IMG/VR virus record: IMGVR_UViG_3300020416_000007
DNA: 64,000 nucleotides
Strand: one strand, 5' to 3'
Source: an uncultured virus (IMG/VR IMGVR_UViG_3300020416_000007)
Lineage: Duplodnaviria; Heunggongvirae; Uroviricota; Caudoviricetes
The notes under the pieces were generated by a model. It made no database searches. It had not been told where the DNA came from and was given only the letters and a program-made list of their open reading frames with translations. Position numbers and translations under genes: made by a program. Of the stretch, positions 1 through 64,000 are shown piece by piece; the first letter of the stretch is position 1; each line of letters begins with the position of its first letter.

Positions 1-222
1 ACTTTGAGATTGTTTGTTGATGGTGTTCTAAAGGATACTGCAACTAGTGCATCATCTTATTATCCTCCAACTGACTTTGATATTCATATAGGTGATAGAC
101 AAAGTGGTGCAAGTTCTGGAAATTACCCATTCGGTGGGTACATGCAAGATTTTAGAATTACAAAAGGATTAGCAAGATATACCTCAACGTTTACACCACC
201 CTCTGCTGCGTTTGAGGGATAG
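1..222 (+). CDS. C-terminal fragment of a virion/fibre protein with LamG (ConA-like lectin) domain; 5' truncated by window
   Basis: RLFVDGV...IG...GYMQDFRITKGLARYTSTFTPP resembles the LamG-like C-terminus of marine myophage fibre proteins. Confidence 0.7.
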   Translation, partial: TLRLFVDGVLKDTATSASSYYPPTDFDIHIGDRQSGASSGNYPFGGYMQDFRITKGLARYTSTFTPPSAAFEG

Positions 223-224
223 TA

Positions 225-2204
225 ATGAGTAGGTCATTAGACATTGCTAAGATACTTCGTGCTACGGAGATCGATAATCCTAATAATTCTAGATTAATAA
301 CTACTTCTGCTGATTTAGGTGGTGGCATGGATTCTGCGGCCGTTCAATCAGTGCCTATGTTATATGTTGATACACTAGATTCTCTTCCTGGAAATAATTT
401 AGAAATAGGTCAACAAGCTTTTGTTAACGCCAATCGAAGACATTATGTTTCAAATGGATCTGGTTGGTACAACACACAGTACGTTATTAGTTCTTCGCCT
501 TATTGGGAAATAGAACCAGGCGATAGTGATAAAACAATAATTGACTCAGCAACTCCTCTTATCATCATAGCAAAAGCAAATGACTCGGATAATCCCAACC
601 TAGTTAATCAAAGCTTTGGTTCTGACTCTGCGCAATATATGGCTACTGTAACAAATGATTCATCAGTATTTACTTTTACACCAAAAACAAAAGCACAACT
701 AGCTGCAGCAATATCAGCTGGTAACTTAACAGATTCTAACGGTGATTTCGTTTATACATTTAAATGGTCAGACGGAACTAATTTCGTAGCTAAAGCAGTG
801 ACTATTGTATATAATACTGCAGGTGCGGCCGGTTGGTGGAATAGATTACTGTATACTGTTTCTCCCTCGGTAGGACGAGGAATTTCTGAAGCGCCAAACG
901 GTGATATTTACGTTTTTGGTGGCAGTAATAACTCATTTTTAGCAAAGTATAATTCTGCTGGTGAGGCACAGTGGGGAAAAACTTTAAACGCTAATGCATA
1001 CTATGCCAGACCAAAAACCGTTACATCAGATTCAACCTCTGCCTATACGGTGACTGCCGACTATGGGTATGGAGAAAACATGTCGGGATACCCTGATCCT
1101 CAGTTAGCACTGGCAATTAAATGGACATCTGCAGGTGCTATTACGTGGGCAAAGATAATAAAACCAACTACCACTACTACTAATTATGACAACTTTGTTC
1201 CTGAGCCAGGTGGCGGTCAACTAGATAGTTCTGGTAATCTATGGGTACTAGGAACTAGCAGAAGAGGTGGTAGTGGAGCAGTTGGAAGTCAACAATTGCG
1301 TGACACCTCCATTAGAAAGTTTTATATTGCAAAACTAAACGGAAGCACTGGTGCCTTAATGGGAATGTGGAAATTAAATTCCAATACTGATGAGCAGGCA
1401 AGCGACCAAAGTATAGTAATAGATGGAGATGATAACATTTATGTCTGTGGTGCACAATATCGTGATCACTCAGGTTATGGTTTTCCATCCATGTTGATAG
1501 CAAAATTCAATAGTTCGATGACTTTTCAGTGGGCTAAGATGTATGGTGTAAATGACTGGTATAAGGATGATAATGCATATATAGTAAGAGTAGATGCAAA
1601 TAATAATCCATATATAGTAGGTCATACCGATGATAATATTAATCCCGAAGCGGCAACATTGCTTAAACTTAATAAGAATAATGGTAGTATAGTATGGGGT
1701 AAAAAACATGAAGGTGAGGGTCATCAAGGTCTTGCGATAGATAATAATGATAACGTATGGGTACTTAGTATTGATGCGGATGAATCACCTTCAAGAATTA
1801 AACTACGTAAATATTCTAGTAATGGAACGATTCAGAATCAATGGGGGATTGATACTAATGTATCTAACTATAAGTTTAGCATGTCGCGGAATGCTTTACA
1901 AATTGCTTCAGATGGAAGTTTACTGATGAACTTTTATCACTACTACAGTGGTGTTTCTACTGAGCAATCACCTATTAAAATGCCTACATCTATTTTAGAT
2001 ACTGCAGGAACTTACGGTGATCTTATAATTTCTAATCAAACAGCTGAGGAAGCCACACATACTCCAAGCGCTCTAACCTTTGTTAGTTATTCTGGAACTG
2101 ATGTTGGAAGTTTATTTCAAACTGTTAACTATAACAGCGGTAGTTACGCAATAGAACCAACTGTAGCTCTTACAGTTTCTTCAGAAAATATTAGCACACT
2201 ATGA
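225..2204 (+). CDS. Putative virion/fibre protein: shared N-terminal module plus beta-propeller-like C-terminus
   Basis: Module YVSNGSGWYN...DSATPL...FTFTPK...AGNLTDSNGDF.YTFKWSDG shared with three paralogs; repeated D..GN.YV.G / AK.N..G...W.K blades. Confidence 0.65.
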   Translation: MSRSLDIAKILRATEIDNPNNSRLITTSADLGGGMDSAAVQSVPMLYVDTLDSLPGNNLEIGQQAFVNANRRHYVSNGSGWYNTQYVISSSPYWEIEPGDSDKTIIDSATPLIIIAKANDSDNPNLVNQSFGSDSAQYMATVTNDSSVFTFTPKTKAQLAAAISAGNLTDSNGDFVYTFKWSDGTNFVAKAVTIVYNTAGAAGWWNRLLYTVSPSVGRGISEAPNGDIYVFGGSNNSFLAKYNSAGEAQWGKTLNANAYYARPKTVTSDSTSAYTVTADYGYGENMSGYPDPQLALAIKWTSAGAITWAKIIKPTTTTTNYDNFVPEPGGGQLDSSGNLWVLGTSRRGGSGAVGSQQLRDTSIRKFYIAKLNGSTGALMGMWKLNSNTDEQASDQSIVIDGDDNIYVCGAQYRDHSGYGFPSMLIAKFNSSMTFQWAKMYGVNDWYKDDNAYIVRVDANNNPYIVGHTDDNINPEAATLLKLNKNNGSIVWGKKHEGEGHQGLAIDNNDNVWVLSIDADESPSRIKLRKYSSNGTIQNQWGIDTNVSNYKFSMSRNALQIASDGSLLMNFYHYYSGVSTEQSPIKMPTSILDTAGTYGDLIISNQTAEEATHTPSALTFVSYSGTDVGSLFQTVNYNSGSYAIEPTVALTVSSENISTL

Positions 2205-3805
2205 CTAGTTTTAACAGAAGAATAGCAGGATTAATTGGATCAACCGGTGATATAAAATCAACTGGTCTAAGTAATGTCACCAGTGGAGATGTTGTTTATT
2301 ACTCATCATTAGATAGTTTACCTGTTTCAGGACTTACTAAAGGTGACGCTGCATTTGTTGAAAGCACCAAAAGATTATTTGTTTCAAATGGATCAGGTTG
2401 GTACAATCTAGATTTTGAAGCAAGTGCAGCACCAACATGGGATAACGAACCAAGTGCTGAATATGAAATTACAGATTCGGCTACTCCTCTTACTATTATA
2501 GCTAAACCTGCAGATTCTGATAATCCAACATTGCTGAATCAAAGTTTTGCAAGTGATTCAGCTCAATACATGTCAACTATATCCAATGACTCTTCAGTAT
2601 GGACGTTTACACCTAAAACAAAAAACGAGATAGCGGCTGCGGTTGCAGCAGGAAATTTAACAGACTCTAACGGTGACTTCATCTATACGTTTAAATGGTC
2701 AGATGGAATAAGCATTATATCAAAAGCTGTTACAATAGCATATAATCCTGGAGCTCCAGGTGTAGGATTTTCATCTTCTCCTACTGAACAAAATGGAGGA
2801 ATTACAGTAGGTAGTTTTACGTCATCTGTAACTGGTCAAACATTTTATTATAGTAATCAAGTGGTAAACCCAGATAATGCTTTAGGTACAAGAGCATACT
2901 TTGATACTGAACCCGGAGGAAAATTTTATCTTGCGATGATAGGTGCAGGTGGTGGATCAGGTTATTCAAGTTCTAACCGCGCCAATTATGGTGGCAATGG
3001 TGGAGTTGGCATGGTAGAAGTTACTGTACCACCAGGCGTAACTCAAATGTCATTATACGCAGGTGGCGGAGGTAAGGGTGCAAGTAGTGGTGATGATGGA
3101 TTTTATGGTGGGGGTGATCCTGGCTCTAGTGGATCTTATCATTTTAGTGTTGGAGGTGGCGGTTACACTGCGCTCTTTTCTGGCATAAACAATACATTTT
3201 CTGACCTTGTTGCAATAGTTGGTGGAGGCGGAGGTGGAGGCAACTCTACTAACTTTAAAGGTGGACACGGTGGCGGTATTAATCAAGGTGGTACAAATGG
3301 AACTGGATCTCCTACACTAGATTATGGTGGAGGTGGTAATGTAAATAGTGGTGGGCATGCTGCATATGAGTCACACTCTTACTCCTCATCTAACGCAACT
3401 GCTGGATCTCAATTACAAGGTGGAGATGGATCTGATTCACAATATGATGGTGGATCAGGTGGAGGCGGTGGCCGTTACGGCGGAGGAGGTGGTGGTGGAG
3501 GCTACTACAGAACTGGTGGACCAGGTGGCGGTGGATCTGGTTGGGCAGATGCAAACTATGTAACGTTACTACAGTATAATGGTTCTGATGCAACTCAAAC
3601 TGGTGCAAATTGGAACCAGTATACTTTAATGAATTATGTTCGACAACAAAGTGGTGCGACAGATTTTACTTCAGGACCTATTGGTAAATATGGTCAAGGT
3701 TCGCAGGCCACAAATCCTACAAGCTACCCAACTCCGGCTAGCCCAGGTAATACAGGACTTAATCCTCGCGCTGGTCATGGAATGTGGATAATCTGGACAG
3801 ATTAA
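2201..3805 (+). CDS. Putative virion/fibre protein: shared N-terminal module plus glycine-rich domain
   Basis: Same module as 225..2204; C-terminal GAGGG/GGGGGG-rich domain; ATGA overlap with upstream gene. Confidence 0.65.
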   Translation: MTSFNRRIAGLIGSTGDIKSTGLSNVTSGDVVYYSSLDSLPVSGLTKGDAAFVESTKRLFVSNGSGWYNLDFEASAAPTWDNEPSAEYEITDSATPLTIIAKPADSDNPTLLNQSFASDSAQYMSTISNDSSVWTFTPKTKNEIAAAVAAGNLTDSNGDFIYTFKWSDGISIISKAVTIAYNPGAPGVGFSSSPTEQNGGITVGSFTSSVTGQTFYYSNQVVNPDNALGTRAYFDTEPGGKFYLAMIGAGGGSGYSSSNRANYGGNGGVGMVEVTVPPGVTQMSLYAGGGGKGASSGDDGFYGGGDPGSSGSYHFSVGGGGYTALFSGINNTFSDLVAIVGGGGGGGNSTNFKGGHGGGINQGGTNGTGSPTLDYGGGGNVNSGGHAAYESHSYSSSNATAGSQLQGGDGSDSQYDGGSGGGGGRYGGGGGGGGYYRTGGPGGGGSGWADANYVTLLQYNGSDATQTGANWNQYTLMNYVRQQSGATDFTSGPIGKYGQGSQATNPTSYPTPASPGNTGLNPRAGHGMWIIWTD

Positions 3806-3818
3806 AAGACACATCTGT

Positions 3819-3826
3819 TATAAATA
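3819..3826 (+). promoter_or_regulatory. T4-type late promoter TATAAATA upstream of gp13
   Basis: Exact TATAAATA in the intergenic gap; gp55 is encoded in the window. Confidence 0.8.
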
Positions 3827-3857
3827 GTACCAAATAATTTTAGTTTGGAGACTATTA

Positions 3858-4613
3858 ATGGCAAACCCAGCATCAAGACAGGACCTTATAGATTATGCCA
3901 AGCGACGTCTTGGTGATCCAGTTCTAGAAATAAATGTAGACGAAGATCAAATGGAAGATCGTGTAGATGAAGCTCTACAATACTATCAAGAATTTCATTC
4001 AGACGCTACGGTTAGAACATACCTAAAACATCAGATTACTACTACTGATATTGCTAATGAATACATTCCTATATCTTCGAATGTATTGACAGTAACGCGT
4101 TTATTTCCAATGGCATCATCCTTTGGTACATCATTTAATTTCTTTGATATAAAATATCAAATGATGCTAAATGATATTGCCGATCTCCAAAACTTTGCAG
4201 GTGATCTAGCTTATTACGAACAGATGCAGCAATACCTATCAATACTTGATATGAAATTAAATGGTACACCACAAGTACAGTGGTCTAGACATCAAGATAG
4301 ATTACATATCTTTGGTGACTTTGCAGATAAAGATATTTTAGCAGGTGAGTTTGTAGTTGCAGAAGTTTATACAATTATAGATCCAGAAACACATACATCA
4401 ATATACAATGATATGTGGCTAAAAGATTATACATGTGCATTGTTTAAACAACAATGGGGTATGAATTTAATTAAATTCGAAGGTGTACAGCTACCTGGTG
4501 GTGTAACCTTTAACGGTAGACAACTATACGATGATGGAACTTCAGAAATAGAAAGGTTAAGAGAATCCATTAGACTAGAGCATGAAATGCCAGTAGATTT
4601 CTTTATAGGATAA
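3858..4613 (+). CDS. gp13: Neck protein gp13
   Basis: LIDYAKRRLGDPVLEINV...QQWGMNLIKFEGVQLPGGVTFNG; T4 synteny. Confidence 0.93.
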   Translation: MANPASRQDLIDYAKRRLGDPVLEINVDEDQMEDRVDEALQYYQEFHSDATVRTYLKHQITTTDIANEYIPISSNVLTVTRLFPMASSFGTSFNFFDIKYQMMLNDIADLQNFAGDLAYYEQMQQYLSILDMKLNGTPQVQWSRHQDRLHIFGDFADKDILAGEFVVAEVYTIIDPETHTSIYNDMWLKDYTCALFKQQWGMNLIKFEGVQLPGGVTFNGRQLYDDGTSEIERLRESIRLEHEMPVDFFIG

Positions 4614-4617
4614 CATA

Positions 4618-5817
4618 ATGGCCCGTAACCTTTACTTCTCTGAAAAAGTAAGATCAGAAATGGATCTCTATGCCGACCTGGTTATAGAGGCTCTAAAAAT
4701 ATACGGGCAAGATGTTTATTATCTACCTCGTGAATTAATGAATGAAGATGACTTACTTGGTGAAGATCCAACATCTAGATTTCCAACATCTCATAAAATT
4801 GAAATGTACATTGAAAATGTTGAAGGCTTTGACGGAGAAGGTGATCTATTCACAAGGTTTGGTGTAGAGATTAGAGATGAAGCAACATTTGTAGTTGCTA
4901 GGACTAGATTTTCTGCACAGGTTCGAAGACCAGATAATGAGATAACAGTTGACAGGCCGGCCGAAGGTGATTTAATTTATTTACCTTTAGCAAACAAAAT
5001 GTTTGAGATACAGCATGTAGAACATGAACAACCTTTCTATCAAATAGAAAATTTACCTGTATACAAAATGCGGTGTACTCTATTCGAATACACTGGAGAA
5101 GATTTCGATACAAGCATTGAAGGTATACAGGATATCGAGAAGACAGGTTCTTACCAGTACAAAGTTTGTGTTACCGGTACTGCAGATGCAGAAGCTACAG
5201 CGGAACTTGGATTTACAACCTACGATAGTCCAATTGGATCTGTTGGTGGCGTGAAACTCATTACACTAGACAGAGGTGGAGCATACTACACAACTGCACC
5301 TTCAGTTAGATTTGTCGGTGGCGGAGACAGCAGCTTTACATTAGGTGATAGCGCTGCAGCTACTGCAGTGTTTGACGCTGCATCCGGAACAGTCACTGGT
5401 ATTACACTAACCGATAGTGGTACGAATTATGCAACACTACCTACAATACAGTTTATCGGTGGAAACCTAGGTGTAGATTCAGATTACAGAGTTGGCGATA
5501 CAGTTGCACAACAACTATCGTCTACTGCTACAATCAGTGGTGAGATTCAAAGGATCGTACTTGATTCTGCTGGTGATTCAGATATGTGTCTATTCCTTGC
5601 ACACGTTGGCACAGACGATGGTCAATATCATACATTCGCAGCTGGTGGAGAATTGATAAATACTACGAGAAGCGGAATCATTGGCCGCGGCTTAACCATT
5701 GTAGGTGTAACTGAAGATAATAAAATATCTGAAACAGAACAGAACGATATATTCGAAAACTTAAGTGATGACTTCTTAGACTTTAGCGAAGATAATCCAT
5801 TTGGAGATCCACAGTAA
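4618..5817 (+). CDS. gp14: Neck protein gp14 with internal insertion
   Basis: IYGQDVYYLPR, FTRFGVEIRDE, RPAEGDLIY, C-terminal DFSEDNPFG. Confidence 0.9.
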   Translation: MARNLYFSEKVRSEMDLYADLVIEALKIYGQDVYYLPRELMNEDDLLGEDPTSRFPTSHKIEMYIENVEGFDGEGDLFTRFGVEIRDEATFVVARTRFSAQVRRPDNEITVDRPAEGDLIYLPLANKMFEIQHVEHEQPFYQIENLPVYKMRCTLFEYTGEDFDTSIEGIQDIEKTGSYQYKVCVTGTADAEATAELGFTTYDSPIGSVGGVKLITLDRGGAYYTTAPSVRFVGGGDSSFTLGDSAAATAVFDAASGTVTGITLTDSGTNYATLPTIQFIGGNLGVDSDYRVGDTVAQQLSSTATISGEIQRIVLDSAGDSDMCLFLAHVGTDDGQYHTFAAGGELINTTRSGIIGRGLTIVGVTEDNKISETEQNDIFENLSDDFLDFSEDNPFGDPQ

Positions 5818-6611
5818 TGTTTGGTACATATTTCTACCATGAGAAAATTAGAAAATCTGTTTCATTGTTTGGACGGATGTTTAATAACATTTATGTTATG
5901 CGTAAAAATTCTACTGGTGGAGTTATCAATCAATTGAAGGTGCCTTTAGCATATGCACCTCGTATGAAATACTTAGAAAGACTTAGACAAAATCCGGATT
6001 TATATACAGATGAAAAGGTAGCGATTAAGTTACCACGTATGTCATTTGAAATTACTAGCTTTATATACGATAACACTAGACAATTAACTAAAGTAAGTAA
6101 CTTTAAAACAGTAGGAACTGAACCTGGAAAAAGGCAGAAGTTTAATACACCAGTTCCATACACTCTTACATTTGATTTAAACATATACGCTAGAAATCAA
6201 GATGATGCATTACAAATTGTGGAACAAATTCTACCTACATTCAATCCACAATACACTTTGACGATCAAACCATTTCCAGATGAATATCCTACTTTTAAAG
6301 AAGATATTCCTATAATAATTATTGGCGTAAACTTTTCAGACGATTTTGAAGCAGACTACGGTAATCGCAGAACGATAATATATACATTATCATTTGAAAT
6401 GAAAGTTGTATTTTACGGTCCAATAAATACAGGTGATATAATTAGAAAAGCAGTTCCACATCTATTCTTAATGGATACTGGAGCACAAGGTGATTCTGAT
6501 AAATTATTAGAAACAATAACGGTCACGCCCGACCCCTTAACTACGATTGGTATGCCCGATAGCGATTTCGGTTTTAGTACTGAAATCGATTTAGCCTTTG
6601 ATAGCGCATAA
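5817..6611 (+). CDS. gp15: Tail sheath stabilizer/terminator gp15
   Basis: FYHEKIRK..FG..FNNI, LPRMSFE, QIVEQILPTFNP; synteny. Confidence 0.92.
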   Translation: MFGTYFYHEKIRKSVSLFGRMFNNIYVMRKNSTGGVINQLKVPLAYAPRMKYLERLRQNPDLYTDEKVAIKLPRMSFEITSFIYDNTRQLTKVSNFKTVGTEPGKRQKFNTPVPYTLTFDLNIYARNQDDALQIVEQILPTFNPQYTLTIKPFPDEYPTFKEDIPIIIIGVNFSDDFEADYGNRRTIIYTLSFEMKVVFYGPINTGDIIRKAVPHLFLMDTGAQGDSDKLLETITVTPDPLTTIGMPDSDFGFSTEIDLAFDSA

Positions 6612-6621
6612 GGAGAAGTAA

Positions 6622-7209
6622 ATGGCTATTACACTTAGAAATACAAAAGGCAGTGAACTTACGTTTACAGAACTGGACGCCAATTTCACTCACCTTGACG
6701 GAAGAATAGATTCAACCGGAGATTCCGGTTATATAAAAGGAATAGTTGATACTGCATATTTAGAAAGTATCGTTGATTCTGCATATGTAAACAATAGAGT
6801 AAATGCTGCTAATTCACTTGATTCATCTGAAGCTATTGCTCTTATTGATTCAGCGTATATACAAGCAAGACAAGTAGATCTACAACGAGATTCTGCTTTT
6901 GTTACTAGTATTGTTGATTCAGCTTATATTTTAGCAATATCTCCTAACCAAGATTTTTTAGATTCTGCTGAAACAATTGCCTTAATTGATTCTGATCACA
7001 TTGAATCAAGAATGAAACAAGTTTTATTAAATCCATTTACGGTTGCATCTGCGCCTAGCACTGGAGTAGAAGGCCAGTTAATTTATGTTACAGATGGTAA
7101 TGCCGGCGATGCATGTCTTGCGGTATTTAGTGGTGGCACATTTAAAGTTGTATCAACAATTGGTGCTACGATACTTGATTCTGCTGGTGGTGGTGGCGGA
7201 GGCTTCTAA
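6622..7209 (+). CDS. Putative virion protein with DSA repeats
   Basis: LRNTKGSELTFTELDANF N-terminus typical of fibre/baseplate-type proteins; ten Asp-Ser dipeptides in 195 aa. Confidence 0.6.
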   Translation: MAITLRNTKGSELTFTELDANFTHLDGRIDSTGDSGYIKGIVDTAYLESIVDSAYVNNRVNAANSLDSSEAIALIDSAYIQARQVDLQRDSAFVTSIVDSAYILAISPNQDFLDSAETIALIDSDHIESRMKQVLLNPFTVASAPSTGVEGQLIYVTDGNAGDACLAVFSGGTFKVVSTIGATILDSAGGGGGGF

Positions 7210-7565
7210 TGGCAGACGAACTAGATAATGATTATAAGTATTCAAAGGAAACTCTTTACAATTTAATTGAAAAAGGTAAAGACGCTTTAGATGATATGAT
7301 TGATGTCGCACGATCAAGTGAACATCCTCGAGCGTATGAGGTTTTGTCCGGACTTATAAAAAACGTAGCAGATGTAAATGATAAACTACAAGACTTAAAC
7401 AAAAAGCAAAAGCAATTGACACAGGAAGATGAACAGCCTGCACAGATTGAGAATCAACAAAATAATTTTTATTTAGGATCGACCGCAGAGATTCAAAAAA
7501 TGTTGAGACAGGAAGATGATGTAATAGATGCTAATGCAGAACGAATCGTACCTAGGGAATCCTAA
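7209..7565 (+). CDS. gp16: Terminase small subunit gp16
   Basis: LYNLIEKG...SEHPRAYEVL...GSTAEIQKML; immediately upstream of gp17. Confidence 0.88.
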   Translation: MADELDNDYKYSKETLYNLIEKGKDALDDMIDVARSSEHPRAYEVLSGLIKNVADVNDKLQDLNKKQKQLTQEDEQPAQIENQQNNFYLGSTAEIQKMLRQEDDVIDANAERIVPRES

Positions 7566-9156
7566 TGTTAAAAGAGATGGTGTACTACAAAAATGGACAC
7601 CTGATCTTTTAAGAGAATACAAGCGTTGTATGACAGATCCGATATACTTTGCTGAAAAGTATGTCAAAGTTATATCGTTAGATCAAGGCTTAGTTCCCTT
7701 TCTTCTGTATCCATATCAAAAACAAATGTTTGATCAATTTCAACAGAATAGATTTAACGTAGTTTTGGCATGTAGACAGTCAGGTAAATCAATATCAGCA
7801 TGTGCTTATCTCTTATGGTTTGCACTATTTAATCCTGAAAAGACAATTGCCATATTAGCAAACAAAGGAGCAACTGCCCGTGAAATGTTATCGCGAATCA
7901 CACTCATGCTGGAAAACGTACCTTTCTTTTTGCAGCCAGGATCTAAAGCGCTTAACAAAGGCAGCTTGGAATTCTCTAATAATTCACGTATACTTGCTGC
8001 TGCTACTAGTGGTTCCTCCATTCGCGGCATGTCTGTCAATCTTTTATATCTTGATGAATTTGCTTTCGTAGAAAGAGCTGCAGAATTTTATACATCTACA
8101 TATCCAGTTGTATCTGCAGGTAAAGATACAAAGGTTATAATCACCTCAACAGCAAATGGTATAGGCAATCAATTCCATAAGATATGGGAAGGATCTGTAC
8201 AAGGTATTAATGAGTTTAAATCATTTAGAGTTGATTGGTGGGATGTACCAGGCAGAGATGATAAATGGAAAATAGAAACTGTAGCAAATACTAGTCAACT
8301 GCAATTTGATCAGGAGTTTGGTAATACGTTCTTTGGTACAGGCGATACTCTTGTCAATGCCGAAACTTTATTAGGGTTAAGAGCTAAGCCTGCCATAAGA
8401 TATATGGAAGGTGGTAACTTAAAAGTATATGAAGAACCTATAGAAAAACACGATTACATCATGACTGTAGATGTTTCGAAGGGAAGAGGCCAGGACTATT
8501 CTACTTTTACTCTGATCGATATTAGCGTTCGCCCGTTTAAACAGGTTGCTGTATATCGCAACAACACTATCTCGCCTATTCTCTTCCCAAATATTATTTA
8601 TAAATACGCTAAACCCTACAATGAAGCTTATGTAGTAGTAGAATCAAATGATCAAGGTGGCGTAGTTTGTAATGGATTATATCATGATTTAGAATATGAG
8701 AATGTGCATGTTGAATCTTCCGTAAAAGCAAATGCTATAGGAATTGAAATTAATAGAAAAACAAAAAGGCTTGGTTGTTCTGCAATAAAAGATATATTAG
8801 AAAATAATAAACTTAATATTGTGGATGAACAAACTATTTTAGAAATATCTACTTTTGAAGCCAAAGGACAATCTTATGAAGCATCGGATGGTAACCATGA
8901 CGATTTAATGATGAACTTAGTTATGTTTGGCTATTTTGTAACCACACAATTTTTTACAGATATGACTGACATTAACTTAAAGCAAATGATGTTCGAACAA
9001 AAGATGAAAGATATAGAAAATGATGTTGTTCCATTTGGATTCATTGATGACGGATCTGCTGCAATTGCAGCAATTGAGCATCAGGAGGATCCATGGAAGA
9101 TACGAGAGGCTGATACAGAACGGTTTGTGTGGGACCCTGATGATATGCCTTTGTAA
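7528..9156 (+). CDS. gp17: Terminase large subunit gp17
   Basis: Walker A RQSGKS, Walker B LYLDEFAF, ITSTANG, nuclease DVSKGRGQDYS and HDDLMM. Confidence 0.97.
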   Translation: MLMQNESYLGNPNVKRDGVLQKWTPDLLREYKRCMTDPIYFAEKYVKVISLDQGLVPFLLYPYQKQMFDQFQQNRFNVVLACRQSGKSISACAYLLWFALFNPEKTIAILANKGATAREMLSRITLMLENVPFFLQPGSKALNKGSLEFSNNSRILAAATSGSSIRGMSVNLLYLDEFAFVERAAEFYTSTYPVVSAGKDTKVIITSTANGIGNQFHKIWEGSVQGINEFKSFRVDWWDVPGRDDKWKIETVANTSQLQFDQEFGNTFFGTGDTLVNAETLLGLRAKPAIRYMEGGNLKVYEEPIEKHDYIMTVDVSKGRGQDYSTFTLIDISVRPFKQVAVYRNNTISPILFPNIIYKYAKPYNEAYVVVESNDQGGVVCNGLYHDLEYENVHVESSVKANAIGIEINRKTKRLGCSAIKDILENNKLNIVDEQTILEISTFEAKGQSYEASDGNHDDLMMNLVMFGYFVTTQFFTDMTDINLKQMMFEQKMKDIENDVVPFGFIDDGSAAIAAIEHQEDPWKIREADTERFVWDPDDMPL

Positions 9157-9167
9157 TTATATAATAT

Positions 9168-9175
9168 TATAAATA
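9168..9175 (+). promoter_or_regulatory. T4-type late promoter upstream of gp18
   Basis: Exact intergenic TATAAATA. Confidence 0.8.
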
Positions 9176-9233
9176 ATAGTACAATTGACTAATCGTATTA
9201 TGGGACATATAATTTTTAATAGAGGAAGATAAC

Positions 9234-10988
9234 ATGGCACTTTCAACACCGTCTGCTTCTCCAGCGGTTGTCGTCAAAGAAATAGATCTGACTGGTGGCG
9301 TTCCAAACGTTCAGTCAACTACTGGCGCAATTGTTGGGAACTTTCGCTGGGGGCCTGCTGAACAACGCATAGATATTGATAACGAGACATCGTTAGTATC
9401 AACGTTTGCTTCACCAGACTCAGCAAATACCATCGACTTCCATAGCGCTTCTTATTTCTTACGTTACTCTGGTTCTTTACAAGTTGTACGTGAGGTAACA
9501 TCTTCTGCTAAGAATGCTCGGTCTACTATTGGCCAGCTCGGAACAGATAATGACGGTACCTTACCTATGGAATTGGTAAAGAATGCAGATGACTTCGCTG
9601 CACAGGAAGCAGCCTTGGATTCCGATTCACACACACTTATCGCACGATATCCTGGTGCACTAGGTAACTCAATACGAGTTTCCGTCTGTCCACCTAGGGA
9701 TTCTGCATTTAATGCATGGTCATATAAAGATGAATTCGATGCCGCACCAGGCACATCTAACTATGCATCAACAAGAGCAGCAACCAATGATGAAATTCAC
9801 GTTGTAGTCGTAGACAATGGCGGAGAACTTACAGGAACAAAAGGAACAATACTAGAACGTTATCCATTTGTTTCAGTTGCATCAGATGCAAAAAATACTG
9901 ACGGAACAACTAACTACGCTAAAGATGTTGTAAACGGAAGATCAGAGTATATCAATTGGGTAAACTTTGATTCTGATTATAGCGTTGCGCGTGGTAACGG
10001 TACCGTTGATTCTGGAGATAATTTTGATCCAGGCTTAACAGTAGCAACAGACCACACCTTTACAAAAGGTGCAAACTCAGGCGTATTAGGCACAAGCGAA
10101 TACTTACAAGGTTACGATCTATTTGAAGATAAAGATATCACCGAAGTTGATTTCTTAATTGCACCTTCAATGGTATCACGAACCGATCAAGTAACTGTGG
10201 TTAATGATCTAATAGCAACAGCAGAAAACTTACGTAAAGACTGTGTTGTTACAGCATCGCCTGCAAGATCAGATGTAATTAACTTGACTAACACTGCAAC
10301 AATTACATCAAACATTACGACAACATCAGCCGCAATGACTAACTCATCATACTTAGTTGCCGATGGTAACTTTATCAAAGTATACGATAAGTATAATGAT
10401 CAGTTCATTCAAATTCCAGCAGCATCATCAACCGCTGGTATTATGGCTGCGACAGATCTTAACCGAGCTCCATGGTTCTCACCAGCTGGTGCGCGGCGAG
10501 GTCAATACTTAGGAATCACTGCAATTAGTTGGTCTCCAACAAAAGCACAAAGAGATACACTATATAAAGCAGGTGTAAATCCGATTGCAAATATTCCAGG
10601 TCAAGGTGTCTTACTGTTTGGTGACAAAACAAAACTAGGTCGTCCATCTGCATTCGATAGGATTAACGTACGAAGGCTATTCTTAGTCTTAGAACGTGCT
10701 ATCGGCAAAGCAGCTGAACAGGTTATGTTTGAGTTCAACGATGAGTTTACTCGAGCAGAATTTGTCAACATTGTAGAACCAGTACTTAGAGAAGTAAAAG
10801 GTCGAAGAGGTATTACAGACTTTAGAGTTGTCTGTGATGAAACCAACAATACAGCGTCCGTGGTTGACAGAAATGAGTTTATAGCTAATATCTTTATTAA
10901 GCCGGCTCGTTCGATCAACTATGTCACTCTTAACTTTGTTGCTGTTCGAACCGGTGTTGACTTCGAAGAAGTCGTAGGCACGGTGTAA
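9234..10988 (+). CDS. gp18: Tail sheath protein gp18
   Basis: SPAVVVKEIDLT, PWFSPAG, FDRINVRRLF, FEFNDEFTR, IKPARSINY. Confidence 0.97.
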   Translation: MALSTPSASPAVVVKEIDLTGGVPNVQSTTGAIVGNFRWGPAEQRIDIDNETSLVSTFASPDSANTIDFHSASYFLRYSGSLQVVREVTSSAKNARSTIGQLGTDNDGTLPMELVKNADDFAAQEAALDSDSHTLIARYPGALGNSIRVSVCPPRDSAFNAWSYKDEFDAAPGTSNYASTRAATNDEIHVVVVDNGGELTGTKGTILERYPFVSVASDAKNTDGTTNYAKDVVNGRSEYINWVNFDSDYSVARGNGTVDSGDNFDPGLTVATDHTFTKGANSGVLGTSEYLQGYDLFEDKDITEVDFLIAPSMVSRTDQVTVVNDLIATAENLRKDCVVTASPARSDVINLTNTATITSNITTTSAAMTNSSYLVADGNFIKVYDKYNDQFIQIPAASSTAGIMAATDLNRAPWFSPAGARRGQYLGITAISWSPTKAQRDTLYKAGVNPIANIPGQGVLLFGDKTKLGRPSAFDRINVRRLFLVLERAIGKAAEQVMFEFNDEFTRAEFVNIVEPVLREVKGRRGITDFRVVCDETNNTASVVDRNEFIANIFIKPARSINYVTLNFVAVRTGVDFEEVVGTV

Positions 10989-10998
10989 GGAGGTAACA

Positions 10999-11526
10999 AT
11001 GGCAATATTAGGAGTAGACGATTTTAAAGCAAAACTAAGAGGTGGGGGCGCTCGTCCTAATCTGTTCCAGGTAACAATTAACTATCCAGGATTTGCGGAT
11101 GGTAACCCTGAACTAACATCATTCTTAGTAGAAGCTGCTGAGCTTCCAGGTTCAACCTTTGGTCAGATTGTAGTACCATTCAGAGGTCGCCAATTAAAAA
11201 TGGCTGGTGATCGTACATTTGCTGAATGGACAACAACAATCATTAATGACACAGACTTCGCAATACGCGATGCTCTAGAGCGTTGGATGAATGGTATAAA
11301 CAACCACAATGAAAATACAGGGTTGGCTGTACCGGTAGCTTATGAAGCTGATTTAAAAGTTGAGCAATTGGACCGTGAAGGTGATATCATTAAGACATAT
11401 AACTTCCGCGGATCATACCCACAAGATCTTTCACCTATTGCATTGTCATTCGGAGACAATGATAATATAGAAAGATTCACATGTACATGGGCATACCAGT
11501 ACTGGGAATCCAATACTACAACTTAA
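10999..11526 (+). CDS. gp19: Tail tube protein gp19
   Basis: GGARPNLF, FRGRQLKMAGDRTFAEWT. Confidence 0.95.
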   Translation: MAILGVDDFKAKLRGGGARPNLFQVTINYPGFADGNPELTSFLVEAAELPGSTFGQIVVPFRGRQLKMAGDRTFAEWTTTIINDTDFAIRDALERWMNGINNHNENTGLAVPVAYEADLKVEQLDREGDIIKTYNFRGSYPQDLSPIALSFGDNDNIERFTCTWAYQYWESNTTT

Positions 11527-11534
11527 ATAAATAG

Positions 11535-11570
11535 TAGGAAAGGCCGGAGAGGTTCGGCCTTTCTATTTTA
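11535..11570 (+). terminator. Probable intrinsic terminator hairpin after gp19
   Basis: aaaggccg...cggccttt inverted repeat followed by ctatttt. Confidence 0.6.
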
Positions 11571-11583
11571 ACAGAGGACTGAC

Positions 11584-13143
11584 ATGGCAGAAAATGATGG
11601 TTTAAAGCTTTTTGGTTTTGAAATCAAAAGAGCTAAAAATAAAGATGAAGAGAAACGACCATCTATCGTTCCTCCGCGGGACGACGAAGGTGGTAGTTAT
11701 GCCACAGCTTCTGGTACACATTACGGACAATATTTAAATTTAGACGGTGACGATTCTAAAGACAACTATCAATTGATTATGAAATATCGTGGCAATGCAA
11801 TGCATCCTGAGGTTGACAATGCTATTGAAGATATTGTAAATGAATCTATTACTGGTAGTGAACTAGAGCAAACCTTAGATATTAACTTAGACGATGTTCA
11901 AGTACCAGATAAAATCAAAAAACTAATTAAAGAAGAGTTTGACTACATCTATGGTATGTTAAACTTTAAAGAACTTGGCCACGATATTTTTCGTCGTTGG
12001 TATGTTGATGGCCGTTTATATCATCACTTAGTACTTAATAACGATAATCCTAAGGAAGGTATCCAAGAGATACGTCCTATCGACGCTGCTAAAATGCGTA
12101 AGGTTAAAAAGGTTAAGTATAAAAAAGATCCTGTTACAGGTGCAAAGGTTGTAGAAAAAACAGAAGAATTTTTTATATATCAAGAAAAGCCAGGTAGTTC
12201 TACGAGCGGAATTAAAATGACAAACGATTCTGTATCATATGTTACATCAGGCTTATTAACAGAAGATCGTAAGAAAATTATTTCACATATGCATAAAGCG
12301 TTGAAGCCTATCAACCAATTAAGGATGATGGAAGATGCTTTGGTTATATACAGATTAGCTCGAGCTCCTGAACGTAGAATCTTTTATATTGATGTAGGTA
12401 ACTTGCCAAGAGGTAAGTCTGAACAATACATGAAAGACATCATGGCAAGATATCGAAACAAGCTTGTGTATGATGCTAAGACTGGCGAAATTCGTGACGA
12501 CAGGAAACACCAGTCACTTCTCGAAGATTTCTGGTTACCTAGACGAGAAGGTGGCAGAGGAACAGAGATATCTACTCTACCAGGCGGTGAAAATCTTGGA
12601 CAAATAGAAGACATTGTATACTTCCAAAAGAGAATGTATCGTTCATTGAACGTTCCTATTTCACGTATGGATACTGAATCTGTACAAGGTATACTTGGTA
12701 GATCTACAGAAATTAACAGAGATGAATTAAAATTCCAGAAGTTTATTGATAGACTTCGTATGAGATTCTCTCATTTATTCTATGGCATCCTTAAGAAACA
12801 ACTTGTAATGAAAGGTGTTTGTACTGAGGATGATTGGGAAGAATGGAAAAATGACATCACGGTTGACTATATTAAAGACAACCATTTCACTGAATTACGT
12901 GATGCAGAGATGTTACAAAATAGATTAGAAACTTTAGACCGAGTACAAAACTATGTCGGTGATTACTATTCTAAAGAATGGGTAATGAAAAATGTGCTAC
13001 AGTTGAATGATGAAGATATTGAAACTATGCAAAAGCAAATGAGTGGTGAAGAAGACGAAGAGCCAGATGAAGAGCCGCAGCAAGAAGCACCACCTCAAAA
13101 ATATGAATTGAAACCTGTCCAAGGAGATGATAAAGATGAGTGA
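11584..13143 (+). CDS. gp20: Portal protein gp20
   Basis: IYRLARAPERRIFYIDVGNLP, EDFWLPRREGGRGTEISTLPGG. Confidence 0.97.
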   Translation: MAENDGLKLFGFEIKRAKNKDEEKRPSIVPPRDDEGGSYATASGTHYGQYLNLDGDDSKDNYQLIMKYRGNAMHPEVDNAIEDIVNESITGSELEQTLDINLDDVQVPDKIKKLIKEEFDYIYGMLNFKELGHDIFRRWYVDGRLYHHLVLNNDNPKEGIQEIRPIDAAKMRKVKKVKYKKDPVTGAKVVEKTEEFFIYQEKPGSSTSGIKMTNDSVSYVTSGLLTEDRKKIISHMHKALKPINQLRMMEDALVIYRLARAPERRIFYIDVGNLPRGKSEQYMKDIMARYRNKLVYDAKTGEIRDDRKHQSLLEDFWLPRREGGRGTEISTLPGGENLGQIEDIVYFQKRMYRSLNVPISRMDTESVQGILGRSTEINRDELKFQKFIDRLRMRFSHLFYGILKKQLVMKGVCTEDDWEEWKNDITVDYIKDNHFTELRDAEMLQNRLETLDRVQNYVGDYYSKEWVMKNVLQLNDEDIETMQKQMSGEEDEEPDEEPQQEAPPQKYELKPVQGDDKDE

Positions 13144-13471
13144 AGTAGAAGACGTACAAGACTATAATGATGTACAAGGTATGGTCCAACATGCTATGGA
13201 CCAAGATTTTAATAAGGCTAATCAAGTCTTTGGTGATATTATGTCGCTAAAGGTACAAGACTTATTAGATCAAGAAAAAACAAGACTAGCGGATGCAATC
13301 TATAATAATGCAACCGATCCTGCTAGTGAAGAAGATATTATGGGTGATGATCAACTAGAGTTAGATTTAGAAGATGAGACCGAAGAAGACACAGAAGAAG
13401 GCGAAGCTGAAGAAGATATTGAGGGAGATGAAATTCCTGAAGAAGATTCGGAAGAGCCTGAAGAATCGTAA
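13136..13471 (+). CDS. Acidic prohead core protein (gp67-like position)
   Basis: Very acidic small protein between portal and protease; synteny only. Confidence 0.55.
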   Translation: MSEVEDVQDYNDVQGMVQHAMDQDFNKANQVFGDIMSLKVQDLLDQEKTRLADAIYNNATDPASEEDIMGDDQLELDLEDETEEDTEEGEAEEDIEGDEIPEEDSEEPEES

Positions 13472-13474
13472 ATG

Positions 13475-13482
13475 TATAAATA
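13475..13482 (+). promoter_or_regulatory. T4-type late promoter
   Basis: Exact intergenic TATAAATA. Confidence 0.75.
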
Positions 13483-13494
13483 ATAGTTAACAAA

Positions 13495-13707
13495 ATGAAA
13501 ACATTTAATCAGATTAGAGAACTAACTGGTAGGAAGCCAAAAGGGCAAATAGTCCTTAATAAAAAGGTTGGCAGAATCCAGATAATGATCTATAAAGAAT
13601 CAATAGGCTTTGTAGCTTATATAGACGGAGATCGATTAGATGTTTACAAATCAAAAGCAGAAGCTCAAAAAGCAGCTGAAGCAATGGTAAAGGTATTAAA
13701 GAAATGA
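13495..13707 (+). CDS. Small basic protein (gp68-like position)
   Basis: MKTF start, basic, directly upstream of gp21. Confidence 0.5.
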   Translation: MKTFNQIRELTGRKPKGQIVLNKKVGRIQIMIYKESIGFVAYIDGDRLDVYKSKAEAQKAAEAMVKVLKK

Positions 13708-14360
13708 AACTGATTGCAGAGTATACCGAACAGAACTTGGAGGTTCTTACTGAAGCGAAAGACGGTAAGAAGTCTTATGCTATTGAAGGTATATTCATGC
13801 AAGCAGAAACTAAAAATAGAAATGGTCGGATATATCCTAGAGCTGTCATGGAAAAAGCCGTTGGCAAATATGACAAAGAACAAGTAGCTAAGGGCAGAGC
13901 AGTTGGTGAGTTAAACCACCCTGAAGGACCGACCGTAAATCTAGATAAGGTTTCCCACAAGATAGAATCCCTTGATTGGAAAGGGAACGACGTTGTGGGC
14001 AAAGCGCGTATATTGGAAACTCCTATGGGTAAAATCGTTGAAGGTTTGCTCGAAGGTGGTGTCAATCTAGGCGTATCGACTCGTGGTATGGGAAGTTTGA
14101 GTAGAGGTAATAACGCTATGGTCGTACAGCCAGACTTTATGTTGAATGCTGTCGACATCGTTCAAGATCCATCCGCACCTAGCGCTTTTGTTAATGGGAT
14201 AATGGAAGGTGTTGAATGGGTATGGAACAACGGTATTATTGAAGCCAAACAGATTGAACAAATGGAGACTGAAATTAAGAAAGCTCCACGTATCGGTCTT
14301 TATGAGACGCAGGTTCGTGAGTTTAAGAATTTCCTCTCGTTACTTAAACATAAAATATAG
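13704..14360 (+). CDS. gp21: Prohead protease gp21
   Basis: KNRNGRIYP, GELNHP, GVSTRGMGS, DIVQDPSAPSAFV. Confidence 0.96.
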   Translation: MKLIAEYTEQNLEVLTEAKDGKKSYAIEGIFMQAETKNRNGRIYPRAVMEKAVGKYDKEQVAKGRAVGELNHPEGPTVNLDKVSHKIESLDWKGNDVVGKARILETPMGKIVEGLLEGGVNLGVSTRGMGSLSRGNNAMVVQPDFMLNAVDIVQDPSAPSAFVNGIMEGVEWVWNNGIIEAKQIEQMETEIKKAPRIGLYETQVREFKNFLSLLKHKI

Positions 14361-14366
14361 GAGTCA

Positions 14367-15446
14367 ATGATGACTGATGAAAATCAAGTAGAAGATCAGG
14401 ATGTCGAACTCCATGACGAAGTAACAGACGAAGTTGTGGAAGAGGCTCATGATCCTAAAAATGCTGAGGCTCAATCAGTGCAAGCGACTGATAAAGCTGG
14501 TGAAGCTACCAAGCGTGCTCCTGCACGTAAAGGTGACAACACTAAGCAAGATCCAATGCCAAAGACTAAAGCAGGTATGATGTCTGCTGCGGTTGGCGCA
14601 ATGCAAGGTATGTCCAAAGAAAAACTCGGCGGTGTGTTAAGCACTCTAATGCAGAGCACAGACGAAGAAGCTTTCGATGGTGAACCAATTGCAGAAGATA
14701 AAGTAGAACTTGACTATAAGGCAGACTTTGGTGAAGATCTAACAGCGTTGGTGAACGAAGAAGCTACACTGAGCGATGAGTTCAAAGCAAAAGCAGAAAC
14801 AATCTTTGAAGCAGCTATTAAGTCAAAGCTGTCAGAAGAGATTGATCGTCTCGAAACTAAGTACGAAGAAGAGCTAGCTGAGGAAGTATCCTCAACAAAA
14901 GCCGATCTCGTCGAAAAGGTCGACAATTACCTAAACTACGTAGTTGAACAGTGGATGGAGGACAACAAAGTTGCCGTCACTACTGGTCTACGCACTGAGA
15001 TTGCAGAAAAATTCATGAACAATTTGAAAGACTTGTTCACGGAATCTTATATCGAAGTACCGGAAGCTAAGGTTGATTTAGTTGACGAACTTGCTGCAGC
15101 AAACGCAGAGCTTGAAGAAGCTCATGATAAAGCCATTGCACGTACAATGGAAATGCAAGAAGAGTTAGAAGTCCTTAAGCGTGATGCAATCATCGCTGAA
15201 GCGGCTGAAGGCTTGGCTGCTACTCAAGTTGAAAAACTTAAAAAATTAGCTGAGGATGTTGACTTTGAAAGTGCAGAAACTTTCGCAGAAAAAGTAAACA
15301 CAATCAAAGAATCATACTTCACTAAGAAAACCACTGAAGCCGCTGACATTGAAGAAGAAGTATCTGAAGACGGTGCAAACGTCGTCGAAGCTACAACAGA
15401 CACAATGGCTCAGTATCTTTCAGCAATTCAAAAAACAAACAAATAA
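14367..15446 (+). CDS. gp22: Prohead scaffold protein gp22
   Basis: Acidic coiled coil, LSDEFKAKAETIFEAA, VDNYLNYVVEQW; between gp21 and gp23. Confidence 0.92.
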   Translation: MMTDENQVEDQDVELHDEVTDEVVEEAHDPKNAEAQSVQATDKAGEATKRAPARKGDNTKQDPMPKTKAGMMSAAVGAMQGMSKEKLGGVLSTLMQSTDEEAFDGEPIAEDKVELDYKADFGEDLTALVNEEATLSDEFKAKAETIFEAAIKSKLSEEIDRLETKYEEELAEEVSSTKADLVEKVDNYLNYVVEQWMEDNKVAVTTGLRTEIAEKFMNNLKDLFTESYIEVPEAKVDLVDELAAANAELEEAHDKAIARTMEMQEELEVLKRDAIIAEAAEGLAATQVEKLKKLAEDVDFESAETFAEKVNTIKESYFTKKTTEAADIEEEVSEDGANVVEATTDTMAQYLSAIQKTNK

Positions 15447-15461
15447 TTGGGAGTCCAATAA

Positions 15462-16802
15462 ATGAATACTAATTTTTCATCTTACGATAAGTTGATCGAA
15501 AAATGGGCACCGGTACTGAACGAAGAATCAGCGGGTTCCATTAAAGATCATCACCGTAAAGCAGTTACAGCTGCTATCCTAGAAAACCAGGAGATCGCTT
15601 TTAACGAAGAAGCTATGCTTACAGAAGCTGCTCCTACAAACAACACAACAAATGCGGCTAACTGGAATCCAGTATTAATCGCGCTTGTACGACGTGCTAT
15701 GCCTAACCTAATGGCATACGACATGTGTGGTGTTCAGCCAATGTCAGGCCCAACAGGCTTGATCTTCGCAATGAAGTCAACATACGAAACAACCAAAGCT
15801 GGTGTTTCAGCAGGCGATGAAGCATTCTTCAACGAAGCTGCAGTTGGTTTCTCAGGCGATTCTGCTACAACTGGTAACGGTGCAGCTGGTCCATCAGGTC
15901 TAGTTGGTGTAACAGACGGTAACGCTGACTCATCAATCGACAACGAGCGTTCTGGCCCATATGCTGGCGATGCGTACGATACAGCCGAAGCTGAAGCTCT
16001 TGGCTCAACTGGCGGTGAAGCATTTGCTGAAATGGGTTTTACCATTGAAAAAGCAACTGTGACTGCAAAATCACGTGCGTTGAAAGCAGAATACAGCTTA
16101 GAATTAGCACAAGACTTGAAAGCGATTCATGGTCTTGACGCTGAAACTGAGTTGGCAAATATTCTTTCAACAGAAATCATGTCAGAAATCAACCGTGAAG
16201 TAATCCGTACAGTTAACTCACAAGCTAAAACTGGTGCAGGCACTGGTAACACAGCTGTTAACGGTATCTTCAATCTACAAACAGATGCCGATGGCCGCTG
16301 GTCAGTAGAGAAGTTCAAAGGTTTGATCCTACAGATTGAACGTGAAGCTAACGTAATTGCAAAAGAGACACGTAGAGGTAAAGGTAACTTTATGATCTGT
16401 TCTTCTGACGTTGCTTCTGCTCTTGCAGCTTCAGGCATGTTGGACTACGCTCCAGCTATGTCAACAAATCTACAAGTTGACGACACAGGCAACACATTCG
16501 CCGGTGTTCTTAACGGTCGTATGAGAGTATACATTGATCCATATGCTGTAGGTAACTACATCACTGTGGGTTATAAAGGTACTAACCCATATGACGCAGG
16601 TCTGTTCTACTGCCCATACGTACCACTAACTATGGTCCGTGCAGTTGGGGAAGATACATTCCAGCCAAAAATCGGTTTCAAAACTCGATACGGCATGGTG
16701 TCAAACCCATTCGTAGGCTCATCACCATCATCTGGTCTTGCAGCAGCGAAATCAAACCAATACTACAGAATCTTCAGAGTAGACGATATTCTAGGTTCTT
16801 AA
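15462..16802 (+). CDS. gp23: Major capsid protein gp23
   Basis: KWAPVL, GVQPMSGPTGLIFAM, SRALKAEYSLELAQDLKAIHGLDAE, FQPKIGFKTRYG. Confidence 0.98.
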   Translation: MNTNFSSYDKLIEKWAPVLNEESAGSIKDHHRKAVTAAILENQEIAFNEEAMLTEAAPTNNTTNAANWNPVLIALVRRAMPNLMAYDMCGVQPMSGPTGLIFAMKSTYETTKAGVSAGDEAFFNEAAVGFSGDSATTGNGAAGPSGLVGVTDGNADSSIDNERSGPYAGDAYDTAEAEALGSTGGEAFAEMGFTIEKATVTAKSRALKAEYSLELAQDLKAIHGLDAETELANILSTEIMSEINREVIRTVNSQAKTGAGTGNTAVNGIFNLQTDADGRWSVEKFKGLILQIEREANVIAKETRRGKGNFMICSSDVASALAASGMLDYAPAMSTNLQVDDTGNTFAGVLNGRMRVYIDPYAVGNYITVGYKGTNPYDAGLFYCPYVPLTMVRAVGEDTFQPKIGFKTRYGMVSNPFVGSSPSSGLAAAKSNQYYRIFRVDDILGS

Positions 16803-16824
16803 TAAAAAAAGTTCTATCTCCACT

Positions 16825-16850
16825 AAGAGGGCTTCGGCCCTCTTTTTTTT
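16825..16850 (+). terminator. Intrinsic terminator with cUUCGg tetraloop after gp23
   Basis: aagagggc-ttcg-gccctctt followed by T run. Confidence 0.9.
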
Positions 16851-16863
16851 AACTTGCTTTTTG

Positions 16864-16871
16864 TATAAATA
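16864..16871 (+). promoter_or_regulatory. T4-type late promoter upstream of gp3
   Basis: TATAAATA 5 nt before the ATG. Confidence 0.8.
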
Positions 16872-16876
16872 GCAGT

Positions 16877-17443
16877 ATGAGCAACTTAACAGAAAATTTT
16901 AATTACTTACAGCCTACTAGTTTTAAGCTAGTTATTGATAGAAAGAACTTTCCTAACCTTGAGTTCTTCTGTCAGCAGGTGACGCATCCAGGATTACTGA
17001 TACCTTCGGCCGAAGTACCGGTTAGAAGAATGCAATCTATTCCTTTACCTGGAGAGTCATTAACTATTAATGAACTATCGGCTGAAATACTTTTAGATGA
17101 AAACATGGAAAGTTATACAGAGATGTATAGTTGGATATTAAGGAATCAACATACGAACCTTGATACACATACAGCCATGCAAAGAAAAGAGAAGCCTCCT
17201 ACATATGCAGACATAACATTATCTATTCTATCAAGTCATAATAACACGACAGTACAAGTAAGATATGTTGATGCAATGCCTACATCATTAGGAGATATAC
17301 AATTCTTATCAACAGCAGGCGGACAAGAATTCATAACCTTTCCAGCTACATTTAGGTTCAGTTACTTTGAACTAAAAACAGTTAATGCAACTACAGGATC
17401 TATTACAGATTCTTTTAGTGTTACAGGTACGGTAGGACAATAA
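16877..17443 (+). CDS. gp3: Tail completion/tube terminator gp3-like
   Basis: NYLQPTSFKL, FPNLEFFCQ, DENMESY.E.Y.W, PTSLG. Confidence 0.85.
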   Translation: MSNLTENFNYLQPTSFKLVIDRKNFPNLEFFCQQVTHPGLLIPSAEVPVRRMQSIPLPGESLTINELSAEILLDENMESYTEMYSWILRNQHTNLDTHTAMQRKEKPPTYADITLSILSSHNNTTVQVRYVDAMPTSLGDIQFLSTAGGQEFITFPATFRFSYFELKTVNATTGSITDSFSVTGTVGQ

Positions 17444-17444
17444 T

Positions 17445-18995
17445 ATGGTATCAAGAAATAGACAACTAGCAGCTTCCATAAAAGATTCGAGTGGTGCATT
17501 AGCAGTAGAAAAATTTAATAATTTATTTGATAATACCATAGAACCTGAAACATTAAATTTTGCTGTTGATGTTCGAGGTGCTGGACAAAACGCTCATTGG
17601 TTGTGGTCATGGAATCCTACTACATTACCATATGCTCGAGCTCCTATTACATTATCGAATGAAGGTGAGATACCTTTATATAAAGCAGGTACATATCAAC
17701 TAGATAACTTTGCTGCATATAATACAAATGGAAATTCTACTCAAACACATTTGATAAAATTAAAATGGATTGAAGAACCAGGCGATGCAAACTTAGTTGA
17801 TTGGGTTACATATGATAGTAGTAACACAATTGCGTTTGAAGGTGTAACATCAACACCTCAGAAAACACAAAGATTAACGTGGTCAGTTCCTGCCGCGTTT
17901 ACCCCACCAACATTAAATACCTCCACAGTTCAATATAATGTTGGTGCTACTACTGGCGCGTACGTTTTTTCCGGAAACGCCAGTGGTAATAACACGGAAC
18001 TAGGTCCTTTATATAGAGGTAATACATACGAATTTTTACTAGATTCTACAACAGCTGGACATCCATTTTATTTGACAACAGATAGTAACGGAGAATATTC
18101 AGCAACTAGTTATGGCGGTGAATATACTTCGGGTGTTACAAATTCAAGAGCTCAAGGTAGTTCAGGCACAACTGCAACTATGACATTCGTTGTTCCGGCT
18201 GATGCGCCTGACACATTAGATTACCAGTGTGGTAACCACCAAGCAATGAATGGTTCAATAACAATAAAAGATTTAAAAGTAGATTCAAGTGGTAGCGGTG
18301 AAACATACTTATATTTTCAACATTCACAAGAACAGCATAAGACTCGTGTAAGAATTAAAGAATCACCTACTATTGTACCACAAATGTGTCTAACATGGAA
18401 TGGCACAAAAGCAAAGTATGTTCCACAAGATTTACGAAACTACATGGATTTAACTCCATCATTCGTAACTCGAGTAGAAGAGGTAATTGGAGACGCAGCA
18501 TTAGATTCAGCATACACTGCAGGTCTTATCGACTCCGCATATATTAATGCTAGAGTAAGTGGCGTAGACTCGGCTTCAGTTTCTGCAATCGTAGATTCAG
18601 ACTACGTAAGTTCTAGAGCTGATGTCACCTCTGTTATAGATTCAGATTATGTAACAGCAAGAGTTGGTAGTACAGAACAACATACTACACTTACTCAAAA
18701 CTTAACATTATACGTAATGAATGGATCTGCACGATGGTATGCGCCAAGATCACTTACATTACAAAGTATGGCTGCATATGTACAAACTGCACCAACAGGT
18801 GCCGGTTTAAATCTTAGAGTAAATAAAAACGGTTCATCTATTGCAACACCTTCTATTGCTGCAGGTGCTACAAGTGGATCATTAACAGGATTAACAGAAA
18901 CAATGAATGCAGGTGATTACTTAACAGTTGATATCACCCAAGTTGGATCTACAGTAGCAGGTGCCAACTTAAGTTTAGTTATAGTATACAAATAG
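17445..18995 (+). CDS. Putative virion structural protein with cupredoxin-like domain and DS repeats
   Basis: GHPFYL...VPADAPDTLDYQCGNHQAMNG; LDSAY/IDSAY/VDSDY repeats. Confidence 0.6.
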   Translation: MVSRNRQLAASIKDSSGALAVEKFNNLFDNTIEPETLNFAVDVRGAGQNAHWLWSWNPTTLPYARAPITLSNEGEIPLYKAGTYQLDNFAAYNTNGNSTQTHLIKLKWIEEPGDANLVDWVTYDSSNTIAFEGVTSTPQKTQRLTWSVPAAFTPPTLNTSTVQYNVGATTGAYVFSGNASGNNTELGPLYRGNTYEFLLDSTTAGHPFYLTTDSNGEYSATSYGGEYTSGVTNSRAQGSSGTTATMTFVVPADAPDTLDYQCGNHQAMNGSITIKDLKVDSSGSGETYLYFQHSQEQHKTRVRIKESPTIVPQMCLTWNGTKAKYVPQDLRNYMDLTPSFVTRVEEVIGDAALDSAYTAGLIDSAYINARVSGVDSASVSAIVDSDYVSSRADVTSVIDSDYVTARVGSTEQHTTLTQNLTLYVMNGSARWYAPRSLTLQSMAAYVQTAPTGAGLNLRVNKNGSSIATPSIAAGATSGSLTGLTETMNAGDYLTVDITQVGSTVAGANLSLVIVYK

Positions 18996-19005
18996 GAGAA
19001 TACCA

Positions 19006-19257
19006 ATGGCGTTAAGCGCAGAACACAAATCAGCATTGGCGAGACAATTTGGTTATGACAGCAGCGAGAATATCGTTCTGTACAAAATTGAAAACGCCAC
19101 TCAGGAAAAAGTAGCAAATAGATTCACCAATTCACATATTAACCATCCGAGATCTTTTGCAACATGGCAAGGTGACTTGTTCACCGGTGTTGTTATATAC
19201 GAAGATTCGGCAGGAGAGATACAGCTCTCCTCAGATTGCGTAGAGGTAACAGAGTAA
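19006..19257 (+). CDS. Hypothetical protein
   Basis: aggag SD; in the late gene run. Confidence 0.6.
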   Translation: MALSAEHKSALARQFGYDSSENIVLYKIENATQEKVANRFTNSHINHPRSFATWQGDLFTGVVIYEDSAGEIQLSSDCVEVTE

Positions 19258-20480
19258 TGTATTTTAAACTAGTAAGTAACGGCACAAGTTTTGGTGGGCC
19301 AAACAACACAAACTATGCATCATATAGGAGATATGTTTTAGAAGATCTTCGTGGCGTGATTATGGGTAGTATCACTTCTACTTCAGGACTTAATACTACT
19401 GTGCATAATACATCATCATCAGTAATTACTGGTACACGGCCTTCTACAGGTATCTATCATGAAACAGGTTGTAATAGAAATACTTCATCATCTGCAACCA
19501 GTGATGATTATTTTATTCAGTTTTATAAAAGACACCATGGATATCTTCAAGATAATACTAATGCAGATATGCAAAGAGCTGTTCACATTAGGAGCGAAAA
19601 TACTTATGCCATGACACCTAGGATGGGAACAGATGTAACAAACTCTGTGACAGGTATCAACAATGATTTTCCTAATTCATTGAATGGCTGGTTAGATGCT
19701 GGTTCTACTTATGATCCATCAGCTGGTTACACTACTCCTTACTATTGGCATTCGCTTGAAGGAATTCTTAATGATAAAGTTTTTGTTCTTAAATTAAATA
19801 TGAGTCCATTAGGTAGTAGTTATTCAGATATGATTTTTATTATGGCTGACCAAGAATATCAAGCAAACTATGACAATCATACTCGAGCACAATTTCAATA
19901 TCACTGTCCTACTGTTGCAATATATCATTCAGAATTTAATTTAGAAAGTAATAACACAGTAGGTTCTACTAGTACTTCCGGTAAACGAGCAGGAAATAAT
20001 ATTGGTAAAGTGCAGAGATTTGGTAGATACTACCCAACAGGAAATAATAGCAGTGATTCCTATACAAGTTCTTATATAATGGGTCAGTACTCAACAAATA
20101 CTACATATGATAGTTACAATAGTTTATTTCCGCCACCGTGGTATGAAATTCTTGGTAGAACACCAGTTGCAAACGGTAACGCAGGATTTGTAATGCAGCC
20201 TCTATTGTATGTGCCACATATAGGTCTACCTGTTACTGCAAATTATTATCATAGTGATTATAAAGAATTCTCTAGACTAATGGGTATATGGAGAACCGGT
20301 GACGATACTTTCTACAGTGGTGAACGTGTTACTGATGGCGACGGCAATGCATATAGAGCATTTAGAGCATATAAAGTTGGATCTCCAACATCATCAGACA
20401 CTGGTTATACTTACAGTTGGGGTTATTCTCAAGAACATTCACGTAGTGCAGTTTATCTATTTCCGGAAGCAGGAACTTAA
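19257..20480 (+). CDS. Hypothetical S/T/Y/N-rich putative virion protein
   Basis: Long ORF, TAATG coupling, composition like neighbouring structural proteins. Confidence 0.6.
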   Translation: MYFKLVSNGTSFGGPNNTNYASYRRYVLEDLRGVIMGSITSTSGLNTTVHNTSSSVITGTRPSTGIYHETGCNRNTSSSATSDDYFIQFYKRHHGYLQDNTNADMQRAVHIRSENTYAMTPRMGTDVTNSVTGINNDFPNSLNGWLDAGSTYDPSAGYTTPYYWHSLEGILNDKVFVLKLNMSPLGSSYSDMIFIMADQEYQANYDNHTRAQFQYHCPTVAIYHSEFNLESNNTVGSTSTSGKRAGNNIGKVQRFGRYYPTGNNSSDSYTSSYIMGQYSTNTTYDSYNSLFPPPWYEILGRTPVANGNAGFVMQPLLYVPHIGLPVTANYYHSDYKEFSRLMGIWRTGDDTFYSGERVTDGDGNAYRAFRAYKVGSPTSSDTGYTYSWGYSQEHSRSAVYLFPEAGT

Positions 20481-20483
20481 TAT

Positions 20484-20825
20484 ATGCCAGTAAGAACGGG
20501 TTATACAGATTCAACGTATCACTTAGATACGCCATGGAATCAAGACGGATATGTCAATGATTATATCTATGGCGATTCTTCTCCTGTTCTAGACAATAGT
20601 AATGATATTATTTTAATTGAGTCTGATGGAACACTAGATTCTTCTTATAATAATAATCATGTTCTAGACTTTACGAATGATATCTATCTAGTTAAAGCTG
20701 CTGACGCAGCTGTAGCAGCACAAGCATCAGCAGACTCTGCAAATACTTTAATAAGCACACTAAGAGTACAACTTGCCAATGCCGAAAGTGGTGGCGGTGG
20801 CGCAATACAGACTTGGAGTTCATAA
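20484..20825 (+). CDS. Hypothetical putative virion protein
   Basis: Tightly packed ORF; internal LDNSNDI/LDFTNDI repeat. Confidence 0.55.
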   Translation: MPVRTGYTDSTYHLDTPWNQDGYVNDYIYGDSSPVLDNSNDIILIESDGTLDSSYNNNHVLDFTNDIYLVKAADAAVAAQASADSANTLISTLRVQLANAESGGGGAIQTWSS

Positions 20826-21259
20826 TGGCGACAAAGGCAAGATTATTATCACAAACTTTTTCATCAACGCCTACTGGCGATATAAGATTAAAGGGTGAAT
20901 TTGCAGATAGTGCTGCACCGGAAGCTCCTGAAATATTTACTGGAAGCGCTACTATAGCAGACTCAGCAGAAACAGCAATTAATACATTTGATGGAACTAC
21001 GATTAGAGCTGCTCACTATGATATCATATGTCAAACTTCGGGCGACAGTGATCATCAAGCTGGACAGGTATTTGTAACGCATACCGGTGATAGTGCAACT
21101 CTTACTTCATATGGTACGTTGTTGCATGCAGCTGGAACTTTAGTAATGTACGATTGTAGCATTGACGGGTCTGATCAGGTTTCGTTACTAGCAGATCCTC
21201 AAGGACATGCTGGATTGAAGTTTTCATTTAAAAGAATTGACACGCCGGTTACGACGTAA
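20825..21259 (+). CDS. Hypothetical putative virion protein
   Basis: MATKARLLS start; IRAAHYDI...H.G.SATLTSYG resembles a myophage fibre-associated domain. Confidence 0.55.
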   Translation: MATKARLLSQTFSSTPTGDIRLKGEFADSAAPEAPEIFTGSATIADSAETAINTFDGTTIRAAHYDIICQTSGDSDHQAGQVFVTHTGDSATLTSYGTLLHAAGTLVMYDCSIDGSDQVSLLADPQGHAGLKFSFKRIDTPVTT

Positions 21260-21262
21260 GTA

Positions 21263-21270
21263 TATAAATA
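21263..21270 (+). promoter_or_regulatory. T4-type late promoter
   Basis: Exact intergenic TATAAATA. Confidence 0.8.
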
Positions 21271-21292
21271 GAATCAAATTAAAGAGGTTGAT

Positions 21293-21658
21293 ATGGCAAA
21301 AGCAGCATTTAGAGTAGAAGATGGTTTAATTCCTGGTCACACCAATGCTGACCTTGGACATACAGCATTAAAGTTTAGAGACATTCACATGTCAAACGAC
21401 ATGCATATTGATAATGATATACATGTCGGTAGAGATATTGATATTACAAGAGATGCAAATGTTACAAGAGACGTTAACGTAACTAATGATTTAAATGTTA
21501 CAACAGATCTGGATGTAGATGGTAATACAATTCTTAATAACTTAAGTGCCTTAGGACCTACAATTAATTTACCGAATTTCGCTGGTGGTGGCGGAGGTGG
21601 TGGAGGCGGCGGTGTCTCTGAGGCCGAAGCTATAGCATTTGCAATTGCGTTAGGATAA
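21293..21658 (+). CDS. Putative virion protein with 6-residue beta-helix-type repeats
   Basis: DNDIHV GRDIDI TRDANV TRDVNV TNDLNV TTDLDV; poly-Gly linker; AIAFAIALG end. Confidence 0.6.
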   Translation: MAKAAFRVEDGLIPGHTNADLGHTALKFRDIHMSNDMHIDNDIHVGRDIDITRDANVTRDVNVTNDLNVTTDLDVDGNTILNNLSALGPTINLPNFAGGGGGGGGGGVSEAEAIAFAIALG

Positions 21659-21662
21659 AAGA

Positions 21663-24600
21663 ATGGCAAAGAAGATTTTAGCAACAGACTATAGTATCAA
21701 TTCTGATAGTGATACAATTACCGTAAAGGGCTTTTATCGAGCAGAACAGTTTCAATTAATTACAGATGTTACTCCTAATAGCGGTGGAACGATTATATTT
21801 AATTTTGCTGATGGTGCTAAAGGACATAAAGGCGCGGTATTTAATACGATAGATGAAACTACTACTTTATATTTAGAAACAAGTTTAGCAGCATATGCTA
21901 TTGATTCTACATCTAACGTACAAATTATTGTTGATCATCCGGAAATGGAGATCGAAGTCTCGGACTCATTACTTGATCCTGTACATAAGATTCGAGTATC
22001 AACTCCGGAAAACTTAATCGATACTGACTTTGAATATGGATTGCAGCCAACTAAATGGGAAACATTAGAACTATCAAACAACGTTCCGTCATTCTTCGTT
22101 GCCGATGGTGATACTGCTTTACCTATTGTTGAAACAATTACTGCTACTACTGGTTCTGATGTTATTAAAGTTTCATGTACAGATGCTCATAATCTTGTTG
22201 TCGGTACGCCTATCGATGTATCTGGTCTAGACTTTAGAACTGCAGAAGGTAAATTCCTAATTATTTCTGCAGATTCAAATAATTTCTTTTATAGAGCAAA
22301 TGCTCCTCAAACTGTTACTGGTGCTATCGGTTCTCTTTATTCTGCTGTTACGCCTGGATCGTTTTATGCTGGTTCTCAAATTCCATATGCTCAAGATTCG
22401 GGTTTAGAAACAAATGAATTAGATCCATCAACCCTTAGAATTAATACGCCGGACGTTCATGGTTTTGTCGAAGGATCACAGTTTTACTTAGTTAATACTA
22501 TTGCATCTAAATCTCTTAAAATTACAGATAATAAAACTGCGCCAGACGGTGATCCTATTATTGATAAAAGAAATACATTTACTAGAGAAGTACCTCTAGA
22601 TTTATCTAAAACAAAAACAAACGAATTACGTGGTCGATACAGTCGATACTTTCCTGCTTCAGACGTAGACGTAGCCTCTAATACTATTAGCTGGCCTAGC
22701 CACAATATGAACACCAACTACACTCTTTTATATGTCCCACCAGCTGGTGCTCAAGGTATAGGCGGTTTAGATAGATTCGAAATCTATTATGTAAAAAGAG
22801 TAGATGCTAATAATATTCAGCTAACAACTTCACAAAACGGTAGTGCAATTAGCTTTAGCAGTGCAGGAGATACATCCGTAGCACAGCATTCATTGCACCT
22901 AGTATATGAATTAAGATACTCAAGTAAAAGTTATAGAAACTCATATACTTATCACTATACTTGGGGTTACTGGTATGGTACTGCTAATTATTCTGGTTAC
23001 GATATGCGTCAAGGAGGCAAGTCAGATCCAAACACAGGACAAACTTTTTACGGGTTAGGCGATAAAAAAGAAGATGGCCTAATGGTCATGACTCGTAACT
23101 ATCAGTATCCTGGCTATAGCGCAAGATGGATGGATTATTACAGACCAGAATATCAAAACTATTATAACGTTTATGGTGGTAACCACTACTTATATACAGA
23201 CTTTCCTGAGTATGATAACCAAACACCAAGTCTCCATCCATCGCGATGGAATCCAATCGAAGACTTTGGTAGATGGAGAAGCTACTCATGGAATAGTTAT
23301 ACCTACACATATAGTAGTGGCTATTTTAGATTTCAAACATATTACTATTCCGGTACTTATAATTACTATTGGTCTTCTCGCCGTATGTTTGTATTCCCAT
23401 TCATATACGATGAAGAAGCAGATACATTCTTTTCTCAAAGTCATGGATTAGCGCAAGGCGACACAATTACTTTCGCTACTAAATCAGGTTCTGCACCTAC
23501 AGTTAACTCTGGTAGTTATATGGGAGATACTCGAAGCAACACAACATTAGCTGATGGTGATTATACTATTGATGTTGTTTCTCCTGATAGATTTAAAATA
23601 GGTGGTTCTAGAATAGCAACCGCGGTAGGTGATTCAAACGGAGCTTACAATATTGTAGGTAACGTTGCCAATCCAAACGCTAACTCATTCTATGTCGATC
23701 AGCATGGTCTTATTGACGGAGATGAAATGGTATTGAGCAAAGTAGGTAATCCTACTTTACCAGCCGTACCAAGTGGTGCATTGGCTCCACGATGGAAATT
23801 AGGTACTCAAGGTAATGCTCCATATTTCGCACAAACAATAAATGATGCTGTACAGAATCACGTTGACAATCACAGTGATTTTAGCAATCATCAAGACTTT
23901 AGAACATCAAACCATAGTGGTAACTCAGAAAGACTTACATCAAGTGGTGAAGCCGGATTAAGTACACCGGGTTTTGATTATGTTAATACAAGATATTCAT
24001 CAAACTACTTAGGCGTTGTTAAAAATGGTTCGTATGTTAAGAGCCAAAGCTATTACAATTACGCTGATACTTATGTAGGTAATTTTGATCTTACAACACC
24101 TAAAAACTTATTTGAAACTACTGATGCTAAGTCATACGGTATTTTCAGACTTGCTACTCCATGGCAACAGTATACGCAAATACCTTATTATATGGATGTA
24201 ACCTTTGGTTCTGATGCTGCGCATGGCGCTACTGATGGTCAGTATAATTCTAGTAATTATTGGATATACTACAATTATACATTCATGGATCACCGGTATT
24301 ATTACGTGTATGATCATTATTCTACATCGCGATACATGAGTAGTACTGTTGGTAATACATCAGGTGATACATATCATTGGTCAGTAGCTTATGTTAACGT
24401 GCAGTATTCTTCTGAATTTGTACAATTAATGCTTACATTCGGTAAAACTACGCCGAACAAAGGATGGTCCGGTTATAGCACTAACGGTAGCGGATTGTAC
24501 ACATATAACTATCGATATAATTCATATAACTCATATTCATATCTGTACAATAGCAGTTATAACCAAGATGAAGTTACTGTAAGACTATTCTTTGCTGGTA

Positions 24601-27368
24601 ACACATCATTCAACTTTAATAACAGCAAAATGGTTAACTTAGTTAACGCTATCATTCAAGGTGTTGATGCGAATTTCTTAAATCCATCATTCACTGTAGG
24701 TGATACATTAACTGCTAATGTTATTAATAACAATAGATTTAGTGTTTCAAATGCTGGAGCCTTAATAGACCTAACAGATAGCGGCAGTGGTTTTGATAGT
24801 GCTAACCTTATGAAGTTTGCATTATCTGATGTACAAGGGGCAGCCGATGGATCTTACTCTGCTGAATCTGTAGGCGATGAATTTATTACCCTTAACACAC
24901 CTTTCTTAGTTGAAGGTAATACAGAAATACTAAAAGCCGATAGTGCTGATTCTTCTACCATACAGACTTTTGGTGGACACAATTTCTTATCTGGTACAAA
25001 GGTAGTGTACAGTCATTCTTCTGACAGCGGACTAGGTGGTTTACAAAATGGCAACACATATTATGTACATGCAATTGACGATAACTATCTTAGCTTACAT
25101 GGTAACGGACAAGATGCTATAGTTGGTATTAATCCAATTCAATTAGCTTCTGACTCTGCGGGCGGTGCACAGCTCCATCAGATTACAACAACATCGATTG
25201 CTGGTAGAACAGGTGCGTCTGGTACAGTTATTGTTAGAGACGGATCCAAAAAGGTTACTGGTAACCAAACACTCTTTAAACGATTCTTTAAATCTGGTGA
25301 TACAATATTCTTTAAGAATGATTCATCAACTCCAGGTCGTTTAGATGAGCATACCATTGCTGTTATTTCAGATGATGAAAACATGGAACTTACAACACCG
25401 GCTAACTTTAGTAAATCTGACGCTACTCACTTCGTAAAAACTAATATTTACGCAAAACCTGATGGCTACTCAGTACACAGACCATTTGATGGTGGTGTTG
25501 AAATTGGCGCTGGTACTGCACCACTTTCGCAGATTACTAGACAAACAAGAAAATATTTCCGTTATCAGTCAGGTAAAGGTATTCAAACATCATTAGCTAT
25601 TAACTTCAACCCACCTGTTATTTTAGAAACAATTAACTCGCTAGATACAACAGTTAGATGTAGGACAAAGTATCCTCATAGACTGGCAGTTGGAATGCAA
25701 ATAACAATTGAAGGTGCATCGGATGGTGCGTATAATGGTGTTCAATCAGTAGCTAGTGTCGTAGATGATTATAACTTTACCTACACTGCTGCGCAAGCTC
25801 CTAACGCTTCGATTCCTTCAGGTATCATACAGTATGTAGTTAATGGGTATTCAGGTTCTTTTGTTAGAGCTGGTATGTTTGATAACCAAAACGGATTCTT
25901 CTTTGAATGGGATGGCACTGTACTACACTGTGTAAGACGTTCATCAACTACACAGTTATCTGGTACAGTAGAAGCAGTTAAAGGAAGTGGACGTATTGTA
26001 GGTACAAACACTAACTTTAGCGGGCAGCTTGTAAGAAATGATAAAGTAGTTATCCGTGGACAAACATATAAGATTGTTAAAATTAATAGTAGAACAGAAT
26101 TGTTTGTTCAGCCACAATATAGAGGTATTTCCAGTGATGGTATTATCCTTACAAAAACAGTTGATGTTAGAGTTGCACAATCTGATTGGAACTTAGATAA
26201 GTGCGATGGTAGCGGAAAACAAGGATTTAACTTAAATACATCTAAAATTCAAATGGCATACATGGATTACTCATGGTACGGTGCTGGTAAAATTAGATTT
26301 GGATTTAAAGATCGTAAAGGTCACGTTAGATATGCTCATGAGTTTATTCACAACAACAGGTTGGACGAAGCTTATATGAGATCTGGTAACTTACCTGCTA
26401 AGTATGAAATTGAAAACGATGAAAATCCAACGTATGCTCCAACGCTATTCCATTGGGGTACATCGGTTATCATGGATGGTACGTTTGATGACGATAATGC
26501 ATATCTATTTACTGCTCCTTCGAAAAACTTAACATTCACAAACGGTCAAACAAATAGTGCTAACACTAATGGCAATTCATCTCTATCTTACAGATACAAT
26601 AGAGGTACAAGACAGTATGACTTCTATGTAAGATTACCGTTTAGTTCAAGTGATGCATCTAAGTTTAACACTGGTACAAAACTCTATACTTCAAACAATG
26701 AGTTGAATGGTCAAGAAGTTGCGTATACAGACTATAGTGGATCTACTTTTAGAGTTCACATTTACATATCTTCTGGTTATAGCTTTCCAGGTTCAGGTAC
26801 TTATCCAGTAGTTAGTAGCGGAACTACAGTCAACATCGGTGCACCAGCTTCAGGTGGAGATGATGTTAACTTAGGTACAGACGTTATCCCGCTAGTGTCA
26901 CTTAGACTTGCGCCATCTGTTGATAACAACTTGACTGGTGATTTAGGTGAAAGAGATATCATTAACCGAATGCAGTTAAAACTAAATGAAGTTGGTATGA
27001 TTCTAACGCATGACTGCGAAGTTAAACTTATCTTAAATGGTGATATTAGTACAGTTTCTTGGGAAAATGTTAGATCTCCATCATTGTCACAATTGATCAA
27101 ACATGAATCAGGTGATCAAATTACTGGTGGTAACGAAGTATTCTCCTTTAGAGCTTCGGGTGGTGCCGATGGTACTTCATCTACATCTAACTTCTCACTA
27201 GGAGACTTGGTTGATATGGGTAACTCAATCTTAGGCGGTAACGGTATCTTCCCTAACGGGCCTGATATTCTAACAGTTGCTGTACAAGTTGTTGATACAT
27301 CATCAATTAACGCAAGTCAGCCATTTACTGCATCATCAAGAATTACATGGGGCGAATCGCAGGCTTAA
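21663..27368 (+). CDS. Large (1901 aa) virion structural protein
   Basis: RVSTPENLIDTDFEYGLQPTKWE and QTRKYFRYQSGKG resemble marine myophage structural proteins; repeated H...G..V.Y...GGL...YYV domains. Confidence 0.7.
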   Translation: MAKKILATDYSINSDSDTITVKGFYRAEQFQLITDVTPNSGGTIIFNFADGAKGHKGAVFNTIDETTTLYLETSLAAYAIDSTSNVQIIVDHPEMEIEVSDSLLDPVHKIRVSTPENLIDTDFEYGLQPTKWETLELSNNVPSFFVADGDTALPIVETITATTGSDVIKVSCTDAHNLVVGTPIDVSGLDFRTAEGKFLIISADSNNFFYRANAPQTVTGAIGSLYSAVTPGSFYAGSQIPYAQDSGLETNELDPSTLRINTPDVHGFVEGSQFYLVNTIASKSLKITDNKTAPDGDPIIDKRNTFTREVPLDLSKTKTNELRGRYSRYFPASDVDVASNTISWPSHNMNTNYTLLYVPPAGAQGIGGLDRFEIYYVKRVDANNIQLTTSQNGSAISFSSAGDTSVAQHSLHLVYELRYSSKSYRNSYTYHYTWGYWYGTANYSGYDMRQGGKSDPNTGQTFYGLGDKKEDGLMVMTRNYQYPGYSARWMDYYRPEYQNYYNVYGGNHYLYTDFPEYDNQTPSLHPSRWNPIEDFGRWRSYSWNSYTYTYSSGYFRFQTYYYSGTYNYYWSSRRMFVFPFIYDEEADTFFSQSHGLAQGDTITFATKSGSAPTVNSGSYMGDTRSNTTLADGDYTIDVVSPDRFKIGGSRIATAVGDSNGAYNIVGNVANPNANSFYVDQHGLIDGDEMVLSKVGNPTLPAVPSGALAPRWKLGTQGNAPYFAQTINDAVQNHVDNHSDFSNHQDFRTSNHSGNSERLTSSGEAGLSTPGFDYVNTRYSSNYLGVVKNGSYVKSQSYYNYADTYVGNFDLTTPKNLFETTDAKSYGIFRLATPWQQYTQIPYYMDVTFGSDAAHGATDGQYNSSNYWIYYNYTFMDHRYYYVYDHYSTSRYMSSTVGNTSGDTYHWSVAYVNVQYSSEFVQLMLTFGKTTPNKGWSGYSTNGSGLYTYNYRYNSYNSYSYLYNSSYNQDEVTVRLFFAGNTSFNFNNSKMVNLVNAIIQGVDANFLNPSFTVGDTLTANVINNNRFSVSNAGALIDLTDSGSGFDSANLMKFALSDVQGAADGSYSAESVGDEFITLNTPFLVEGNTEILKADSADSSTIQTFGGHNFLSGTKVVYSHSSDSGLGGLQNGNTYYVHAIDDNYLSLHGNGQDAIVGINPIQLASDSAGGAQLHQITTTSIAGRTGASGTVIVRDGSKKVTGNQTLFKRFFKSGDTIFFKNDSSTPGRLDEHTIAVISDDENMELTTPANFSKSDATHFVKTNIYAKPDGYSVHRPFDGGVEIGAGTAPLSQITRQTRKYFRYQSGKGIQTSLAINFNPPVILETINSLDTTVRCRTKYPHRLAVGMQITIEGASDGAYNGVQSVASVVDDYNFTYTAAQAPNASIPSGIIQYVVNGYSGSFVRAGMFDNQNGFFFEWDGTVLHCVRRSSTTQLSGTVEAVKGSGRIVGTNTNFSGQLVRNDKVVIRGQTYKIVKINSRTELFVQPQYRGISSDGIILTKTVDVRVAQSDWNLDKCDGSGKQGFNLNTSKIQMAYMDYSWYGAGKIRFGFKDRKGHVRYAHEFIHNNRLDEAYMRSGNLPAKYEIENDENPTYAPTLFHWGTSVIMDGTFDDDNAYLFTAPSKNLTFTNGQTNSANTNGNSSLSYRYNRGTRQYDFYVRLPFSSSDASKFNTGTKLYTSNNELNGQEVAYTDYSGSTFRVHIYISSGYSFPGSGTYPVVSSGTTVNIGAPASGGDDVNLGTDVIPLVSLRLAPSVDNNLTGDLGERDIINRMQLKLNEVGMILTHDCEVKLILNGDISTVSWENVRSPSLSQLIKHESGDQITGGNEVFSFRASGGADGTSSTSNFSLGDLVDMGNSILGGNGIFPNGPDILTVAVQVVDTSSINASQPFTASSRITWGESQA

Positions 27369-27369
27369 T

Positions 27370-28293
27370 ATGGGAAAAAGTATTAATAGGCTATTAGCCG
27401 AACTTATAGATGACGACGGCGATGTTCAATCTGAATACTTGGACAACGTTGAAGCTAGTGGATTAGTTTACTATGAAACGCTAGATTCATTACCTGTAGG
27501 AAACGCGTTATCAGCTGGTAACTTAGCCTATGTTGCTGCAAATCAAAGAATGTACGTTTCAAATGGTGTTGGCTGGTATAACGCCGGTTTAATTAATAGA
27601 TCACCTAGATGGCAAACAGAACCAAGCGCTACGTATGAAATCGTAGATTCAGCCACACCTCTTACAATTACGGCTAAAGCTGTTGACAGTGATAATTCTA
27701 ATTTAACTTTAGTAAATCAAAGTTTTGGATCTGATTCTGCTCAGTACAAACTTGATGTATCTGTTGATTCTTCGGTGTTTACATTTACACCTAAAACTGC
27801 AGCCGCGGTAGGTTCGGCGGTTGCTGCTGGTAATATACCAGATTCAAATGGAGATGTTAATTACACATTTAAGTGGTCAGACGGAATTGGTTTTGTTTCT
27901 AAATTAGTAACTCTTCAATACGCGCCTGGTGGCGGCGCGCCATTACAATGGGCAAATAGTAATTCTGATCCTTATATAATGTGGACAGATCCAACTGACT
28001 TTTCAAAGCGCAGATTTGCGTATCCTATTAACTGGCCATCTCAAACTCCTGGTACATGGAGATACGCGTTGAATTACCCATCTTCTCCTAGTAATTTTAG
28101 TAACCAAGGTCTAGTTGTTACTGTTCCTCAAGGAGTTGAATGGAATGGAACAGTGTATACTGCTTACGCTTTATCTAACCAATGGACTGGTGGAAATTAC
28201 AACTATGAAATATGGAATACCGGTGTTAGTTCTCCAAGCTACACGAATGAATCAACCGCGGGATCTAATAATGCAGGAAACATTCCACTATAA
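27370..28293 (+). CDS. Putative virion/fibre protein with shared N-terminal module
   Basis: Same module as 225 and 2201 ORFs; ATG at 27370 directly after the upstream stop. Confidence 0.65.
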   Translation: MGKSINRLLAELIDDDGDVQSEYLDNVEASGLVYYETLDSLPVGNALSAGNLAYVAANQRMYVSNGVGWYNAGLINRSPRWQTEPSATYEIVDSATPLTITAKAVDSDNSNLTLVNQSFGSDSAQYKLDVSVDSSVFTFTPKTAAAVGSAVAAGNIPDSNGDVNYTFKWSDGIGFVSKLVTLQYAPGGGAPLQWANSNSDPYIMWTDPTDFSKRRFAYPINWPSQTPGTWRYALNYPSSPSNFSNQGLVVTVPQGVEWNGTVYTAYALSNQWTGGNYNYEIWNTGVSSPSYTNESTAGSNNAGNIPL

Positions 28294-28296
28294 ATA
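28289..28296 (+). promoter_or_regulatory. T4-type late promoter overlapping stop codon
   Basis: TATAAATA at the gene boundary. Confidence 0.6.
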
Positions 28297-28324
28297 ATGT
28301 GGTAGAATAGTTATAAGGTATATT

Positions 28325-29203
28325 ATGAACGAACTTACAGAACATGAAAGCAATGAATTAAAACCAACTGATCCAATTACATTTGGCATTACACCAGTAT
28401 CAAGGAGTAAAATTAATCCAAAGGCTGTAGCTTTAGTAAATGAGTTTTTACCAGAACTTGATGAGAAAACTAAATTCTTTGATAGAGGTAACTCACAATC
28501 GACTTTATCAATGATGTCTTTGACTATGTTAAATGGTCATTCACCTCATAGATTATTAAGACAAGTTTTAGCTGAAACAGAAACGCGGAAAATGGCATTG
28601 GCAGAAGCACAAGTAACGCATGCTAAAGCACTTGAAAAAATTGAAAAGTTACAGGATAAACTGTTCTTAGATCCAGATAATAATGTTTTAAACGCTAAGT
28701 TACGTGCTGCGTATGTTGGTATTGAATCTATGGAAAGCAAGATAAATGGCTCTTTCAAAGATATCGCTACACTAATAACTGCGTATAATAATGTCAAAAA
28801 AAATTATAATATTGATAACTGGACTGAAGAAGAATTTGAGAACTCAGAAAAGAAACATCACGTTCGACGTGGGTTTGAATTGATGTATCGTAATTTGATG
28901 GATGGAGGCAGAGCTTCTACTGCAACTATCGAATACATGCAACAATATGGTATACATCCTCAAGTAGGACATACCGAAGTGAGTGGTTATATCGGTGCTG
29001 TTAATGAATTAATAAAGAATAATCAAATACCGCACTCTAATCATTTAGAAGAATTTTTAGATGCAATGGCTGAAAAATATTATAAGGAATCTGATAAAAC
29101 AACTCAAAGAATTTTCGGTAAAGATAATATAACTAATACCGACATTTTGAGTTTGGTGCAGGATAAATCAAATGACGACTCTGTCGAGCATACGGAAGAA
29201 TAG
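28325..29203 (+). CDS. Hypothetical coiled-coil protein among fibre genes
   Basis: 292-aa helical ORF flanked by fibre-like genes. Confidence 0.65.
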   Translation: MNELTEHESNELKPTDPITFGITPVSRSKINPKAVALVNEFLPELDEKTKFFDRGNSQSTLSMMSLTMLNGHSPHRLLRQVLAETETRKMALAEAQVTHAKALEKIEKLQDKLFLDPDNNVLNAKLRAAYVGIESMESKINGSFKDIATLITAYNNVKKNYNIDNWTEEEFENSEKKHHVRRGFELMYRNLMDGGRASTATIEYMQQYGIHPQVGHTEVSGYIGAVNELIKNNQIPHSNHLEEFLDAMAEKYYKESDKTTQRIFGKDNITNTDILSLVQDKSNDDSVEHTEE

Positions 29204-30635
29204 ACAAAGAGAAGAACGCACGGCTGGATTAGATTCAGCGGAAGTAAGTGTTCTAGCGGCCGGCAGCAATTTAGTTTTTTCTACTTTAGATTCTTTACCC
29301 GCCAGTGATTTAGTTCCTGGCCAAAAAGCATTAGTTGAAAGTGTTAATCGATTATACCTTACAGATGGAAACGGCTGGTATAATGTAGGATTCAACGTAA
29401 ATGCCAATCCGCGGTGGATTACGGAGCCTGATACCACTGCTACAATCACCGATTCAGCTACACCATTAATTATTACAGCCTTAGCTGCTGATTCAGATGG
29501 AACTACGTTACTTAATCAAAGTAATGTGATTGGTGATAGTGCACAATACATGGTGTCTATTACAAACGATTCATCAGTTTGGACATTCACGCCAAAAAGC
29601 GCAGACTCAATAGGCATTGAAGTTGCAGCAGGTAACTTAGTAGAATCAAATGGCGATTTCATTTATAACTTTAAATGGAGCGACGGAATAAACTATATTA
29701 GTAAAGATGTAACTATAGCATATAATCCTGCCGGTGGTGGGATAGATTGGGCAGGAACTCGAGGATTTTTTCTAGGTAGCTGGATGGATAGAGATGATGC
29801 CGGTTATATGGATATCGCTACAGGTACAAGCGTTACTGCTATGAGCAATTTACCTGGACAATGCGCTAATGGCGATAACGCTGTTAGTACCGGTGAATTG
29901 ATAATTGTGCCTCAATCAAATAGTAATATTTGGTCTATTAATTCGGCTACTGCAGGAACAGCGACTAATTTTGCGAACAGCCGTTTTAACAGAAATGCAG
30001 ATTACGCTTCTGCCGCGGGTAATGGTTCAATTGGAATATGGCGCGGAGGTAATTCGAGTTATTACAATAAGTTCGATTACATGGCACTAACCAGTGGTTC
30101 AACATGCGCTAGTCATTCTAATCTTTCTTCACAATTTAACACTGCTGATGCTATGTGCGGAAATGATACAAAGGCATTATCTGGCATGGGAATACATAGT
30201 AGCGATTATGGTGGTACTGCAAGATGTAATTATGTTTTATATGATACTGTCGGCTCGGCTTATAATTTTGGTAACTTAGGATATGATGCTACTAGACCTG
30301 CAGCGGCCGGTGATGAAACACATGCTATATTTGCTGGTGGTGGGCATGCCAATACAATTTCTGTTTACAGTGGTTTAACTACTACAACATATGACACAGG
30401 ATCATCTGCAATTAGTGGTGGATCTATTAGCCGTGCTAGAAAAGGTGGGCTAGCTATGTCGGATAAAACTTATTTTATACATGCCGGCGGATTTGCGAAC
30501 GGCAACCTTTCTAGTGGTGCTAGGAATGATATAGATAGAAGAGTTATTGCGACTGGTAGCAACGCTACACTGGTCGGAAGCTTAGGCAGTGTATCTGGAT
30601 CATATGGTTCTGGCGCTTCCGGAAATGCTGCATAA
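29172..30635 (+). CDS. Putative virion/fibre protein: shared module plus repeat C-terminus
   Basis: Shared module; repeated DY..IATG..A..FG.L type units. Confidence 0.65.
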   Translation: MTTLSSIRKNRQREERTAGLDSAEVSVLAAGSNLVFSTLDSLPASDLVPGQKALVESVNRLYLTDGNGWYNVGFNVNANPRWITEPDTTATITDSATPLIITALAADSDGTTLLNQSNVIGDSAQYMVSITNDSSVWTFTPKSADSIGIEVAAGNLVESNGDFIYNFKWSDGINYISKDVTIAYNPAGGGIDWAGTRGFFLGSWMDRDDAGYMDIATGTSVTAMSNLPGQCANGDNAVSTGELIIVPQSNSNIWSINSATAGTATNFANSRFNRNADYASAAGNGSIGIWRGGNSSYYNKFDYMALTSGSTCASHSNLSSQFNTADAMCGNDTKALSGMGIHSSDYGGTARCNYVLYDTVGSAYNFGNLGYDATRPAAAGDETHAIFAGGGHANTISVYSGLTTTTYDTGSSAISGGSISRARKGGLAMSDKTYFIHAGGFANGNLSSGARNDIDRRVIATGSNATLVGSLGSVSGSYGSGASGNAA

Positions 30636-30640
30636 ATAAG

Positions 30641-30669
30641 TTTACATTACTGGCATATTATGATATAAT
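30641..30669 (+). promoter_or_regulatory. Sigma70-like early/middle promoter before uvsY
   Basis: TTTACA-17nt-TATAAT with TG extension. Confidence 0.8.
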
Positions 30670-30675
30670 AACTAT

Positions 30676-31122
30676 ATGATTGACTTAAAGCAAATACATG
30701 AAATGTGGTCAGAAGACTGCAAGATAAAACAAACTAATCTAGATGAATCATCGCGTGTTACACCAGTGTTGCATGCTAAATATCTAGAAATGTTATCTCA
30801 CACAAAGCTTATGTTAAAACGTGCTGAGTTTGCACAAAAGTCTTTATTAAAAGACAAGTGGTTATATTATAATGGCAAGATGTCAGAAGAAGAGTTAAAG
30901 GACAAAGGTTGGAATCCGGATCCTTTTAATGGTCTAAAAATATTAAAAGGTGAAATGGATCATTACTATGATTCAGATCCTGAGATACAAAAGTCTGAAG
31001 AAAAGATACAGTACTATAAGACCATAATTGAAACGCTAACAGAGATTATAAATAATCTTAATTGGCGACATCAAACTATAGGTAATATGATTAAGTGGAA
31101 ACAGTTCGAGTCAGGAAATTAA
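30676..31122 (+). CDS. uvsY: Recombination mediator UvsY
   Basis: W.ED.KI...LD.ES...P.LH.KY, KWLYYNGK, IKWKQFESG; adjacent to uvsW. Confidence 0.88.
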   Translation: MIDLKQIHEMWSEDCKIKQTNLDESSRVTPVLHAKYLEMLSHTKLMLKRAEFAQKSLLKDKWLYYNGKMSEEELKDKGWNPDPFNGLKILKGEMDHYYDSDPEIQKSEEKIQYYKTIIETLTEIINNLNWRHQTIGNMIKWKQFESGN

Positions 31123-32585
31123 ATCACTCTACATTAAACGTTACGTGCGATAATGGTACAGCTCAAGAACTGAATGAGTTCTTTTCTTTCTTTGTGCCTG
31201 GCTATAAGTTTATGCCTGCGTTTCGTAATAGGATGTGGGATGGTAAAATACGTTTATTCGCTTTAAACGAAAAAACTTTGCCTGTTGGTCTATATTACCA
31301 CTTAAAAGAATTTTGCGATAAAAGAGATTATGAATTAGTTTCTGAAGAAAGCAAGTATGGTAAAGCAGACGATAGAACTCATATAAGTCCAACACAGCTC
31401 AGTGATTATTTAAATACTTTAGATTTACCATTTCCTTTACGTGATTATCAATACCAATCAGTAGGCGAAGGTTTAGTACGAAAACGCGCGATTTTATTAT
31501 CTCCTACTGGTTCTGGTAAATCTTACATGATATATGCATTAGCTAGGTATTGGTTAAATTTTTTAAGTGACGGACGTGGATACCCTAAAGGTGGTAGAGT
31601 TCTTATCATCGTTCCTACTACATCATTGGTAGAACAAATGCACAGCGATTTTATAAAGTACGGTATGCCTGAAGGAGGTATGCATAGAATTTATTCTGGC
31701 AAAGATAAAGCTGTAGACTCTGCTATTGTTATATCCACATGGCAATCGATATATAAGTTGCCTAAGGTTTGGTTCGAACAATTTGGCTGTGTGTTTGGTG
31801 ATGAGGTGCATGGTTTTAAATCTAAATCATTAATGAATATAATGAATAAATGTACGGAAGCTGAATACAGGTTTGGTACTACAGGCACACTAGATGGATC
31901 ACAGACACATGAACTGGTGTTGCAAGGATTATTTGGCAAGATCTATAAAGTCACAACAACTAAGAAGTTACAAGATAATGATACGCTAGCACCGCTTTCT
32001 ATTAAGAGAGTTGTTCTTAATTATCCAGAGCAAGTTAGAAAAGACTTTGGTAAACAAACATACCAAGAAGAAATAGATTATATTGTAGCACACGAAAAAA
32101 GAAATAAATTCATAAGAAATTTATCATTAGATTTAAAAGGTAATACATTAGTCTTATATAATTATGTAGATAAACATGGTAAGCCTTTATATAATATGAT
32201 AAGAGATAAATCTGAAAACAAAAAAGTGTATTTTGTATCAGGCGAAACTAACGTATCAGATAGAGAAGCGATACGAGGAATAGTTGAAAGTATGTCGAAT
32301 GCAATTGTAGTTGCTTCACTAGGTACCTTTTCAACAGGTATAAATATTAGGAACCTACATAATATTGTATTTGCCTCACCAAGCAAATCTCAAATACGAG
32401 TATTGCAGTCAATTGGTAGAGGATTACGAAAAAGTGACGACGGGCGTGAGACAACACTTTACGATATATCTGACGATATTAGTTGGTTAAAACGAAAGAA
32501 CTTTTCTTTAATACATTCATTCGAAAGATTAAAGATATATAATAAAGAAGAATTTAATTATACAACATCGGTAATAGACTTATGA
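31095..32585 (+). CDS. uvsW: RNA-DNA/DNA helicase UvsW
   Basis: RDYQ, SPTGSGKS, DEVH, GTTGT, LQSIGRGLR. Confidence 0.95.
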   Translation: METVRVRKLNHSTLNVTCDNGTAQELNEFFSFFVPGYKFMPAFRNRMWDGKIRLFALNEKTLPVGLYYHLKEFCDKRDYELVSEESKYGKADDRTHISPTQLSDYLNTLDLPFPLRDYQYQSVGEGLVRKRAILLSPTGSGKSYMIYALARYWLNFLSDGRGYPKGGRVLIIVPTTSLVEQMHSDFIKYGMPEGGMHRIYSGKDKAVDSAIVISTWQSIYKLPKVWFEQFGCVFGDEVHGFKSKSLMNIMNKCTEAEYRFGTTGTLDGSQTHELVLQGLFGKIYKVTTTKKLQDNDTLAPLSIKRVVLNYPEQVRKDFGKQTYQEEIDYIVAHEKRNKFIRNLSLDLKGNTLVLYNYVDKHGKPLYNMIRDKSENKKVYFVSGETNVSDREAIRGIVESMSNAIVVASLGTFSTGINIRNLHNIVFASPSKSQIRVLQSIGRGLRKSDDGRETTLYDISDDISWLKRKNFSLIHSFERLKIYNKEEFNYTTSVIDL

Positions 32586-33052
32586 ATTTAAAACAGTTTA
32601 AACTAACGAATAACGACGAAATAGTTGCAGAAATATTAGAAATCGTTGAAGAAGGCGATCTTGTACTACGCAATGCGCTAAAAATATTTCATGCTGAAGA
32701 TTTCGATAATGGCGTTAGATATTATTCGTTTAAACCATGGATGTCATTTCAGGATAATGTAAGTGAAGTAACTGTGTTAAATGTTGGTCATATCATTGGT
32801 GAAACGTCTCCTTCTGCTGCTTTATTGTTGCATTATACTGAAGCAATGAATCAAATTAAAAAGATGGAAAAGAAAAAAGAATTTAATATTGATGAGATAG
32901 TAACTGAAGTTGCAAATTTAAATAATGATGAGATGCGCGAGTATCTAAAGATGAAACTAGAAAAAATGGATAATGAGGACATGTGGGACGACTCAGAAGA
33001 AGAAACCGATAACGTTATACAATTTACACCGCCGGGTACGAAATTACATTAG
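32582..33052 (+). CDS. Conserved hypothetical protein (Sm-like fold suspected)
   Basis: KLTNNDEIVA...KPWM; usual position between uvsW and gp55 in marine T4-likes. Confidence 0.6.
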   Translation: MNLKQFKLTNNDEIVAEILEIVEEGDLVLRNALKIFHAEDFDNGVRYYSFKPWMSFQDNVSEVTVLNVGHIIGETSPSAALLLHYTEAMNQIKKMEKKKEFNIDEIVTEVANLNNDEMREYLKMKLEKMDNEDMWDDSEEETDNVIQFTPPGTKLH

Positions 33053-33083
33053 TGGTACCTCCATCCTCAGCCAGTACTCTACT

Positions 33084-33112
33084 ATTATACACCAGTATTA
33101 CATGGTTGTACA
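33084..33112 (-). promoter_or_regulatory. Antisense sigma70-like promoter
   Basis: Minus strand GGGGG-TGTACA-17nt-TATAAT. Confidence 0.55.
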
Positions 33113-33157
33113 CCCCCTAATTTAATTATTCGCGCAGCTTAACAGCAAAAATAAAAT

Positions 33158-33186
33158 TTTACATTAATGATATACTATGATATAAT
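33158..33186 (+). promoter_or_regulatory. Sigma70-like promoter before gp55
   Basis: TTTACA-17nt-TATAAT. Confidence 0.8.
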
Positions 33187-33208
33187 ATAGTTATTGAAAG
33201 GAATTGAT

Positions 33209-33802
33209 ATGGCACGTAAAAATAAAAAAAGCGCCCACTATGTTAATAACGCTGATTTTTCTAATGCCGTAGTAGCTTATGTACATACAGTCAATGACGC
33301 TAAAGACGCAGGTAAAACTCTTCCAGTAGTACCAGATTATATAGCTCAGTGTTTTCTAAGTATCGCTGAAGGTTTGTCTCACAAATCTAATTTTATTCGC
33401 TATACATATCGCGAAGAAATGGTAATGGACGCAGTTGAAAATTGTCTTAAAGCAGTTGAGAATTATGACATAGCTGCAGCTACTCGTACAGGAAAGCCTA
33501 ACGCTTTTGCATACTTTACACAGATAACATGGTATGCATTTCTTAGACGTATAGCAAAAGAAAAGAAGCAACAAGACATTAAATTAAAATATCTTACAAG
33601 ATCTGGTATTGAGAACTTTGTTGATGGCGATATGTCAGATGGAAGTTGGCAAGTAGTAGGATCCTTTGTTGATACTCTTAGAGATAGAATAGACAAGGTA
33701 CGGCATTCAGATCTAGAAGTTCAGCAGTATGCTAAAGAGGAAAAAGAAAAAAAGAAACGAGCTAAGATTGTAGATTCAGATTTACAGGAGTTTATGAAGT
33801 GA
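33209..33802 (+). CDS. gp55: Late sigma factor gp55
   Basis: HYVNNADF, IAEGLSHKSNFIRYTYREEMVMDA.ENC, NAFAYFTQI. Confidence 0.95.
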   Translation: MARKNKKSAHYVNNADFSNAVVAYVHTVNDAKDAGKTLPVVPDYIAQCFLSIAEGLSHKSNFIRYTYREEMVMDAVENCLKAVENYDIAAATRTGKPNAFAYFTQITWYAFLRRIAKEKKQQDIKLKYLTRSGIENFVDGDMSDGSWQVVGSFVDTLRDRIDKVRHSDLEVQQYAKEEKEKKKRAKIVDSDLQEFMK

Positions 33803-34860
33803 AGGTAGCAGTGTTAAACGATACTCATTGTGGTATCCGTAACTCTTCAGAAATATTTTTAAATAACGCAGCAGATTTCTATGGTAACGTCTTTTTTCCG
33901 TATTGTGAAGAACATAATATCAAGCAGATCATTCATTTGGGTGACTACTATGATCATCGTAAGTTTGTTAATTTTAAGGCTCTCAATCATAATAGAAAAG
34001 TCTTTCTAGATCCTATGCGTAAAGCTGGTATGCAAATGGATATTATTCCAGGCAACCACGATACTTATTACAAAAACACTAATGACTTAAATTCTCTAAA
34101 AGAATTATTAGGTTATTACATGAATGAAGTGCATATCATTATGGAGCCAAAGGTTATGGAATATGGTTCTCTAAAGATTGCTATGGTTCCATGGATTAAC
34201 CAAGAAAATAATTCGTCAACTATGACGTTCTTAGAAAATTGTAAAGCCGACTGGCTTGGTGCTCACTTAGAGCTTGATGGTTTCGAAATGATGCGTGGTA
34301 TTAAAAGCGTACATGGAATGGACCACAAGATATTTAATAAGTTTGAACAAGTTCTTACTGGTCATTTCCATTGTGGATCTAAACGAGATAACATCTGGTA
34401 TTTAGGATCGCAGATGGAGTTTTTCTGGTCAGATGCTCATGATCCTAAGTACTTTCATATTATCGATACTGAAACTCGTGAAGTAGAAAGAATTAAAAAT
34501 CCGTATACTTTATTTCATAAAATTGTTTACAATGACGACAAAATAGATTATAATAGTTATGATGTATCACAATTAGAAAAGAAGTTTGTAAAGATTGTGG
34601 TAGTAAATAAGAAGGATGCATTTTCATTCGATAGATTTGTAGATCGTGTACAGAGCGTGAATATTCATGAGCTGAAGATCGCAGAAAATTTTAATGAATT
34701 TATTGGTGAAAATGTAGAGGACACAGATATTGAGTTTGACGACACCACTACGATTGTTGATTCGTATATTGATGGTGTAGATACAGATTTGGATAAAGAT
34801 AAAATAAAAGTCCAAATGCGTGAACTCATGACTGAGGCACAAGCACTGGAAGTTGCATGA
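33799..34860 (+). CDS. gp47: Recombination nuclease subunit gp47 (Mre11-like)
   Basis: DTHCG, HLGD, GNHD, GHFH metallophosphoesterase motifs. Confidence 0.95.
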   Translation: MKVAVLNDTHCGIRNSSEIFLNNAADFYGNVFFPYCEEHNIKQIIHLGDYYDHRKFVNFKALNHNRKVFLDPMRKAGMQMDIIPGNHDTYYKNTNDLNSLKELLGYYMNEVHIIMEPKVMEYGSLKIAMVPWINQENNSSTMTFLENCKADWLGAHLELDGFEMMRGIKSVHGMDHKIFNKFEQVLTGHFHCGSKRDNIWYLGSQMEFFWSDAHDPKYFHIIDTETREVERIKNPYTLFHKIVYNDDKIDYNSYDVSQLEKKFVKIVVVNKKDAFSFDRFVDRVQSVNIHELKIAENFNEFIGENVEDTDIEFDDTTTIVDSYIDGVDTDLDKDKIKVQMRELMTEAQALEVA

Positions 34861-36569
34861 TACAATTTAAAATGGTTAAGTGGAAAAACTTTTTGTCCAC
34901 TGGCAATACCTTTACAGAAATAGATTTAAATAGGAATAAGACTACATTAGTTGTAGGACATAATGGTGCTGGCAAATCAACAATGCTTGACGCCATTTCA
35001 TTTGCGCTATTTGGTAAGCCACATAGAAACATTAATAAACCTCAATTGATAAACTCAATCAATAATAAAGATTGTGTAGTTGAAGTACAATTCGATGTAG
35101 GCAAAAGTAGTTTTAAAGTTATACGTGGTATTAGGCCAGGTATATTCGAAATATGGAAAAATGGCACGATGATTAATCAATCTTCGCATGCCAAGGAGTA
35201 CCAGAAGATCCTCGAACAAAACATCTTGAAACTTAATCATAAAAGTTTCCATCAAGTTGTAGTGCTTGGCTCCTCATCCTTCATTCCATTTATGCAGCTT
35301 GCAGGTGGACATCGTAGAGATGTCATCGAGGATCTTCTGGACATTAATGTATTTTCAAAAATGAATCATCTTTTAAAAGAAAAGCAAACTGTATTGCGTG
35401 ATAGTTTAAAAGATTTAAATTATAAGATTGACATACAATCTAATAAGATACAGACACAAGAAAAATACATCCGCGATATAAAAGCAGTGACGGATGATAA
35501 TAAAAAAGAATATGAACTAAAGATAGCAGAATCTCAAGAAAATATAAAAAAATTACAAGAAGATAATAATACTTTAAGTGAAGGTTTAGATGATGCTATA
35601 AAAGCTAATGAAGAAAAGCTAAAGAAACTACACGATAGACGACAGGTTTTATTACTTGACTCGCAAGATGTTCGAACTAGAATGTCTTCAGTAGCTAAAC
35701 GTGCTAAGTTTTATGAAACCAATGTTTATTGTCCGGAGTGCTCAGGCGAGATCTCAGACGATCTGCGCGCCAACCAGTTAAGTGAATGTAAGACTGAAGC
35801 TAAATCACTTAAGTCTACATCTAAATCTCTAGGTGAAGAAGGTATGGTGTTAGAGAATCAAATACAAGAGATTACGGATATAGCTAAAGAACTTAGAGTT
35901 AAATTAAATACTTTAGCTGATAACAATAAAGATATATCTTCATTACAAAAATCTATTACAGAGTACCAAAAGTTTATAGACAAAGAGGTAGCAGCAGATT
36001 TAACTGAAGCAAAGAATGATTGTGAAGGCATGAGAAAAGAAAGAGAATCATTTGTAGAGCGGAAGTTTGAAATATCTGAACAGTTTAATTATAATTCTGT
36101 AATGGGAGAAATGCTTAAAGATACTGGCATTAAGACTAAACTAATCAAACAGTATTTACCTGCTATCAATAAGCTTACTAATCAATACTTACAAGTGCTA
36201 GACTTCTTTGTCCATTTTAATTTAGATGAATCATTTCAAGAAACAATACGTTCACGCCATCGCGACGCATTTACATATGATTCATTTAGTGAAGGAGAAA
36301 AGCAACGTATTGACTTAGCGCTTCTCTTTACATGGCGTCAAATCGCTAAGATGAAAAATTCAGTAGCTACTAATTTACTTATCTTAGATGAAACGTTTGA
36401 CTCTTCGCTCGATCATGACGGTGTGGAAAATCTTCTTAAGATATTGTATACACTTGATGATGATACTAACGTGTTTGTTATATCACATAAAGGCGAAATA
36501 CTTGATGGCAAATTTGAAGCTAAGATTGAATTCAAAAAAGAAAGAAATTTTAGTAAAATGGCAGCATAG
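34857..36569 (+). CDS. gp46: Recombination ATPase gp46 (Rad50-like)
   Basis: GHNGAGKST, CPEC zinc hook, FSEGEK, LILDE. Confidence 0.96.
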   Translation: MIQFKMVKWKNFLSTGNTFTEIDLNRNKTTLVVGHNGAGKSTMLDAISFALFGKPHRNINKPQLINSINNKDCVVEVQFDVGKSSFKVIRGIRPGIFEIWKNGTMINQSSHAKEYQKILEQNILKLNHKSFHQVVVLGSSSFIPFMQLAGGHRRDVIEDLLDINVFSKMNHLLKEKQTVLRDSLKDLNYKIDIQSNKIQTQEKYIRDIKAVTDDNKKEYELKIAESQENIKKLQEDNNTLSEGLDDAIKANEEKLKKLHDRRQVLLLDSQDVRTRMSSVAKRAKFYETNVYCPECSGEISDDLRANQLSECKTEAKSLKSTSKSLGEEGMVLENQIQEITDIAKELRVKLNTLADNNKDISSLQKSITEYQKFIDKEVAADLTEAKNDCEGMRKERESFVERKFEISEQFNYNSVMGEMLKDTGIKTKLIKQYLPAINKLTNQYLQVLDFFVHFNLDESFQETIRSRHRDAFTYDSFSEGEKQRIDLALLFTWRQIAKMKNSVATNLLILDETFDSSLDHDGVENLLKILYTLDDDTNVFVISHKGEILDGKFEAKIEFKKERNFSKMAA

Positions 36570-36572
36570 TGG

Positions 36573-36601
36573 TTTACAATTGCAGTGAACTATGGTAGAA
36601 T
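36573..36601 (+). promoter_or_regulatory. Sigma70-like promoter before gp45
   Basis: TTTACA-17nt-TAGAAT. Confidence 0.8.
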
Positions 36602-36629
36602 AAATAATGTTTAATCCACGGAGTATATT

Positions 36630-37307
36630 ATGGAATTACAAGAACAAACGTTAAACGTTCTTAAAAACTTTTCGGACATCAATCCGAATATTTTAATTAA
36701 ATCAGGTAACACTATCAAAACAATTAGTGAGGCTAAAAACGTATTGGCCACTGCAATTGTAGATAATGAGTTCCCTCAACAATTTGGTATCTATGATCTT
36801 AAAGAGTTCATAAGCGTACTATCGTTGGTCGACAAACCTAATCTTAAATTTGCTGATGAGTCTGTAACTATCAGCGATCAAAGTGGTCGATCAAAAATTA
36901 GGTATTTCTTCTCTCCAGAAGAAACACTTACGTCTCCACAAAAAGATATTAATATGCCTGAATGTGAAGTACAGTTCACACTAGATGGTGATACTTTAAA
37001 TAAATTGCGTAGTGCTGCTTCAGCATTAGGTCATAACGAAGTATCAGTTACTGCAGGTGAAAATGGCTTAACGCTTTCTGTGGTAGACAATGAAAATGCG
37101 ACATCAAATACCTATTCTATAGATGTTCCGCATACCTCCATATCCTTACAGAAGTTCAATTATGTAATTAACATTGGTAATTTGAAAATCATTCCGGGTG
37201 ATTATGAGGTAAGTATCTCTTCTAAACTAATTAGCCAATTTAAGCATAAGTCTACTAACGTAAGTTACTGGATTGCTCTAGAGAAATCGTCAACAATCGG
37301 AGAATAA
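36630..37307 (+). CDS. gp45: Sliding clamp gp45
   Basis: LKNFSDINPNI, FGIYDL.EF, YWIALE. Confidence 0.94.
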   Translation: MELQEQTLNVLKNFSDINPNILIKSGNTIKTISEAKNVLATAIVDNEFPQQFGIYDLKEFISVLSLVDKPNLKFADESVTISDQSGRSKIRYFFSPEETLTSPQKDINMPECEVQFTLDGDTLNKLRSAASALGHNEVSVTAGENGLTLSVVDNENATSNTYSIDVPHTSISLQKFNYVINIGNLKIIPGDYEVSISSKLISQFKHKSTNVSYWIALEKSSTIGE

Positions 37308-37308
37308 T

Positions 37309-37515
37309 ATGACGGATAAAAAGTATGATGAGCTAATGAAGCTCGCTAATAACGTATCACGTTCTACTGTTGCAGTAGTAGACGCTGTTACACAACGTGG
37401 TGGATTTAAAGGTGAAGAACTTTCCACTATTGGTCAATTACGCGACCAAGCTATTCAAATCATTTCTATTGTTGAAAACTTGCAACAAGACGCTGCGATG
37501 GAGACTGACGAATAG
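37309..37515 (+). CDS. Hypothetical protein
   Basis: ggag SD; DAVTQRGGFKGEEL. Confidence 0.6.
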   Translation: MTDKKYDELMKLANNVSRSTVAVVDAVTQRGGFKGEELSTIGQLRDQAIQIISIVENLQQDAAMETDE

Positions 37516-37516
37516 G

Positions 37517-37545
37517 TTTACATTCTTGCTCAAATGTGATATAAT
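37517..37545 (+). promoter_or_regulatory. Sigma70-like promoter before gp44
   Basis: TTTACA-17nt-TATAAT. Confidence 0.8.
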
Positions 37546-37568
37546 ATTTTTTTGTAATGGAGTTATGA

Positions 37569-38498
37569 ATGGAACAATTTCTATGGGTCGAGAAGTATCG
37601 ACCTCAAACTATAGATGAATGTATTCTACCACAATCTTTAAAGGATACATTCAATAAAATTGTAGAAGCCAGTGAGTTACCCAATATGCTGTTCACTGGT
37701 TCTGCTGGCTTAGGCAAAACAACTGTTGCCAAAGCTCTATGCAATATGCTTGATTTAGATTATATAGTGATCAATGGTTCCGAAGAAGGTAACATTGACA
37801 CTCTCCGTGGTAAGATCAAGCAATTTGCTAGCACTGTCTCGCTTCAAGGTGGTTATAAGGTTGTGATCCTTGATGAGGCTGATTACCTGAATCCGCAGTC
37901 AACACAACCAGCTCTTCGTGGTTTCATTGAAGAGTTTGCTAACAACTGCAGATTCATACTAACATGTAATTTTAAGAATAGAATCATTGAGCCTTTACAT
38001 TCTCGTTGTGGTGTGTATGAGTTCAATGGTGGCAGCAAACAAACTCTATGTCATGAGTTTATGACGCGCTGTCAAACTATACTAGATTCAGAAAACATTT
38101 CATACGATAATAAAGCTTTGGCTGAACTCATAATGAAACATTTTCCTGATTGGCGTAGAGTTCTTAATGAGTTACAACGTTATTCTTTATCAGGTAAAAT
38201 CGACTTAGGTGTACTTGACAATATATCTGACAGTAACTATAACGATTTATTTGCGCATTTAAAAACAAAAGATTTTAAGAAGATGCGAACATGGGTTGTA
38301 AACAATATAGATATTGATGCAGCTGCAATTTTTAGATCCATATATGATCGTATGTCGGATAAAGTTTCACCGGCATCTATCCCTCAACTGGTTTTAATTC
38401 TTGCAGACTATCAATATAAAAATGCATTCGTTGCTGATCACGAGCTCAACGTTGTAGCTTGCTTAACAGAGGTAATGGCCAATGTCGAATTTACTTAA
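37569..38498 (+). CDS. gp44: Clamp loader large subunit gp44
   Basis: LWVEKYRP, GSAGLGKTT, ILDEAD, SRC motif. Confidence 0.96.
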   Translation: MEQFLWVEKYRPQTIDECILPQSLKDTFNKIVEASELPNMLFTGSAGLGKTTVAKALCNMLDLDYIVINGSEEGNIDTLRGKIKQFASTVSLQGGYKVVILDEADYLNPQSTQPALRGFIEEFANNCRFILTCNFKNRIIEPLHSRCGVYEFNGGSKQTLCHEFMTRCQTILDSENISYDNKALAELIMKHFPDWRRVLNELQRYSLSGKIDLGVLDNISDSNYNDLFAHLKTKDFKKMRTWVVNNIDIDAAAIFRSIYDRMSDKVSPASIPQLVLILADYQYKNAFVADHELNVVACLTEVMANVEFT

Positions 38499-38769
38499 AC
38501 TCTATACTCAAAATGATTGTGGATATTGTGTAAGCATGAAACGTAAACTAGATTCATGGGGTATAGAGTACGAAACAATAAACATATCAGAAGATACTAA
38601 AGGTAAGCAATTTTTAAAAGAACAAGGTCTTAAGACAGTGCCTCAATTATTTTTTAAAGATTTAAAATTAAATAACGTTGATACGAATATGTTTGATCAG
38701 CACCAATTACTACAATCATTGCGAACTGTATGGCCTGGTCAAGATAGCGGAGTGGAGGACATGTCTTGA
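38482..38769 (+). CDS. Glutaredoxin (NrdH/NrdC-like)
   Basis: YTQNDCGYC and KTVPQLF. Confidence 0.88.
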   Translation: MSNLLKLYTQNDCGYCVSMKRKLDSWGIEYETINISEDTKGKQFLKEQGLKTVPQLFFKDLKLNNVDTNMFDQHQLLQSLRTVWPGQDSGVEDMS

Positions 38770-39143
38770 ATCCATTTGAATATGTCAATGCTATTAATAT
38801 GACTAAAAAAGATATTATGGTAGATGATCTTGCGGAGAAAGCATATAATCCTTTTATGGTTAATCGTGCATTATCTTACTTTCAAGATACAGTATTGTTT
38901 GCTAATGAAATGAATGTCAATCACACAGTCGATAAGCGTTTACAATTCGATTTTTTTATAAATATGGTCAGGAAACGGAAACGCTTTTCAAAATGGCAAA
39001 AGTCTGTTTCTAATAATGACGTGGATGTTGTTAAGGAATATTATGGTTATAATAACGAAAAAGCCAGACAAGCCTTAACTCTTCTTACAGCTGAACAACT
39101 CAGCGAATTGAAACAGAAGGTTTATAAAGGTGGAAGAAAATAA
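38766..39143 (+). CDS. gp62: Clamp loader small subunit gp62
   Basis: YNPFMVNRALS, ANEMN, RKRKRFSKW, EYYGYN. Confidence 0.92.
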   Translation: MNPFEYVNAINMTKKDIMVDDLAEKAYNPFMVNRALSYFQDTVLFANEMNVNHTVDKRLQFDFFINMVRKRKRFSKWQKSVSNNDVDVVKEYYGYNNEKARQALTLLTAEQLSELKQKVYKGGRK

Positions 39144-39534
39144 TATAATAGAGTGGACACCTGCCTCTATGTTAGAGGTTACACTAAACGAGCCAGATGA
39201 CTTTTTAAAGGTTCGAGAAACGCTTACCCGTATTGGAGTAGCGTCACGTAAAGACAAGAAACTATATCAATCTTGTCATATTTTGCACAAACAAGGCAGA
39301 TACTTTATTGTGCACTTTAAGGAATTATTTTTGCTTGATGGCAAGAAGTCAAACTTAGAAGAAAATGACATTGCCAGGCGAAATACAATTGCGCAGTTAA
39401 TGAGCGATTGGGGACTTATATCAATAGATACTACAGTAGAGCCTTTGGCTCCTATGAGACAAATAAAGATCATTCCGTTTAAAGAAAAGAATGATTGGGA
39501 GCTTTGCCCTAAGTATAACATTGGTTCAAAATAA
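39130..39534 (+). CDS. regA: Translational repressor RegA
   Basis: DDFLKVRETLTRIGVA, LYQSCHILHKQGRYFIVHFKELF. Confidence 0.96.
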   Translation: MEENNIIEWTPASMLEVTLNEPDDFLKVRETLTRIGVASRKDKKLYQSCHILHKQGRYFIVHFKELFLLDGKKSNLEENDIARRNTIAQLMSDWGLISIDTTVEPLAPMRQIKIIPFKEKNDWELCPKYNIGSK

Positions 39535-39583
39535 ATTACGAGTAGCTGGTTTAAATCTCGTAAAAAATGATTATATATAGTAT

Positions 39584-39642
39584 AGAGTGCAGAATGATCT
39601 GGCTCTTTTACAATCTTGCTTGACATAAAGGAGATAACAATG
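39584..39642 (+). promoter_or_regulatory. ROSE-like RNA thermometer in hsp20 5' UTR
   Basis: AUCUUGCUU pairs with AAGGAGAU (SD) with a bulged G; preceded by hairpin agagtgcaga-atga-tctggctct. Confidence 0.65.
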
Positions 39643-40131
39643 ACAGGCTTATCAGGACTATTCCCGCGTGCATCATTTGTAGGGTTCGACCATTTATTCA
39701 ATGAACTAGAATGGACGGCTAAACATGCAAACGATCACTACCCTCCACATAACATAATTAAAACAGGCGAATCTGATTATCTAATAGAGATGGCAGTTGC
39801 AGGTTTTATGAAAGATGAATTATCAGTAGAAGTAAAAGATAGAACTTTAACTGTAACTGGTGATCATATTTCTAAGGGTAGGGAGTTTATTCACCGCGGT
39901 ATTTCTACTAAGAAGTTTAAGCGAACATTTAGGCTGTCTGAGCACGTACAAGTGCACGGAGCAGATATTCAGGATGGTATACTTGCAATCGAACTGAAGT
40001 ACGTCGTCCCTGAAGAAATGCGTCCTCGTAAAATTTCAATTGGAAAAAACGAGGCCGAAGATGACACAACACATACTGACAGTAAGCAATTACTTAACGA
40101 GTCCGATACAGGAGGCGTTCCGCCTGCTTAA
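39640..40131 (+). CDS. hsp20: Small heat shock protein Hsp20 (IbpA-like)
   Basis: VGFDHLF, YPPHNI, EMAVAGF, HRGIS...F.RTFRL, DGIL.I.L...PEEMRPRKI. Confidence 0.94.
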   Translation: MTGLSGLFPRASFVGFDHLFNELEWTAKHANDHYPPHNIIKTGESDYLIEMAVAGFMKDELSVEVKDRTLTVTGDHISKGREFIHRGISTKKFKRTFRLSEHVQVHGADIQDGILAIELKYVVPEEMRPRKISIGKNEAEDDTTHTDSKQLLNESDTGGVPPA

Positions 40132-40318
40132 AGGACTAAACTCTAGACTCCGTCAATATAGACGAGTAAAGAAAACTATAAATGAACTAAGACAGTTAAC
40201 CGATGCTGAATTGAATGATATCGGAATAGGTCGAGGTGACATACGCGCTATAGCTAATGGTGATCCAACTCATAAGCGATCATGTGAAACCAACTCTAAT
40301 TTAAATGGGTGGGTGTAA
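40061..40318 (+). CDS. DUF1127 (YjiS-like) small protein
   Basis: RR...TINELRQLTDAELNDIGIGRGDI matches the DUF1127 signature. Confidence 0.85.
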   Translation: MTQHILTVSNYLTSPIQEAFRLLKGLNSRLRQYRRVKKTINELRQLTDAELNDIGIGRGDIRAIANGDPTHKRSCETNSNLNGWV

Positions 40319-40503
40319 TGACAGTAGCTATGATGAAATGTACTATCTCTCCTTTACTTGGTTTATGGAGTTCCATAATGCAAACCGCAGAAGTAGTTGG
40401 ATATTCAAGAGCTGCAGCTCAATTAACATCACTTGGCTATCATGAAGAAGCTAAGAAGTGTATGTTAGAGATTCAGAACTTGAGACAAACTGGAGAAAAA
40501 TAA
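40318..40503 (+). CDS. Small hypothetical protein
   Basis: TAATG coupling; GYSRAAAQLTSLGYHEEAK. Confidence 0.6.
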   Translation: MTVAMMKCTISPLLGLWSSIMQTAEVVGYSRAAAQLTSLGYHEEAKKCMLEIQNLRQTGEK

Positions 40504-40511
40504 TACAGTTG

Positions 40512-40538
40512 TGGGGCGGGCAACCGCCCCATTAGTTT
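40512..40538 (+). terminator. GC-rich hairpin with GCAA tetraloop, probable terminator
   Basis: tggggcgg-gcaa-ccgcccca then ttagttt. Confidence 0.7.
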
Positions 40539-40549
40539 AGGAAGTAAAA

Positions 40550-40966
40550 ATGATTAGATTATTAAATAAAATACCTGAGTTTTGTTTAAGCCATTGGCTA
40601 CTACGAATACCTTTAGCTGTAATCTTTCTACAGCAAGGTATGAGCAAATTACCATATGACATAGAAGATGGCGCAGCCTTTGACTTATCACCATTAGTTT
40701 GGTGGTTTGTTACATATGGTGAGTTAGGTGCAGGACTTGGCATAATAGTTAGCGGATTGCTAGCATTTAAATTTTTTGGAGATACTATAAGAAGCATAAG
40801 CGATTTGTTTACACGCTTTTGTGGTATTGTAATGTGTTCAATTATGACAGGTGTCATATGGATAGGAGAACCTGATAGTCTTATGGATGTAATATTATAT
40901 GATAATTTACATGTATTTCTATGGGTAGGTGGTTTATACTTTGCGTTAAGAGGAAGCCGAACATGA
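40550..40966 (+). CDS. DoxX-family membrane protein
   Basis: LLRIPLAVIFLQQG.SK, GELGAGLG, TRFCG; about four hydrophobic segments. Confidence 0.75.
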   Translation: MIRLLNKIPEFCLSHWLLRIPLAVIFLQQGMSKLPYDIEDGAAFDLSPLVWWFVTYGELGAGLGIIVSGLLAFKFFGDTIRSISDLFTRFCGIVMCSIMTGVIWIGEPDSLMDVILYDNLHVFLWVGGLYFALRGSRT

Positions 40967-40973
40967 ATGTATA

Positions 40974-41459
40974 ATGATCTTAGTAAAATCCAGATCGGAC
41001 ATGTGGGGAACTAGACGTGTTTATAAAGGGAATGGATGTTATATAAAAGAATTCGATTATTGTGATCACTACTGGTATCATAAACATATAAAAATGGTTG
41101 ATACTATGAATCCAGGATATTATATAAATACTTTTTATAGTACAACTAGAATGACTTTTATTATGAAAACAGTTCCTGGTGTAAATGCTAAAACTCTTGG
41201 TAGTGGCATAAAATTTGTTAAACGCGTTTTAAAATTTGTCCACAGTAATATACAAGAAACTGGTTCACTTGGTCATGGTGATTGGGCGTTAGAAAATATA
41301 ATAGTAAATGGTAATGATATGCAAATGATAGATTGGGATGCATGCGGTGTCATGACAAAAGAAGAAAAACTCAATAAAGCATATCACGATTTGAAAAAAG
41401 ATTTCGAAAAAAAGGGTTTAAGATCCTTTGATAATATATGGAGAGAAAGTCATGATTAA
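40974..41459 (+). CDS. Small kinase-fold (APH/protein kinase-like) protein
   Basis: HGDWALENII catalytic-loop-like and MIDWD motifs. Confidence 0.6.
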   Translation: MILVKSRSDMWGTRRVYKGNGCYIKEFDYCDHYWYHKHIKMVDTMNPGYYINTFYSTTRMTFIMKTVPGVNAKTLGSGIKFVKRVLKFVHSNIQETGSLGHGDWALENIIVNGNDMQMIDWDACGVMTKEEKLNKAYHDLKKDFEKKGLRSFDNIWRESHD

Positions 41460-41880
41460 ATTTTTATCAACTGTAGCTGTAATAGCTTCATTGTCTGTTC
41501 CAACATTTGCTGCAGACATAACAATCGATATGTTAAATAAACGTGATGATGGAGCAAAAATGGTATACTCCGAAGATATAGCACGTATTGACGTAGGCGA
41601 TACAATAACTTGGAATCCAAAATCAAAAGGCCACAATGTACATTTTATTGCTGGTCCTGAAGGATGGGAGCTTCCAGCAAAAAGTAAAAATAATAAAGAA
41701 GTATCAATAACATTTGATACAGCCGGCATTTACTTATACCAATGTACACCACATGCAACAATGGGTATGATTGCTATGGTAGTTGTTGGAGATGACATGT
41801 CAAATCTAGATGATATAAAAGACGTGAAGATACGTGGCAAGTCAAAGAGAAAAATGAAAGAACTACTGGAGAATTTGTAA
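41452..41880 (+). CDS. Pseudoazurin-like blue copper protein with signal peptide
   Basis: Signal peptide ending TFA; MLNK...MVY, GDTITW.P..KGHNV, YQCTPHATMGM type-1 Cu ligands. Confidence 0.88.
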   Translation: MIKFLSTVAVIASLSVPTFAADITIDMLNKRDDGAKMVYSEDIARIDVGDTITWNPKSKGHNVHFIAGPEGWELPAKSKNNKEVSITFDTAGIYLYQCTPHATMGMIAMVVVGDDMSNLDDIKDVKIRGKSKRKMKELLENL

Positions 41881-42128
41881 TGGCGCAAAAGTTTAGTCAG
41901 CAATTAATTAAAGCATGTAGAATGCATGCTGAAGGTGAATTAGAGCGAGCAAAAACTAATATAATGGTTTATATGAGAAATGCTGCAGGTATAGGTGAAC
42001 ATAGCGATATAGTTGAAGCTATACAAAAAGAATTAACTACTATGGGGCATGCTCATGAGCGGTTAGAAATGTTAGATAAATACTTTGAAGAGGATGTCAA
42101 GATAGAAGTATCAGATGTTCGAACTTAG
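41880..42128 (+). CDS. Conserved hypothetical protein
   Basis: HAEGELERAKTNI.VY...GIGEHSDIVEAI resembles a small marine myophage family. Confidence 0.6.
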   Translation: MAQKFSQQLIKACRMHAEGELERAKTNIMVYMRNAAGIGEHSDIVEAIQKELTTMGHAHERLEMLDKYFEEDVKIEVSDVRT

Positions 42129-42148
42129 CATAGGAAAAAGGAAAGTTT

Positions 42149-43024
42149 ATGAGCTTTGATTTTGATTTTACAAAAGAGCATCTAGCAGAAATTATATCTG
42201 ATGATGCAGATAACTGGTATGACGCTTTATGCGATTTATTACCTAAGTATGAAATTACTACAGAACGTAGAGTGGCACACTTCTTATCACAATGCGCACA
42301 TGAAAGCGCTGGGTTTAAACGATTAGAAGAAAATTTAAACTATTCGGCTAAAGCGTTACGTGCAGTGTTTGGTCGTTACTTTGGCGATTCGCCAAAAAGA
42401 GATGCAGATGAATATCATCGTCAACCTGAAATGATTGCTAATTATGTTTATATGGATGAGTTCCGTAAATATAAAATGGGTAATGTAGAAGAAGGCGATG
42501 GTTGGCTGTTTCGTGGTCGTGGATTAAAACAACTTACTGGTAGAGAAAACTATACACGATTTGGTGCATCAGTAGATATGACTGCAGAAGAAGCTGCAGA
42601 ATATGTAGCAACACCAGCTGGTGCAATTGAATCAGCATGTTGGTTTTGGGATAATAATAATCTTAATAATATCGCTGATGGCGACGACGTTAAGCTTATG
42701 ACTAAAAAAATTAATGGTGGAAGTATTGGATTAGAAGATCGTAAGAAACGATACATGCACGCTATGAAAGTATTAGGCATGTCTCCTGAAGACATTGCAG
42801 CAGAAGATGATGATATTGAAGAAATTATTGATGACATCGGTGTATTACGTAAAGGCTCAAGCGGTGATGGTGTAAAAATCATGCAAGAAGCTTTAGGTAT
42901 TACTGCTGATGGAGCGTTTGGTCCTGGTACCGAACGTGCTCTTAAAGAATGGCAAGCCGCAAATGGATTAACTGCAGATGGTGTGGCAGGACCAGCCACC
43001 TTTGCAAAACTATTGGAGGACTAA
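42149..43024 (+). CDS. GH19 endolysin with C-terminal peptidoglycan-binding domain
   Basis: AHFLSQCAHES, ENLNYS, FRGRGLKQLTGRENY, INGG..GL; LRKGS.G...Q...GLTADGVAGPAT. Confidence 0.9.
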   Translation: MSFDFDFTKEHLAEIISDDADNWYDALCDLLPKYEITTERRVAHFLSQCAHESAGFKRLEENLNYSAKALRAVFGRYFGDSPKRDADEYHRQPEMIANYVYMDEFRKYKMGNVEEGDGWLFRGRGLKQLTGRENYTRFGASVDMTAEEAAEYVATPAGAIESACWFWDNNNLNNIADGDDVKLMTKKINGGSIGLEDRKKRYMHAMKVLGMSPEDIAAEDDDIEEIIDDIGVLRKGSSGDGVKIMQEALGITADGAFGPGTERALKEWQAANGLTADGVAGPATFAKLLED

Positions 43025-43312
43025 ATGTCAATTGACTCGTTACCTACAGGTCTAAAAGAATGCGTGCAAGATTGCGCTGATCAACTAAATGAAACCAAGG
43101 CATTAGAATTACTTGATGAGTGTGCTACAGATGATGGCAAAGACAGAGCAGCTTGGATAGAATCAAATTCAGGCGATAATGGAACAAAGCAGATGATTGT
43201 ATTTTATGCTCAAAAGCGTCTTGAAGATCATGAAAAAGGAACTGTAAATCAAGATATACTTAAGCGTATCAATCAATCACAAATGGATGCAATTGAATTA
43301 GTTGAAGGTTAA
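43025..43312 (+). CDS. Hypothetical protein
   Basis: ORF with ggagg SD filling the gap before gp43. Confidence 0.55.
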   Translation: MSIDSLPTGLKECVQDCADQLNETKALELLDECATDDGKDRAAWIESNSGDNGTKQMIVFYAQKRLEDHEKGTVNQDILKRINQSQMDAIELVEG

Positions 43313-43320
43313 AATAATAG

Positions 43321-43349
43321 TTTACAATTGCTGTGAACTGTGGTAGAAT
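43321..43349 (+). promoter_or_regulatory. Sigma70-like promoter before gp43
   Basis: TTTACA-17nt-TAGAAT, nearly identical to the gp45 promoter. Confidence 0.82.
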
Positions 43350-43355
43350 AACTAT

Positions 43356-45929
43356 ATGTTTTATACCAATATTGTTCGTTATTCAAATTATATTCTTTAC
43401 CGGGGCTATGATGGCTCCGGTAAAAAAGTTTTTAGAAAAGAAAAGTTTAAGCCAAAATTTTATGTTCCGTCTAAAACACAGACTGGATGGCATGGCTTAG
43501 ACGGCACGCCAATTGGCGAAGTCGAGTTCGGATCAATGCGTGAAGCACGCGACTGGCTCGAACAATATAATGATGTAGGTGGTTTCAATATATATGGAGC
43601 TACTAATTATATTCATCAATATATTACTCAAAAGTTTCCTAAAGATATAGCATTCGATCGTGATAAGATCAATGTTACTACAATCGATATTGAAACAGAA
43701 TATGAAGGTGGCTTTCCTGATCCTGATATTGCTGATCAAACTGTATTAGCTATCACATTAAAAAATAATATAGATGGCATATACTATGTGTGGGGTTTAC
43801 AGGATTACGATGAAGAAGCTGCGCTTATAAAACCTTTGAAGTATGTAAAGTGTAGTAATGAAAATGAATTACTAGCACGATTCTTAGAACATTGGAAAAC
43901 TGAACAACATATACCTGATGTTATAACAGGTTGGAATGTTAGATTTTTCGATATACCTTATCTTGTAAATCGTATTAACCGTGTGCTTGGTCTTGATAGA
44001 TGTAGAGAATTCTCTCCATGGGGTTTAATCGATCATCGTAAAGTAAAGCGCATGAATCGTACACAGAGTACATACGATATAAAAGGTGTACAAGTTTTAG
44101 ATTATCTAGAATTGTTTCAAAAGTTTGGATATGCCTATGGCGCTCAAGAATCTTATAAGCTTGATCATATTGCATACGTAGTTCTTGGTGAAAAGAAATT
44201 ATCGTATGAAGAATCCGGTTCTCTAAAAAATCTATATAAAGACGATTACCAAAAGTACATTGACTATAATATGAAAGATGTACAATTGGTTGATCGCCTT
44301 GAAGATAAGATGGGATTGATTACACTTGCTATGACTGTAGCTTATAAAGGTGGTGTCAATTATCAAGATACATTTGGTACTACTGCGATATGGGAATCAA
44401 TTATATATCGTAAACTACTTAGTATGAAAACAGTTCCAAGTATCAATCAAATACCACAAAGTGATTATATGCCTCAAGGCGCTACCACTGAAGATAATCC
44501 TGGTCCTGTTGAAAGAAGTCGCGGTACGCCTGCACGATTTGCCGGTGGTTATGTAAAAGATCCTCAAGTTGGTGCACATGATTGGGTAGTGTCTTTTGAT
44601 TTAAATTCACTATATCCTAATATCATTGTACAATGGAATATGTCTCCTGAAACGCTAATGCAAAATCCTTGTGATCAGTTGCCTAGCGGTGTAGAATTAT
44701 ATTTACAAGATAAAGATCCTATACATCCAGCACAGCGTGAAAGAAACATAACAGTTGCTGCTAATGGTTCGACATATACAAAAGAAAAAGATGGTGTTAT
44801 TCCTAATCTTATTATTGAATACTATTCTGATAGATCTTCTATCAAGAAACAAATGCTATCTGCAGAAAAAGCTTATCAAAAAGGAAAAACATTTGAGTTA
44901 GAAAAAGAAATCAATAAGCTTCATAACCAGCAGATGGCTATTAAAATTCTTATGAACTCTTTGTATGGTGCATTAGGCAATCAATACTTTAAGTATTTTG
45001 ATTTACGTATGGCTGAAGGCGTTACTCTTACAGGTCAAACAGTAATACGTTGGGCAGAGAAAGCTATCAATAAAGAAATGAATAAGCTACTACAAACGGA
45101 GAAAGATTATGTACTGGCTATCGATACCGATTCTGTTTATATTAACATGGGTCCTCTTGTCAATAAATTTAATCCTAACGATCCTGTAAAGTTCTTAGAT
45201 AAAATTTGCCAAGAACACTTTGAACCTATGATGGCAAAGTCATATGATAAATTATATCATAACATGGCATGCCACAAGCCTCGTATGGAGATGGCTCGTG
45301 AAGTTATTGCTGATCGTGGTATATGGACTGCAAAGAAACGATACATATTAAACGTACATAACTCTGAAGGTGTTCAGTTTGCTGAGCCTAAACTAAAGAT
45401 AATGGGTATTGAAGCTATTAAGTCTTCTACACCTGAAGTTGTGCGTGGTAAGTTCAAAGAAATATTTAAAGTCATTATATCTGGAACTGAAGCTGATACA
45501 CAAAAGTTTATAAGAAATTTTAAGAATGAGTTTAAGGCTATGCCACCAGAACTTATTGCCTTTCCTCGTGGTGTAACAAACATTACAGATTGGAAAGATA
45601 GAAAGCTCATATATAAGAAAGGTACACCAATTCACGTACGTGGTTCATTATTGTATAATAAGTACCTAAAAGAATTTAAAGCCACAAATAAGTATGAGCT
45701 TATAGAAAATGGAAGTCGTATAAAGTTTTGTTATTTAAAGTTACCTAATACTATAAAAGAAAACGTCATAGCATTTCCTGACGTAATACCACGTGAGTTT
45801 GCTATCGATCGTTATGTAGATTATGAGAAACAATTTGAGAAAACTTTTGTTGAACCTCTCAAATTAATATTAGATGCTGTTGGCTGGACAGTTGAAGAAC
45901 AGCTAACGCTGGAGGACTTTTTCAATTGA
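43356..45929 (+). CDS. gp43: Family B DNA polymerase gp43
   Basis: DIET exonuclease, SFDLNSLYP, KILMNSLYGALG, IDTDS, KKRY. Confidence 0.98.
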   Translation: MFYTNIVRYSNYILYRGYDGSGKKVFRKEKFKPKFYVPSKTQTGWHGLDGTPIGEVEFGSMREARDWLEQYNDVGGFNIYGATNYIHQYITQKFPKDIAFDRDKINVTTIDIETEYEGGFPDPDIADQTVLAITLKNNIDGIYYVWGLQDYDEEAALIKPLKYVKCSNENELLARFLEHWKTEQHIPDVITGWNVRFFDIPYLVNRINRVLGLDRCREFSPWGLIDHRKVKRMNRTQSTYDIKGVQVLDYLELFQKFGYAYGAQESYKLDHIAYVVLGEKKLSYEESGSLKNLYKDDYQKYIDYNMKDVQLVDRLEDKMGLITLAMTVAYKGGVNYQDTFGTTAIWESIIYRKLLSMKTVPSINQIPQSDYMPQGATTEDNPGPVERSRGTPARFAGGYVKDPQVGAHDWVVSFDLNSLYPNIIVQWNMSPETLMQNPCDQLPSGVELYLQDKDPIHPAQRERNITVAANGSTYTKEKDGVIPNLIIEYYSDRSSIKKQMLSAEKAYQKGKTFELEKEINKLHNQQMAIKILMNSLYGALGNQYFKYFDLRMAEGVTLTGQTVIRWAEKAINKEMNKLLQTEKDYVLAIDTDSVYINMGPLVNKFNPNDPVKFLDKICQEHFEPMMAKSYDKLYHNMACHKPRMEMAREVIADRGIWTAKKRYILNVHNSEGVQFAEPKLKIMGIEAIKSSTPEVVRGKFKEIFKVIISGTEADTQKFIRNFKNEFKAMPPELIAFPRGVTNITDWKDRKLIYKKGTPIHVRGSLLYNKYLKEFKATNKYELIENGSRIKFCYLKLPNTIKENVIAFPDVIPREFAIDRYVDYEKQFEKTFVEPLKLILDAVGWTVEEQLTLEDFFN

Positions 45930-46720
45930 GAATAATTGCAGGACCATGTCAGCATGAGTCATTATACAAATCATTAGAGATTGCAGAACACTGTCAAGAG
46001 ATATGCGATAAGTATAATGTAGAATATTATTTTAAAGCTAGCTTTGATAAAGCAAATAGATCGCACATAGATAATACACGAGGATGTAACAGTGTACCAT
46101 GGGAGTCATTTGTAGAAACATTAAGAGACTTTAAACAAATGAAAGAAACTCTTGGTGTAAAAATACTAACAGATATACATGAACGTTGGCAGATTGGTGA
46201 CATGGTAAGAAATGGTTCTGTAGACGTAGTGCAGATACCAGCTTTTTTATCTAGACAAACAGATTTAATTACTGCAGTTGCTGATCAACAGTTTGAAGCT
46301 ATCAATATTAAAAAAGGACAGTTTATGTCTCCACAGGATGTTGAAGGTATACTAAGTAAAACAGCAGGTCGTAGAGTAAAAAATGTATGGATAACAGAAA
46401 GAGGAACTAGTTTTGGCTATGGACGTCTTATTAATGATTTCACTGGCATGTACGATATCCTTTGTGATTTACATGACAATTTTATTTACGATGTTACGCA
46501 CTCGGTCCAACAACCTGGAGGCACCTCGACTGGTGGAAATCGTGACTATGTGCCTGGTCTCGCTCGCGCTGGGGCCGCTCTTGGGATTACTTCTTTTTTC
46601 TTAGAAGTACATCCTGAACCTGATTATGCACCTAGTGATGCTGCAAACATGCTCGATCTTAATGATTTTGAGTGGGTAGTGAAAGATATAACTAATATTT
46701 CTAAATATGTGATAGGATAG
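45926..46720 (+). CDS. kdsA: KDO8P synthase (metal-dependent type)
   Basis: IAGPC, KASFDKANRS, QIPAFLSRQTDL, NIKKGQF, TERG.SFGY, DVTHSVQ. Confidence 0.92.
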   Translation: MRIIAGPCQHESLYKSLEIAEHCQEICDKYNVEYYFKASFDKANRSHIDNTRGCNSVPWESFVETLRDFKQMKETLGVKILTDIHERWQIGDMVRNGSVDVVQIPAFLSRQTDLITAVADQQFEAINIKKGQFMSPQDVEGILSKTAGRRVKNVWITERGTSFGYGRLINDFTGMYDILCDLHDNFIYDVTHSVQQPGGTSTGGNRDYVPGLARAGAALGITSFFLEVHPEPDYAPSDAANMLDLNDFEWVVKDITNISKYVIG

Positions 46721-46723
46721 AAA

Positions 46724-47068
46724 ATGAAAGCAGGTAAGATATGGGGTCAAACAGAATTGATCCACGCAAATGGTGTGTTAGAGTTTCACCGTATAGAATA
46801 CAAAGCTGGATTTAAATGCTCAGAACATGAACACCAATTTAAATGGAATGGCTTTTATGTAGAGTCAGGTCAAATGCTCGTACGCGTGTGGCAAGATGAT
46901 CAAGGATTAGTTGATGAAACTATTTTAAATCCAGGTGACTTTACACAAGTAAAGCCTGGTAAGATTCACCAGTTTGAAGGACTTGAAGACGGTGTTGCTT
47001 TTGAATTGTATTGGGCTGAGTTTAATCATAACGATATTGTAAGAAAAACAAGCGGAACGAAAGTATAA
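46724..47068 (+). CDS. Cupin-fold protein (possible sugar isomerase)
   Basis: CSEHEH..K.N.FYV.SG and GD...VKPG..HQF cupin motifs. Confidence 0.75.
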   Translation: MKAGKIWGQTELIHANGVLEFHRIEYKAGFKCSEHEHQFKWNGFYVESGQMLVRVWQDDQGLVDETILNPGDFTQVKPGKIHQFEGLEDGVAFELYWAEFNHNDIVRKTSGTKV

Positions 47069-47074
47069 TGATGG

Positions 47075-47103
47075 TTTACAATACTATGAAAATAGTGTAT
47101 AAT
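47075..47103 (+). promoter_or_regulatory. Sigma70-like promoter
   Basis: TTTACA-17nt-TATAAT. Confidence 0.78.
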
Positions 47104-47122
47104 ATAAAAAATGGAGAATAAT

Positions 47123-47533
47123 ATGTCTGATTGGGCAAACGATATTTACATGATGCACAATAAGTTTGGTGTACGTGAATGGTTCGAAAATAATAAAGAT
47201 GATGTAATGCTTATGCGAAAGTACTTGGCTTTTAGATTATTAATGTGCCAAGAAGAATTGCATGAAACTATGATGGCTGCTAATAATGGCAACCACGAAG
47301 AAATAGTTGATGGCCTTATCGATCTTTGTGTATTTGCTATTGGTACTTTGGATGTGTTTGGTGTTGATGCTAATAAAGCGTGGGATGCTATATACAAAGC
47401 TAACATGGCAAAAGAACCTGGTATAAAAGAAGGTCGTCCTAATCCATTCGGACTTCCTGACTTAATGAAACCAGAAGGATGGGAATCACCTAGCCATGCA
47501 GGAAACCACGGAAATCTCACTAACGTTATTTAA
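47123..47533 (+). CDS. MazG-like dNTP pyrophosphohydrolase
   Basis: EEL.E...EIVDGLID acidic motif, ANM.K, KPEGW. Confidence 0.8.
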   Translation: MSDWANDIYMMHNKFGVREWFENNKDDVMLMRKYLAFRLLMCQEELHETMMAANNGNHEEIVDGLIDLCVFAIGTLDVFGVDANKAWDAIYKANMAKEPGIKEGRPNPFGLPDLMKPEGWESPSHAGNHGNLTNVI

Positions 47534-48440
47534 AAACGTTTATGACAATAAAACAAATAGACGTGTTGATTGTAAAGATTTCGACACGTTTGAACGTGCG
47601 TTATATGACATGTCAACAACTCAGCGATCTGGTAAAAAGGATGCTGAGCTTATGTCGCCTGCAACATACCAAGTAGATACCACTCGTGCAAATGCAAATG
47701 TTATTGAGTGGACTGGTTGGTGTGCAGTTGATGTAGATGAATTTGAATTTGATGGAGATCTAGAAGATGAACTTCGCAACAGGTTTGGTCATTATCGTTA
47801 CGTTTGTTATAGTACTGCTAGCAGCACTAAAGATTTTCCAAAGTTTAGGCTCGTCTTTCCACTCAGACACAACGTACCTGCAGAAAAAATTAAACACTTC
47901 TGGTTTTCTTTACAAACAGAATTGGGTGAACTTGGCGATAAACAAACTAAAGACTTATCTCGCATGTACTACATCCCTGCGCAATATGATAATGCCTTTA
48001 ATTTTATATTTAGTAATAGTAACGGTGCTCCTATCGATCCTGCCGAGTTGATGCTTAAGCATCCTTATGCAGAAAAAGCTACATTAAATAATTTCTTTGA
48101 TAGATTACCTGATGCTATACAGCAACAGATAATTGAACATAGAAAACAAAAACTTGACAATACGAATTATAATTGGTCGTCATATAAAGACTGTCCTTTC
48201 TTTCCTAAAAAGCTTGAGTCAGAGTATAGGCTAATTAATAATACTGGCTGGTACCATAAGATGTATCAGATCATGGTTGCAATTGCTGGCAACGCTATAA
48301 AAAATAAATATCCAATCACGTCTTCAGAAATATCTAAGATGTGTAGAGAACTGGATATGGAAACAGGGAATTGGTATGAGAATCGTCCTCTTGATAGAGA
48401 GGCTGATAGAGCTTTAGAATTTGTTTACAAAAACGCGTAG
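47496..48440 (+). CDS. Putative archaeo-eukaryotic primase (prim-pol-like) protein
   Basis: AVDVD, YSTASS, PKFRLVFPL, D..TKDLSRMYYIP. Confidence 0.6.
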   Translation: MQETTEISLTLFKNVYDNKTNRRVDCKDFDTFERALYDMSTTQRSGKKDAELMSPATYQVDTTRANANVIEWTGWCAVDVDEFEFDGDLEDELRNRFGHYRYVCYSTASSTKDFPKFRLVFPLRHNVPAEKIKHFWFSLQTELGELGDKQTKDLSRMYYIPAQYDNAFNFIFSNSNGAPIDPAELMLKHPYAEKATLNNFFDRLPDAIQQQIIEHRKQKLDNTNYNWSSYKDCPFFPKKLESEYRLINNTGWYHKMYQIMVAIAGNAIKNKYPITSSEISKMCRELDMETGNWYENRPLDREADRALEFVYKNA

Positions 48441-48448
48441 GAGTTAAA

Positions 48449-48640
48449 ATGAGTGAGAATTATTGTACTACAAGAGGTCTAGGTTGGGCTTTCCTAATAC
48501 TATTTTTGTTTATAGCAGGTGTTCCAATATTGATGCTTTTAGTTATGGTAGGGCCTGATGAATATGCTAGGTATTGCAATTTAAATATAATGCCATGCTT
48601 TACTAACACTATTAATTTTTTTAGAGAGGTTTTAAATTAA
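48449..48640 (+). CDS. Small membrane protein
   Basis: aggag SD; one long hydrophobic segment. Confidence 0.55.
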   Translation: MSENYCTTRGLGWAFLILFLFIAGVPILMLLVMVGPDEYARYCNLNIMPCFTNTINFFREVLN

Positions 48641-48852
48641 TGGATCCTAGAAAAGCAGCACAAGAAGAAGCAGAAAAAACATTTGAAATGTTTATGGAAT
48701 GGACTAAGCGAGTAGTATATATAAGTATATTCGCATTAGTAGTAGTTGTTGTAGGATGCAACAGCGGCGTTGAGACAGGACCTAAAGCAACGGGTTCTAA
48801 ATATAATGGCGAACAGTACGACCCCTATAATCTTAACGTAAAGGATAAGTAA
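48640..48852 (+). CDS. Small membrane protein resembling aa3-type cytochrome c oxidase subunit IV
   Basis: MD....Q...EKTF..F...T...+TM helix ending NS. Confidence 0.45.
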   Translation: MDPRKAAQEEAEKTFEMFMEWTKRVVYISIFALVVVVVGCNSGVETGPKATGSKYNGEQYDPYNLNVKDK

Positions 48853-49179
48853 ATGAAGAAAGCATTCACCCCTATTGGATGGGGAAGGACTATTTTAGGT
48901 GCAAGAGACGCGTGGAAAAGTGTAATGACTATTAAGAACTCTCCGCTCCGTAACCTACCACCTCAGCTAGGGCTGATGGTATTTTCAATACTAGCTATCA
49001 TGTGGAGTGGTATTTTTGCAGCTATAATAAACAATCCATATGCATTTGGAATATCAGCAGGTGGACATCTTTTAGTTATCTTTGGAATTTTTATAACCGC
49101 CATAGTATATGATAGTGCAGAAAAATATAGTGCACCGCAGAACTATAATAGTCGAGGAAAAGGTGGCGAACACGAATGA
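48853..49179 (+). CDS. Hypothetical membrane protein
   Basis: W..VM...SPL...MW..IF...GH; two TM segments. Confidence 0.6.
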   Translation: MKKAFTPIGWGRTILGARDAWKSVMTIKNSPLRNLPPQLGLMVFSILAIMWSGIFAAIINNPYAFGISAGGHLLVIFGIFITAIVYDSAEKYSAPQNYNSRGKGGEHE

Positions 49180-49400
49180 AATGGTTAATAGTAATTGCTA
49201 CTCTAAATCTAGATCCATGGGGTATACAAACTCTTAAGTTTGATACAAAGAATGAATGTGTTGAGTATGTAAATAATGTAGAAAATGCAGATGTTATTGC
49301 AATAGAAGTAATAGCAAAAGGTGGATTTGACGATAGAGTTACAGCAATAATGTGCCTACCTGAAAATAATAATATGATAAAAATTAGAAAAAAAACGTAA
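49176..49400 (+). CDS. Hypothetical protein
   Basis: ATGA overlap; F.TK.EC...C pattern. Confidence 0.5.
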   Translation: MKWLIVIATLNLDPWGIQTLKFDTKNECVEYVNNVENADVIAIEVIAKGGFDDRVTAIMCLPENNNMIKIRKKT

Positions 49401-49448
49401 GTGGTTGTTTTTAAACGAAACAAAAATGCTAAAAAATGCATTTTTTCC

Positions 49449-49477
49449 TTTACATTCCCTGAGAAATGTGGTAGATT
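49449..49477 (+). promoter_or_regulatory. Sigma70-like promoter heading the DNA-modification operon
   Basis: AT-rich UP region, TTTACA-17nt-TAGATT with TG extension. Confidence 0.72.
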
Positions 49478-49504
49478 ATATCTATTAAATGAGGAGTTTA
49501 TAGA

Positions 49505-49747
49505 ATGTCAAATGGAATCAATTACGTAGCTGCTAACGAAGGTGGATTAACTTTCGGTATCGAAACAACTAATGGAACTATCAACCGACGTGCTGATACA
49601 ATCCAAGATGGTGTTGAGCTAATCAAAAAGTACGGTATTGCTGAAGCAGTGTTTGGTTCATCTTCAATGGACTTTGCTGCCGAAGAAGGTTTCGCCGACG
49701 ATGATGGTGCAACTAAATTCTGGAACAGAATCTTGGAGGCAGTATAA
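49505..49747 (+). CDS. Hypothetical protein
   Basis: gaggag SD directly after promoter. Confidence 0.65.
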   Translation: MSNGINYVAANEGGLTFGIETTNGTINRRADTIQDGVELIKKYGIAEAVFGSSSMDFAAEEGFADDDGATKFWNRILEAV

Positions 49748-50112
49748 TGTACGAAGGATATCAAGAAAAATTATTCTCAAATTCATGGGGTGTAAACTCT
49801 GGTTTCGAAACTATTAGAGAACAACTTAATGAGTTGATTCCACTTGAAGGTGCTTGTGAAAATCCAAGATCTACTAACAAGCATCTTGACAAATTTCGTA
49901 GAGCACAGAATGCTGCTTACGATTTATTTAATAATGGCCTATGCAACAAGCGTGGTCTATTTAAGCAACTCTTCGGATTTGCTCCTACCCAGCGAGATGC
50001 TAACTATGCTACTCGTATGCAGTGGTCTCATTGGGAAGATAGAGTCGAAGAAATCTTGACTCCTATCATAAGAGCTGCAGCTTTAGAACAAGGAATAAAG
50101 AATGAGTGTTAA
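49747..50112 (+). CDS. Hypothetical protein
   Basis: TAATG coupling; YDLFNNGLCN motif. Confidence 0.65.
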   Translation: MYEGYQEKLFSNSWGVNSGFETIREQLNELIPLEGACENPRSTNKHLDKFRRAQNAAYDLFNNGLCNKRGLFKQLFGFAPTQRDANYATRMQWSHWEDRVEEILTPIIRAAALEQGIKNEC

Positions 50113-50431
50113 TGAACGTGAATCGGTAAACGTCTTACAAGAGTGTATCGAATTACAAATTAAAAAAGGTCAAGACTATCAAAGTGATGAGTCTAGCGTG
50201 CTTCAAGCTATGCACTATCGTCGTGGTGTAGACACTATCCACGATATTATGGTAGGCAAAATGATGCGTGCTACATCGTTACTTGAGTCTGGCAATAATC
50301 CTAATCACGAATCTCTTGAAGATACATATAAAGACTTAATTAATTATGCATCATTTGCTGTGTCTTATATGCGTGGTACTATGGATGGTCAATCACCTGA
50401 TCGTGATATGTTCAACAGGAAAAAGAAATGA
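50102..50431 (+). CDS. DUF1599/nucleotide-modification-associated helical (MazG-like) protein
   Basis: L..C..LQ.KKG.DY...ESLEDT..DLINY pattern. Confidence 0.65.
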   Translation: MSVNERESVNVLQECIELQIKKGQDYQSDESSVLQAMHYRRGVDTIHDIMVGKMMRATSLLESGNNPNHESLEDTYKDLINYASFAVSYMRGTMDGQSPDRDMFNRKKK

Positions 50432-50844
50432 AAACTGGTTTAACAGCATCTACGTTTGACTTACTGCATGCAGGTCATGTTGCTATGTTAAGAGAAGCTA
50501 AATCTCAATGCGACTATCTTATCTGTGCTTTACAGATAGATCCAAGTGCAGATCGTCCTGAAAAGAATGCACCTATACAAACTATTGTAGAACGATACAC
50601 ACAGCTAGCTGCTGTAAAGTATGTAGATGAAATTGTGGTGTATGCTTCTGAAAGCGATCTAAACGATATACTTACTATGTATCCTATTGATGTACGTATT
50701 CTTGGTGATGAGTACAAAGATAAAGATTTTACAGGTAAAGATGAATGTCGTAAACTTGGTATTGAATTATATTTCAATAGCCGCAATCATCGATTTTCAT
50801 CAAGTGGACTAAGGGAGAGAGTCTGTGCGAATGCAAACAGTTAA
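50428..50844 (+). CDS. TagD-like (glycerol-3-phosphate) cytidylyltransferase
   Basis: TFDLLHAGH, ER...L.AVKYVDE, H.FSSS.LR. Confidence 0.85.
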   Translation: MKTGLTASTFDLLHAGHVAMLREAKSQCDYLICALQIDPSADRPEKNAPIQTIVERYTQLAAVKYVDEIVVYASESDLNDILTMYPIDVRILGDEYKDKDFTGKDECRKLGIELYFNSRNHRFSSSGLRERVCANANS

Positions 50845-51511
50845 AGATATACGTGAATTTTTTATTGGTGAGTTAAATGACGAAGCCTTTACTATCGATA
50901 AAACTGGACAAAAAACAATTGAATTGATTGGTGCTTCTTTCATAGCGACTGAACCATCTATCTTTGGTGTACCTAATGAAGAATACATTGAACGAGAATT
51001 AGAATGGTATGCTTCTGAATCTACAAACATATATGACATATATGGTATTAAGCATTTGAAAGAACCACCTGCGGCTTGGCAGTATGCTGGTGATGAGCAT
51101 GGCAACATCAACTCTAATTATGGTCATTTAATTTATTCAGAAAAGTATTATTCTCAGTTCACACAAGTAGTTGATGAACTATTTAAAAATCCAAATTCAC
51201 GTCGTGCTACTATGATTTACACACGTCCTAGTATGTGGATAGAATATAATGAAGGTGGTAAGAACGATTTTATTTGTACAAATGCAGTGTCATATTATAT
51301 ACGTGAAGATATGATACATGCTGTGGTGCAGATGCGTTCTAATGATGTAGTGTTTGGTTATAAGAATGATTACGCATGGCAAATGCATGTTCTTAAAGAA
51401 CTGTGTAAAGAGCTAAGTGATTTAAATTATGATGAATTGCATCCTGGCACAATACAGTGGCAAGTACAAAACTTGCACGTTTATGAAAGGCATTTTGATC
51501 TTGTCAAATAA
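50825..51511 (+). CDS. gp42: dCMP hydroxymethylase (T4 gp42-type thymidylate synthase homolog)
   Basis: NSNYG, SRRA.MIY.RPSM, DFICT, QMRSNDVVFGYKNDYAWQ (Asp at the dCMP-specificity position, as in T4 gp42), LHVYERHF. Confidence 0.88.
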   Translation: MRMQTVKDIREFFIGELNDEAFTIDKTGQKTIELIGASFIATEPSIFGVPNEEYIERELEWYASESTNIYDIYGIKHLKEPPAAWQYAGDEHGNINSNYGHLIYSEKYYSQFTQVVDELFKNPNSRRATMIYTRPSMWIEYNEGGKNDFICTNAVSYYIREDMIHAVVQMRSNDVVFGYKNDYAWQMHVLKELCKELSDLNYDELHPGTIQWQVQNLHVYERHFDLVK

Positions 51512-51944
51512 ATGGGATATAAGATACCTCAGGCTTGCTGAGGAAGTCGGTACTTGGTCCAAAGATCCCTCCTCCCAAATTGGCGCAGTAGCCATAGGAT
51601 CTAAGGGCCAAGTATTGGCACAAGGATATAATGGATTTCCTCGAGGAATAATGGACAGCACGATGAGGTTAGCTGATCGTGCAGAAAAATATAAGTACAT
51701 AGTTCACGCTGAACAGAACCTTATATACAATGCTACGTTCAATGGTGTTAACTTAGATGGCTCTACGATATATGTTACAGGTTTGCCAACGTGTTCCGAA
51801 TGCGCTAAAGGCGTCATTCAAGTTGGAATCAAACGAGTTGTAATGCCTGTTCAAGATGTAAAAGAACAGTGGATTGAATCGTGGTCTCTTACAAAAAAAA
51901 TGTTTAAAGAAGCAGGTGTTGAATATGAGTTCGTTAAAATGTAA
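51501..51944 (+). CDS. cd: dCMP deaminase
   Basis: SKDPS..IGA, GYNGFPRG, HAEQN, PTCSEC; exact start uncertain. Confidence 0.9.
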   Translation: MSNKWDIRYLRLAEEVGTWSKDPSSQIGAVAIGSKGQVLAQGYNGFPRGIMDSTMRLADRAEKYKYIVHAEQNLIYNATFNGVNLDGSTIYVTGLPTCSECAKGVIQVGIKRVVMPVQDVKEQWIESWSLTKKMFKEAGVEYEFVKM

Positions 51945-52308
51945 TACAATTTTTGTAGGCATGAATCCATCTAAAGTTCCAGTAAGCAGGTCTAAAGGAT
52001 CTGCTTATAAACGTTTTCATGACTGGTTAGATTATTTAGAATTGAAACATGTATCATTCACTAACCTATCGCCTGATCCTGATTGGGATTTTAAATTTAA
52101 ATCATTTGATCACAATTTATTGTTTACAAGTCTGCAAAATTATGATAGAATAATAGTATGGGGATCATTAGTATCTAATTATCTAAGAAGGTTAGGTTTC
52201 ACAGAACACTTTGTTTTACCACATCCTTCACCTAGAAATAGAAAACTTAATGATCATAAATACGTACATAATGTGTTAAATGAGTGTAAGGAATATTTAA
52301 ATGACTAA
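51925..52308 (+). CDS. Minimal uracil-DNA glycosylase superfamily protein (SMUG1-like motifs)
   Basis: FVGMNPS and LPHPSPRN motifs. Confidence 0.7.
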   Translation: MSSLKCNTIFVGMNPSKVPVSRSKGSAYKRFHDWLDYLELKHVSFTNLSPDPDWDFKFKSFDHNLLFTSLQNYDRIIVWGSLVSNYLRRLGFTEHFVLPHPSPRNRKLNDHKYVHNVLNECKEYLND

Positions 52309-53548
52309 GATTGCTATCGTACTAGGGAGAGGTACTGAAGGCTGTGGTGTAACGCAATGTGCTATTCAAATGCAAAAGGTTACAGACGCACATATCTTTA
52401 CTACAACTGATAAGAAATGGGGTAGAGCTAAAGGACTTGATATCGTACAAAACGAATTCTCAATGGCAAAGGAATGGGAACTCATAGCTGATGCTATTAA
52501 CTTGTCTTTTGATTTGTGTATCATATATTCTATTCCTTCGAAAGGACATCCTCAAGAATGTCAAGATAATTTTATTCCATTCCTTAAACACATTAAAACT
52601 CGTAAAGCTTTTATTAACGTAGACCATAAAGCTGCTTCTATTGCACGTAACGCAAATCTTAAAGAAGTCTGTGAAAACGTAGATGTTATTATGACTCATA
52701 GTATGGAGAATGATTTCTGTAAGTTTATAAGAAAAAATAAAATAGAAACTCCACTTACAAAGATGGGGCTAGGCTTTGATTATGATGGACACCGTGAAAA
52801 GTATTGGCGTCCTATTGAAGAACAGCAACACAACATGGTAAGATGGATTGGCCGTACTGCTATGTGGAAAGGACCAAGCGTTATGATTGACTTCCATCAA
52901 GACGCTTTGATGACGTATGGATTCATCACAGTCCTTGAAGGATTAGAAGCTTCTATTCAATATCCTCTAGTCTTATATAGAGATAATAAATCAGATAATC
53001 CTACAGATCGTAGAATTGTAGAAAATCATTTCAGGCCTGAGAAACATTACAATGATGTAAAGTTTACACCTGATCTGTATGGCAAAGAAGTTAAAGATAA
53101 AGGTGCATATCTTTATCCTCAATATATAAACTCAGAAGCTATGGACCGTTTATCACGATCAGCGTTTGGTTCTGATTTATATTTTTTGAAAGCAGAACAC
53201 TATGGCAATAATATAGAAAATTGTCATGCAGAATGTATAGCATCTGGTACAGTTCCACTATTTCACAAACACTTTTGTGATAACGTGATTCATCCTGTAC
53301 AAGGTAAACCAATTAGTCAATGTCAAAATTCTGGTACTCTTGGCGTTGATTACACTAACTTTAATGAGTGCCGCGACCAAATGGTCAAACTTAAAAATGA
53401 TCCTGCGATGAGAGATGATTGGAGAGAGATGGCTTTTGAATTTTGGAAACAACACTCCGACGGAGAAATGGTTGTGAAAGAAATAATTGATCTCGCTTTG
53501 AACACTACTAGCAACCAACCACAAGGACTCGAGGAATTTTTCACATGA
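52301..53548 (+). CDS. agt: DNA glycosyltransferase, T4 alpha-glucosyltransferase homolog
   Basis: IAIVLGRGTEGCGVT, DH...SIARNA.L.E....DVI..HS...DF, RWIGR...WKG, E.IA.GT.P.F follow the T4 Agt pattern. Confidence 0.85.
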   Translation: MTKIAIVLGRGTEGCGVTQCAIQMQKVTDAHIFTTTDKKWGRAKGLDIVQNEFSMAKEWELIADAINLSFDLCIIYSIPSKGHPQECQDNFIPFLKHIKTRKAFINVDHKAASIARNANLKEVCENVDVIMTHSMENDFCKFIRKNKIETPLTKMGLGFDYDGHREKYWRPIEEQQHNMVRWIGRTAMWKGPSVMIDFHQDALMTYGFITVLEGLEASIQYPLVLYRDNKSDNPTDRRIVENHFRPEKHYNDVKFTPDLYGKEVKDKGAYLYPQYINSEAMDRLSRSAFGSDLYFLKAEHYGNNIENCHAECIASGTVPLFHKHFCDNVIHPVQGKPISQCQNSGTLGVDYTNFNECRDQMVKLKNDPAMRDDWREMAFEFWKQHSDGEMVVKEIIDLALNTTSNQPQGLEEFFT

Positions 53549-54498
53549 AAATATTAATCACTGGTATAGCCGGAATGATCGGCTTTCATTCAGCCAAGTA
53601 CTTTAGGTCACAAGACTTCGAAGTAGTTGGTGTAGATAACTTCAACGACTATTACGATCCAAAACTAAAAGAAGATCGTGCTAGTATATTAGAGAAAGAA
53701 TATGGCGTTTCTATATTACGCCATGATATTCAACACTTTACTCATCTACTTGACAATCCAATATTAAAGGATGTAGATGTCGTATTGCACTTAGCAGCAT
53801 ATGCTAATCCACGTCATTCGTTTGAGGAACCTCAACATTATATTGACACTAACATTACAGGTACACAGCGTATCATTGAAACATTAGAACAACGAAATAT
53901 TCCTTGTGTCTATGCTTCAAGCTCATGTGTAATGCATGGACAACCACTTCCATGGAATGAGCATGATAGACCAGCTCATCAAAATAATCCTTATGGCTGG
54001 TCAAAGCGTTCGAATGAATGCCAGTTTATGCATTCAAAATTACCACGTAGCGCTGGTTTACGATTCTTTACTGTGTATGGTCCTTATGGTCGACCAGACA
54101 TGGCACTATTTAAATTTACAGATAATATCGTAAAACGCAGACCGATAGATTTATACAACTTTGGTGATATGAAACGTGACTTTACATACGTAGATGATAT
54201 TGTACAAGGTATTGGTATTGTAGTTGAAAAAGTATTTAATGACGAAGAGCGATATCATGAAATCTATAACATAGGTTATGGTGATCAGGTCGAGTTAATT
54301 GATTTTGTTGAAGAGATTGAAAAGAACTTAGATCGTAAAGCATTGCGAAATTTAGTCCCTAAGCACCCCGCTGACACCCCTGAGACGTGGTCTGACACCA
54401 CTAAGTTGCAGGCGTTAGGTTATAAACCCACAACACCTGTGACAGAAGGTATTCGCGAGTTTGTTTCTTGGTACAAATCTTATTATGGAGTTAACTAA
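53545..54498 (+). CDS. UDP-glucuronate 4-epimerase-like SDR
   Basis: ITGIAGMIG, DNFNDYYD..LK, YGWSK, LRFFTVYGPYGRPDMA.FKF, G.MKRDFTYVDDIV. Confidence 0.88.
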   Translation: MKILITGIAGMIGFHSAKYFRSQDFEVVGVDNFNDYYDPKLKEDRASILEKEYGVSILRHDIQHFTHLLDNPILKDVDVVLHLAAYANPRHSFEEPQHYIDTNITGTQRIIETLEQRNIPCVYASSSCVMHGQPLPWNEHDRPAHQNNPYGWSKRSNECQFMHSKLPRSAGLRFFTVYGPYGRPDMALFKFTDNIVKRRPIDLYNFGDMKRDFTYVDDIVQGIGIVVEKVFNDEERYHEIYNIGYGDQVELIDFVEEIEKNLDRKALRNLVPKHPADTPETWSDTTKLQALGYKPTTPVTEGIREFVSWYKSYYGVN

Positions 54499-55313
54499 TG
54501 AAGCTTGGTATTATAGGCCACGGGTTTGTTGGCAAAGCAGTTGATTATGGTTTTCATAGTTGTGATAAGATTATTATTGATCCTCTATATGGAAATGATA
54601 TTGAAGAACTGGAGAATGAGCGTTTAGATGTTACGTTTGTTTGTGTACCTACACCTATGGGTGAAGACGGTTCAATCGATTCTTCTATTGTAGAAAAGAC
54701 TGTACGATTTTGTAAAAGAAAAGTTTCAGGCTTGATTGTAGTTAAGTCTACAGTTACACCAGACATTGTAGAAAAATTACAAGGTGGAATGGCAGGCGAT
54801 AGAGTCATTTACAATCCTGAATTTCTCACAGAAAAGAATGCTCAAGAAGATTTTATTAATCCTCAAATGCATATCTTTGGTGGAGTTAAGGAGAAAACTA
54901 GAAAGCTAAGTTGGATATATAAAGAGTATAGTCTTTGTAAACCTTGTCCAGTATATCACATGTCTGGACCAGATGCTAGCTTTGTTAAGTACGGAATCAA
55001 TTGTTTCTTAGCTTCTAAAGTTTTATGGTTTAATCAATTTTACGATGTAGTAAAAGACTTTGGAGGAAACTTTGGTCATGTCATTAATGCAATTGGAACT
55101 GATAGCCGAATCGGCCAATCTCATACTCGTGTTCCTGGCTTTGACGGTAAGCGTGGTTACGGCGGTGCTTGTTTTCCAAAAGATACAACTGCCTTTGCAA
55201 GTTTTGCTCAATCGTTTTCTACACTAGAAAAAGTGATTGAGGAAAATAATAAGTATAGAAAAGACTACGATAAAGATGAACGTGAATTAGCACAGAATGT
55301 AAGTTATGGTTAA
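54498..55313 (+). CDS. UDP-glucose/nucleotide-sugar 6-dehydrogenase (short form lacking the usual C-terminal domain)
   Basis: IIGHGFVG, CVPTP, KSTV.P, NPEFL.E, D.RIG, GYGGACFPKD. Confidence 0.87.
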   Translation: MKLGIIGHGFVGKAVDYGFHSCDKIIIDPLYGNDIEELENERLDVTFVCVPTPMGEDGSIDSSIVEKTVRFCKRKVSGLIVVKSTVTPDIVEKLQGGMAGDRVIYNPEFLTEKNAQEDFINPQMHIFGGVKEKTRKLSWIYKEYSLCKPCPVYHMSGPDASFVKYGINCFLASKVLWFNQFYDVVKDFGGNFGHVINAIGTDSRIGQSHTRVPGFDGKRGYGGACFPKDTTAFASFAQSFSTLEKVIEENNKYRKDYDKDERELAQNVSYG

Positions 55314-56496
55314 GTATGCAAGTATAGTTCCACTCATTGGTGGCGAAACAATAGCAATGGAAAAGGTATTCGGGTCTAGGCCCGAGTACATCTTATCGTA
55401 TAAGGATTTTCAAGCAAATGATAACCAGCTCCTTAATTATTATAATAATAGTATGCCTTATGTTCTTCTCGATGAAGGCGGTACTGCTCCTGGCAAAGTT
55501 GATATTATCAATACTGTCTGTCCTTGTGCAGGTCTCAGTTCACTTAGTCCTACTAGCGCTAGTGATAGCACTACTAATGATTGGATGGTCAAGTCTGCAG
55601 AGTATGTGCTCGAATCCCTCCAACCAACTGTGTTCTGGGGTGAAAACGCTCCACGGCTCGCTAGTAAAATGGGAGAACCAGTTGTTAACAGATTACGATC
55701 CCTTGCAAAAGATAATGGATATGTCTTCTCAATCTACAAAACAAAATCAATCTTACACGGATTGAGTCAAGTAAGAGATCGTGCATTTTATTTCTTTTGG
55801 AAAGGTAATGAGGTACCTAAGTTCTCATATTATAATAGACCGTATACTAAGATTGAAGATCAGATACGTTCTTCTGCCACTAACACAGAAGATCCTATGT
55901 TTGAACAGGTGAACAATAAAGCTAAGCCTACAGACAATCCTTATTATCAATATGTGTTAGAAGAAATGCATGGTGGAATTACACACCAAGAATTTTTTAA
56001 GAAGATTGAGAAAACAACTAATCCATTGCATTATATTGAAGATCACGGTGGAGACTATCGTGTAGTAAGTAAGTGGATGTCAGATCGTGGTCACCAAAAG
56101 CTTTCAGAGAAATGCATATACATGTATGAAAAGTTAAAGGCTGGTAAAAATATTATGAGAAAAATGACAGAGATAGGTAAAGACCATATTGGCGCTTTCG
56201 TAGGTCATTTCCCTCATAGCCTAGTGCATCCTGATCAAGACAGGTATATCAATACACGTGAAGCTTTAGATATTATGAAGATGCCAAAAGACTTTGAATT
56301 ACAAGGTGGCTTAAAAAATCTTAACATGATTTGTCAAAACGTGCCTGTCACTACAGCTACAGATATGGCAGAAAATGTAAAAGACTTCTTAGGTGGAACA
56401 GCTGATACTATTAAATCAGAATATGTAGTACAGGATAATAAAACTAAAACTATATTCTCTAGAAAAAAACCTGGTACACTTGAAGCATTTTTTTAG
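55306..56496 (+). CDS. Atypical DNA cytosine-C5 methyltransferase-fold protein
   Basis: PCAGLS (motif IV), GENAP (VI), Q.RDR.F (VIII), R.I..RE...M..P.DF (IX), QNVP (X); motif I degenerate (VPLIGG). Confidence 0.72.
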   Translation: MVKYASIVPLIGGETIAMEKVFGSRPEYILSYKDFQANDNQLLNYYNNSMPYVLLDEGGTAPGKVDIINTVCPCAGLSSLSPTSASDSTTNDWMVKSAEYVLESLQPTVFWGENAPRLASKMGEPVVNRLRSLAKDNGYVFSIYKTKSILHGLSQVRDRAFYFFWKGNEVPKFSYYNRPYTKIEDQIRSSATNTEDPMFEQVNNKAKPTDNPYYQYVLEEMHGGITHQEFFKKIEKTTNPLHYIEDHGGDYRVVSKWMSDRGHQKLSEKCIYMYEKLKAGKNIMRKMTEIGKDHIGAFVGHFPHSLVHPDQDRYINTREALDIMKMPKDFELQGGLKNLNMICQNVPVTTATDMAENVKDFLGGTADTIKSEYVVQDNKTKTIFSRKKPGTLEAFF

Positions 56497-56525
56497 TTTA
56501 CATTCAGACAAAAATGTGGTAGAAT
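56497..56525 (+). promoter_or_regulatory. Sigma70-like promoter before uvsX
   Basis: TTTACA-17nt-TAGAAT. Confidence 0.8.
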
Positions 56526-56549
56526 TAATTCATAACATAGGAGATGTTT

Positions 56550-57608
56550 ATGAGTATTATGGATAAACTCAAAAAGAATAGTAAGTTAAAACATACTGAA
56601 GTTCTTTCTGAGTCTAAATTTTTTAACGAAAAAGATATGGTAAAGACACAAGTGCCTATGGTCAATGTAGCTTTATCTGGTTCCGTGGATGGCGGACTTA
56701 CACCTGGACTTACAGTTTTAGCAGGTCCATCCAAACATTTTAAAACTTCATTTGCATTGCTTATGGCTGCAGCATATATGGAAAAATATCCTGAAGCTGT
56801 CATGCTATTTTATGATTCAGAGTTTGGTTCACCGCAAGCATACTTCAATCAATTTGAAATTGATACTTCTCGTGTATTGCATACACCTATTACAAATGTA
56901 GAAGAATTAAAATTTGATTTGATTGGACAATTGGAAGAACTTGATCGCGATGATAAAGTTATTGTAGTTATTGATTCAATCGGTAACTTAGCATCTAAGA
57001 AAGAAATGGAAGATGCTCTTAACGAAAAGTCTGTTGCTGACATGTCACGCGCTAAAGCACTTAAAGGTTTGTTCCGTATGTCGACACCTTACTTAGCTAT
57101 GAAAAATATTCCATTGCTTGCTGTCAATCATACATATAAAGAAATTGGATTGTTTCCAAGAGATATCGTTGGTGGTGGTACTGGTATCTACTATTCAGCA
57201 GATGCAATCTGGATTCTTGGTCGTAGACAAAACAAAAAAGGCACTGAGGTTACTGGTTATGATTTTGTAATTAATATTGAAAAATCTAGGTTTGTAAAAG
57301 AAAAATCTAAAATACCAATTACAGTTAATTGGGAAGGTGGTGTTGCACAATACTCAGGTTTACTTGATGTAGCACTAGCTGGTGGATATGTACATAAACC
57401 AAGTAACGGATGGTATGAACCGCTACATCCTGTAACCGGTGAAGTGTTAGGTCGTAAAGTAAGACAAGGAGAAACTGAAGGTGCTTTCTTCTGGCTTGAC
57501 ATATTTGAAAAGACAGACTTCAAAGAATTTATTAAAAAGCAATTTACCATTGGTTATAAATCAGAAGTATCAATGGATAGGATTGTAGATGAAACACCAG
57601 GAGAATAA
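56550..57608 (+). CDS. uvsX: RecA-like recombinase UvsX
   Basis: AGPSKHFKT, FYDSEFG, IDSIGNLASKKE, ADMSRAK. Confidence 0.96.
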   Translation: MSIMDKLKKNSKLKHTEVLSESKFFNEKDMVKTQVPMVNVALSGSVDGGLTPGLTVLAGPSKHFKTSFALLMAAAYMEKYPEAVMLFYDSEFGSPQAYFNQFEIDTSRVLHTPITNVEELKFDLIGQLEELDRDDKVIVVIDSIGNLASKKEMEDALNEKSVADMSRAKALKGLFRMSTPYLAMKNIPLLAVNHTYKEIGLFPRDIVGGGTGIYYSADAIWILGRRQNKKGTEVTGYDFVINIEKSRFVKEKSKIPITVNWEGGVAQYSGLLDVALAGGYVHKPSNGWYEPLHPVTGEVLGRKVRQGETEGAFFWLDIFEKTDFKEFIKKQFTIGYKSEVSMDRIVDETPGE

Positions 57609-57924
57609 AACATACGAGTTGATTCCTGATGATGGAGGCGAGTCTTGGCATGTTAGAATTAAAGAAGGCATGTTTTCTGAAGCAGTAATTCAGTTTGGAG
57701 CTATAAAGATTGGTAAACAGTTAGATGACGGTGATCATCAAATTACATTTGATTTTGATCTTATTAGTTCTCCAGATGAAGACTTAAGTGTTGATGATGA
57801 AGAATTACAAACGACTGCTGGAGATATCTTACATGATATTATGGTGCAATCCTTAGAAAAAGATGATGGATCTATGGCAGTCAAAGATGCAGATAAACCT
57901 GATGCTAATTGGGAGATGTTATGA
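57589..57924 (+). CDS. Hypothetical acidic protein (gp40-like position)
   Basis: Between uvsX and gp41 as gp40 is in T4; no decisive motif. Confidence 0.5.
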   Translation: MKHQENKTYELIPDDGGESWHVRIKEGMFSEAVIQFGAIKIGKQLDDGDHQITFDFDLISSPDEDLSVDDEELQTTAGDILHDIMVQSLEKDDGSMAVKDADKPDANWEML

Positions 57925-58340
57925 AAATACTAATAATGGGTTTGCCGGGATCTGGTAAAACTCATCTAGCTAAAAGATTACACGTGCATTTAAACTGCGC
58001 GTGGTATAACGCAGATAAAGTAAGAGAAATGGCTAATGATTGGGACTTTACTCCATCAGGCCGTAGACGTCAAAGCGAACGTATGAATTCAATTGCTACG
58101 TTTGAAGCGACAAGAGCTCGTACTGTTATCTGCGATTTTGTTTGTCCTACAGGAGAAACACGTAAACAATTCGATGCTGACATTACAATATGGATGGACA
58201 CTATACAAGCTGGTAGATATGATGATACAAATCAAATATTCGAAGAACCAACTGATATGGATTTCAGACTTGCATCTTTTATGTCAGATCCTGATATTGT
58301 TAGCTTTGCAAATTTATTAAAGGAAAAATATAATGTTTAA
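57921..58340 (+). CDS. Adenylylsulfate-kinase-like P-loop kinase
   Basis: MGLPGSGKT, NAD.VR...DWDF...GR, DFVCP, FEEP. Confidence 0.7.
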   Translation: MKILIMGLPGSGKTHLAKRLHVHLNCAWYNADKVREMANDWDFTPSGRRRQSERMNSIATFEATRARTVICDFVCPTGETRKQFDADITIWMDTIQAGRYDDTNQIFEEPTDMDFRLASFMSDPDIVSFANLLKEKYNV

Positions 58341-58773
58341 TCCAGTAACCAAGCGCCGCTTGTTTAATACAATGGAACCTACAGTTCAAATGCTTGGTAG
58401 GTGGCAACCGTGGCATCCTGGCCACACAGAATTATTTAAAAAAGCACATGCAATGACTGGTCAAGTTTGCATTCAAATCAGGACTGTACCGCAAAATCGT
58501 GAAGCTAATTCACGAGTACCTGGTCAAGATGATAACCCATGGATAGTTGAAGATGTAAAGCAAAATATTATTAATCATTTATCAGAAGAGGGGTTTACAG
58601 AAGGGTTTGAATATGTTATAATGGTAGTACCAAACATTGTAGACATAGCATATGGACGCGGTGTTGGCTACACATTTACAGAGCACGATCTTGGTGAACA
58701 GATACACGCAATCTCAGCAACTAAAATACGTGCAGATTTAAGAAAGGCTGGCAAGCTTGCAGACAAATCTTGA
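58333..58773 (+). CDS. HxGH-class nucleotidyltransferase
   Basis: GRWQPWHPGH and ISATKIR. Confidence 0.75.
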   Translation: MFNPVTKRRLFNTMEPTVQMLGRWQPWHPGHTELFKKAHAMTGQVCIQIRTVPQNREANSRVPGQDDNPWIVEDVKQNIINHLSEEGFTEGFEYVIMVVPNIVDIAYGRGVGYTFTEHDLGEQIHAISATKIRADLRKAGKLADKS

Positions 58774-60133
58774 ACTAACAATTTTAAGAAACATCTTAAC
58801 AGATGAAAAGTATATGCGTAAGGTTCTACCTTTCGTAAAACCAGATTATTTTGAGGGTATATACAGAATACTCTTTAAAGAAGCTGGTAAGTTTGTTGGA
58901 AAATATAATAAGCTTCCTACAATAGAAACTTTTAAAATTGAGTTAGATCAGTCTGATAGAATTGGTGGAGAAAATTATACAGTTGCTGTAGATTTATTAC
59001 CACAATTATTTTCTAGTGAAAAGATAGATGAGGAATGGTTACTTAATAATACAGAAAAATGGTGCCAAGATAGAGCGATATATAATGCTGTCATGGAATC
59101 GATATCGATTATTGACGGTAAACATGAATCACTAACTAAAGGTGCTTTACCTGAATTATTACAAAAAGCATTAGGTGTAGCTTTCGATACTAACGTCGGT
59201 CACGATTACATACAGAATGTAGAAGAAAGATGGGATTTCTATAATAAACAAGAAGAAAGGATACCATTTGACATCGAATATTTTAATAAAATCACTAAAG
59301 GCGGTGTTCCAAATAAAACTCTTAACATTGCTCTTGCCGGCACTGGTGTTGGTAAGTCTCTTTTCATGTGCCACGTTGCCTCTTCTGCCTTAGTTGACGG
59401 TAAAAATGTTTTATATATTACTATGGAAATGGCAGAAGAACGTATAGCAGAACGTATCGATGCAAACTTATTGAATGTACCAATTGATCAATTAGAAACA
59501 ATGCCAAAGACTATGTTTACTGAAAAAGTAAAACAGCTGTCAACTAAAACTACTGGTCAATTAATCATTAAGGAATACCCTACCGGTTCTGCACATGCTG
59601 GTCATTTTCGTGCATTATTAAATGAATTAAAATTAAAGCGACAATTTGAACCAGATATTATTTTTATTGATTACTTAAATATTTGTGCATCATCACGAAT
59701 GAAAGGCATGGGAGGATCGATCAATTCATACAATTACATTAAAGCAATTGCTGAGGAATTACGTGGCCTTGCAGTGGAGTTCGACCTACCGATCTTCTCT
59801 GCAACACAAACGACTCGTTCTGGTTATAGTAACTCGGATGTTGGGCTTGAAGACACGAGCGAGTCTTTTGGATTACCCGCTACCGCTGACCTCATGTTTG
59901 CACTCATTTCAACAGAAGAACTCCAACAGCTAGGCCAAATGATGGTCAAACAATTAAAGAATAGATATAATGATCCAACACAAAATAAAAGATTTGTTAT
60001 CGGTGTAGATCGAAGCAAGATGAAATTATTTGATGTTGATCCAAATGAGCAAACGCTGACAGACGATACACCAGTGTATGATAAGACACCTGCTGGTGAA
60101 GGCATGGCAAAATTTAAGGATTGGAATATATGA
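58757..60133 (+). CDS. gp41: Replicative helicase gp41
   Basis: AGTGVGKS, ITMEMAEE, IIKEYPT, IDYLNI, SATQTTR, QLKNRY. Confidence 0.96.
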   Translation: MQTNLELTILRNILTDEKYMRKVLPFVKPDYFEGIYRILFKEAGKFVGKYNKLPTIETFKIELDQSDRIGGENYTVAVDLLPQLFSSEKIDEEWLLNNTEKWCQDRAIYNAVMESISIIDGKHESLTKGALPELLQKALGVAFDTNVGHDYIQNVEERWDFYNKQEERIPFDIEYFNKITKGGVPNKTLNIALAGTGVGKSLFMCHVASSALVDGKNVLYITMEMAEERIAERIDANLLNVPIDQLETMPKTMFTEKVKQLSTKTTGQLIIKEYPTGSAHAGHFRALLNELKLKRQFEPDIIFIDYLNICASSRMKGMGGSINSYNYIKAIAEELRGLAVEFDLPIFSATQTTRSGYSNSDVGLEDTSESFGLPATADLMFALISTEELQQLGQMMVKQLKNRYNDPTQNKRFVIGVDRSKMKLFDVDPNEQTLTDDTPVYDKTPAGEGMAKFKDWNI

Positions 60134-60879
60134 ATGATTTGATTTTTACTAACTGTGAAGACTTCTTAGAAAGTCAAAAAGTTCTTGAACGCTTATACGT
60201 ATTTGATGTTGATGGAACACTAACTGCTAGCCGGCAGAAGATGGATCCAGATTTTAAAGAGTTCTTTATAGAGTTTTGTAAGAACAACGCTGTTTATCTA
60301 ATCACAGGTTCTGATAGAGTAAAGACTTTAGAGCAAGTTGGAATTGACGTATATTATTTTGCTGATAGAGTATATAATTGTTCTGGCAATCATGTCTTTG
60401 AACAAGACAGAGAGATATATAGAACAGATTGGAGATTACCTGATCCAGCTGCATTCTTCTTATTAGATAAATTAGCGGACAGTGGATTCTATAGAAAAAC
60501 AGGACATCATATAGATGAAAGACCAGGCATGGTAAACTTTAGTATTGTTGGACGCAAATGTAATTTTGAAGAACGTGTAATGTATCGTGAATGGGATGAA
60601 CATAAGAATGAAAGAAGAATAATTGCCGAAGAGTTTAACTCTAAATTTCCTGACATTGAAGCTTTAGTTGCAGGTGAAACTGGTTTAGATATTTTTCCAC
60701 GTGGTCTTAATAAAGGACAAGTGATTGATGATTTAAAAGGTTATGATGTACATTTCTTTGGTGATAAAATGGATGAAGGTGGTAATGATTATCCACTAGC
60801 AGTGTTAAATACAAAAGGTACAAACTATCATGTGGATTGTTGGAAACATACTTGGAAATTATTAAAAGGAATGCAATGA
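60130..60879 (+). CDS. Eukaryotic-type phosphomannomutase (HAD IIB)
   Basis: FDVDGTLTASRQ, ER.GM.NFS.VGR, DIFP.G..K, HFFGDK...GGNDY. Confidence 0.82.
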   Translation: MNDLIFTNCEDFLESQKVLERLYVFDVDGTLTASRQKMDPDFKEFFIEFCKNNAVYLITGSDRVKTLEQVGIDVYYFADRVYNCSGNHVFEQDREIYRTDWRLPDPAAFFLLDKLADSGFYRKTGHHIDERPGMVNFSIVGRKCNFEERVMYREWDEHKNERRIIAEEFNSKFPDIEALVAGETGLDIFPRGLNKGQVIDDLKGYDVHFFGDKMDEGGNDYPLAVLNTKGTNYHVDCWKHTWKLLKGMQ

Positions 60880-61562
60880 AAGCTCGACTTATATCGTATA
60901 GCCAACCGACAAGCCGGATTCATACCGGAGAATTATCAGTAGGAGGATTAGACAATATCCAAGATCTCATCGCGTATTGCGCCCGTGTCTCCAATCCGTC
61001 GAACCAACTTAACACGAAGACAACTTCGAAATTACTTAGATATCTCATCAAACACAAACACTGGTCGCCATTCGAAATGGCGTCAGTCTGCATCGAAATC
61101 CAAACGACAAGAGACATCGCAAGACAACTCCTCAGACACAGATCGTTTTCATTTCAAGAGTTTTCTCAGCGGTATGCTAATATCAATGATATTACTGATT
61201 CTATTGTAATACGTAAAGCACGTTTACAAGACGAAAGCAATCGTCAGAATAGTGTTGAAACAAATGATGCAAGGTTATTAACTGTATGGGAAGAACACCA
61301 AAGAAACGTATGGTATGCTGCAATGAAAGCATACAATTGGGCTATTGAAAATGGAATAGCAAAAGAACAAGCAAGAGCTGTATTACCAGAAGGTAACACT
61401 CCGTCTAGACTATACGTCAACGGAACTATTCGAAGCTGGATACATTATATTGAATTACGATCGGCCAATGGCACGCAACAAGAACATATGGAACTCGCTA
61501 TTGCATGTGGACAAGCCATAAGCAGAATCTTTCCTACATTAGAAGATGGATCTGATGGATGA
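60876..61562 (+). CDS. thyX: Flavin-dependent thymidylate synthase
   Basis: HWSPFE, RQLLRHRSFSFQEFSQRY, KEQARAVLP, TQQEH. Confidence 0.95.
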   Translation: MKARLISYSQPTSRIHTGELSVGGLDNIQDLIAYCARVSNPSNQLNTKTTSKLLRYLIKHKHWSPFEMASVCIEIQTTRDIARQLLRHRSFSFQEFSQRYANINDITDSIVIRKARLQDESNRQNSVETNDARLLTVWEEHQRNVWYAAMKAYNWAIENGIAKEQARAVLPEGNTPSRLYVNGTIRSWIHYIELRSANGTQQEHMELAIACGQAISRIFPTLEDGSDG

Positions 61563-61764
61563 TGATAAGCCTACACTTAAAGAAGCATGTAGAATATACT
61601 TTTTAGTTAAAGGCCACATTGACATAAGTGATGAACAAGCATTTTCATCATATAATAGTTACTTCAGACGTCTTTGGTTTGCAGGAAGTGACGGAGCACC
61701 GTTGTACGAGAAAGAAGATGCTTTTGAAGAAGCTTGGAGAAATAAATATAAGGATAAATCATGA
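61546..61764 (+). CDS. Hypothetical protein
   Basis: Overlapping small ORF in the gene run. Confidence 0.5.
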   Translation: MDLMDDDKPTLKEACRIYFLVKGHIDISDEQAFSSYNSYFRRLWFAGSDGAPLYEKEDAFEEAWRNKYKDKS

Positions 61765-61961
61765 AAGAATTTCTATTAGTAGTTTCAATGTGGGGTAATG
61801 ATGGAACAGATTGGGTGTACATTGGAAACCAATACATTATGCAAGAGTTGTTTAGTAAAGAACAATGTGAAATAATCGCCAATAATAACAATTGGCAAAA
61901 GGTAGAAACTAATCAATATTATGGATTACAATTTGATTGTTTTCATAAGGACGATAGATGA
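61761..61961 (+). CDS. Hypothetical protein
   Basis: ATGA overlap, aagga SD. Confidence 0.55.
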   Translation: MKEFLLVVSMWGNDGTDWVYIGNQYIMQELFSKEQCEIIANNNNWQKVETNQYYGLQFDCFHKDDR

Positions 61962-62098
61962 CAAAGCTATTCTGTAAACTAAGAAAGGTAATTAAAACTT
62001 GGTTGAGTAAGAAAGATGATGAACAAGTAAAATACTTATCAGGTAAAAAGAAAAAAGTGATATAAATGTAACAGTAATAAAAAATAGAAAAAGGGGGG

Positions 62099-62127
62099 TT
62101 TACATCTCCCTTTTTTTGTGGTAGTCT
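62099..62127 (+). promoter_or_regulatory. Sigma70-like promoter embedded in a terminator-like hairpin
   Basis: TTTACA-17nt-TAGTCT; aaaaaggg...cccttttt surrounds the -35 box. Confidence 0.55.
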
Positions 62128-62150
62128 AAAACTCTAATGAGGAGAAAAAT

Positions 62151-62327
62151 ATGATAACCAGAACTTTTGATATTGACTTTAATGCGTCTATAAATGATTT
62201 AATTGTTTTCTTAACAAAACATAAGGCCACATTAATTTCACTTAATCCACAACCAACATTACCATTACCTTCTATTACTATTAGGTTTCCAAAATCACAA
62301 CTAAAAAATATTCAAAAAATATTTTAA
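62151..62327 (+). CDS. Small hypothetical protein (58 aa, not in ORF track)
   Basis: gaggag SD, ATG at 62151, open frame MITRTFDIDF...QKIF to TAA. Confidence 0.55.
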   Translation: MITRTFDIDFNASINDLIVFLTKHKATLISLNPQPTLPLPSITIRFPKSQLKNIQKIF

Positions 62328-62334
62328 TTAGGGG

Positions 62335-62363
62335 TTTACATTTCAATTGAAATATGGTAGAAT
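62335..62363 (+). promoter_or_regulatory. Sigma70-like promoter before SleB-like gene
   Basis: TTTACA-17nt-TAGAAT. Confidence 0.8.
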
Positions 62364-62385
62364 ATAAATTATTGAGGAGTGCAGG

Positions 62386-62907
62386 ATGTTTAATAAAATA
62401 AAAGCAGGCGTTTTATGTGCGGCAATTATGATGCCGGCACCGATCGCCGTACAAGCTGATACAAGCGAAGCATTAAATGAACAGAAGTGTATAGCGGACA
62501 ATATATATTGGGAAGCTAGAAATCAAACAGTGAAAGGAATGATAGGTGTTGCTCTTGTTACACGTAATAGGGTTGTTGATAGTCGCTTCCCAAATTCGTA
62601 TTGTGGTGTGGTGTTACAAGGACCTACGCGTCCAACTTGGCGGGATCCAGACGTTAGAATCCCTGTTAAGCACCGCTGCCAGTTTTCTTGGTATTGTGAT
62701 GGCAAGTCTGATATTATACCTACTTACGACAACGATTTATATACCGTTGCTCTTGCCATTGCTTTCAGAGTATATCATGGTTCTTTTAATGATTTTACTC
62801 ACGGGGCAACACATTACCACGCTACCTATGTAAGGCCGGCGTGGGCAAAAACTAAAACTAGAACTACTAAAGTAGGGAGGCATATATTTTATAGATGGGA
62901 AAGATAA
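62386..62907 (+). CDS. SleB-like cell wall hydrolase (Hydrolase_2) with signal peptide
   Basis: C.A.NIYWEAR, V..V..NRV...FP...C.VV.Q, CQFSW.CDG, GATHYHA.YV.P.W, HIFY. Confidence 0.9.
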   Translation: MFNKIKAGVLCAAIMMPAPIAVQADTSEALNEQKCIADNIYWEARNQTVKGMIGVALVTRNRVVDSRFPNSYCGVVLQGPTRPTWRDPDVRIPVKHRCQFSWYCDGKSDIIPTYDNDLYTVALAIAFRVYHGSFNDFTHGATHYHATYVRPAWAKTKTRTTKVGRHIFYRWER

Positions 62908-63263
62908 AAGCTAATACTAAACAGGAAAGGTACTACACAGGTATGCTACGTATGATGAGAGAAGCAGACGCTGCTGAAGCTGCTGAAAAGAATATTGACT
63001 ATAAGTTCAATGAAGGTGATCTTATAAAAGAGTTTAAAAAGTATATTGATTCGACTTATACTTCTCACTATTCAAAAGATAAATTTCAAGCTACTGAGTT
63101 TATCATGGACGGTGGCCATGGCACAGGCTTTTGCATTGGTAACGTTATGAAGTACGCTCAACGTTATGGTAAAAAAGGTACGCGCACTGACGCTAGAAAA
63201 GATTTAATGAAAGTATTGCACTATGCATTAATGCAATTATATGTGCATGATCAAGAGTTATGA
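62895..63263 (+). CDS. DUF3310-like conserved T4-like phage protein
   Basis: YIDSTY..HY, GFC.GN..KY..RYGKK...DL.K..HY. Confidence 0.7.
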   Translation: MGKIKANTKQERYYTGMLRMMREADAAEAAEKNIDYKFNEGDLIKEFKKYIDSTYTSHYSKDKFQATEFIMDGGHGTGFCIGNVMKYAQRYGKKGTRTDARKDLMKVLHYALMQLYVHDQEL

Positions 63264-63580
63264 TAGAATTAGCCTTAGGCATTTCATTACATCTAGGATT
63301 GGAGGATCAATATAATTGGTTACATCCACATGTTAGATATACTAATTGGAATGACTATATGGTTGGTGCTTACTATAACTCAGAGAGTGCAGTAAGCACG
63401 TATTTTGGTTATAGGTGGGAACTTGAAGATTGGGGATTAGAAGCTGCAATAGTAACTGGATATTCGTATAATGAGATTATACCATACGCTAGAGTTACAT
63501 ACGACAATTGGTATATTGCACCAGCTTTAGAAGATGATGCTAGTGGAATTGTTTTTGGATACGAGTTTAAACTAAACTAA
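63260..63580 (+). CDS. Small putative outer-membrane beta-barrel protein
   Basis: Alternating aromatic beta strands, GAYYNS, VTGY, terminal GYEFK. Confidence 0.5.
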   Translation: MIELALGISLHLGLEDQYNWLHPHVRYTNWNDYMVGAYYNSESAVSTYFGYRWELEDWGLEAAIVTGYSYNEIIPYARVTYDNWYIAPALEDDASGIVFGYEFKLN

Positions 63581-63999
63581 TCCGATAGTGGATTGTCTAA
63601 TGCCTCTTGTAAACGTTCAAAGATTTCTTTATCTAATGCTTTCATATCACTTCTAATATCTTTGTCAGTTTGACGAACACCTGATTCAACTTCTCTTATA
63701 GATTGTGTAACATCTTTCTGTAATTGATTCATTTCGTTTCTTATACCTTCAAGCGTGTTACCAATACTATTTTGTGTTGTTTTAATTCTTGCTTCAGAGT
63801 CTTCCATATTAGTGCTGATCTTATCGCGTAGATCTGCCATTGTGTCTTGATTATCTTTTAACGTTAATCTAAATCTCTCTTCAAAAGTATCTAATTTAGC
63901 ATACACATCATTACGTAAAGATCGTACAGTCTTTTCTGCTCTCTGTATTTGTTCTTCTAAAAGAACGAATTGTCCTTCAATCCTCGAAACATCATTAGC
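63577..63999 (-). CDS. Coiled-coil protein, 5' truncated by window edge
   Basis: Frame stays open to the window end; helical heptad character; ends ALDNPLSD. Confidence 0.6.
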   Translation of the reverse strand, partial: ANDVSRIEGQFVLLEEQIQRAEKTVRSLRNDVYAKLDTFEERFRLTLKDNQDTMADLRDKISTNMEDSEARIKTTQNSIGNTLEGIRNEMNQLQKDVTQSIREVESGVRQTDKDIRSDMKALDKEIFERLQEALDNPLSD

Positions 64000-64000
64000 T

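Follow-up and report, generated by a model that had tools for sequence, protein, structure and literature searches.

An epimerase and a truncated UDP-glucose dehydrogenase coupled to an Agt-family glycosyltransferase suggest hexuronosyl-hydroxymethylcytosine in an uncultured marine T4-like phage

Which sugar would a T4-like phage place on its DNA when the gene for its Agt-family glycosyltransferase runs directly into genes for an epimerase-like SDR and a short UDP-glucose dehydrogenase (Ugd)? This question is raised by an uncultured marine phage (IMGVR_UViG_3300020416_000007), of which a window of 64,000 nucleotides was analysed. A first-pass annotation of this DNA had proposed that the phage builds its own acidic-sugar donor and adds the sugar to hydroxymethylcytosine (hmC). 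The explanation that we favour, with moderate confidence and on sequence grounds, is a T4-style cytosine-replacement module with a re-tooled sugar step, the product of which would be hexuronosyl-hmC.

All listed cassette genes lie on the plus strand, and comparison of the open reading frames with Pfam, PHROGs and NCBIfam found each gene where the first-pass annotation had placed it. The run is headed by a promoter-like site (49449..49477, +) that matches the pattern TTTACA-N14-TGnTAGAWT exactly, and a further exact match precedes the next unit with uvsX (56497..56525, +); the window holds 10 such matches, all on the plus strand, against 0.26 expected by chance. The earlier description of a single run between two promoters is therefore supported at both ends, but a third exact copy lies within the run (52123..52151, +), 178 nt before agt. 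Two small ORFs of 80 aa and 121 aa without assigned function (49505..50112, +) matched nothing in Pfam and PHROG searches, and are confined to loci that are 100% identical (L002, L134 and L135). The claimed coupling of the sugar genes can be read in the sequence: agt and SDR share an ATGA overlap, SDR and ugd a TAATG overlap, and ugd overlaps the C5-methyltransferase gene by 8 nt.

As to the hmC-forming step, the TS-like gene (50825..51511, +, likely start ATG 50831) is, judged by its alignment, that of a true gp42-type dCMP hydroxymethylase, as had been claimed. Its product matches T4 dCMP hydroxymethylase (PDB 1b49, E 2.8e-70) over residues 4-227 and retains the catalytic Cys (DFICTN) as well as the dCMP-specifying Asp (KNDYAWQ) aligned to T4 Asp179, the position of which was located via the D179N mutant chain 6l18. 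A MazG-like NTP pyrophosphohydrolase gene (47111..47533, +; PF01503, E 5.4e-10; phrog_671), absent from the first-pass annotation, is probably also part of the cassette, travelling with it in relatives, where a mazG-primase order is found upstream. Pyrimidine-replacing phages (Xp12, RL38J1, PaMx74 and pelagiphage Kolga) encode relatives of this protein, and it is a candidate dCTPase and thus a putative functional analogue of T4 gp56. Supply of dTMP would be maintained by a dCMP deaminase (51429..51944, +, likely start near 51483; PF00383, E 6.4e-18; phrog_174, E 1.8e-40) together with the flavin-dependent thymidylate synthase ThyX, the presence of which elsewhere in the window was confirmed (60837..61562, +; PF02511, E 3.7e-42).

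Three further genes belong to this part of the run. The DUF1599 protein ('nucleotide modification associated domain 1'; 50102..50431, +; phrog_1485) matches PF07659 (E 2.3e-6; 28.3 bits, cut-off 25). It is followed by an HxGH-family cytidylyl/adenylyltransferase of TagD / RfaE-domain-II-like type (50428..50844, +; PF01467, E 2.7e-13), which is matched equally well by TagD and RfaE-II models; TIGR02199 (1.4e-19) and TIGR01518 (6.1e-18) of NCBIfam both stay below their cut-offs. As for the small UDG-superfamily-like protein (51874..52308, +, likely start 51925, 127 aa), the claimed UDG fold is a weak assignment: although the best fold rows for its model (pLDDT 81; E 0.009-0.05) are mostly TDG, family-4 UDG, SMUG1, UNG and MUG, the fold search gave no match at E <= 0.001 and PF03167 (E 0.002) is below its cut-off; HPS..NR and G..P are invariant across 17 homologs.

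The glycosyltransferase (GT-B; 52301..53548, +) is, again as claimed and to judge from its matches, a full-length homolog of T4 Agt (PF11440, E 1.9e-30; PDB 1xv5, E 6e-42, covering residues 3-398). Its C-terminal peptide, ...GLEEFFT, resembles the DNA polymerase ending TLEDFFN, and an LE[EV]FF ending is found on Agt in 75/77 clade members. The C5-cytosine DNA methyltransferase-family enzyme (55306..56496, +; PF00145, E 1.1e-15) ends comparably in ...TLEAFF, with L[ED]xF[FLIM] endings in at least 53/56; 14 homologs share PLIGG, PCAGLS, ENAP, Q.R.R and QNVP without variation, and the gene lies less than 2 kb downstream of SDR in 53/53 loci. Only these two enzymes bear the polymerase-type peptide: its absence from SDR and Ugd is expected because their substrates are soluble.

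Of the two enzymes that could supply the donor, the full-length SDR (53545..54498, +) can be placed by homology in the UDP-glucuronate 4-epimerase lineage. Among solved structures, the three that match it best are UDP-GlcA 4-epimerases or closely related enzymes (PDB 5u4q, 8.4e-67; 6zl6, the B. cereus UDP-GlcA 4-epimerase, 8e-42; MoeE5, 5.7e-27), the JGI names of its close homologs are UDP-glucuronate 4-epimerase, and it retains Y..K and GLRFFTVYGPxGRPDMALF. The mini-Ugd (271 aa; 54498..55313, +) matches PF03721 and PF00984 only, corresponding to the N-terminal and central domains of a UDP-glucose 6-dehydrogenase without the C-terminal UDP-binding domain. The protein retains the catalytic GGACFPKD motif as well as NPEFL, and UGDHs are the best fold matches to its model (pLDDT 96.3; TMq 0.73-0.81, TMt 0.46-0.57). 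Both caveats of the first-pass annotation, a short dehydrogenase and divergent epimerase residues, proved justified: since the UDP-binding domain is missing and a separate PF03720 gene is absent in 3/3 relative genomes, the substrate of the mini-Ugd is uncertain, and the SDR carries AS(S)SCVMHG in place of the ASSSSVYG of cellular epimerases, altering a Ser that we take to be a carboxylate contact in these enzymes. We have counted both features against hexuronosyl-hmC, together with the lack of agt in the cultured relative discussed below.

Taken together, these genes suggest the following route: the MazG-like protein and the hydroxymethylase would convert the pool from dCTP to hm-dCTP, and the polymerase would incorporate hmC into DNA. 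The mini-Ugd, if active in its truncated form, would convert UDP-glucose to UDP-glucuronate and the epimerase would turn this into UDP-galacturonate. The Agt-family transferase, probably held on the sliding clamp via its LEEFF peptide, would then place the hexuronic acid on the hydroxymethyl group, with galacturonic acid the most likely sugar and glucuronic acid possible. The C5-methyltransferase, likewise presumed to be clamp-tethered, would also modify the DNA, probably at residual unmodified cytosine. If this is correct, the modification could allow escape from restriction and CRISPR.

The main competing explanation is that the phage forms T4-type glucosyl-hmC from host UDP-glucose, whilst epimerase and mini-Ugd feed host-envelope or virion glycans and stand beside agt since the polymerase-uvsX slot collects accessory genes. 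To our knowledge, all characterised Agt enzymes use UDP-glucose, and sugar genes are missing beside the Agt homologs of 656 phage records (T4-like and other phages) and of cyanophage S-TIM5. The polymerase-uvsX region is highly plastic according to the RB69 paper (PMC6024577). Other outlets for a UDP-uronate can also be named: the complete clade genome (G008) encodes, away from the cassette, a GT8 and two GT25 glycosyltransferases that could use it, as well as a second SDR with the GT25 genes and an FkbM methyltransferase. Sugar genes unconnected with agt (KdsA-like, cupin, PMM) occur in the window as well. In the closest cultured relative, phage C48C1, which lacks agt, gp42 and TAGT, SDR-Ugd occupies the equivalent slot, flanked by primase and uvsX. 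The first-pass annotation had named such failure to co-occur as evidence against its proposal; it is found in C48C1 but not generally. Moreover, C48C1 is not a modification-free control, as a TET/JBP gene lies beside UDP-galactopyranose mutase elsewhere in its genome.

Against this explanation stands first the tight and conserved coupling of agt and SDR, with SDR directly after agt in 74/74 IMG/VR relatives with enough sequence; because all of these belong to a single clade, in which Agt identity is 67% or higher, this order may reflect inheritance rather than selection. Ugd directly follows SDR in 58/67 clade loci and lies elsewhere within the locus in 2, whilst in 1/5 of the remaining loci tested it was found on another part of the contig; when displaced it stays within the hmC cassette, as DUF1599-Ugd-gp42 (L040 and L077). 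Evidence from beyond the clade comes from 26 Ugd-bearing viral contigs without agt: 15 carry a TAGT gene (PF20691), which in 12 of the 15 is directly upstream of the SDR-Ugd pair, the SDR being of the same epimerase lineage in 8/12. These phages have neither agt nor gp42, the TAGT family is unrelated to Agt, and the partial TAGT contigs yielded neither a TET nor a TS-like gene; in two larger agt-less contigs, G006 and G030 (~40% complete) Ugd is present and TAGT was not found. According to PMC13216743, the T2/T6 enzyme that adds glucose to glucosyl-hmC is a member of the TAGT family. The 74/74 synteny and the recurrence of the pair behind an unrelated transferase thus support a phage-made donor, as does the lineage of the SDR, and we regard plain glucosyl-hmC as unlikely; the proposal of the first-pass annotation stands to this extent, a UDP-uronate being the putative donor of Agt.

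A product other or more elaborate than a UDP-derived hexuronic acid monosaccharide appears improbable to a greater degree still. Here the mini-Ugd may act on an ADP- or CDP-hexose from the HxGH nucleotidyltransferase or may oxidise glucose once this has been transferred to DNA, or additional sugars (Kdo, heptose) may follow: short Ugds without the UDP-binding domain form a large family (134 of the 150 best cluster representatives have 240-320 aa) and in L100, L101 and L118 the nucleotidyltransferase gene adjoins SDR-Ugd, but many clade members retain agt-SDR-Ugd without it, the SDR is full length and nearest to UDP-GlcA epimerases, the clamp-type peptide is confined to the two DNA-directed enzymes, and a complete clade genome yielded no second DNA-type GT. 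Besides the KdsA-like, cupin and PMM genes, the window encodes a P-loop kinase and another HxGH-like protein, and the accessible part of a preprint (bioRxiv 10.1101/2023.12.21.572611) describes Kdo-5hmC and also heptose-5hmC, for which a cytidylyltransferase is required.

Returning to hexuronosyl-hmC, the phage shares with T4 a dCMP deaminase and a gp42-type hydroxymethylase with the same Cys and Asp; its Agt homolog is full length, and the genes likewise lie beside uvsX in the replication module. The T4 alpha-GT is said to work with the replisome (PMC13216743, as far as available), and here Agt bears the polymerase-like peptide. However, T4 has no sugar genes coupled to Agt, whereas here Agt (~32% identical to T4-like Agt) is coupled to the epimerase-like SDR and truncated Ugd; furthermore, the MazG-like protein would take the gp56 role, ThyX replaces Td, a C5-methyltransferase is in the operon, and the marine phage has no beta-GT or TAGT. 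RB69, which forms arabinosyl-hmC, is likewise a T4-like phage with a non-glucose sugar on hmC, and its authors propose donor-making phage genes in the polymerase-uvsX region, but transferase (ORF003c, not Agt), sugar and candidate donor genes all differ (PMC6024577). The bacterial Ugd and UDP-glucuronate 4-epimerase pair (Cap1J, Gla, BcUGAepi) follows the same order, UDP-Glc to UDP-GlcA to UDP-GalA, with conserved catalytic residues; in contrast, the phage Ugd lacks PF03720, the phage-lineage SDR carries AS(S/T)SCVM(H/A)G, and the phage genes form part of a DNA-modification operon, not of a capsule or LPS locus.

The closest chemistry is that of the metavirome 'subclass II' clusters (Pyle et al., bioRxiv 10.1101/2023.12.21.572611), and the claim that the modification is undescribed does not survive: the accessible part of this 2023 preprint reports hexuronic-acid-5hmC (433 amu), made in E. 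coli by phage GT and epimerase pairs, with contigs 57 and 91 among the producers, and most HexA-type phage GTs required their epimerase. In these clusters the DNA GT adjoins an epimerase thought to supply the donor, an architecture that the TAGT-SDR-Ugd loci (L092, L112 and others) resemble by description rather than by sequence comparison. As far as the preprint is available, 5hmC is formed there after replication by C5-MT and TET, whilst gp42 would act here before replication, and neither a second DNA-type GT (TAGT) nor a TET was found in 5/5 clade contigs, one a complete genome; the representative GT57 is GT-A/JGT-like, as opposed to the Agt-family GT-B of the marine phage; and UDP-glucose dehydrogenase does not appear in that text ('glucuron' gives 0 hits and the sole 'dehydrogenase' is a HAD label). 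Thus, whilst the chemistry itself has already been made from other viral genes, what would be new here is the combination of hmC formed before replication with a transferase of the Agt family and a Ugd encoded by the phage itself.

The region 49449-56496 forms a single gene run on the plus strand and belongs to the replication module; the phage is T4-like, and its other genes in the window include gp20, gp23, the terminase, gp43, gp44/45/62, UvsW/X/Y and a DnaB-like helicase. ORF listing together with three profile libraries bore out the gene content proposed in the first-pass annotation: DUF1599 (50102-50431), an HxGH nucleotidyltransferase (50428-50844), a thymidylate synthase (TS)-family enzyme of the gp42 type (50825-51511), a dCMP deaminase (ending at 51944), a small UDG-like protein (ending at 52308), an Agt homolog (52301-53548), an extended SDR (53545-54498), a 271-aa UDP-glucose-dehydrogenase-like protein (mini-Ugd; 54498-55313) and a C5-cytosine DNA methyltransferase-family protein (C5MT; 55306-56496), all on the plus strand, with ThyX lying outside the run at 60837-61562. 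The claimed couplings were likewise present, namely an ATGA overlap between agt and the SDR gene and a TAATG overlap between the SDR gene and ugd, whilst ugd and the C5MT gene overlap by 8 nt. Both proposed promoters (49449 and 56497) fit the pattern TTTACA-N14-TGnTAGAWT, which occurs ten times in the window (30641, 33158, 36573, 37517, 43321, 49449, 52123, 56497, 58594 and 62335), always on the plus strand, against 0.26 copies expected by chance; most copies lie just 5' of replication genes (uvsY, gp45, gp44, gp43, uvsX), and the pattern looks like the early/middle promoter consensus of this phage. The copy at 52123 stands 178 nt ahead of agt, within the run itself, so that separate transcription of agt-SDR-ugd-C5MT is also conceivable. 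A generic sigma-70 scan of the window was not above chance (36 sites versus 33.5 expected), and none of 50,697 phage records matched the 7-kb region by megablast. Among the replication genes we also observed a glutaredoxin (38482-38769), an Hsp20 protein (39616-40131), a DoxX-like protein (40550-40966) and a plastocyanin/azurin-family copper protein (41428-41880).

The TS-like protein aligned to the T4 dCMP hydroxymethylase (1b49; E 2.8e-70, residues 4-227 against 6-225), and its matches to ordinary thymidylate synthases were at E 5e-7 or worse. The catalytic Cys is kept (DFICTN aligned to T4 DFMCTN), as is the Asp that replaces the TS Asn (KNDYAWQ aligned to RNDYAWQ), a column marked by the D179N mutant in PDB chain 6l18; we take these residues to be T4 Cys148 and the dCMP-selecting Asp179. 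On these alignments the protein is a gp42-type dCMP hydroxymethylase, predicted to make hm-dCMP from dCMP and methylene-THF, and the kept Cys and dCMP-selecting Asp point to hmC rather than hmU as the base. A MazG-like gene (47111-47533) accompanies the cassette as mazG-primase in relatives and has relatives in the replaced-pyrimidine phages Xp12, RL38J1 and PaMx74, the best being that of pelagiphage Kolga, where it neighbours a TS-like gene; its product may take the dCTPase role of T4 gp56. In five contigs of the agt clade (the relatives carrying the agt cassette), including the complete genome G008 (146.6 kb), neither Tet_JBP, in a search that recovered the TET of the closest cultured relative, phage C48C1, nor TAGT (PF20691, a DNA glycosyltransferase family unrelated to Agt) was found, which indicates that hmC would be made before replication and leaves Agt as the sole DNA-type glycosyltransferase found.

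The glycosyltransferase resembles Agt over its full length, with a PF11440 match at E 1.9e-30 (106.6 bits against a cut-off of 25) and an end-to-end alignment with T4 AGT (1xv5; E 6e-42, residues 3-398 against 3-398); among 656 phage records none exceeds about 32% identity to it. The C5MT has the strings PLIGG, PCAGLS, ENAP, Q155/R157/R159 and QNVP invariant in 14 homologs (33-80% identical), presumably corresponding to motifs I, IV (PC), VI (ENV), VIII (QxRxR) and X; by sequence it carries all canonical C5-MTase motifs and is a predicted methyltransferase, and a phmmer search against PDB sequences returned nothing at E <= 0.01. The polymerase, Agt and the C5MT end in TLEDFFN, GLEEFFT and TLEAFF, respectively, a type of C-terminus absent from 21 other window proteins examined and which, from work on T4 and RB69, is presumably a gp45-clamp-binding peptide. 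Among the IMG/VR loci Agt ends in LE[EV]FF in 75 of 77 and the C5MT in L[ED]xF[FLIM] in at least 53 of 56; the SDR and Ugd have conserved, unrelated C-termini (..YYGVN and ..QNVxYG). These peptides fit a scheme in which Agt and the C5MT would act on nascent DNA, and the SDR and Ugd on soluble substrates; a clamp-type peptide common to polymerase, Agt and C5MT suggests modification coupled to the replication fork. The small UDG-like protein matched PF03167 at E 0.002 (18.6 bits, below the cut-off of 24.3) with HPS..NR invariant among its homologs (motif B of the superfamily reads HPSP(L/x)), and its weak fold matches were mostly UDG-superfamily chains (TMq 0.5-0.67, none at E <= 0.001).

The best solved relatives of the SDR are 5u4q (8.4e-67), 6zl6 (8e-42), which is the Bacillus cereus UDP-glucuronate 4-epimerase, and MoeE5 (5.7e-27), compared with about 1e-17 for GalE, about 1e-13 for UXS and 6e-12 for HldD. 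The entry 5u4q was deposited under the name dTDP-glucose 4,6-dehydratase, and we take it to be a Klebsiella uronate epimerase; close homologs of the SDR are named UDP-glucuronate 4-epimerase by the JGI pipeline. The N-terminal GxxGxxG is present (TGIAGMIGFH), the catalytic Tyr and Lys are both kept, the Tyr (NPYGWSK) being aligned to the Tyr mutated in 6zlj, and, at the catalytic Ser/Thr, ASSS is aligned to STSS. The GLRFFTVYGPYGRPDMALF block is also kept: of 17 phage SDRs compared, 16 share it unchanged, and the remaining one is an unrelated SDR of the type found in locus L104; the Thr and Arg of the FFTVYGPxxRPDMA block presumably hold the substrate in UDP-glucuronate 4-epimerases. Divergence of the kind noted in the first-pass annotation was seen at one stretch, where the phage protein reads AS-S-S-C-V-M-H-G (SSSCVMHG) and cellular enzymes have ASSSSVYG (SSSSVYG or STSSVYG), giving a Cys at the third position and a one-residue insertion in the Ser-Ser-Ser stretch before VYG, which we assume to bind the carboxylate in UDP-glucuronate 4-epimerases. 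Two other assignments were set aside: arabinose via UDP-xylose, as the SDR is far nearer to 4-epimerases than to UXS, and ADP-heptose 6-epimerase, the top NCBIfam match, which reached 111 bits against a cut-off of 275, with the HldD of the PDB at only 6e-12.

The dehydrogenase is short, as the first-pass annotation noted: mini-Ugd contains the NAD-binding N-terminal domain (PF03721, 5.7e-15) and the central domain (PF00984, 2e-15), and it stops at 271 aa, where the C-terminal UDP-sugar-binding domain (PF03720) should start, its alignments ending near residue 300 of UGDH chains of 402-450 aa. The catalytic Cys motif GGACFPKD, NPEFL and K..N align to UGDH, and the model (pLDDT 96.3) matched UGDH structures over about half their length (TMt 0.46-0.57). 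PF03720 was absent from all three relative genomes searched (two complete, one contig 65% complete) and present in 13 of 14 control genomes; lacking this domain, mini-Ugd is not classed as a canonical UGDH. Nor is it a broken gene, for when 1.84 billion cluster representatives were searched, 456 clusters matched at E <= 1e-30, and among the best 150 of these, 134 were 240-320 aa long, three were at least 380 aa and 140 kept the Cys motif. The family, of which we know of no previous study, presents an enzymological puzzle: a UGDH active site without a UDP-binding domain.

The association of these genes with agt is tight. An Agt scan of IMG/VR confirmed 145 of 147 candidates, from which the best 80 (67-100% identity) were kept; three loci (L002, L134 and L135) match the window's own sequence at 100%. 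Among these best 80 relatives the SDR gene followed agt in every locus with at least 700 nt of downstream sequence (74/74), with a gap of -1 to 8 nt in 70 loci, of 47 nt in one and of about 720-760 nt in three; an extra stretch of 716-758 nt lies between the two genes in L037, L051 and L053. The ugd gene came directly after the SDR gene in 58 of 67 loci and upstream, between DUF1599 and gp42, in two; it was not in the locus in seven, and of five such cases checked contig-wide one has ugd elsewhere, the remaining four contigs being only 7-20 kb long. The C5MT gene lay within 2 kb downstream of the SDR gene in 53 of 53 loci, and gp42 stood upstream in all but one of the 41 loci whose upstream flank exceeds 3 kb (40/41). 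When metagenome contigs were scanned with a profile for Agt of intermediate distance, the same clade alone came back (66-100% identity), largely as the same contigs renamed, with the SDR gene adjoining agt in 66 of 67 loci; the exception (L200) measures just 2.3 kb and breaks off after an ORF of 169 aa on the reverse strand (L200:1608-2117), which by its sequence looks like a small homing-endonuclease-type gene. The nearest record, G001 (31.8 kb), is without agt and gp42. Since all of the agt-SDR synteny stems from one clade, it could, taken alone, reflect inheritance.

A second scan, anchored on mini-Ugd, reaches beyond this clade: it gave 48 relatives in 47 loci, 26 of them without agt. A TAGT gene was present in 15 of these 26 agt-less contigs and was not found in the other 11, which are mostly 2-6% complete, plus G006 and G030 (about 40%). 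By coordinates TAGT stands directly upstream of the SDR-Ugd pair in 12 contigs, an order confirmed with Pfam in L092, L104 and L112; the SDR is of the window's lineage in eight of the 12, the derived motif AS(S/T)SCVM(H/A)G and the GRPDMALF block being common to both, and a different SDR in the other four (L103-L106). L101 and L118 have TAGT followed by primase, next nucleotidyltransferase/SDR/Ugd and finally uvsX. The TAGT family includes the T2/T6 enzyme that adds a second glucose to glucosyl-hmC (PMC13216743), and its metavirome members are JGT-like (bioRxiv 10.1101/2023.12.21.572611). The same epimerase and mini-Ugd have thus been recruited beside DNA glycosyltransferases of two unrelated families, a pattern not easily reconciled with a role in envelope glycans. 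Searches for acceptor-base genes in contigs 15-63% complete found PF00303 in none of five contigs and Tet_JBP in none of four TAGT-type viral contigs, only in C48C1; the window's C5MT had no match in C48C1 or in four TAGT-type contigs.

C48C1 bears on a point raised in the first-pass annotation, that epimerase and ugd genes occurring without agt would speak against a role in DNA modification. The order in this phage, whose UvsX is 75% identical to that of the window, is primase-SDR-Ugd-uvsX, and agt, gp42 and TAGT are indeed missing; however, it carries a row (L122:4584-8031; OQ984149.1 49583-53030) of a 472-aa TET/JBP dioxygenase, a 344-aa protein of unknown function and a UDP-galactopyranose mutase, all annotated as hypothetical. 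This row is probably a DNA-sugar modification cluster, for which a furanose can be suggested with a question mark, and C48C1 very likely puts sugar on its DNA by another design, which makes it no modification-free control.

Further arrangements were observed around mini-Ugd. In L099:6-5816 (also in L097) a 415-aa ORF, a C5MT 33% identical to that of the window, an Rv2179c-like exonuclease, the epimerase and mini-Ugd are followed by a 299-aa protein with faint GT-A matches, and none of agt, TAGT, TET or TS was found on this 81.8-kb contig. Some T4-like contigs (L113, L117 and also L109-L111, L114, L116) have mini-Ugd without the epimerase, with a nucleoside 2-deoxyribosyltransferase-like gene and DUF6915 a few kb away. 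In L101:9567-11871 uvsX is apparently split by an ORF with a NUMOD3 motif (homing endonuclease).

Taken together, we consider that the module yields hexuronosyl-hmC, probably galacturonosyl-hmC, a reading that the sequence data favour slightly over an even chance. The original proposal that the phage builds its own acidic-sugar donor is supported in part: the epimerase lineage of the SDR and the placement of the pair beside two glycosyltransferase families speak for it, whereas the missing UDP-binding domain of mini-Ugd weakens it and leaves several substrates conceivable. Second in rank stands plain glucosyl-hmC with the sugar genes unrelated to it, which we regard as unlikely yet deserving of weight: Agt homologs without adjoining sugar genes exist in T4-likes and in the cultured cyanophage S-TIM5 (NC_019516.2), which encodes homologs of Agt (30% identical) and the C5MT (32%) at 6754-8034 and 137304-138521 as well as a TS-family gene, with no close SDR, Ugd or other sugar-nucleotide genes beside agt. 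Other sinks for sugar nucleotides also exist. In the window, a KdsA-like gene of the DAHP-synthase-I family and a small cupin (45926-47068) come straight after the DNA polymerase and ahead of the MazG-like gene. Two stretches further on (57909-58773 and 60121-60879) account for three more genes: uvsX is followed by a P-loop kinase resembling AAA_33/APS-kinase and by an ORF in which an HxGH-like motif was noted (no Pfam match at 1e-5), and a eukaryotic-type phosphomannomutase gene overlaps the start of thyX; the kinase, the HxGH-like ORF and the phosphomannomutase are possible further sugar-nucleotide genes. G008 has a glycan cluster (L126:541-7212) with a second SDR, an FkbM methyltransferase, two GT25 genes and many uncharacterised ORFs of about 230 aa, and a GT8 beside a radical-SAM gene (L128:6294-8161). 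The third possibility, that the carrier, the sequence of steps or the glycan is another one, appears improbable.

A stronger form of the hexuronosyl-hmC reading, in which practically every cytosine of the virion DNA would be alpha-hexuronosyl-hmC made with a donor from a minimal sugar 6-dehydrogenase that is specific to phages and works without a UDP-binding domain, falls somewhat short of an even chance. Were it true, a negative charge would be added at each C, genome-wide acidic-sugar DNA made by a pre-replicative route would have its first natural example, and mini-Ugd would represent a new enzyme class dedicated to donor supply for DNA glycans. The lineage is marine, T4-like, uncultured and widespread in marine viromes; an abundant set of ocean phages would then package DNA with a carboxylate on each cytosine, altering its charge, its packaging and how far restriction, type IV enzymes and CRISPR nucleases can act on it, and biasing the sequencing of marine viromes. 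Agt variants with a new donor specificity could also help to label 5hmC.

The modification is not undescribed, as the first-pass annotation had supposed. Pyle et al. rebuilt phage clusters of C5-MT, TET and glycosyltransferase (GT) in E. coli and obtained hexuronic-acid-5hmC (433 amu) from contig 57 (epimerase and GT) and contig 91 (GT alone); their 'subclass II' clusters combine a GT with a sugar epimerase, required by most such GTs, and GT-B-type GTs associate with ThyS homologs and have epimerases among their neighbours (bioRxiv 10.1101/2023.12.21.572611). Hence neither the chemistry nor the principle of joining a GT to an epimerase is new. RB69 offers the other precedent, its hmC carrying a sugar other than glucose, the donor of which has been proposed to be made by the phage (PMC6024577); PMC13326640, PMC8670742 and PMC13216743 make no mention of uronic sugars or DUF1599. 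As in subclass II, the GT gene here (agt) adjoins a sugar epimerase gene, which it overlaps by ATGA, and the two go together in 74 of 74 relatives. Set against the published description of the Pyle et al. clusters, the operon differs in that hmC would be supplied by gp42 before replication rather than by C5-MT and 5mYOX/TET, in its Agt-family transferase, in the phage's own truncated Ugd, which that text does not mention, and in its clamp-tagged C5MT. If the stronger reading is true, acidic-sugar DNA, hitherto obtained only from TET-type viral clusters rebuilt in E. coli, exists in nature and arose both on the scaffold of T4 Agt and on the JGT-like one. The operon is a variation on known chemistry and no new category, of interest to specialists.
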